DNA from: Jimgerdemannia flammicorona
Lineage: Eukaryota
Assembly: GCA_003990765.1 (NCBI GenBank)
Contig: RBNJ01000229.1
Coordinates: 1-36,153, forward strand
DNA: 36,153 nt
Reading direction: 5' to 3'
Part shown: positions 1-36,153 of the stretch, in pieces
Layout of the letters: every line of letters begins with the position of its first letter
How positions within the stretch are numbered: the stretch's first letter is position 1
Translations under genes and position numbers: made by a program
Notes under the pieces: generated by a model
The model's input: only the letters and a program-made list of their open reading frames with translations
Told to the model about the DNA's origin: nothing
Databases searched by the model: none

Positions 1-1560
1 CCAAAACCCTCCCCCACCACCCACCGAACAATATCCCCCCATTAACCTAGGCTACTAAATTGTCCAGCAGTCCCACCGCTCCAGCTATGCCTGTCGAACA
101 CTGGCTACATCGACCCCAATGACATAGACTAGACTTGTCTGCTCACCAGGGCTGGATCATCGTTTACACGCGAGAGCACACCTATGCGTCGGATCTAGCA
201 GCGCCGGGACTGAATAAAGAATAGCCCCCCAAACCCCAAAAGAAAGCCCGAGGCAAAGAAAAAACCCCCCAACCAACCAACAGAGAGCAAAGTAGATTCA
301 AAGTGGGTGAGTAAAGGACTTACATGCAGCACCTCCCTCAAAGGACTTACACATGGGCTAGGGCCTGAAAAGACCCCACTTCCACTCCCCAAGCCTGCAG
401 GCCTCGATCACGTTGCTGTGTCAGCTCCTGGTTCCAGTTGGGTACTGCCAAATGAGGAAGGTCCCACTCCCCAAGCCTGCGGGCCTCGATCGCGTTGCCG
501 CGTCAGCTCCCGGTTCCAGTTGGGTATAGCCAGGACGCCGGCCCCTGCACCACCCCACCCCCCACCAGCCAATCGAAAGGCCCTACCGAAATATTGTCTG
601 CCCCAGCCCCGATGACCACCCCCAGCCTGGCACCCCACTGGTTCACCGTAATCGCCCTTCCTCCTATCTGTGATGGCCATCTCCCCTCCCATCCCGACAT
701 CACCTGAAAAGCAGTCACCTACGCCAGAACCACGCTCGCCGGGAAGCTCGCCAAAGCCAGAGGGCCTCACCACAGGCACCGAGGACCTGCAGGTAACCTA
801 CACTGAGCACTTGACGCCCAAGGTCGGCCGACTCCCTACGTAGTCCGAGATACACCGAGACAGCACCTTGTTGGCGACGGCAAAAGGAAGAAGGCACCGC
901 ACCAAAATGGATACACTCCAGACACAGCCGAAGACACTAGAAACTACGAAAAAGTGTAGAAGACACCGATCTGACACCGATAAAGGGGCAACTCATCACC
1001 ATTGCCCTCCTCCCACCATGCCCATGCAGGCACAGCAAACCAACCCGAGGTAGAGGGGGTAATAATAGGGGAAAGGGGACTCAGAAGGTCGCCTACCAAA
1101 CCTTGTGACCGGTAAGGTAGCGGAGAAAGGAGCGGTCGCCCCTACCCCTTCTCTATGAAAGACTACTTTGTCAAACACAATCCCCACCCTCCCACCACTC
1201 TGCTCACATATCTTCATCACTAAACCTCAATGTCTGCCCCCCTGAGGTCCCCAACCCACCCACCATCTGGTCAGCAGATCTCTCACCAGCTCCTCCCACC
1301 TTAACACCTTCTCATATAACCCCAACCGCTGCCCCTTCTCAAATACGAAAAGCCAATGTCCCACCAGTCCCACCCATACTGCTAATACCCATCCTAAAGC
1401 AGAATCAGAAGATAGAAGCAAAGTACCAGAGTAGAGTAGCAATGGAGATCTAAAGAGCAGTAATAAAAATAGAGAGCTAGAGAGCAGAAATAGAAATAGG
1501 AAACTGAAGTACAGAGATAGAAATAGGGAGTAGAGCAAAAATAGAAAAGAGAGAGCTGAG
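1..1560. mobile_element. Probable transposon/repeat-derived sequence, family unidentified
   Basis: No coherent spliced gene. C-rich then purine-rich low-complexity blocks, an internal direct repeat and short GACACCGA-type repeats (about 850-980). CpG declines towards the AT-rich block. No diagnostic domain recognised. Confidence 0.25.
382..526 (+). repeat. 63-bp direct repeat pair (382-444 and 464-526)
   Basis: CCACTCCCCAAGCCTGC...GGTTCCAGTTGGGTA occurs twice. Five differences, all CG (copy 2) versus CA or TG (copy 1). Confidence 0.9.
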
Positions 1561-2172
1561 AAGTAATGGGTTTCTTTGACAGGTGATAGAGCTTTTAATA
1601 TAATAAAAAATAATGATATAATATCAAATTAAATAAGCTTAAGTTTCTTAGAATAATTCAGAAATTATTCAGATAGTATATTATCTGATAGAGAATTTCT
1701 TAGCAAATGCATCATTCAAGATTTGACAGTCTTTGTCTATCCCTTTGTCTGTAGATAATATTGTCTTTTAAAATTATTTAGCAGACAAATTAAAGTTTGA
1801 AAAAAATGATTTTTTGAAACATTGTTTTTCTGTTAAAAATATATCTCAATTTGTTTAAAAACAATTTTTTTTTTTAAAAACTATTATGATTTTAAAAGTT
1901 ATAAACTTTTAAAATCTTGTCTCTAAATTTAGGTGCAAAACAGTCAAAGGGATATACTGCCTATTCACTGCCCTTTATTGTCAATTTCCTAATGATCTTA
2001 TGATCTTTATCTTGTAGCTTATAGACTTATAGACTTACAGTATCCAAATTGAGGCCTTATGAAACAATTATCTAGTACAAGCATAAAGAGTGTTTAAAAT
2101 GGTTCTATGTAATACTACTATATTATAACAAACTCTCAATCTATATATCTCTCATACTTATATCAATGATAT

Positions 2173-2277
2173 AAGCAAATAAGTTCACTTACAAAAATAG
2201 TAAGCAAATAAGTTTATCTACAAAAGCAGTAAGTAGACAAGTTTTTTGTAAGCAAATAAGTTTACTTATAAAGCACT
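2173..2277 (+). repeat. Degenerate ~29-bp tandem repeat upstream of the piggyBac ORF
   Basis: AAGCAAATAAGTT-like units start at 2173, 2202, 2231 and 2250. Confidence 0.6.
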
Positions 2278-2399
2278 CAAGTTTCCCACCTCTATTACTA
2301 TACTTACCCCCCACTTCTACCACTATACCTACCTCTATATCTACTACCTCTATACTAGAAATTTATAAGAAAAAGTAGCAAAAGGAAACAAACTATTAT

Positions 2400-2629
2400 G
2401 ATCAAGATTCCATGCTGACCAGATCATATAACTACTAATGATAAGAGTAAAAATAAGATCATATCTGTTATTTTCACCATTCTTACCATAGATAATGAGA
2501 GTATAGATGATGGAGATATAGATGACAAGGATGGAGAATATGAGGATATAGATAATAAAAATGTAGAGAATAACAATGAGAATATAGATGATAATGATAA
2601 GTATATGAATAATGAGTTTATAGATAATG

Positions 2630-2661
<32 letters not shown>

Positions 2662-4305
2662 CCTTTATCTGACTTCTCTACTTTTATATACCTCAAATAT
2701 AAGAAACCTTTTTACTCAAATCCTACTCTCTTTAAGTATCTCAAATCTATTTTCTTCCATCTCTTCTTCTCTGATGAGATACTAAAAATAATTATTACCA
2801 ACATGAATTACTATACCATAATAAAGATAGAGAATCTTATAACTAGTAGAGAGTAGAAGATTTTAATAGTATCTAAACTCCTTATTTTCATTGTTATTTA
2901 TATTTATTTCAGTCTTTTTTGTACTAAAGGAAGCCTTGAGTAATAGTAGGATATAGATCTTCAGAAGTCAAAATATCACATTCTTAAGTATATATCTTTG
3001 TTTTATTTCTAACAAATCAAATAATTCCTTTACATTTTCTTATATAGTATATATAATGATAATTACTATATAGTGAAACTTGAGCTATTATTATCTTATA
3101 TTCCAAACAATATATCAACTAAGCTCTAATATATCTATCAATAAGATGATGATATAATTTATAAGCAGAAGCTTATATACTTACTATATAAAGTTTAAGC
3201 TAATCTCAAAGAGTTATAAGGTCTTCACATTATGTAATTATGATTATATATAGATATTTCTTCCAGATTCATATACTGCTAAAAGTAAGAAGATAGAGGA
3301 TGATGACAATAATAAGTTTGGTGTAATAGTATATATATACTATGATTTATCTAGTCAAACAATTATCTAAGACTTAGAGATTTAATATCTATATAGACAG
3401 ATACTTCTCTAGTATTCCACTATTCAAATATCTATAATAAAAAAGAATTAGAATATATGGAATGGTTAAAATAGATAGAACATAATTCCCAAAGAAACTC
3501 AAAATTAAATATAGCAAAGAGAAAGAGCTCAACTAGAATATATTATCAGAGGTGATCATTAATAATATTCTAGTATTACTATGGAAAGATATCTTTGCAG
3601 TCAAAATACTAACTATCATCTATGAATTATAAAGAGTAGAATGGAAAATTGAGTACAAATAACAATATCTAATAATAATCAAAGCTAATAAAACTCAAGT
3701 CCAAGTAACTTAGGGAAATAAATATTCTATAGATATTGATATTCTAAAGATTATTGATAATTACAACCATTACATAGGAGGGGTCAACATTACTAACCAA
3801 CTCTAAGCATATTACTATATATAAATTAAAGCTAAAAGAAATTAGTAACTGATATTCTTCTAGTTATTGGACATCACAGTTATTAATTTATATCTTATAT
3901 ATAAGATAGATAGGTCTAAGACTGACTACAAAACTACTTGACTTGACTTAACTTGGGGTCTTATAATACTAGTAGATGAGAAAGAAAAAGGAATAGAAAT
4001 AAGAAAGATATACAAGCATAGCCATAAAGAATAGATGCTGCTAAATCTCAAATATCCAAAGAATCCTTACATCATAAAAAATTTCTATAATTTAGATCTC
4101 TCTTGACTTCTTTCTAGCAACTATCTATCTACTATAAGAGACTGGTATGAGGCATACATATGGTATCAGTTACAAGTAAAGACTGACAAAATCACAATTA
4201 GTAAAAAGAACTCACCCTAAAGCAATATTATCTATCAAATATATATATAATATTATTCTTTATCTAAATCAAGAGTAAAACCATTTTGCAGAATATTATA
4301 CTTAG
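2400..4305 (+). mobile_element. piggyBac (PGBD/DDE_Tnp_1_7-type) transposase pseudogene, heavily C>T/G>A mutated
   Basis: Motifs in piggyBac order: acidic N-terminus; LFFSDEILKIIITNMNYY (~2760); F*QIK*FLYI for FxQIKRFLHI (~3005-3036); SINKMM for SIDEMM (~3134); IYIDRYFSSIPLF (~3387); LWKD (~3577); IDNYNHYIGGVNITNQL*AYY for DYNxxMGGVDxADQLR (~3750-3815); IFF*LLDITVINLY; degenerate Cys-rich tail to ~4300. Many stop codons. Ends are approximate and no TIRs were found. Confidence 0.9.
2626..2660 (+). repeat. (AAT)n microsatellite, probably a mutated poly-Asp tract in the transposase N-terminus
   Basis: About 11 AAT units following GAT/AAT codons in the acidic region. Confidence 0.8.
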
Positions 4306-4383
4306 AAAAAATAAATATGTTAATAGTTGGTAAGCAGGTAATATATAATACAATAAAGTAGAATCTTACTAATACTAATATTT

Positions 4384-4437
4384 ATCTATTCTAAATCTAT
4401 TCTAAATCTATTCTGAATCTATTCTAAATCTATTCCA
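4384..4437 (+). repeat. 11-bp tandem repeat (ATCTATTCTAA) x5
   Basis: Seen directly, just 3' of the piggyBac ORF. Confidence 0.85.
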
Positions 4438-5579
4438 GAGTACACCAGTCTTATCTAATCACAGACTTTACTTGGAGCCCCATTTCTTTTTCATCACTGA
4501 GGTGCTGATGACTATTAATCTTGCTGGAGTAATATTGAATATAACTAGATATATCATTACAGATAGCTATATATTTGTGAATAGTATATATATTTCATAT
4601 AGTTAATTCAAATCTAACAAGGTAGTGCTCTTTATTATAGTCTGAAAGAGATAGTTATTACTTGCTCTTCATCATAGTTGAAGATAGTTATTATACTTTT
4701 ATAGTAATAAAGTTCAATAGTAAATTATAATAATAAAATGTAGTTAGCTATTTATTGAAATTAATCTTTATAAATACTATTGATAATTTTGTAAATCTTA
4801 TCCTCATCATCTACTATAGGTATATTTAGTATAAGCCTCTTTGTTAAGATATATTTATGAGATAAAACTAGAGGATTTTTAAATAAAGCTAGTATTATAG
4901 TATAGATATCTGGTCTTGATTTGCCTTTCATCTTATCTTTTGATAGCTAAAGATGTAAGATTCTCTATAACTATTCTATATATATCTTATATAGAACTTT
5001 ATACTTATCCAATACTGCCACTGACAGCTTACTATTATATAGTTTATAATATAGTACTGAGATGAGAGCCTTAATATCTGAAATTGAGACAAATACTGAT
5101 GGTCTTTTTACCTTTAGTTTTTTAATAAAAAAAGCTGAGACAGATGTATTATACTTCTTTTTTATTATAAGTTATTGAAGATAGTAATATATATCTGTTG
5201 AGTATTGTTTAAAAAATAAATAAATAAATAAAAGACATTAAGACAATCTTTTAAATTATCTCTGAAAGTAATATAAAATCATTTTTATAATAAATCTGAG
5301 AGAAATAGAAATTTACATAGATTATATATCTCCTTTTATTACTCCAAATATATATATATTATTAATATGTACTAATCAATAATATCTCTTTTATTAACTA
5401 AAGATACTCTTCATAAATTTAGTAGTTCTTCTACTGATCTTTGAATAGATAATTCAAGCCTATCATACTTATCTCACTACAATAGGTATATTTGTCATTG
5501 TTTGATATTCTCAATCTCTTAGTAATATTGGTTTCACTTATATCTGGTATTAATGACTACTTTAGTGATTTATTTATCT

Positions 5580-6400
5580 TTTATAGCTTTTTAATCTCTA
5601 TGAATACTGTATAAAATATATAAATATTAGAGTGAAGTTTTAGATCATACATCAGTCCTTTAAAAATCAAGTCTTTTATTAATATGTACAGATATAGAAT
5701 TAGACTAAAAATAGTTCTATAGTCATAGAGATATCTTTAGTATATAGTATTCATCTTTTGTATCTCATTCTATAGTAGATTATAGATCAGTAAGACATAT
5801 AGTATGATGAATAGAGCCCAGATATTAGCTATAAATGAGATATAATCTAACTGATGACTATTAACTAATTCAGGTAATTTATATACAGATAAACTAAGTA
5901 CATATCAGTTATACTATATTATTTTTGATATACATATATTAACTGATATACCAAAGTTGCAAAGTATGATATATAAGTTTTCTATATTAGATTTATATAG
6001 CAAATTGTTATACTTGATATTATAGTGAGTAATCTTATTATTGTGTAAATATAATATTACATTAAGGAGCCCTTTGAAAATAATAAAGATAAGTTTTTAA
6101 AGATTGACCTCTTCTTTTATTTAATTGATAAGATCAGCCACTGGTCCTTCAGTATGCTCTATCTTGATTGATGTAAAATCTTTAATCAAATATACTTAAA
6201 AAGCTCATACAATATTGGAGTAATTAAGTTTAAGAAACAAGTTTGTCTTATTCAATCATAATGATGTCAAATAACATAGCATCTTCTTTGCTTAATATCT
6301 TAACTACACATATCTCTCTGTCTAATTAACTTCCTTCAAAAACTATACTATAACTTCTGACACTAAGTTTATTACTTAGTTTGACTTTTTCACCTATCAT
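5580..6400 (-). pseudogene. Ser/Thr protein kinase pseudogene, heavily C>T/G>A mutated; decayed coding-like sequence may continue to ~4450
   Basis: Minus strand from ATG 6400: LSVRSYSIVF (GxGxYG loop after G>A), CVVKIL (VAxK), LNYSNIV*AF (LxHPNIVR), YLHNNKITHYNIKYNNL (HxDIKxDNL, 6027-6001), ILCNFGIS (DFG, ~5958-5950), LPE, ANIWAL (ADIWAL, ~5829-5812), LL* (LPW), MYDLKLH (DPxxR). Subdomains are colinear with no intron in the domain. Confidence 0.88.
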
Positions 6401-6540
6401 CTTATCTTTTCAAAATTTAATCTGAATATTTTTAACAACCTAACTAATTATTATAAAATGAAAAACTGAAAAATGTATAAATTAAATAGTAATTAAAAGT
6501 AGTACAAAAAAGACAGATAAGAAAATACAAAAAATAAATA

Positions 6541-6543
<3 letters not shown>

Positions 6544-6582
<39 letters not shown>

Positions 6583-6606
6583 AAAAAAAAAAAAAAAAAA
6601 AAAAAA
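6544..6606 (+). repeat. Poly(A) tract (~63 nt, one T)
   Basis: Seen directly. Confidence 0.95.
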
Positions 6607-7053
6607 ACCCCAAAATATATAATACTCCTTTCTTAAAAAAAGTTTAAATTAAAGCAGTAATTTGGACAAAATTCTTGATGAACTAAAGTTAACTAAGTCT
6701 TAGCCAACCTTATTCAATCTTAGTTAAACCTGTTAGTTAAAACTTAGCTCATATCAACTGAAATCATTCTTAGGTTTAAGAATGTCTGTTCTTATTTTAC
6801 CTTAGCAAGCCTGCATACTGGGTCATCAGCTAAATACCTTCAGTCACGGCCAGAATAGTCGATATATGAGACTCACTTTGCGGCATTATGATGGTGGAAT
6901 ACATGCAAACGAGATACACATACACCACAATGCATCCAATTATATGAACCACGGACAACACTGAAGTCATTATCTCCCCTCTCCCCAAACAAGCACCCTT
7001 TGCACGTCCGAAACCTACTCAACGTGCAACTCTCCTGGTCGTCCTCTTCCCAT

Positions 7054-9047
7054 TTATTCTTTTCCTTGGGCCATGATCCTCTCGATCTCCTCAATGCTTC
7101 TGGGGACGGTGGTCAGGTTCTCGAACCCGTCCTCGGTGATGAGCACGTCGTCCTCGATGCGCACACCGCCCACGGAGCGGTATCGCGCTAGAACCTCGCG
7201 GTTGATGAAGCGCGCCGTGTCCGGGTCCGAGAGCACTGGATCGATCATGAAGTCGCAGAAGTAGATACCTGGGAGGGTGGGAGATTACACCGTGAACTAG
7301 AGATCCAATACCATGCAATGAAGAAACCCGCAATCCCAAAACCTACCGGGTTCGACCGTCACAACCATGCCCTTCTGTAGCGGCCGCCGCATGCGCAGGT
7401 ACCGGATACCCGGCTCCTGGATCCGCTCCACCCCCGCGGGGTAGCCGCCCACGTCGTGGACGTCCAGACCGAGGAGATGACCCTATTTGGATGAGCGGAT
7501 GAACGAGGAAATAGTAGAGGTGCGGGGCCCGATCAACACAGAATCACTCAGAGTTTACTGCAGCAAGTAATAATAAGATGACAATAGCGTGCCGCAAATG
7601 GTAGGGGACGAACATACCAGCCCGTGCGGAAAGAAGGCGGCGGTGACGTGGCTCTTGAGCAGCTCCTCCTCGTTGCCAACCAGGATGCCGGCCTTGACGA
7701 GGCCGCGAAGACCGACGAGCTCGGCCGTGCGGTGGACCCGCTCCCACTCCACGCCCGGCTTGATGATGGCGTAGCAGGCCTGCGGGAATTTGGTTTGTGG
7801 GCCGGAATCGACGATATGCATCAGGACCAGATATCGAGCAGCTCCCCTCCACCACGCCCAAACTAAAGAGACGTACTTAAATGACTTACATCCTGCATTT
7901 CCTCTACAATGTTGTAAATAACCCTAGCTTCCGCCGAGAACTTCCCCCCTGTTGGGTACGTCCTCGTAATGTCGCTTCCATAGCACATGAGCTCGGCACC
8001 CGCATCGACCAACAGCATCTGGTACGGGTTCTCTGCCTCCAACCACCTATTGTTCCGGTTATAATGCAGCGTGGCAGCGGCCTTCCCAGACGCGACGATG
8101 GGAGCATAGCACTGGAAGAACGCACCCCTCCTCGCACATTCGTACACAAACAGCGCGTGCATCTCGTACTCGTTCTGGCCCGGCCTGACCTCGCGCATCA
8201 GCCGCTCGTGCGCGTCAGACGAGATCCGGTTGATCCGCCGCAGCAGGTCGATCTCCCAGTCCTGCTTGGTGAGACGCGACTCAGCGAGGGCCGGGCGGAG
8301 GAAGGATATCTCGACTTGTGGCGAGGGAGTGAGAGATGAGATGGCCGGCAGGAGGACCGAGGTGTCAGTGATGTCGAGGGCGTGAATCGTGGTCGGACGG
8401 AGCGACTTTAAGACGCTCGGGAGCAGGGATTCGTAGTGTACCTCGTCGACGTCGTATTTGGCGAGGAGCTCGTCCGGGTTGTCAGGTTGGCCAATCCAGA
8501 CGATCGAGTCGGTGTCGACGGCTGGGACAAAGAGGAAGCTGCGGGAGGTGTTAAAGTCGTAGAGGAAGTGGAAGCCGGGCTCGTTGACGCCTGGTGGGGG
8601 AAGGAAAGGTGTTAAGAATCGGGGATGTTCGTGGCATCAAGCTTCGTGTCCTTGTTGATAAACGCTTGATGCTAACACTTGACAATTTGTTCATGACCAT
8701 GTGGTTCGATGCACACGCCTCTTTCCAAAACTCACCAGTCAGATAGAAGAAGTGACTCTCCTGCCTGAACGGCAATTCGACATCTGTGTCGTCGCGCATG
8801 TACAGCAGGTTGCCCCTAAGGTACACGACGCCCTCCGCAGCAGCGCCCATGTGGTGGACCATCTTCTGGACGTTGGTCTTGGTAGGGAGCCTGGTGTGCA
8901 CGCCATTGGTCTTGAGGCCTGTTTGAACGGGAAGGATGAGTTTGCGGGCTGGGAAGGGGACGGTTAGCATGGGTACATACTGGGACGAGCGTGAAGGGCG
9001 AGGGTGGCACCGCCGTGGGCGCTGTTGACGTTATCTCCGATGCACAT
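7054..9047 (-). CDS. pepP: Xaa-Pro aminopeptidase/prolidase, M24B family; 6 exons: 9047-8981, 8918-8736, 8590-7890, 7779-7618, 7482-7347, 7268-7054
   Basis: [59 protein letters not shown] and [12 protein letters not shown] (metal ligands intact). All introns GT-AG with consistent phase. The first exon is the least certain. Confidence 0.93.
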
Positions 9048-9829
9048 TGGAATGGGTGTCGACAACAAGAACAAAAAGAAGCAAAATAGCCAAAGTATGG
9101 GGACTTACACAAATGTAGTTTTTTCCACAATCACATGACACCTCTGATGACAAAAATCAGATCACATTGATACAGGTTGAGCACATGGATGCATGGATGG
9201 ACCCTGCGGACGGACCTCGTCACGTTGTAAATTCAAGATATTCGGGCTCTCTTTGAAGTCTAGGTTCTTACTCCTACTGATATTTCACCCCTTTGAGGAA
9301 CCCCGACCTCACAAATACAGTTTGCCCAGCTTCAATTCTTGGTAATGTTTCCCAGAAGCCACACACACGTATGTGAAATGGAAGATACCCACTGTTTCTT
9401 CGGGTTGCACTTTTTTTTTTTTTTTTTTTTCAAATTGTCTATTGGCAGGCGAAAGCCACTTGTTCAAAGTTCAAACAAACGGGCCCGAGTCACGGCAGCA
9501 ACCACCGTGTTGGCCTCTTTAACGAGGGCGTAAATAAACAATCGATGATACGAGGGGGTTGCGACGAATGGACCGGCAGTGACGTAGCTCTTGACTAGCT
9601 CGTAATTTGCCAAGAGTCCATATTTTTAATACCCTTTATAAGTAATATGTCTACATTGTAGCTCGCCTTCCCACGATGTTTTCGTTCGTCTCAAAGCCAC
9701 AAACACACCCCTAGAGCCGAGATTTTGCGCCCATTCGTTGGAGACTCATGGATATTCGGATATGGTGTCCTGTGAGTAATCAACACACGCTTATTACCAG
9801 GGCTCGTTCATAAACTCCACTTAGGCCGG

Positions 9830-10846
9830 TTTCATCCTCCAGAAACTGTGGTACTCGTCCCTGGAATGGAAGGACGAGATTGCCTGGCTGCCACCGGCTA
9901 TACGCCGCTACGAACGAAACCCAGTATCTCAACGGCGCCCTCAAGTGTCGAACAACTCCTTCACCGAGTACTCGTGGGATAACAAGGGCGGAGGCCTGCA
10001 CGTCTTCCTCTACCACCTCACCAAGAAAGACGAATTCAAGGTCAACGTCAAGGCATACTTTGATTTGTGCTGGACCCGCTCAGAAAATCCGCGCGGCCTT
10101 GGCTTTTATTTCTTCTGGGGCTCGCTCAGCTACGCTGCAAACGCCGCCTTCCTCATGCTCTGGCATTCCAAGGAGCTCGGACCCAACGACCCGTACGCCA
10201 AAAGCCTCAATACCTACGCTGTCCAATATCCTTGGCGACTGCGGAAGGTCGTGGGTCGTCGGGTTCGGCGAGAACTCGCCGCTACGACCATACCACAAGT
10301 CGTCCTACAACTCATATATCGACTACCCGCTGCGCGGACAGAATCAATCGATCGTCGGTGAAGATTTTTTGCATGGGTTGACGCTCAATAGGTTTATCTT
10401 GTATGGCGCTCTCGGGCCTGCCCAGAACGATTCTTACTATGACGATCGCTCCAATTACGAGTATACACTGAAGGTAGTTTTTATTATTATTTTGTACCAT
10501 TATTGCAATTCATTACTCTACGCGGCATTAGAGTCAACCAACGCCCATCCTCTCTCTCCCCACACAATAGTCACCCAAGACTACAACGCGGCCTTTACCG
10601 GCTCTGCTGATTGACTACTGCGGCAGCCAGAACTTCAAGCCCTTCACAGACTGCGGCCTGGACCTCGGTTGGTCACACCCTAACGCCTCCAAGCCGCCCT
10701 CGTGGCCCGCAAACGACTGCTACCACACCTGCAACAAGAACTACCAATTCCACCGCAACCGTGTCACGGGTACGAGCGCGGCGCACAGGACCGAACTGAC
10801 GGCAGAAGGCATACTATTTCATGAGCAATATGTATATTTGATTTAG
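9830..10846 (+). pseudogene. GH9 endoglucanase (cellulase) pseudogene, 5'-truncated and multiply frameshifted
   Basis: WYSS..WKDEIAW, LYAATNETQYL, YSWDNK, WGSLSYAANAAFL, ILGDCGRSWVVGFGENSPLRPYHKSS, LYGAL-GP..NDSYYDDRSNYEYT, DYNAAFTG, and a tail DCGLDLGWSHPNA..WPANDCYHTC. The motifs switch frame at about 9885, 9945, 10225, 10465 and 10605. Probable intron ~10474-10570. The N-terminal DAGD region is not found. Confidence 0.85.
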
Positions 10847-11655
10847 TGAACCTTTTTCACGTCCATCGGCGATAGTAAAAACTTAAGGTTGCCCAAGCTA
10901 ATGACCGACCTTCTTACGGAGCATGTCCCAATGGCCCAATAGAAGCCTTTGTTTTGCCGTCCGAGATCTAACAGCAGCGATGTGGATCCCGATCGCCGTT
11001 ATTCCTTGTGGCCAATGACGTCATCTAGCTATGAGGGTTGATTTCCCGATTATGGTCTAGGCCATCCTTAAAAGCAAACGCGCGATATTTTTATGTGGCG
11101 TATCTAGATCTATTGGGTCAATAGTGTAAGGAGCGACCATGGAAGTCTCGAATTTCGGCTTTTGACTGTTCGAGCAAAGCCAATGAATGGAGGGGGGGGT
11201 TAATATTCAGGATTCTCAGATGTTCGATTTCTATGAAATATTTCCACAGAATGAATCTGATGGCTCGGCAATGAAAACAATGATGAGCAAACCCCCCAGG
11301 AGCCCAAGAGCCCAAAAGCGAAAAAAGGGGATCACAGTTTTCGACAAGAGCGGCGGGCGGGCAATTGACACCAATTTAAATCATGACGTATCGATTGATC
11401 AATGAAATTGGTGCACATGTGGCTACGTCCAACGGGTTAATGGCCGTTTGGCGGAGTGGATTCTCTTGGCTTGGTGAAGAAAAATGGCTAGAGGCTTCTT
11501 GGCGAGACAGCCAGAAATAGAGAGACGGGATATCACGTGGCCCGACTCTACCACAAAGCCACCGCATCCATTTCCATGTGTTTGAGTCACACGGCCAGGC
11601 ACGAACACCCTCCTTTCCTCTTGTTCACTTCATTTTGTGGAGCATTCGCTTAGAC

Positions 11656-15246
<3,591 letters not shown>

Positions 15247-17089
15247 TGAACTTGGTTTTTACGGCGGAAGTTGTCATTTTTCTCACTCCATCATCGTCTT
15301 TCGCTTCTTTCCCAACCGCAGGGCAATTCCGTGATGTCGAATCTAATTCCAAAGGGCTGGAAAGCGCGTGAACCCAGGGACGAGAGAATGGATCGTCTAT
15401 AGGCTATGACACCGATAAGATGGTCTATAAATTGTATATATAATGACTTTGAGAGGTACCGAGCCCGTTATAGAGTCAGATGGGTCATTTGTGCCTAAAT
15501 TAGAACGGGTCGCTAAACCTGGTGTTTTTTTTTTTTTTGTTGTCTTTGTTTTCTGCATGTATTTGTCGTTAACTTGCTTTGTACAACACTTGTAAACATT
15601 TGGCTGTCTTAAAACCATTATCATTATGACCCTTCTAGCCGGCTTGCGCGCACGTTTAATACAGATAAAACAGGCGATTAGCATAACAATTCTATTCTTG
15701 TAGCGGCCGTCAAAGAAATGTCAGTCAATGGCACATAACTCCTGTTGCTCCACACAACTGACAGTACAGAGGAACGTGCTCATGATTGGTGTGACGAACA
15801 GAAACCCCTAATGCGTGGGGCAATCAATAGTCAGGCCGAAGTCCGTCCTACATTGTGCAGGTAGCAACGCGAAATACTCCAGACAGGCAGTCACAGGTAG
15901 CCCGCCTGGCCCAACAATCTCACCCCTTTGCCCTTTTCCCGTCGATCCAAGATCCGTCAGCACCGTCCAGTTCGCAAACTATCTTACGCTCCTGGCCTAG
16001 GTTCCCCGTGTTGTGAAGTACGGGGGCAAAGCAGAGAACCGTGGGTTGGCGAGCGTCGGGTTCCTCCTCCCTGTAACCATCAAAGAGCCACAATCCTTGC
16101 AAACGAAAGGCAACTGGTCATTGCACTCTCGTTTGAGCTATGCCCACAGTGTAGATGGAGAGTTTTTTTTTTTTTTTTTATAAAAAAAAAAAAAAAAAAA
16201 AAAGTGCAGCGATCGTCATACCTTTCTTTTATTATTATTATTATTATTTTTCTTTTTTTTGAAAAAAAAGGTTGAATCTATAAATAAACCAAAATTACAT
16301 GTAAACCCCGAGGAATATTGCAGCTTGTAAAGGTTGTTCGGTAAGCCCTTTTTTGTGATTATAAATAATCAATCATGCAATTAAAACCAGCTGACACAAC
16401 AGGAAAGTGCCACAAATTCCTTGTTTGCTTGTTTGTGTAAGGCGACTCACATAATTACGTGTTGGGACTCGAAATATTCAAGGGGCTAGTCTACGTTGCT
16501 CTACAGAATCGGCGGAAGCGAAATATGGCTTGTCAGGTTGCTCTCCCCTTTCCCCGAAATTCAAGACGGCGAGGTCTTGCTGGTAAAAGGGAAAAGGCTC
16601 TGATAACTAAGACGAATATCTATTAGTTACGCCGGGATAAATTCCAGGTCCCCGTCGGGCGGATGGATATTTCATGGATTACGCAAATAGCCAATGGGGG
16701 ATAGATCATTGGTGAGTACGAGTGTTGGTACAAAGTTGTGCTGATTACCAGAGAGGTATTTTCTCCCAATGCCGTCCTCGGGAGGTCGGGATTCACAATG
16801 CATAAGGGGGGCATTGTTCCATGAAATCAGGGGGGCTTGCATTTGAAGGGGGAGATCCTACGATCGCTGTAATTGATATCGGGGTTGCCACCCCTAATGC
16901 GACACAACAGTCGTCGCCCCTTTACCCCTGTGTCCATTGTGGCTTTGATTTGTGAGTGGCTGGAGACATGTGGCGACGTGTTCTTACATCACCAAACTTC
17001 CATTCCCGTCGTCCCGTCAACTCCGTTTTCCCCGCGACTGACCGACCTGCCAAACACACTTTAATAACAGACTTCGTCGCCGCTCGCTG

Positions 17090-20000
17090 ATGGAATTAGC
17101 ACAGTCCCCACAAAACGCGACAGGAGGCCTCGTACGCCACCCAACCAACAGCGGCAACACCGGCGCAGTGAGTATCACTCCTTGAGACAACGAGCACTCG
17201 TCGCCTTTGTGCAGGCTGCGAGGGGAAAAGTCTACGAAGGCTCATCTAATCTCGACAATCATGCGATCGCCTCCTCCTCCTCCTCCTCCTCCTCCTCCTC
17301 CTCCTCCACAGATGGCTGTCATTGAGCAGACCGTCACGCGACTGCTGGTGGCGACTAAGCAGCTCCTCGAGGGTCTCACGAAATGGTCCCAGAATCGCAT
17401 GAGCGAGCAGCAAATTTACGATATTTACAACACGCTTGAAACGCAGTTCGCTTCGGCAAGCATAGCTTTTGAGTCGGCTGGTATAGAAATGAGGTATGAT
17501 GGCATAATTCAAGGAGGATTGAATCTATTGGCGAAAAATCCGCCAGCTTGCTCTGCCGAGTCCACACCCGTCCGGTCACGCAATTAACGCATTCAATCTC
17601 CCAGTGACCTGAGCCGAATACCAGCGGACCTCCGTACCTGCATCGATATCGCCTTATTCGAGGACCCGTCTATCTCGCTCGAGCGGCATCTCCCCACCAT
17701 CCGCGACGTGATCATCAAGCTCCTACAAGGCCTCAAGAAGAAGCAGGCCATCTTCCGCGAGCGTCACCAAGACTACTACTCCCCAATCATGGAGAAGCCT
17801 CACGAAGCCACTTCTACCCCTCCCCCTACCCCCGTCTCAGTCCCCGTCTCCGTCCCAGCCTCGGCTCCTCCCCCTGGCCCCCCACCCCGCCGCGCTGACT
17901 CCTTCAAAACCGTCCACCGACCCTCGCGTCCGGCTTCCCCGCGTCCGGCTTCTCCGCGTTCGGCTTCTCCGCGTCCGGCTTCTCCGCGTTCGGCTTCCCC
18001 GCACCCGACTTCCCCGCACCTGGCTTCCTCGCACCTGGCTTCCCCGTGCCCAATGTCTCCTCCTTCCCCAATTTTCTCATCCCAATCCCCGCCAAACTTC
18101 CCGAAAATCGCCACAAGAACTGCTTCATCTACCTCAAGAACCGCTTCACCTATCTCAAAAACCGCTTCACCTACCCCGGTCCTTTCACCACGCCTCCGTC
18201 CACAACAGTCAACAATAACTCGAGGTTCACCTCTCCCCCCCCCTCCCCCACCGCCACCGCCGCCGCTGCCCCCAGCGCGCGTAGCACGGCAACCCACGCT
18301 CCCCGATTCGGGCGACTTCGACCTCAATGATCCAAAGACCGCCGACGCGCTCGCTGCGCTCAAGAAACAGGAGAACCTCGCGCGAAGGTCGACTGTACGG
18401 AAATCCATGCTCATACGAGGTGGGCCTGTACCAGGTGGGCCTGGGTTCATGTTCGATAGACCCATCCCGGAAATGCCCAAGCGAAGAGTCATCACGGAAG
18501 AGCAGTCACCTATGCCCAGGTTACCGCCGGCGCAGAAGAAGGAGGACGGAGAAGATAATGGAGTGGACATTGCCCCCGCTAAAGAGAAGAAAGTCGTTGA
18601 TAAGGTGGTGGTAAAAGGTATGTATGTTTGTGCGCCGGGAGGGGGGGGGTTGATTGTGGTTTATTTGGTGTATTTTTCTCTCTCTTGGGTGGTAGTGGAA
18701 GCTTTGCATGAAGCACAACAATCATTCTTACCCGCCACAACGAATCTTTCATAACCCGCTTCCCCTACCGCACAGCCGAGCCGGGCCTCCAGCTGTACCT
18801 GCAGATTGGCAAGGCGGTGAAGCGAACGCGGTATGACGGTCCTATTAATCTTCCGGCGTTGCGTATGCTCTTCATCGAACGGTTCGAATACAACCCGCGC
18901 CAGGACAATTTTCCCAGCATCTATATCCGCGACCCCGTTACGCAGGTCTCGTATGAGCTCGAGGATTTGGGCGAGATTGGAGAGAACTCAGTACTGTCGT
19001 TGAATATCGAAGGTGCGTTTAGGAGGAAAGGGGGGAAAGGGGAGGTAGGACGGGCGAGTGAGAATGTAGCGGATTGAAGTGTGTGTTTGTTGTTGAGAAT
19101 AGAAGTAGGATTTTGACGACGTATATTCAATTTCTTCTCCCGTACACTCACTCATTCGCAGAGGTGGCTTTCGAGAACCTCCAAAAGCAAATCACCGACG
19201 GCTTCGTCGCCGTGAACAAAGACATTATTGACCTCAAGACTCTATTTTCTGAAAGCACGGAAATGGTCAAGAAGCAGCTCACGACCGCGCCCAAAACAGC
19301 CGCCAGCGCAGCAACTTCCATGATCCGCGAAGTAACGCGTAAGGTCATCGCCGCGCAGAACCCAGATGTTCCCTCCTCCACCTCCCCCGCCGCACGCGAG
19401 TTTTCCCCCGTCATGATCGCCGAGCTCAAGTCGCAGCACGAGGAGGTCCAGAAGCTAAGGCGCGACTTGAGCATCATGCGACAACTTTACACCGAGTTCC
19501 AAAACAATACGCACGCCATGCTCACTGCCTTGCGGGAGAAGGCGGTGGTGGTTAAGGAGCAGGTACCGACAGATTCGTCGCTCGCGAGAACGGGGATTGA
19601 GGCTGGAAAGCGGAAGGTCGATCGGTCGGCGGACGCTATCACGTCTAGGTTGGAGAAGCTGCAAGACGTGATAGATGAGCTTAAGCTCGATGTCACGAAG
19701 CGGAATTGCAAGCCGTCCGAGGCGCAGATCGGGTATTGTAGCAAGGAGGCCGAGGCGCTCAAGGACGAGATCGCGGAGCTGTCGGCGTACATCCGCACCG
19801 TCAAGCCCGTGTGGAAGAAGACGTGGGAGGAGGAGCTGCAGAATATCGTCCGCGAGCAGCAGTTCCTCAAGGAGAGGGAGGGGCTTCTGCTCGATCTCGA
19901 GGAGGACCACGAGGCACTCACAGAGGTATTCGACCAGCTTAAGAAAGTTCTCGAGTTGAAGCCCCGGCGCGTCACCCCGCGTGAGTTCCGCGTCGTACCA

Positions 20001-20297
20001 GCGGAGGAAGGGGGGGAAGGCATGAATGATGTGTTTAAGCAGGTGCAGTCCATTGACGTCGACTCGGAGAGGAGGTTACGCGCACTTAGGCAGGCAGAGA
20101 AGCTCAGGGAGGTAGAACTGTCGAATAGGATCGACGAGTTCGAGAAAGAGTTGACCGGGTTTGTCGAGAACAATAGGTTGAAGAAGACGGGCGGCACGGA
20201 GGAGGCTGAAAGATTGAGGCAGAGGAAGGACGCTCAGTTGCTTAAGACGTTGTTTGGAGGAGGCCCGGGGGGGGGCGGGGGTGGCGCGGCGCAGTAG
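17090..20297 (+). CDS. BUD6: Actin-interacting polarisome protein Bud6/Aip3; exons 17090-17167, 17312-17493, 17605-18617, 18776-19012, 19162-20297
   Basis: [140 protein letters not shown] introns in phase. Confidence 0.93.
17270..17307 (+). repeat. (CCT)n microsatellite forming the polypyrimidine tract of BUD6 intron 1
   Basis: Directly precedes the CACAG acceptor at 17311. Confidence 0.85.
17926..18045 (+). repeat. 15-nt coding repeat ([10 protein letters not shown]) in the BUD6 Pro-rich linker
   Basis: About 8 degenerate units of CGTCCGGCTTCTCCG type. Confidence 0.85.
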
Positions 20298-20606
20298 GAC
20301 GGGATATACTGCTCGGACTGACTGGCCTCGTCTGGGTATATTCGAATGTAATCTATAGCTATAAATTATATTCTCATTTGCATATCGCACCAAAACATAA
20401 ATGCTGGAGGACTATGCCTTTTGGGTCGAATAATTCATATATCAACAATGGTTTGATTGTCATTCCTGATTTCCTGATTTGGAGATCGCCGCCATGGAGC
20501 AGTCACACATCAGCCTTTACCCGAAATGCTCTTCCGCTGACGTTTTTACATTCAACCATCCTGAGAAGGCGCGCCCTTGCCCCTTCGTCCCTCCTGAACC
20601 CGAACC

Positions 20607-22463
20607 ATGTCCACACCCACCCTGTCCACCTCCCCCCCGTCCGCCTCTGACCTCGGCGAGAATGCCCGCCTGAGCTCTGAGAAGCCGCCAGCCCTGCCCT
20701 TCACACAACGCCACCGCAAAGCCATCATCCTCGCTTCTGTCGCTGTCATCCTCCTGCTCGTCGGCGCCATCCTCCTGGGTGTCCTGCTCCCCCGATTCCT
20801 CGCCAAAAACTCGGGATCTGGCCCCTCCTCCAACGATTCCTCCACCAATTCCTCCTCCAATTTCCCCTCCGTGCCGCCAAGCGAGCCCACCAACGCCACC
20901 TACATCCTCAGCCTCTTCAACAACACCTCCTACGACAACACCGCCCGCGCCAACCCCAACGTCCCGCCGCTCACAGAATCCTTCCCCTACGGCAGCCAGC
21001 CCATCCGCGGCGTCAACCTCGGCGGCTGGCTTGTCCTCGAGCCCTTCATCACCCCATCCATCTTCGATCCGTACAACCCGAACCCCTACAACGCCTCCCA
21101 AGGCATTATCGACGAGTGGACCATCTCCGCCTACCTTGGCACGACCGCCGCGCGCTCCCTCCTAGACAATCACTACGCTACATGGGTCACCGAAAAGGAC
21201 ATCCGTCGCATTGCTGACGTGGGGCTCGACCACATCCGCATCCCAATCGCATACTGGGCCATCGACGTCCAGAAGGACGAGCCATACATTCCGCATCTCT
21301 CGCTCTTCTACTTCCTTCGCGTGCTCGAGTGGGCAAGAAAATACGGCCTCCGCGTCAACGTCGACATGCACGCTTTACCTGGGTCGCAGAACGGGTGGAA
21401 CCATTCTGGCAGGTCGGGGATCATTGGATGGCTGAACGGAACCCTTGGGTCGTATAACGCATACAATAGGTCGTTGCCCATCATCGCGCAAGTCGCTAAG
21501 ATTGTGTCACAACCTAGGTATAGGAATGTTGTCACCATGTTTGGCCTCGTCAATGAGCCGTATATGCCCTCGCTCGTTATCGATACCGTACTCAAGTGGG
21601 AAGAGGATGCATATAACGTTGTCAGAGGGGAGGGGTTCACGGGGGTGGTGGTCATTTCGGATGGGTTTATGGGGCTGAATACTTGGACGGGGAAGATGCA
21701 ACCCGCGCAGGGGTACACGGATGTGGCGTTGGGTATGTCTCATTGATTTCAATTTGCTCGTCCATCTTGCAATCCTTGCTTGATTCATTTATCATCCGAT
21801 CCCTTCCCCCACTACAGACACCCACTTCTACCAAATATTTACGCGTCCCCAACTCGCTACCACGCACTACCAAAAAATCTCTGTCGACTGCACGGACGCC
21901 CGAACCTCACTCATGGCCTCCGGCAACCGCTCCACGGGGTTCGGTCCAACCATTCTGGGCGAGTGGTCCGTCGCCGAGACAGACTGCACCCACTTTCTCA
22001 ACGGCGTCGGCCTGGGTAACCGGTTCGACGGCACATTTGTCGATGGTGGGGCAGCTGTGTGTCCCAATTGCACGTGCAAGGGACTCAACGATACCACCAA
22101 TTGGACGCCCGTTTATAAGCAGTTCCTACAGGCCTTTGCACAGAGCCAGATTGATGGGTATACCAACTCGTGGGGATGGTTTTATTGGAATTTTAAGACA
22201 GAGTCGGAGCCGCATTGGAGTTATTTCGATTTGGTGGTGAGTTGTATTTTTTTTTTTTTTTTTCCTGTTGCTGTCACTTGTGTCGCGTGGTAGTATAAAA
22301 AATCGCTCACACCTTGTCATCACCCCAATCTCTCGCTACATCTCTGACACCTCGTCCGTTCTCTAAAAAGGATCTGGGCATCCTTCCGCAAAAGGCGTAC
22401 GCACCGACGTGGACATGCGCACAGAACCTTTCATCTGTACCTGTGAACATCCTTCAGCGATGA
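20607..22463 (+). CDS. GH5 glucan 1,3-beta-glucosidase, membrane-anchored ExgD-like; exons 20607-21732, 21818-22236, 22371-22463
   Basis: N-terminal hydrophobic helix IILASVAVILLLVGAILLGVLLP; IRGVNLGGWLVLEPFITPS, GLDHIRIPIAYW, DMHALPGSQNGWNHSG, catalytic LVNEP and ILGEWS, DTHFYQIF across intron 1, GWFYWNFKTE. Confidence 0.93.
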
Positions 22464-23198
22464 TTGAACATATTTTCTTTCATTTAATTGCACTGTGGAG
22501 TTTCTCTCGAATCAATCACATTCGCGTCTCTTTAAGTATTGTCCCCGAAAATACCTGCACTTTTCTTAATGAACTTTGCTGATATGTAGATTTGTTTTTT
22601 GTTTTTTGTTTTTTGTTTTTTTTTTGCATAATTGCGCGCTATATAAGCGCCGACCCAAGTTCCGAATTATTCATCCGACCTGGACGGTATAAAATAGTCG
22701 ATATAAAAAATAAATATTTCGATTCAATCATTATGAACGATGACGCGCTTGAGGTGTGCCGCTATGCGGGGAGGATCGATGAACGATCTGCGGAAAGTCT
22801 CCAACAGAAGGGCTAGCGCCGAGGCCACGAATAAATGGTAACATGATCGCGCGGGAAATGCTAGCAGGAATAAATTGCTTGGGATGGTTTGGCTTGGTTG
22901 ATAGCAATTTTTTTTTGTTTCCATATCTGCGTAGGCAACCGCACGATGCGCCGCGGTGGGCGTGTGAGAAAATCCAAAAGAACTAAACTAACTACAATTG
23001 ATGAAAACACACCCTGTTTCCCCTCTGAATTCCTTGTTTCTGTTCATGTTCAGAGAGAAAGTATAATGCATCCACCCCACCTTCTTATACTTATTCCGCT
23101 TATGCGTTGTCTTCGCCACCGTTTCAGGCGCTTCTTTGTCGTCTGTAATCACGACGACAAAACGAATATCAACTGACATAACAGTACCACATCAAGTA

Positions 23199-24686
23199 TC
23201 AACAACAAAACGAGGCGAACACACAAACATACCGAGCTTCTGGTAACGGCACAACATGTGACTGGGAATATTCGAGTAGCTGCCGACGCGTATAGAACTG
23301 GCTCCGATGCGACAAGGACGGAGGAACGGATGTGGCGCCATCCGCGAAAGAAAACCCGCTGCCGCTGCGTTCCGCTTCAACATCCCGCTGGTATTCGGCT
23401 ACGCGTTTTTTGACATACGACGCGGTCTTGTCGGAAGGGCTATCGCGCAGGTGTTTGTTGAAATGTGCGCGCACGTTCCCCGCCGACAGCGGGTAGAAAT
23501 GCCAGTCGGGATCGATCGCCTTCAACAGGTTCCCCAGTCGGACATCAACCTCACGCGCTTCAGGCCGTCGGGCTGGGTCGAGGTTCCAGCACGCGTTGAT
23601 GATCTCTTGGTACGCCGCTGGCGTGCCGGGGACTGGGTCCTCGCGCAGCCCGTCGCGTCGAAATAAGTCCCCTGCTGTTCCGCGTGGGGGCACGTGGCTC
23701 ACAAGCTGCCATAGGATGGTGCCTAGGCAGTATATGTCGGACTTTTGGGTGTATGGTGCGCGTGCGAAGCACTCGGGCGGGAGATAGGATAGTCGGCCGT
23801 AGCAACCGTCTTCGGGAGCGTGGGTGGTGGATTGGGCATTGGCTATGACTATGCCTAGCCCAATGTCGATGATCCCCAGCTGCATAGATTCTTCTCGCAC
23901 GAAGACTAGGTTGCCCGGATGAAAATCGCCATGCGCTAAGCCGAGTTCGTGGAGGAAAATGAGCTTCTCGCTGATCGAACAGGCCATTTTGTAAACTACG
24001 GACCAGGGCATGGCTTTGGCGGCATTGTTGTTTAGTCTTTGCTCAAGATTACCCCCTCCTGCGTACCGCGTAATAACTAAGTACTTTCCGGACTCCTCAT
24101 GCTTCGAAATTCCTATCAGTTTGAACCACCCGCTACGTGTGAACGTTCCTACACCCGTTACAATAAGTATGTTCAAGACAATCTGTATTCGGCATTGGGT
24201 AATATCGGAGAGCAAAACGGAAAGAAAGCATGAATAATCACTCCTTTTCCTAAGAACCAAGGGACCTGGACAACATTAAACTTCCACGAAAAAAAAAGCA
24301 AGGGGCTCGTTTCGACGCACCTCTTGCAACATGGATTTGTCAAATTCCTTGAGGGCGAAATCCTCTTCGACCAGCCGGGTGTTATCCTCATTCATGTATC
24401 GCAAACGACCCTTCCAAACGGTCGCAAACCCTCCCCGGCCGATCTGCTTCAATCCGCCGACGAACCTGACCAACGGGATCCAGACGAGGTACTCTTGCAA
24501 CATGGACAGTCCCAGCTCCGCCAGGTGGCCCGCAAGCTCGTCTTCGTACCGAAATTCCCGCTTCAGGTATCGGATCCAATTTTGCGCCGATTCGCTCAGT
24601 TCGTCGAACCGCTTCACCCGCGATAGCGCTTGTTGCAGCCGCGATTCTGACATCCTCGATTCGGGGAGCGGAGAGTTTGTTGACAT
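23199..24686 (-). CDS. Tyrosine-kinase-like (TKL) protein kinase; exons 24686-24321 and 24182-~23233/23199 (3' end uncertain)
   Basis: WIP...F..LKQIGRGGFATVWKG, FALKEF, YAGGGNL, HGDFHPGNLV, IIDIGLG, YGRLSYLPPE, YTQKSDIYCLG, CWNLDPARRP. A donor at 23232 with acceptor at 23173 would instead end the protein at ~23169. Confidence 0.88.
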
Positions 24687-24830
24687 CGATGCCGCATTTA
24701 AGGTTGGAGGTCACCGCCACATGACTATGCCATCCTCGTTTGTAATTATATGATTGGCGTGGTGCCGTGAGGGTGGCGCGGGCACCATTGATCTGACGAC
24801 ACCACAGGTCGACGTTCTTTCCTTGCAAAA

Positions 24831-24856
24831 ATATATATATATATATATATATATAT
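24831..24856. repeat. (AT)13 microsatellite between HSP104 and the TKL kinase
   Basis: Seen directly. Confidence 0.9.
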
Positions 24857-25103
24857 CGCCAGGGAGGGCAACGCATTTTTTCATCTATCAATTCGAGTTC
24901 CTCGCCCGTCAAGAGCAATTAAAGCCTACAAAATTGATCATTAACATCCCGTGCTTTGCGGAGTTTCGTCGTCAGAAAACTGATTTTTTATTACTTATTT
25001 TCAGAATATGTATATATATATACAAACTTGCAACTAAATGGCCATACTACGAAGACCCATCAACACGAACGCGACGTTTTGTGTGTACATATGGCATAGG
25101 ATT

Positions 25104-28100
25104 CTAAATCATCCTACCATCCGTATTTTTATCCAAATTCATCTCGTCCTCCATCTCCTCCTCCTCCTCCCACTTCGCCGTAGCCTCATGATTCCTCACC
25201 ACCACCAGGTCGTCCTTTTCCACATCCACATTCACTCGCACTTTCTCGCCTTCCCTAACTCCACCATCAAGAATCAATTTTGCAAGCGGATTCAGCAACC
25301 GATGTTGGATCAGCCTGTTCAACGGCCGCGCGCCATATACGGGGTCGTATCCGTTATCCGCCAACCACACCCGCGCCGCCTCGTCCAGCTCAATAGAGAT
25401 ATGCTTGTCCACCAGCCGCTCACTTATCTCGCGCAATCGCACCTCCACAATATCTCCCAAGTTCTGCCGAGAGAGTCGGTTGAAGATCACAAGCTCGTCC
25501 ACTCGGTTGATGAACTCGGGAGAGAAGTGTTGACGCACCACTTCAAGAACTCGCTCCTTCACAAGCATTTGCCGCCGTGTCCCGTCAAGGTCCATCGCCG
25601 CCCCCGCAACAGGCGCAGATGCCGTGTCCGCTAGTAGTTCTGCGCCGAGGTTCGACGTCATGACGATAATCGTGTTGCGGAAATCAATCCGACGACCCTT
25701 CGAGTCTGTGATGTGTCCATCGTCCAGGACCTGGAGGAGGACGTTGGAAACATCTCGATGAGCCTTTTCCATTTCGTCCAAGAGGACTACCGAGTAGGGC
25801 TTGCGACGGACAGCTTCGAAAGCACCGCCTTCGTCGTGACCGATGTAGCCAGGCGGGGCGCCGAGGAGACGAGAAACTGCGTGCTTCTCCATATACTCAC
25901 TGGTGGTTGGAAGAGTTGATTAGAGATGTCAGTAAATCGGAAAATATTTTGTCGAATATCCTAACACATTAACTAGACAACACCAAATACTTGCCTCATG
26001 TCGATCCTAATCATCGCATTAGCATCATCAAACAAGAACGCCGCCAACTCCTTACACAGCAGCGTTTTCCCGACGCCAGTAGGCCCCAAGAACATGAAGC
26101 TTCCCAATGGCCTATTCGGATTCTGCAACCCCGCGCGGGACAGCCTAATGGCATTTGCAATCGACTGCAACGCTTGATCCTGCCCAACAACATGCTTCCT
26201 CAATTCTTTCTCCATCTGTAACAATTTTTCCCTATCCGACTTGGCCAAGCTTGTAACCGGTATTCCCGTCCACCTTGCCACGACTTCCATAATCTGCTCT
26301 GGCCCCACCACCTCCGTCAATAGGTTCTCCTCTACACTGGCCTCGGCATTTCTCAAGTCCTTCTCAACCGTCAGCCTCGCGATCTGCGCCTCGACGTCCG
26401 GAATCGCGTAATAACGGATATCTGCTGCCGCGTTCAGATCATACCGTCGCTCGGCCTCGTCAGCCTTGTTCTTCAACGATTCTAGCTTCTGCTTCAGTTC
26501 GCGCACTTCGTCAAGACGACCCTTATCAAGGTCGTATTTAGCCTTGAGTGGTTTCAGCTGCTCCTTGATCTGTGCCATCTCGTCTTGCACTTTCGCCAAA
26601 CGCTCTTGAGAATCTTTGGAGTTTTTTTCTTTGGCTAGCGCCATCGCTTCGACCTCAAGCTGTAGATGACGACGTTCAAGAACGTCGATTGCTTCCGGTC
26701 GAGAGTCGAGTTGAACACGCGCATTGGCGCAAGCTTCGTCGATCTGTGGAGAATTGGGGAATTGGGGCAAGAACAACAGTGTAAATATTTTGAAAGTAGC
26801 CAAAGATATTGGACAAAGCATTCTTAAAAATAAAATGCCCTTCACATACCAAATCAATCGCCTTGTCCGGCAAAAACCTTGTCGTAATATACCTATCCGC
26901 CAACTGCGCCGCGGCGACCAATGCGGTATCAACAATCTTGACGCCATGATGATTTTCATACTTCTCCTTCAATCCCCTAAGGATACTAATGGTATCCGTA
27001 ACGGACGGTTCCCCCACGTTGACTTGCTGGAACCTACGCTCGAAAGCCGGATCCTTTTCGACAAGGCGCCATTCATTGAGTGTGGTGGCGCCGATGCAGC
27101 GGAGCTCTCCACGGGCTAGCATGGGTTTGAGTAGATTAGCGGCGTCCATCGACCCTTCGGCCTTACCCGCTCCAAGGGCTGTGTGGATCTCGTCGATGAA
27201 GAGGATAATGCCGACTTCGGATTCTTTCACTTCTTTTAGGACAGCTTTGAGACGCTCTTCGAATTCGCCGCGGTATTTTGCGCCGGCAACTCTGTGGAAC
27301 AAAGAGACGGTGAAAGGTAAATATATGATTCTAATCCAATAACGGAGATGAAGCCAAGTTTGGAGAGTCTCAAAATAATAATAATAAAATAAATACTCAC
27401 AACGAGCCCATGTCCAGCGAGAACAGTTTACATTGTAAGCTTTGTGGGACGTCGCGACGGACGATGCGCTGAGCGAGGCCCTCGACGATAGCGGTCTTGC
27501 CGACGCCCGGTTCGCCGACCAGCACAGGGTTATTCTTGGTGCGACGAGCGAGGACGCGGATGACGCGGCGAATCTCGTCGTCGCGGCCGATGACGGGATC
27601 GAGTTTGCCGGACTCGGCCTGGGCGGTAAGGTCAATTGCGTATTTAGATAGGGCTAAAGTGGGATGGTGAAAAAAAAAAGGCGGATTACAAATCGGTTGT
27701 AGTATATATGTAGTGAAGAGTGGTTATAACATTTACAAATAAATACCTTCGTACTGCTCCTCGGCGCTCTTGCTCTCGACCCTCCTGTTTCCGCGGACTT
27801 GATTGATGGCGTTCTCGAGCGCCTTCTTCATGACACCGGCCTCCTGCAGCGGCACCAGTGTCGCTGAATCGTCGATGAGGGCGAGAATGATGTGGTCTAC
27901 GGAGATGTAAGAATCCTTCTGGTTCTTCTGGTGCTGCTGCGCGTTCCTCAGGAGCTTGGCTGTCTGTGGGCTGAGGCCAATTTCCGGCGGCGGCGGGTCT
28001 TGTGTCGGAAGGCGGACGAGCATACGCTTGAACTGGCGCTCGGCGACTGCAGGGTCGCCGCCTGCCTTTGCAATGATGGTTTTGAAGAGAGATGAACCGT

Positions 28101-28227
28101 CGGCCTCGTCGAAGAGCGCGCAGGCGATATGGGCGGGGGCGAGTTGAACATGGGAGAACTCGCGGGCGAGCTCCTGGGCAGCAGCAAGGGTCTTTTCGAC
28201 CTTGTCGGTGAATTGCATGCGATCCAT
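25104..28227 (-). CDS. HSP104: Hsp104/ClpB AAA+ disaggregase; exons 28227-27747, 27653-27401, 27291-26850, 26743-25995, 25899-25104
   Basis: Clp N-domain, [15 protein letters not shown], Walker [40 protein letters not shown]-domain coiled coil, second Walker [38 protein letters not shown]. No mitochondrial presequence, so not Hsp78. Confidence 0.96.
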
Positions 28228-28399
28228 TGCGTGTGTGTGTTTTGTGTGTGTTAAAGAGAGTGTTGGGAAAATGGCGGGTTTATATGCAAAATGATTTTAC
28301 CATATTTAGGATACCTTATGCAAAGTAAAAATCGGGCGAAACGAAAAAAATCGGGTGATACTATAAAGATATCCCTAAAATGGTAAAAATGACATCAGG

Positions 28400-28477
28400 T
28401 TCGTGCCAGGTCTTTCTAGAACCACATCCCCTGAAATCACCGCGAACAAACGAGATGCATGTAGAAAGGCCCTAGAA
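28400..28477. promoter_or_regulatory. Candidate heat-shock element and STRE-like site in the HSP104 divergent promoter
   Basis: TTCTAGAA at 28414-28421, CCCCT at 28428-28432, further GAA units at 28464 and 28475, about 190-250 bp upstream of the HSP104 ATG. Only two units are perfectly spaced. Confidence 0.5.
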
Positions 28478-28856
28478 ATCGCGCCAATTCCCTTTTTGTA
28501 TTGCTTTCAATCCCACAGACGTGCACGTCACAATGACTAGCTAATTCCCCATTTACGTCTGTGCAAATTACCGATTTTGCTAGATAGCTATGCAATTATA
28601 TATTTCAAGTTAGTCTTGAGATAAAGTTTGCACTTTATATATCTTTTTTTCTTTTCTTTTTTCTTTGTATCCACACCTTCAGAAGAACCATTAGCATGTA
28701 GGGCGGAGAGTCATCCCTGTGACTGCCCCTCCCAAAGGGATTTGGACCCTGACGCTATTCTCCCGACGTCACGTTTTATTTACGTTCCCCATGTAGGACC
28801 CTTTCCTTACCTATTTGACCTTGATTGACTGTCATTCACTTTTCTCACCAAAGAAC

Positions 28857-29195
28857 ATGGGTCCCAAGCGAGCTACCACCTCACAAATCACGTCAGAGAA
28901 GGCATCTAAGAAGCCCAAATCGTCCACAGAGGAGACCAAAAAGCCGGCGAGGGCCGCGAAGAAGGGGAAGAGTGAGGTATGCATGTCTTGGGAAGGGGGA
29001 AGTTTGGTTTGGGTTGCGGTAGGAATGTGATGGTGCGGGTTGGGGCTTGAGCGTGAGAGACGGGCGTGCAGTCGCCGGGGTTATAGTGGATTTCAGTGGT
29101 AAATTGGCAGAGTACCTACCCATCATGTTCGCTACAAGTATCATCTGCGTTCTTTCCCAATATCCACCGCCTCACCCGGCTCTCTCCCGTTTCCT

Positions 29196-29228
<33 letters not shown>

Positions 29229-29602
29229 CATAGCCCAAACAAATCGCCGCTCAACCACCTCCCGCCACGAGCGCCACACCGATCCCGAGCGCGACGACCT
29301 TCCTCTCGCAAGCGAAACCGATGCACCTGAAACTGTACCGGGGATCTAAGTCGTCGTCGTCGTTTGAACGCGACCTTATCTACGTCCTGGATGCCAACCC
29401 CAAGCGCATGACCACCGGCTCCTATGGCTGGTCCGCTACGGGAAAGACGAAGATCCGTGTCGGCACCGACAGAGAGGAGGCTGAAGTGCCCGTCCAGATC
29501 ACCGTCAATATCGTCGTGCCTGGAAGTAAGACCGGCACGGGGGAGGAGGTGGGCGAAGCCGAGAGAGAAAATGGGGAGGTTAAAGAAGGAGCGGAGGAGT
29601 AA
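28857..29602 (+). CDS. Small uncharacterised protein (~162 aa): Lys-rich N-terminus, PKxxxTGSYGWxxxGK...VQITVNIVVPGSK domain, acidic tail; exons 28857-28976, 29234-29602
   Basis: A phase-0 GTATGC...TAG intron containing a poly(A) run joins MGPKRATTSQ...KKGKSE to ORF 29321 in frame. Confidence 0.8.
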
Positions 29603-30029
29603 GTGTCGTGGCATGGTTGGGTTTGGGCATGGTATAATATTTAGCTTGGTTAGGGAAAGTGGTTTTTCTTTCTTTTCTTGAGGGACATGTATATATTAAA
29701 GACAATTGGGATATAACGGTACAGCTAATTTAAAATTACAGCTGCAGAGCCTGTTGCTCACATGGTTAAGTCTATCTCGCATGAAACGAAACGGTTATGC
29801 TGGTTGGATATATCTTGAATTCAAGTTACGGATGACTTGAGTCGGTCTCAGATAGACAGCATTGGCCATTACTAGTCACACCACCAAATCACCATATATC
29901 CAACCGGTGCTCCTAAGGCCCTAAGTAAAGAGGGATAATGTCGAAGACCAGGTGGAGTGTAGATAATTATAATTGTCTGCTGGAGCTGTTTCTGTGATTT
30001 GGGGGGGAGGGGGGAGGGGGGGAAGAGGG

Positions 30030-30300
30030 GGTCGCCAACTTCCCAGGCTGACCCTCCCCTCCTTGGAACGTAGAACATCACTGCCATCATAGTGTGTCAG
30101 CAGGGATACACTGCGCCTAACATAGCCAGATGTGCCTCGCGCGTACGGCTGCGTAAACTCAAAGAGTTTCGTTTTCGGGCAGGGGCATAAGTCATCCGGG
30201 AAATGAGGTTGTCGAGAACGAGACCAAGGCGAAAAGGTCGAGAGCAGATTGAGGTCATCAAGGTCATTGGTGACCATGATGCAAATCTCCGAATCTTTGC
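30030..30300 (-). pseudogene. Third, most decayed copy of the 2OG-Fe(II) dioxygenase-like module
   Basis: MAVMFYVPRRGGSAWEVGD matches the motif in the copies at 32.4 and 32.7 kb, then breaks into a C-rich tract. Confidence 0.5.
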
Positions 30301-32030
30301 CAAGTGGGAGGGTCGTTCCTTGCAACTGAACCGGCCAAAGATTGGTCGTTGGCGCGTTCAATAGCCTGACAATTAACATTTGGGGGAACATGTTGAGGGC
30401 TGTGTAGACACAAGTTCGTTCCAGGATCTCGTACTGCCAGTCTCTTCTGGTGCTTGAGCCTGTGCTTGAGCCTGTGCTTGAGCAAGAGGGGGAGGGGGCA
30501 TTCTTTCTTGCTTTGCATCACGGTTTTTGCTAATAACAAGGTTTCAGACTTGACTTGCGCCGTAGAGATTTCTGCAATCAGCTCACCATGCTCAGTTATG
30601 ACTCAGTTTTTGACGCTATCGAAAATGCCGGCTGGCTGGAGTACGCGACAGGCCGTGCTAAATATAAAACATGCCATGTTTTGATGGGTACTTTGGTACC
30701 ACTAACGCTAAGCAGTTTTCCTTTCAGTTGAGACGCTGGGCGGGGCTGCAGCTGAACGACCTCAAAGTCATCAGACGTAGAAACTGAGCTTGAATCTATC
30801 AGCACACTTCCCAAAATGTTAGGCTTCTACAACCATATTATAGACGAGCCTAGCAAAACTATGCATTTGAATGCGACATGCACGCGATACGGGCAGGTGG
30901 GCGATCCCAGTTTGTGTTGGCCGCGGGTCAAGGGTAAGCCACTATGGCAGGTATTTGACGGACGTGGTGGCATATCGACAGAGACAAGTAGAGCCAGATG
31001 TGAGTTGGTTGACCCTCCACCTTCTTCTTCCTTGCAAACGCCAGACTCTTGCAACGAAGTTCTGGTGTCCATACAACGAAAGGAGAAGAGGAAGTCTTGC
31101 GTGTGTGTGCGCATAGTGGCTATCGTCGTCGATGAATAGCTCGAAATATGCACGTCTCCCCCATGCATCGAGTCCAAAAACACTCGCAATGTTGTGGCGT
31201 GGAACGGCTTTGCTGGATCCAGTTGCCTTGAGAAAGGATTGCGGTGCTCCTTGGCTATCAACACGGATTTCGAGTATATTCTTCATTTTACCCATACCAC
31301 CTTGCCTGCGGATTTCCTTTGGTTGTGGATGTGTGGGCGTCCTCCATGATATTCTAGGTCATGTTGGATTTGATAGTATCCATCCATTCAGCATCTCCTG
31401 ATATCTCGCTAGCCAATCACGTACTCGTAGTCTCGTCAATTTTGACGCCCCGAATCCAGACAAACGTTCGCGAGGCCCGGGACGGCAGGAGAAGCACGAC
31501 GAAAAATAAGATGCAACGAGGTTCCCTATCAAACTGTTCAAAGGTAGCTTGTTTAAGTGGGGCAAGACTTCCCAGGCGCCTAGCGGTGGGACCGTACATG
31601 CACCTGGAAAATCCGAATCTGCATGTTCCATCGGTTTCGTCGCACCGGTCAACGGCCATTTCGCCAGTCGTACAGGTGCCAGCTCGCATCTTGTGAATAG
31701 GACCTCTAAACCCTCGGATCCCATGGTGTATTCCTCTCATGTCGCATTCCTTGTTCAACCCCGCCTCTCCCGGTACGTTGATCCCGCGGGGTGATGCCTT
31801 CTATCCAATCTCTCGAGTACAGAGGACGAAGTCATTCGTGTTCTGTTGGGCTGCTTTCGTGTACGGAATTGTCTGAGAGGACTTTGACGATGAATTTGTC
31901 AAATTCCATTTCAATTCTCATCACCCACATCCTCTGCCTCTGTTCACCTTCCTGTATAAGTCTCGTCCTATCTTGTTCTTCGTCCCCCTTCTCAATCTCC
32001 TCATCTTCATCTGGATCCGTCTCACACATT
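30300..32030 (-). pseudogene. Decayed coding-like sequence of unknown identity between the dioxygenase-like copies
   Basis: Overlapping 65-156-aa minus-strand ORFs in alternating frames, an acidic stretch (DPDEDEEIEKGDEEQD) and a 12-bp tandem repeat at 30451-30483. No recognisable motif and no consistent splicing. Confidence 0.3.
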
Positions 32031-32289
32031 TTAAAATCCTAATATGTTGCATTATAAATGTTCACTTATGTTATACAATTCATGTCTACATGCCTCTTCA
32101 ACGTCATCATCATAGCCTCGGCACTATGCCCTTGGCTTTTCCAGAGCTTTCAATCCTCCGGATGGAGGACTCATCTTTGCGGTCGACGGTGTTGAGTAAC
32201 TTTTTACTTGAAGTTGCTGAGTAGAATAATATGGCTTGTTCCAGCCCGGTGTGGGAAGAACGCCAGGATGAACCGGACAAATCCAAGTC

Positions 32290-32455
32290 GAGAAATCGGA
32301 CGAACACGAGTCTTCCAGGAACCCGACCGGCGGAAGAGCGCTACTGTGTTTGATAAGAAAGGGACGCCAAACCCATATGTGAGGTTATACCACACCTCGT
32401 CGCCAAGCCGCCAGGCAGGCCCCTTCCTCACTGGAACGTAGAAAATAACAGGCCC
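32290..32455 (-). pseudogene. Second copy of the dioxygenase-like C-terminal module
   Basis: IFYVPVRKGPAWRLGDEVWYNLTYGFGVPFLSNTVALF; the distal HGT motif is lost. Confidence 0.6.
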
Positions 32456-32518
32456 AGTCCTTGCAATGCAAGCTTGGCGAGCATTTGTCCGTCAAGCAAA
32501 CAATTTTGAGGATGACAT

Positions 32519-33170
32519 CTAGTCCCAGGTCATAATAAGCCTGTCGTCCGTTGTAAGTGCGACAACGGTTGTGTCCGAGCTCTCTTCAAAGGCAACAGTG
32601 CCATGGAAATCGTGCAGCTGGAATAAGACTGCCGTGTTGGCTGCAAACGGGACCCCGAAGCCATAGGTGAGATCATACCAGACACCTCCACTGCTCTCCC
32701 AAGTGGGGCCCTTCCTATCCGGGACGTAGAACATCACCGAAGTGACGTTGGTCAGTCCAGGCTAGCAAGGTCGAGGGAGACTTGGTGCGCATGTCACGGA
32801 GTCGACGGACGTTTTCTCCATATTGTCTGTATTTGAAATACCATAACTCCTGTTTTTGTCAATCTTGGCCACCTTTTTTTCCCACTTGCGATCTTCAAGC
32901 CGGGCACATCGTTGAACTTCTGCATGGCCTCACTTCGCGTGAGGTCCGTGCGTTCTTTTAAAGTCGAGTTGAAGACTGCGAGCGAGAATTTATTCAAGTC
33001 GAAGGGATGAAAATCCAATCTGAGTGGAGTCGGCTGGTGGTCGCTGGCCGGATCACTGCGTGGGGTACGGGCCCGACTTCAGCAAACCCAAATCTGCACG
33101 ATCCCACTTCGCGTAGGGTCTGTGCATCCTTTAAGGTTGAATTGAAGGCCGCGCGTAGCACTTGCCGAGT
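32519..33170 (-). pseudogene. 2OG-Fe(II) dioxygenase-like (TET/JBP-like) pseudogene fragment
   Basis: VMFYVPDRKGPTWESSGGVWYDLTYGFGVPFAANTAVLFQLHDFHGTV resembles the last strands of a double-stranded beta-helix with a distal His. Upstream GLKIASG..DKNRSYG is frameshifted in an A-run. FNSTLK segment duplicated (~32930-32985 and ~33100-33160). No intact HxD motif seen. Confidence 0.5.
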
Positions 33171-33654
33171 CCTGGGAAGTCGGCTCCGAGCTGAGGCGGC
33201 AGGTCGACTGCGGCTCGGTGCGGAAGGGCGGAGGAGTTCCTGTGAGCTCCGTTTCATGTGTGGGTATAGCAGAAAGCCTAGCGAGAAAAGAAGAGAGGTG
33301 AATCGTTAGCACTGATTGAAGGTCATGTTTTGTTTTATGAAAACAGCCTTTCAACCCCGTTTCATGTTTCTTCAATGCCGTTTTCTACTTTATATTCGCA
33401 CCTCCAGACTTCTCATAAGTCCCTCTACCTTCTGCTTCTTCCGAGTGTAAGCGAGCATTGCGCTTCTGCTTGTTGCTCGTTCCTTCTTCGCCATCGGCTT
33501 TCTGCATAGCTAACCCGGTTCTCGTTCTGTTATATCGCACTCGCGGAGCGACGAAGACCGCGAAGCACCGCGCGAGAGGGCCTAGTCGGTGTGTAGTGCC
33601 CATCGCGCGCAGTAGAGGGTTTGTGCGTGTGGCTCCCTGATAGTGTTGACTCAC

Positions 33655-33692
33655 ACCTTCGCGTCGGAGGGTCAACCTTCGCGTCGGAGGGT
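33655..33692 (+). repeat. Short tandem duplication ACCTTCGCGTCGGAGGGT x2 (20-bp period)
   Basis: Seen directly. Confidence 0.85.
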
Positions 33693-34702
33693 GCGCCATG
33701 GCATGCGCCCCACCGACAAATGAAAGGACCACTCGGAGCAGGGAGGGGAGACCCTTGGCAACCCCGCGCGGTAGGACCGAGCCCGCGTGTTCGAGAATGT
33801 CGAAACCCCCACGAAGTGGGTCGTAAAGTGGAATTAGAAGGATTTGTGGCACCTGAAGCGAAAATGGGAAGGAGGAGACGAAGGAAATGAAGGTATGTAT
33901 GGTTGCGAGAATAGGGTGAGAGGAGGGAATTTACACAGTTTGCGGGCGAACTGTAAAAGTCGTGACGCGGGCGTCGTGAGCGTGAACGGGCGGGAACAAG
34001 TTGTATATGCCATGTGTTGGGTGCGTGGACAAAGATTCGGTAATATGCACTACACAATGGGTGCGCTCGGACAAGGTTGCGGAACCTGTTGGAAACGGGG
34101 ACTTGGGGGTTTTTCGAGACAAACAGCGGGAACGAAAACAACGAAAAGTAAAAACGGCAAATTGTCTTCACACTGCGCGCACGGGCTTTGTCAGCGGAAC
34201 GCGTTGAGCATGGAGCCGGGGTTTTCGGTAGACCCTTTTCCCTACTAAACAAAGTGGATGGACAAAGTAAACGAAGACAGCAGCTGGTTTCCAACCTGAA
34301 CCTCACGCAAATCTGTCTCTGTCTCCACATCGGGTAAACATCCGACGGACGCATGCGCGATGCAACTCCTCCCCAACATCAATTACACGAAAGCTCAAAA
34401 AAAAAAAAAAAAAAAAAAGGTGAAATAAGGCCGACAGCAGACACTCCTGCAGTTTGCGCGCACTAATTTCTTTTAGTGTATTTCCTCTCCGAGATTATAC
34501 TCGGAAATTCCCGCACAACGTACGCGACTCCTAATCTAGCTACCAAATGTACATCTGACGAATATACCCCAATAATCCCTCTTCTACATACATCGTGTCA
34601 CACGCTCTCCTTCACCCACAACAATAATTCATTAATCGTCTTCCAAATCGACATTCAAGCCCCCCAAAAACCGTATACCGATTGTCATACGACGCATCAC
34701 GC

Positions 34703-35358
34703 TTACTTGGCCACCTTGTACTGCGACAGAGGGAACAGGACCTTGCGCGATGTCACAACCACAAAGTCTGCACCGCCCTTGGTCAGCTCCTGGAGGTCAC
34801 GGGTAATTTTGGGTTCCTGAGTGGGGTGGAGGCGGATTGAGAAAAATAATAGCGGAGTCGAGTGAGGGCTGGAGCGCCCGGCCGTCATGTTTACCAGCCA
34901 GACACGCTCCTCAAAGTTTCAGCTACGTGCGCGCACTACAAGCGCGTTCGCACCTTCGCACATTTCGTCCACACACACACGCAAAAATAAAAAATAAAAA
35001 TAGAATCACCTCCTCTCCGATCCACTTGTCGAGGCTCCCCTTCTCAGCGACCTCGTACAGGACGGTATAGTAGCGGTGTACGCGGTCGGGCTGCCGGTTG
35101 TCAATGTCACCTTCCAGGCCCTTGGGGTCACGCACATAAACTACTGTACGCAAAAAGCCTGTAACACTGCGCATCTCGTCAGCGTGCGACGTCATGAAGG
35201 CGCTGAATTCCTCGTCGATCTCTGTTGGTGGGAAGGGGGAGGTGAGCAGGTGGTTGTTTGTTGGGGAGAAAAAAGAAAAAAAAGAAAAAGTGTGTACCAA
35301 GGGCGACGGTGATGTTAACTTCGTAGACGATGGGGAGGAGCTTTGCGATGGCAGACAT
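34703..35358 (-). CDS. DUF4286-like small dimeric alpha/beta-barrel protein (~128 aa); exons 35358-35298, 35221-35010, 34816-34703
   Basis: Spliced product: IVYEVNITV..EIDEEFSAFMTSHADEMRSVTGF...YYTVLYEV....SLDKWIGEEEPKITRDL.....VVVTSRKVL, the pattern I recognise as DUF4286. Both introns are GT-AG and in phase. Confidence 0.78.
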
Positions 35359-35572
35359 GGGTACGGTGGTGTTTCGAGCGAAGAGAGGTGTGTGCCTTTG
35401 GGTTGTTGGCGGTTGGCGGGTTGGTGGGTTGGCGGTTGGCGGTTGGCGGAGGCTTGGAGGAAAGACTGTCACATCAGAACTTGATCACACGTGGCCAACC
35501 ACTCCGAAAAAGGGGGCTGATCTATTGGGTTTTTTTTCTTTATGCTAAACCTTCCCCGCTCCCCTGCTCCCC

Positions 35573-36153
35573 ATGACAAATCAAGGTGACAACATACTAA
35601 CCCACCATCCCACCCACCATTCCCACTAACCAAACTGCTCATCCCGTTCGTCCCATTCCAGACCTCCTTGCCTACCTCTCCTTCGCTACCACCCTCGCTC
35701 GGGAGGCCGGCGCCATCATCCGGGACGCTCTGGACCGCCGCTTCCAGGGCGATGAAACGGGCACAAGCGTACTCGAAAAGTACCATAACCCATCGGATTT
35801 GGTCACGGAGACGGATCACGCTGTCGAGCGGTTCATTAAGGGGAGGATCGAGAAAGTGTATCCGGAGCATAAGTGGGTTGAGCGGCGTGCAGGGCGGGGT
35901 TTGTTTTTTGGGGTAGAGGAAGAGGAAGAGGAGAGTAATTATTGAAAGGGAACAATGTTTAATATGTATCTGTGCAATTGGCTGAGTAGATTCATTGGAG
36001 AAGAGACATTCGCGGCGGGAGGACGGATTGAGTTCACGGACGAGCCCACGTGGATCGTCGATCCGGTCGGTAAGTTACATTCCTCATTTGTTGACCTCTA
36101 CTAGCCATAACCGTCTCACCCCCTCACTTAATGCCCTTCTCCCCCCCCCCCCT
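35573..36153 (+). CDS. Inositol monophosphatase, 5' part only; exons 35573-35585, 35662-35872, 35990-36069, continuing beyond the window
   Basis: [44 protein letters not shown](D) IMPase signature. Intron 1 has ACTAAC branch sites. Confidence 0.92.

Follow-up and report, generated by a model that had tools for sequence, protein, structure and literature searches.

The mutation in a CpG-free, AT-rich island of 5.5 kb is real and one-directional. It has run to saturation at CpG and is also strong at CpA, with an outcome that at this one locus is RIP-like. The island lies in a 36,153-nt stretch of fungal DNA (the window). It holds relics of a piggyBac transposase and of a protein kinase (Table 1), and repeat-killing mutation of this kind is not described for the Endogone group in the literature searched.

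Host placement and composition of the island

By protein comparison, the host is an Endogonales-related Mucoromycotina fungus and not a member of Dikarya. Its Bud6 shares 263 of 370 residues (71%) with that of Endogone sp. FLAS-F59071, and in a Bud6 tree, built from one gene and 12 rows of which one is Dikarya, the host is sister to Endogone sp. (support 99/98) within a Mucoromycotina group (83/91). The best named matches are all from Mucoromycota. An initial sequence-only reading had supposed a Mucoromycota-like host, which these results bear out. A Pezizomycotina host, in which the pattern would be ordinary RIP, does not apply, as Bud6 falls within Mucoromycotina and outside Dikarya. Genomes in the Endogone-like lineage are reported to be large (96-240 Mb) and rich in repeats (PMC7928374).

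The same reading had described about 5.5 kb essentially without CpG, and indeed none occurs in the 5499 nt of the island, whereas 84.6 are predicted from base composition (Poisson P(0) = 1.7e-37). Elsewhere in the 36-kb window, the longest gap without CpG measures 190 nt. GC content per 500 nt is 0.22-0.29 in the island versus 0.52-0.57 in the flanks, and the shift at either border is spread over 100-200 nt. Outside the island the CpG observed/expected ratio (o/e) of the window is 1.04, with a value of 0.57 over positions 1-1349, and genes starting about 200 nt from the island keep a normal CpG content.

Dinucleotide indices, which had been proposed for recognizing RIP here, gave a divided answer. 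The usual thresholds are a TpA/ApT of at least 0.89 and a (CpA+TpG)/(ApC+GpT) of at most 1.03. TpA/ApT passes in the island, at 1.09, but the substrate index just fails, at 1.035, i.e., there is no clear depletion. The composite index is +0.05 in the island versus -0.43 in the rest of the window, to be read against a cut-off of > 0 (PMC11105155).

Table 1. Features of the island and its flanks, with codon changes in the piggyBac relic; positions refer to the window
Feature	Position	Strand	Remarks
CpG-free AT-rich island	1348..6846	.	GC about 0.24-0.25; core about 1560-6800
Left-flank multicopy sequence	600..1133	.	other copies occur in X1 and X2
piggyBac transposase relic, piece A	2551..3099	+	family HMM positions 20-198
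piggyBac transposase relic, piece B	3101..3334	+	HMM 197-273, past frameshift 1
piggyBac transposase relic, piece C	3342..4082	+	HMM 275-511, past frameshift 2; Pfam PF13843, E 1.6e-11
Protein kinase relic	about 5746..6246	-	Pfam PF00069, E 1.7e-10; CAMK-like
A-run	6545..6607	+	about 63 nt, close to the right-hand end
Right edge of the island	6625..6846	-	within the 3' end of the adjacent aminopeptidase P transcript
CGA>TAA	3022, 3660	+	conserved piggyBac columns
CGY>TAY	3004, 3654, 3666	+	conserved piggyBac columns
CGA>TGA	3939	+	conserved piggyBac column
CAY>TAY	3031, 3621	+	conserved piggyBac columns
ATG>ATA	2992, 3188, 3774	+	conserved piggyBac columns
TGG>TAG	2854, 2947, 3843	+	conserved piggyBac columns
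GAY>AAY	3140, 3786, 3795	+	conserved piggyBac columns

Contents and borders of the island

The transposase relic contains a DDE_Tnp_1_7 domain (PF13843) and has 1435 library matches at E <= 1e-3, with 38% identity for the best of them. Although it is spread over three frames, it is colinear across positions 20-511 of the 581 in the family HMM, with only two frameshifts in 1.5 kb, and the colinearity of motifs noted earlier is thereby confirmed. Inverted repeats were sought in purine/pyrimidine coding, in which transitions do not show, and none was longer than 20, i.e., chance level. The terminal inverted repeats of the piggyBac element, with their TTAA duplication, have probably been erased.

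The kinase relic is identified by Pfam, one alignment to a solved structure and its motif codons; the nearest solved structures are CDPK1 and DAPK. Its catalytic motifs are altered from HRD to HYN (CAC TAT AAT), from DFG to NFG (AAC TTT GGT) and from DxW to NIW. A homologue search with the frame of this relic (P0241) gave none at E <= 1e-3 among 1156 candidates, and tblastn of the intact kinase at 23202-24275 against the island gave no match. Comparison of the island with the rest of the window by blastn and tblastx returned poly-A matches only and no second copy. A six-frame Pfam scan of positions 1-1400 and 4083-5602, with stops read as X, detected no family, and roughly half of the island has no assignment. 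The island is probably an accumulation of inactivated mobile or duplicated sequences in the nuclear genome, made up of the piggyBac relic, the kinase relic and unassigned sequence.

At about 25% GC, AT-rich DNA can look like that of fungal mitochondria or mollicutes, which raises the question of an artefact or foreign DNA, such as an assembly chimera, a mitochondrial insert or an AT-rich endobacterium. We give this explanation almost no weight. The piggyBac transposase and the kinase are both eukaryotic, and since most stops in the island are TAA or TAG, the frames would stay closed if TGA were read as Trp. Among the four sequencing runs, whose contigs cover small shares of the window, a spliced RNA contig of run X2 extends from 9009 to 6625 and so spans the right border (6625-7265), and 158 nt of the island (6371-6528) are matched exactly by an X1 contig. 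Contigs are lacking over most of the island, to which we attach no meaning.

Direction and context of the mutations

The direction of change was assessed at 101 conserved piggyBac columns (consensus >=60%). Of these, 51 have changed: 36 by G:C>A:T only, 2 by A:T>G:C only and 13 by neither. At columns with a consensus of >=80%, 20 of the 22 changes are GC>AT only, none is AT>GC only and 2 are other. The changes are thus almost only G:C>A:T transitions, as in canonical RIP. When 38 intact homologues were treated in the same way, leaving one out at a time, the 734 changed columns comprised 146 GC>AT-only, 91 AT>GC-only and 497 other. The relic differs from this control both in the share of GC>AT-only columns (36/51 versus 146/734, Fisher p = 1e-13) and in the ratio of the two directions (36:2 versus 146:91, p = 1.4e-5). 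The retained residues show the same bias. Those whose codons can do without G or C at positions 1-2 (F, I, K, N, Y) survive in 25/30 columns, as opposed to 16/60 for residues that require G or C (p = 3.6e-7).

Most of the codon changes named in the sequence-only reading recur at conserved piggyBac columns (Table 1). The exception is CAA>TAA, which is not seen because the sole conserved Gln column remains CAA (3798). Both strands are affected, as had been stated: the piggyBac relic lies on the plus strand, and the kinase relic carries like changes in invariant motifs on the minus strand. C>T changes are intermingled with G>A changes (23 runs versus 21.8 expected), and this run analysis revealed no strand-coherent tracts of the kind left by a single round of RIP.

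Context was examined at sites where the ancestral context is fixed by the codon, a test with small counts that covers 1.5 kb of the 5.5 kb. Transitions occurred at 8/12 CpA-type sites, compared with 2/21 CpC-type sites (p = 0.0012) and 4/92 A/T sites (p = 8e-7 versus CpA). Six of the ten conserved Arg codons now read TAT, TAA, TAC or TGA, which indicates CGN ancestors, as in host usage, where CGN makes up 141 of 206 Arg codons (0.68). The remaining four derive from AGA; two are still AGA and two are now AAA and ATA. An alternative outcome, in which transversions and indels would equal C>T in frequency and context bias would be absent, is contradicted by the overwhelming share of G:C>A:T transitions and by the context bias. 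A dinucleotide fit to the whole island, which assumes an ancestral composition, gave a CpC rate of about 1.0 and a CpA rate of 0.8-1.2, i.e., no separation; it disagrees with the codon test on CpC. C in CpC and CpT contexts has been lost too.

Comparison with intact DNA relatives is limited by divergence. The nearest, metagenome loci L024 and L029, are 56% identical over aligned codons, and against them transitions (241:65) and transversions (84:24) are equally asymmetric, the comparison being saturated and too diverged to decide. With the same over-diverged proxy, the transition fractions were 0.70 for CpG, 0.51 for CpA, 0.43 for CpT, 0.36 for CpC and 0.10 for A/T. A uniform-rate model did not fit: it predicted 49 surviving identical G/C sites relative to these loci, where 183 were observed.

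The total loss of CpG, combined with a CpC-type rate (2/21) equal to background, is also what would be left by passive decay, i.e., deamination of methylated CpG in a silenced element and long AT-biased neutral mutation without a dedicated non-CpG mutator. CpG depletion is common among relatives of the family in soil and root metagenomes (median o/e 0.60), and CpG methylation of transposable elements is reported from Rhizophagus irregularis (PMC8647823). We nevertheless regard passive decay as unlikely. It does not account for the excess of mutated CpA-type sites over CpC-type and A/T sites, and because fixed A/T sites have changed in any way in just 7/92 cases, the element is too young for drift to have halved its GC content. 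Non-coding DNA elsewhere in the window has a GC content of 0.38-0.45 and a CpG o/e of 0.9-1.6. Furthermore, simulated removal of CpG alone from host-like sequence resulted in a GC content of 0.46 and a CpA/TpG o/e of 1.61, as against 0.24 and 0.88 in the island. Given a host-like ancestor, CpG-only decay therefore cannot yield the island composition, and the island lacks the TpG/CpA excess that should match CpG loss under passive 5mCpG decay. The proposal that the loss goes beyond passive CpG decay stands on this simulation and on the Arg codons, which indicate a CGN-rich ancestor.

The assumption of a host-like ancestor bears on a further explanation, in which the element was AT-rich and CpG-poor on arrival, e.g., from an AT-rich Glomeromycotina-like genome, and then underwent ordinary decay. 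The closest named transposase is from Paraglomus brasilianum. Many relatives of the piggyBac family lie in AT-rich, CpG-poor DNA, with many loci at a GC content of 0.20-0.31, so part of the AT-richness of the island could be ancestral. As a full account, arrival in this state seems very unlikely. The 6/10 conserved Arg codons from CGN, with 4 from AGA, match host usage. Conserved residues (W, M, H, P, G, D and T) disappeared via GC>AT transitions, which places the loss after the coding sequence was functional. Among 80 related loci from soil and root metagenomes, the minimum CpG o/e is 0.13 and none is CpG-free.

Several features would fit RIP in the strict sense, i.e., burst-wise mutation of homology-recognized duplicates in premeiotic nuclei, performed in this case by an enzyme of the DNMT1/DIM-2 family and not by RID. 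Mutation is saturating, directional and context-biased, indels are few and the borders are sharp; a transposon and a gene relic as mutated content suit duplicated DNA; and the X1 and X2 copies of the left-flank repeat differ from the window mainly by transitions. On the other hand, the saturated context is CpG, not CpA, the RIP indices are marginal and strand-coherent tracts are absent. In Neurospora, RIP ranks CpA far above CpG. In favour of strict RIP, homology-induced C>T mutation in Neurospora is reportedly mediated by DIM-2 (10.1101/115501). Against it, PMC8647823 cites Venice et al. (2020) for the absence of RIP signatures in Gigaspora or Mucoromycotina species, and a kingdom-wide survey reports N. 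crassa-like RIP as confined to a few ascomycetes (PMC12543289). Overall, we find strict RIP rather doubtful.

A candidate mechanism and its relation to known systems

The explanation we favour, as a whole somewhat more likely than not, is a dead-repeat island shaped by directional C>T change through methyltransferase-linked mutagenesis in silenced chromatin. The element arrived with host-like, CGN-rich coding sequence and then underwent massive one-way G:C>A:T transitions on both strands, complete at CpG, reaching some two thirds of CpA/TpG sites and far less pronounced at the CpC-type and A/T sites examined. These transitions created the stop codons and drove GC from roughly 0.5 to 0.24. The mutagenesis may be tied to cytosine-5 methyltransferases and limited to repeats in silenced chromatin. 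CpG would be stripped by methylation followed by deamination, and a DIM-2/DNMT1-like enzyme would supply CpA-preferring C>T change, on the pattern of Dim2 in Zymoseptoria. RID, which probably plays no part, is reported only in Pezizomycotina, and DIM-2-like homologues are reported in Endogonales and Glomeromycota (PMC9963178).

We tentatively suggest that Endogonales own a RID-independent C>T mutator which acts at CpG and CpA, targets repeats or heterochromatin and builds RIP-style AT-rich islands, probably via DIM-2/DNMT1-like enzymes. If so, methyltransferase-driven mutational genome defence predates Dikarya or arose more than once. The island, as one locus, points to mutational silencing of transposons in the Endogone-like lineage, and it offers a concrete place for asking whether DIM-2-like enzymes outside Ascomycota are mutagenic.

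Among known systems, the RIP of Neurospora and other Pezizomycotina resembles the island in producing G:C>A:T transitions across a transposon on both strands, with new stop codons, in a sharp-bordered AT-rich island beside normal genes and with CpA>TpA favoured. It differs in that the host here belongs to Mucoromycotina, with RID reported only from Pezizomycotina (PMC9963178), that CpG is saturated and that the classical indices are marginal. The hypermutation of Basidiomycota, which reportedly has a TpCpG trinucleotide preference that cannot be scored in the island because no CpG remains, also involves C>T change in transposable elements outside Pezizomycotina with CpG as a main target. The reported Basidiomycota pattern is CpG-biased and RIP-like (Horns et al., 2012; PMC3318451), whereas the island is also heavily mutated at CpA and comes from another phylum.

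PMC11105155 places RIP in Dikarya and also proposes RIP-like activity outside that group, for Zoophthora radicans (Entomophthorales). That signal is a genome-wide composite index alone, given with caveats by its authors; the island offers directional evidence at the level of codons, though at one locus and in a different phylum. In R. irregularis (Glomeromycotina), from the sister subphylum, CpG methylation is reported as concentrated on transposable elements (PMC8647823). This 5mCpG predicts CpG decay, and the piggyBac relatives are CpG-poor, but the island goes well past CpG depletion. Dim2 of Z. tritici is reported to act as a mitotic mutator that promotes C>T change at CA in the methylated DNA of transposable elements (PMC8016269), and a DIM-2-type enzyme is reported in the order of the host (PMC9963178). 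CG is reported as not highly mutated in Z. tritici (PMC8016269), whereas the island, with 8/12 CpA-type sites changed, has lost every CpG; Dim2-type CpA mutation combined with CpG decay is a possible origin of this pattern.

A CpG-free island among ordinary fungal genes

GC content falls from 0.55-0.59 to 0.22-0.29 over about 1500-6850 and then returns to 0.56-0.61. The sequence-only reading had described some 5.5 kb essentially without CpG, and the counts agree: the island at 1348-6846 (5499 nt) has no CpG, against 84.6 predicted from base composition (Poisson P(0) = 1.7e-37), and the window's second-longest run without CpG measures 190 nt. Outside the island CpG o/e is 1.04 and TpA o/e 0.69, and non-coding DNA elsewhere in the window has a GC content of 0.38-0.45 and a CpG o/e of 0.9-1.6. 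A general drift towards AT or a general loss of CpG therefore does not account for the island. Island cytosine o/e by 3' neighbour is 0 (G), 0.88 (A), 0.92 (C) and 1.46 (T). Of the RIP (repeat-induced point mutation) indices, TpA/ApT in the island is 1.09, (CpA+TpG)/(ApC+GpT) is 1.035, and the composite index is +0.05, compared with -0.43 in the surroundings. The left transition zone (1347-1560, GC 0.35-0.48) is purine-rich, low-complexity sequence of agaaatag-like units without CpG.

The flanking genes are ordinary fungal ones (aminopeptidase P, GH9, Bud6, GH5, a TKL-type kinase, Hsp104). The top named Bud6 hits were Umbelopsis, Podila, Glomus and Mortierella, with Laccaria lower; the best of the unnamed hits falls into one 90% cluster with an Endogone sp. 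FLAS-F59071 protein, to which the Bud6 of the window is identical at 263 of 370 residues (71%). In a Bud6 tree of 12 rows, one of them Dikarya, the two are sisters (support 99/98) inside a Mucoromycotina group (83/91, one gene), which upholds the Mucoromycota-like host proposed earlier. GH9 is uncommon in Dikarya, and its presence would fit an early-diverging host.

The aminopeptidase P gene is matched by RNA contigs of two runs from one organism, one of 1344 nt without mismatch, and by contigs of two root metatranscriptomes with 0-5 mismatches. Its 3' end falls within CpG-free, AT-rich sequence, and because an RNA contig extends from the gene into the island to 6625, the right border does not stem from an assembly join; the probability that the island is an artefact is close to nil. 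The left flank (600-1133) is multicopy in sequencing runs X1 and X2; many contigs there are 85-95% similar. Window-to-contig differences over 600-9600 comprise C>T 46, G>A 32, T>C 13, A>G 11 and 10 transversions in X2 (n=112), and 21, 25, 16, 17 and 21, respectively, in X1 (n=100). Among the differences listed at 600-1100 (40 of 176 rows), 24 of 26 are transitions, at CpG (11), CpA (6), CpC (6) and CpT (1).

Dead genes within the island

A Pfam scan of the island in which stops were treated as X identified a piggyBac transposase domain and a protein kinase domain on opposite strands. An exhaustive HMMER search with the piggyBac relic returned 1435 proteins at E <= 1e-3 (best identity 38%), and a profile was built from the 38 hits of at least 450 aa among the 150 matches listed. 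The relic is colinear with this profile in three frames and therefore carries two frameshifts in 1.5 kb. No Pfam family matched in 1-1400 and 4083-5602, and a search for terminal inverted repeats of the transposon, including purine/pyrimidine coding, found none. An A-run just inside the right border may represent a retroposon-type tail. Some five repeats of an 11-nt unit occupy 4386-4435, and the short stretch 4406-4460 is matched by an X2 contig of very high abundance (depth 3133); there, all 5 listed differences are T/A in the window and C/G in the contig.

Features in and beside the CpG-free island
Feature	Position	Strand	Basis
Aminopeptidase P gene, M24 family	6625-9009	-	spliced RNA contigs
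Aminopeptidase P introns, GT..AG, n=5	7266-7343, 7482-7616, 7779-7888, 8590-8734, 8918-8979	-	spliced out in RNA contigs
GH9 open frame	9814-10611	+	glycoside hydrolase family 9, E 2.2e-11
piggyBac transposase domain	within island	+	PF13843, E 1.6e-11
Protein kinase domain	within island	-	PF00069, E 1.7e-10
piggyBac relic, HMM 20-198	2551-3117	+	38-homologue profile
piggyBac relic, HMM 197-273	3101-3334	+	38-homologue profile
piggyBac relic, HMM 275-511	3342-4082	+	38-homologue profile
Kinase relic (reading frame P0241)	5596-6447	-	nearest solved structures CDPK1 and DAPK, E 1e-8
A-run, ~63 nt, directly inside right border of island	6545-6607	+	

Direction and context of the mutations

Where at least 60% of the 38 homologues agree (101 columns), the piggyBac relic retains the consensus residue in 50 columns and has changed in 51. 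G:C>A:T transitions suffice to explain 36 of these changes, A:T>G:C transitions suffice for 2, and neither does for 13. At a consensus of at least 80%, 22 of 47 columns have changed (20, 0 and 2, respectively). As a control, every one of the 38 intact homologues was tested likewise against the others (leave-one-out), which gave 146, 91 and 497 among 734 changed columns, with a mean GC>AT-only fraction of 0.21 and a maximum of 0.60 (relic versus control, p = 1e-13). F, I, K, N and Y, which need no G/C at codon positions 1-2, are kept in 25 of 30 columns of the relic, as against 16 of 60 for G/C-requiring residues (p = 3.6e-7). Invariant motifs of the CAMK-like kinase relic are altered in the same manner: HRD reads CAC TAT AAT, DFG AAC TTT GGT, HPN TAC TCC AAT and DxW AAT ATC TGG. 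Directional G:C>A:T transitions hit both strands of the island, as the sequence-only reading had held from codon changes, and C>T and G>A are interspersed along the piggyBac relic.

Sequence context was examined at the small sample of sites where the codon determines the ancestral base together with the adjoining one. CpA-type sites (C1 of His and Gln, G2 of Trp and Cys, G3 of Met; n=12) show 8 transitions, 1 transversion and 3 kept bases, versus 2, 3 and 16 at CpC-type sites (C1 of Pro, G2 of Gly, G3 of Trp; n=21; Fisher p = 0.0012). Fixed A/T sites (n=92) were kept in 85 cases, with 4 transitions and 3 transversions. Estimated hits per site are ~1.1 for CpA, ~0.10 for CpC and ~0.044 for A/T transitions, and no fewer than 4.4-5.9 hits per CpG are required to lose all 85-370 ancestral CpGs. 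Mutation is saturated at CpG and its rate is high at CpA in this codon test; indels and transversions are few in the island.

Six of ten conserved Arg columns are now TAT, TAA, TAC or TGA (of the other four, two have remained AGA and two read AAA and ATA), and these six derive most simply from CGN. CGN makes up 141 of 206 Arg codons in the host's own genes, where GC3 is 0.65 versus 0.30 in the relic. The coding sequence of the element was therefore formerly host-like and contained CpG; that it was already AT-rich on arrival is highly improbable.

In simulations starting from host-like sequence of the window, CpG-only removal left a GC content of 0.46, CpA/TpG o/e of 1.61 and TpA o/e of 0.52, versus 0.24, 0.88 and 1.10 in the island. 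To reach the overall composition of the island, heavy non-CpG C>T is thus required, in line with the earlier claim of mutation beyond CpG loss. Purely passive CpG decay plus drift, which would account for the missing CpG, is accordingly a poor candidate. The best grid fit for the whole island was CpA 0.8-1.2, CpC ~1.0 and CpT 0.1-0.3, from which the CpA-over-CpC preference at conserved codons is absent. This disagreement stands, and its cause may lie either in the limited number of codon sites or in the ancestral composition that was assumed.

Relatives of the transposase and origin of the pattern

A metagenome scan for the piggyBac family gave 592 pattern matches, of which 322 were confirmed and the best 80 retained. 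None of these best 80 of 322 loci is CpG-free; their median GC is 0.37 (0.20-0.48) and median CpG o/e 0.60 (0.13-1.27). As judged from them, the family occurs widely in soil and root metagenomes, for the most part within AT-rich, CpG-poor DNA. Two loci, L028 and L064, have open frames of 708 and 540 aa at a CpG o/e of 0.13 and 0.14; therefore, apparently intact copies can be strongly CpG-depleted. The closest of the 80, L024 and L029, share only 56% identity with the relic across the codons that align. The comparison is asymmetric in transitions (241:65) and transversions (84:24) alike, and a uniform-rate model does not fit it. With these loci as proxy, transition fractions follow CpG 0.70 > CpA 0.51 > CpT 0.43 > CpC 0.36 >> A/T 0.10, which agrees in direction but is too saturated to carry weight. 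X1 contigs (depth 151) and contigs of the root metatranscriptome X4 match ~64-78 nt of the relic at 3354-3432 and run on into G+C-rich loose ends containing CpG; such contigs may come from expressed relatives of this transposase that have escaped mutation.

The mutated DNA, dead mobile or duplicated sequence, is limited to the island, and the adjacent genes keep normal CpG. Dim2 of Z. tritici promotes mitotic C>T at CA sites of transposable elements (PMC8016269), DIM-2 is reported to mediate homology-induced C>T in Neurospora (10.1101/115501), and transposable elements of R. irregularis carry CpG methylation (PMC8647823). The methyltransferase RID is reported only from Pezizomycotina, and DIM-2-like homologues from Endogonales and Glomeromycota (PMC9963178). 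From the mutation pattern and these findings we lean towards methyltransferase-linked mutagenesis of silenced repeat chromatin as the explanation. CpG deamination in such chromatin would remove CpG, and a DIM-2-like enzyme would supply the CpA component of C>T. Strict homology-triggered premeiotic RIP seems unlikely: Neurospora-like RIP is reported as confined to a few ascomycetes (PMC12543289), and Gigaspora and Mucoromycotina are described as without RIP signatures (Venice et al. 2020, as cited in PMC8647823). Literature searches on RIP in Mucoromycota, Endogonales or Jimgerdemannia and on RIP-like signatures in early-diverging fungi, excluding Venice 2020, Chang 2019 and Bewick 2019, turned up no account of such hypermutation in Endogonales. 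On the evidence of this one locus, the kind of hypermutation is already known and the lineage appears to be new.

Follow-up and report, generated by a model that had tools for sequence, protein, structure and literature searches.

The gene-poor stretch at positions 30,030–33,170 of the window (the whole 36,153-nucleotide stretch of DNA analysed) is best read as a small graveyard: it holds no fewer than three incomplete, dead copies of a gene from a rare fungal family. To judge from sequence features, the intact members of this family are probably Fe(II)-dependent TET/JBP dioxygenases, closest to those of the PE type. Three diverged minus-strand copies of the motif FYVPxRxGxxW occur here, referred to as copies A, B and C (Table 1). 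An earlier sequence-only reading of this DNA had pointed to them, and every peptide that it quoted was recovered in minus-strand frames.

Three related gene fragments

The mutual similarity of copies A, B and C is far above chance. A DNA repeat search identified a 39-nt repeat family with three copies (30043–30081, 32411–32449 and 32699–32737; 74–77% identity), and A and B also align as DNA over 94 nt (70% identity, E 2.9e-4; blastn). At the protein level, within the 36-kb window, A and B share 65% identity over 40 aa (E 2.5e-15), A and C share 67% over 15 aa (E 8e-4), and B and C match at E 4.6e-4. A family HMM trained on outside sequences alone, with the window sequences left out, recognized all three copies and gave no other match in the six-frame window. 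These matches, together with the breaks found in each copy, support the view of the three as decayed members of a single gene family.

Table 1. Coordinates of the fragments and associated features in the window
Feature	Positions	Strand	Open frame	Basis
Copy A, well-preserved part	32522–32749	minus	32519–32761, including VMFYVPDRKGPTWESSGGVWYDLTYGFGVPFAANTAVLFQLHDFHGTV	Family HMM positions 281–356, E 1.4e-31
Copy A, decayed 5' part	32750–32985	minus		Reading by eye; below family HMM detection
FNSTLK-1	32941–32979			Position and distance match the VFNTTMR helix of the family (by eye)
FNSTLK-2	33093–33153	minus		Diverged second copy of the 62-nt stretch containing FNSTLK-1
Copy B	32330–32452	minus	32204–32491, including VIFYVPVRKGPAWRLGDEVWYNLTYGFGVPFLSNTVALFR	Family HMM positions 283–325 (PVIFYVP...YGFGVPF..NT..LF), E 7.6e-14
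Copy C, core	30031–30163	minus	29872–30096, including VMFYVPRRGGSAWEVGD	Family HMM positions 254–280, E 5e-4; positions 283–304 in the next frame, E 0.13
Copy C, upstream part	30158–30701	minus		By eye, with a weak HMM match

Copy A preserves the beta-strands that follow the HxD site, then the GG..WY..YGFGVPF..NT block, the FHGT with the distal His, and the C-terminal helix. It is 88% identical to the outside protein P0001 over 76 aa (tblastn; 87% by phmmer). Its open frame of 80 codons stops at a TAG, at a position where P0001 has Trp and runs on. Read by eye, copy A has W-T-D where relatives show H-T-D, and this is followed by a frameshift that sits within the conserved ..THTDNNVT.. block. 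Frame-shifted remnants of the LPG.D..G and VWQYE blocks lie further 5' (by eye). This decayed 5' part is the weakest section of the feature map.

An FNSTLK segment upstream of copy A had been described as duplicated, and this holds for the DNA (32919–32980 against 33093–33153, 76% identity over 62 nt, E 8.4e-5; blastn) but not for the protein, where the pair of 13 aa is not significant within the 36-kb window (E 1.6–2.7). The duplication gave no family HMM match at E<=20.

Copy B is 61% identical to P0002 over 41 aa (tblastn). Its clear homology ends short of the distal His, as seen from the end of the A/B similarity in the DNA alignment. An H-C-K-D occurs in a shifted frame upstream of its motif (32457–32468; by eye). 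In copy C the order is FEFTQPYARGTSGYV...LLTHYD, a frameshift, then VMFYVPRRGGSAWEVGD, and the copy ends at a C-rich run. It is 59% identical to P0001 over 29 aa and 71% over 14 aa (tblastn). Its H-Y-D codons (30094–30086) are in the frame just upstream of the frameshift. The claim that no HxD survives is therefore wrong in part. In the upstream part of copy C, a 252-nt GT...AG-bounded stretch (30158–30409), a candidate intron or insertion, parts DWQYEILE from FTQPY (by eye); the two adjoin in P0001. Positions 30606–30701 weakly match the VFNTTMRVL helix of the family (HMM E 0.064).

Past coding and loss of function

Across the 41 codons compared, A and B differ at 9 first, 9 second and 26 third positions (binomial p 4e-4), with a dN of 0.27 and saturated dS. 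These values indicate that both lineages remained protein-coding long after they split. The saturation of synonymous sites shows that A and B are old paralogues placed side by side and not the product of recent tandem duplication, so that the original description of tandem modules is not supported.

No single copy in the window holds the full triad. Copy A retains FHGT but has lost the first His (W-T-D) and is frame-shifted, copy B is without the distal His, and copy C is frame-shifted and truncated past H-Y-D. In addition, positions 1–190 of the family HMM have no match anywhere in the six-frame window. Because all three copies lack the N-terminal ~190 residues and carry individual lesions, they are now incapable of catalysis. 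On the reading of their sequences, A, B and C are pseudogene fragments, relics without present function.

Intact relatives and the metal-site motif

A phmmer search with copy A against 1.84 billion representatives returned four matches at E<=0.001, of which three are real (P0001, P0002 and P0004). The fourth, P0003, belongs to the lectin repeat proteins and was rejected as a family member. Further homologue searches (copy A with longer targets, P0004, and alignment A1) found only P0004, P0005 and P0001. The family is tiny, unannotated and without a Pfam model. Its intact members are about 370 aa long (374 aa in P0004), and one of them, the metagenome gene L001, has three exons. L001 and L002 are near-identical, and one of the two carries CpG-to-TpG changes.

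An H-x-D and a distal H-G-[ST], 50–52 residues apart, are conserved in all five rows that span the metal site (P0004, P0005, L001 exon 3, P0001 and P0002). The spacing suits a small double-stranded beta-helix oxygenase, in agreement with the expectation that intact relatives carry H-x-D...H. The putative metal residues of an intact member, taking P0004 as the example, are H282, D284 and H335. Immediately ahead of the G-L-[ST] strand, PU-type rows have R, while the family shows L, A or V at this position (by eye). R298 is invariant in the family, but lies away from this last-strand Arg position. Given the replacement of the last-strand Arg by L, A or V, binding of 2-oxoglutarate is not assured.

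Family assignment

We regard the TET/JBP-like assignment as probable, not proven. In its favour are the results of an ESM Atlas (protein-language-model) search, the HxD...H motif and a collinearity with PE-type proteins judged by eye, and against it are Pfam and PDB sequence searches without a TET match. The only positive signals at the family level are the Atlas search and the PE-type collinearity, and both point to Tet-like or TET/JBP proteins.

The Atlas feature search provides a lead and not proof. The best cluster for P0004, from Basidiomycota, scored 0.96 with 209 of 256 features shared, and 15% of its members carry PF20515. Among the 30 matches to P0004, 6 fall in the PF20515 set and 12 in the PF12851 Tet_JBP set, and the ten best named matches all belong to one family or clan. 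The recognition score of P0004 (2142) is below 2300, the level reached by most known-family proteins. The 80-aa fragment of copy A gave low scores only (0.83), to unrelated viral clusters.

A comparison with TET/JBP profiles, proposed as a check of the assignment, went against it. At E<=10, a Pfam Tet match was absent from all ten family rows of alignment A3, and neither PF12851 nor PF20515 matched the six window peptides, P0001, P0002 or P0004. PHROGs and NCBIfam returned nothing relevant for the family. PDB sequence searches with profiles A1 and A3 and with P0004 gave no TET, CMD1 or NgTET match; a match to LPP20 (E 0.38) was dismissed as due to chance. AlphaFold2 models had pLDDT values too poor to use (38.6 for P0004 from a 6-row alignment and 38.1 for P0005 from 10 rows). 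These low-confidence models place about four short strands between HxD and the distal His, and Foldseek searches with them (pLDDT ~38) against the PDB found no match at E<=0.001.

Comparison with known systems

Kojima 2025 (PMC12730594) describes PE-type TET/JBP-like proteins as encoded by fungal DNA transposons and gives H-x-E in place of H-x-D as their hallmark. They have diverged too far for ordinary profile searches to recognize, with an HHpred E of 1.4 to CMD1 reported in that paper. Five blocks occur in the same order in the family and in four of the four PE-type rows viewed from that source (Plavaka-11_AB, Helitron-1_TuBo, IS3EU-1_TuIn and Helitron-1_MoIm; Table S1, PMC12730594), a comparison made by eye and unscored. 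In order, the blocks are ..QN.I.VD...E[IV]V; G....GY[ST]; [IV]F..(W/F)N; LPR[ML][ND]; and H.[ED] followed by GG.F[FY]...YG[IF].[IV]....N[TS]..V.[WF]....FHGT[ST].

The likeness to these PE-type rows thus consists of a common block order over the whole ~260–330 aa domain (by eye, with no E-value). Copies A and B keep the very similar GG.F[FY]...YG..[IV]....N[TS]..V......FHGT[ST] stretch (by eye), and a hand count over the last block gives 13 matches between copy A and the Tuber row among 33 ungapped positions. The P0004 family is also equally beyond the reach of ordinary profile searches. The family differs from the PE type as described there: it has H-x-D in 5/5 relatives whereas PE-type proteins have H-x-E, and PE genes are carried in DNA transposons whereas no transposon is visible around the window fragments. 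The last-strand Arg position varies among the PE rows viewed, being R in Plavaka-11_AB and I in Helitron-1_MoIm (by eye; PMC12730594).

PF20515 (2OG-FeII_Oxy_6) and PF12851 (Tet_JBP) represent the nearest named Atlas clusters and resemble the family in the HxD...H metal site, but no family member matches either HMM at E<=10. CcTET, NgTET, human TET2 and CMD1, as summarized in the same paper (PMC12730594), would have in common with the family a presumed 2-His-1-carboxylate site on a small beta-rich domain, but they are without detectable sequence similarity to it. Gly331 and Asp337 of CcTET, which follow the HxD (PMC12730594), have no obvious counterpart in the P0004 family.

Predicted function and alternative identities

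For the intact members we infer a TET-like fold, a DNA substrate and an anti-silencing role. Such a protein would bind iron via its conserved H-x-D together with the His of the distal H-G-[ST], and may oxidize a methylated DNA base (5mC, perhaps 6mA). This oxidation would counteract methylation-based silencing.

It is also conceivable, though unlikely, that the fragments derive from the P0004 family but that this family is another kind of HxD...H iron oxygenase or a cupin-like protein with no DNA role, such as a hydroxylase of small molecules or of proteins, whose resemblance to TET enzymes reflects a shared fold only. The lack of TET-family matches in Pfam, PDB and NCBIfam would fit such an enzyme, as would the non-conserved last-strand Arg (by eye) and an Atlas recognition score under the usual level. 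However, every named Atlas neighbour is Tet-like or Tet_JBP, with no other 2OG clan among them, and the five blocks collinear with the PE rows viewed reach well beyond the metal site. The near-identity of L001 and L002, one of them scarred by CpG-to-TpG changes, is as expected of methylated repeats and also argues against this alternative. Less likely still is that the P0004 family constitutes a separate TET-like branch in early-diverging (Endogone-like) fungi, with HxD and without the last-strand Arg, whose co-substrate, as in algal CMD1, may not be 2-oxoglutarate, or whose product may be a DNA base modification other than 5hmC. The literature searched contained no report of TET enzymes in these fungi. 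If the family were such a branch, the prolonged purifying selection on the lineages of A and B would point to a chemistry of lasting importance to the host or its transposons.

We consider it very improbable that copy A is an exon of a live spliced gene with its remaining exons elsewhere. The 80-codon open frame, 88% identical to intact P0001, could suggest this, and parts of the region are matched exactly by short contigs of two public runs, although these small runs (library type unknown) contain about a quarter of the words in low-depth contigs and cannot show expression. Against a live gene, the first His is replaced, the frameshift within ..THTDNNVT.. falls where neither L001 nor P0001 has an intron, the family HMM finds no N-terminal half in the window, and the frame stops at the TAG through which P0001 continues. 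There is next to no likelihood that the peptides derive from a small secreted protein of the Bys1 or thaumatin-like kind, or from open frames that arose by chance. Pfam does report a Bys1 match to copy A (E 0.053, 23 residues), but at 14 bits against a gathering cut-off of 24.3 (PF04681), and in only two of ten family rows, both of them window fragments, with none among the intact relatives; the Bys1 identity was rejected on these grounds. Chance frames are ruled out by outside homologues of copy A at E 6e-38 and 2e-19. Dead copies of a probably TET/JBP-like family remain the preferred reading.

Genomic setting and significance

The retention of CpGs in this region had been taken as a sign of conflict between methylation and counter-modification. 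This argument does not hold: the region, with a CpG o/e of 0.89 compared with 1.04 for the rest of the window outside the 1.35–6.85 kb island, is simply normal. A suggested link to KDZ transposons found no support either: none of the 76 ORFs of >=55 aa at 28.3–36.1 kb encodes a transposase domain, and no convincing terminal inverted repeats flank the fragments.

TET-like enzymes on transposons are thought to allow escape from methylation-based silencing. The value of the locus is as a pointer to a tiny family that Pfam does not model, and that probably extends transposon-linked PE-like TET dioxygenases past the three fungal classes in print. C-to-T-scarred repeat islands are seen in the same genome. 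The intact members, as opposed to the fragments, would together with these islands be good material on DNA-methylation conflict in early-diverging fungi.

Degraded C-terminal fragments and their relatives

The locus is a dead relic of a probable TET/JBP-like family resembling the PE type, one of the classes of transposon-borne TET/JBP-like proteins (Kojima 2025). The peptides quoted by the sequence-only reading are all present in minus-strand frames, in three fragments bearing FYVPxRxGxxW (copies A, B and C), and, as it had proposed, these are diverged copies whose mutual similarity is far above chance. A DNA repeat search of the window returned a 39-nt family in three copies (identity 74-77%), A and B share 70% DNA identity over 94 nt (blastn) and 65% protein identity over 40 aa (E 2.5e-15, tblastn in the window), and tblastn gave E 8e-4 for A-C and 4.6e-4 for B-C. 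The reported duplication of an FNSTLK segment holds at the DNA level (76% over 62 nt, E 8.4e-5, blastn) but is too short for significance as protein.

With copy A as query, phmmer found four proteins at E<=0.001 among 1.84 billion representative proteins. The relatives are P0001 (136 aa, 87% identical to copy A, E 6e-38), P0002 (134 aa, 51% identical, E 2e-19) and P0004 (374 aa, E 4e-4); the fourth, P0003, is a fucose-lectin repeat protein and was treated as a spurious match. P0005 (259 aa) came from a word-based search that started from P0004, and two further loci, L001 and L002, from scanning metagenome contigs. All of these relatives are unnamed, lack a Pfam domain and have no more than one cluster member. 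The L001 gene is intact, with three recognisable exons (748-1182, 1266-1448 and 1534-1938) separated by GT..AG introns; no start was located for it. L002 matches it at 99% identity but is interrupted by in-frame stops. The two loci come from different samples, and the 99% identity covers gene and flanks (L001 1-2716, L002 156-2870). From L001 to L002, 15 of 26 differences are C>T or G>A, nine of the 15 at CpG, and these changes created the L002 stops, a pattern that fits methylated CpG having been deaminated in a copy that was repeated or silenced.

A family HMM, built from outside sequences only, was searched against the six-frame translation of the window with all filters off. HMM positions 1-190 had no match anywhere in the window, and copies A, B and C are therefore all C-terminal fragments.

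Features of the window, with family HMM matches and Pfam assignments
Feature	Coordinates	Strand	Details
M24 aminopeptidase P	7863-8636	-	Pfam
GH9 fragment	9814-10614	+	Pfam
Aip3/Bud6	17588-20297	+	Pfam
GH5 cellulase	20598-21746	+	Pfam
Protein kinase	23199-24275	-	Pfam
ClpB/Hsp104-type AAA+ chaperone	25104-28279	-	Pfam
Hairpin-like element	29802-29905		104 nt; core 29827-29879
Copy C frame	29872-30096	-	VMFYVPRRGGSAWEVGD
Copy C core	30031-30163	-	HMM 254-280, E 5e-4; next frame 283-304, E 0.13
H-Y-D of copy C	30094-30086	-
GT..AG-bounded stretch in copy C	30158-30409		252 nt
Tandem repeat	30447-30485		12-nt unit gctcaagcacag, three repeats
Stretch upstream of copy C	30606-30701		HMM 191-218, weak, E 0.064
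Copy B frame	32204-32491	-	VIFYVPVRKGPAWRLGDEVWYNLTYGFGVPFLSNTVALFR; HMM 283-325, E 7.6e-14
Copy A frame	32519-32761	-	VMFYVPDRKGPTWESSGGVWYDLTYGFGVPFAANTAVLFQLHDFHGTV..., open to a stop; HMM 281-356, E 1.4e-31
FNSTLK stretch pair	32919-32980, 33093-33153
Inositol monophosphatase gene start	35601-35942	+	Pfam
A or T homopolymer runs	6544-6612, 14611-14716, 29197-29226, 34397-34418		22 to ~100 nt

Copy A is open across its last 76 aligned residues, with a TAG stop where P0001 has Trp; W-T-D replaces H-T-D and is followed immediately by a frameshift within the conserved ..THTDNNVT.. block. In copy B, H-C-K-D lies in a shifted frame, and clear similarity is gone before the distal His. Copy C retains FEFTQPYARGTSGYV...LLTHYD, beyond which the frame shifts; the copy ends abruptly at a C-rich run, its last residues being ...AWEVGD. 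With H-Y-D kept in C, the earlier statement that no HxD survives is thus partly wrong, but no single copy has a complete metal site. The GT..AG-bounded stretch between WQYEILE and FTQPY of copy C is in-frame, the same place is contiguous in P0001 and L001, and the stretch would be an intron specific to this lineage or, alternatively, an insertion. Just upstream of the WQYE block, the 12-nt tandem repeat encodes an SSTG-type peptide repeat in the frame of that block.

For the FHGT region of copy A (32556-32656), a contig 89% alike (11 of 101 letters different) occurs in each of two public runs of unrecorded library type. Its depth is 71.6 and 14, compared with 2-10 for exact-match contigs, and therefore a closer-to-intact paralogue, multi-copy or expressed, exists in the source organism.

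History of copies A and B

Copy B begins about 10-50 nt past the end of A in the same orientation, an arrangement that had been described as tandem modules. Across the 41 codons that align, A and B show 9 first-, 9 second- and 26 third-position differences (binomial p 4e-4), dN is 0.27, and the nucleotide sequences (64% identical) are no more alike than the amino-acid sequences (63%). This codon-position bias, together with saturated synonymous sites, indicates that both lineages were under purifying selection for long after their split. A and B are old paralogues and did not arise by recent tandem duplication of DNA that was already dead. Because B starts where A stops, there is no space for its missing ~260 N-terminal residues, and the present side-by-side layout must therefore have arisen by deletion or by insertion of fragments.

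Relationship to TET/JBP-like proteins

All five relatives' rows that span both motifs have H-x-D and then H-G-[ST] ~50 residues on, and, in P0004 numbering, R298, G300, Y311, Y315, G316, N324 and F329 do not vary in a six-row alignment. Pfam gave no match at E<=10 for any of ten family rows, PHROGs and NCBIfam had nothing relevant for the family, and no TET-related match emerged when PDB sequences were searched with two profiles and with P0004. Two AlphaFold2 runs reached pLDDT of 38.6 and 38.1, which makes Foldseek searches meaningless. In an ESM Atlas feature search with P0004, the best cluster, from Basidiomycota, scored 0.96 (209/256 shared features). A shuffled protein has a chance of about 1 in 100 of attaining 0.95, and the recognition score of the query, 2142, is under the usual 2300. 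PF20515 (2OG-FeII_Oxy_6) occurs on 15% of the members of this cluster; Atlas matches were 6/30 in the best-cluster (PF20515) set and 12/30 in the PF12851 (Tet_JBP) set, and the third-ranked cluster is unnamed and from Mucoromycota.

We also compared the family by eye with four PE rows (Agaricus Plavaka-11, Tuber Helitron-1, Tuber IS3EU-1 and Morchella Helitron-1) from Table S1 of PMC12730594, which prints TET domains of transposon-borne genes. Five blocks occur in the same order in 4/4 rows: an N-terminal strand ..QN.I.VD...E[IV]V; G....GY[ST]; an [IV]F..(W/F)N helix at the place of FNSTLK / IFSTACR in the window; LPR[ML][ND]; and H.[ED] followed by GG.F[FY]...YG[IF].[IV]....N[TS]..V.[WF]....FHGT[ST]. 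In the last block, a hand count gives 13 matches between copy A and the Tuber row over 33 ungapped positions. In contrast, this family has HxD where the main text of PMC12730594 states HxE as the PE hallmark, and, by eye, the Arg preceding the G-L-S-L strand in the printed PU-type rows, another such class, is not conserved in it. According to the same text, the PE type was assigned to TET/JBP by structure comparison only (AlphaFold DB models against CMD1, NgTET and CcTET, e<1e-5; HHpred E 1.4), and failure of profile searches is therefore expected for such proteins. The original interpretation is upheld in part, by the Atlas result and the by-eye PE-type collinearity and not by Pfam or PDB sequence searches. 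We consider a TET/JBP-like identity of the family likely and, with slightly less assurance, regard the locus as dead fragments of such a family.

The abstract of PMC12730594 names just three fungal classes with transposon TET genes, Pucciniomycetes, Agaricomycetes and Pezizomycetes, and its main text has 0 occurrences of Mucoromycot, Endogon or Glomeromycot. The accessible text of a 2026 review (PMC13297926) attributes enzymes of the TET type to the Basidiomycota and the Pezizomycetes. Neither the main text of PMC12730594 nor accessible literature on TET, 5-hydroxymethylcytosine, Mucoromycota and dioxygenases yielded a printed account of TET-like genes from Mucoromycota.

Genomic surroundings

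The fragments sit in ~7 kb lacking any recognisable gene, with the ClpB/Hsp104-type gene on one side and the phosphatase gene on the other; the genes at 7863-28279 are ordinary housekeeping genes by Pfam. A Pfam scan of 76 stop-to-stop ORFs of at least 55 aa at 28.3-36.1 kb detected no transposase domain, and its sole real match was the inositol monophosphatase gene start. Terminal inverted repeats were looked for around the fragments, and none was convincing. The suggested KDZ transposon link is not supported at this locus. CpG retention had been read as a sign of counter-modification, but CpG o/e is ordinary at 30030-33170 (0.89 vs 1.04 right of 6850), the CpG-free island (0.00 in 2001-6000) being the exception, and retention is thus uninformative on this point.

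The hairpin-like element, immediately past the truncated end of copy C on its downstream side, has 20-nt arms, 85% complementary and 64 nt apart. The summed contig depth of its core is 655 and 191 in two public runs, with many different flanks, compared with 2-10 for neighbouring unique sequence, and the element resembles a short MITE-like repeat present in many copies. Long homopolymer runs recur across the window, and two of them flank the gene-poor region around the fragments.
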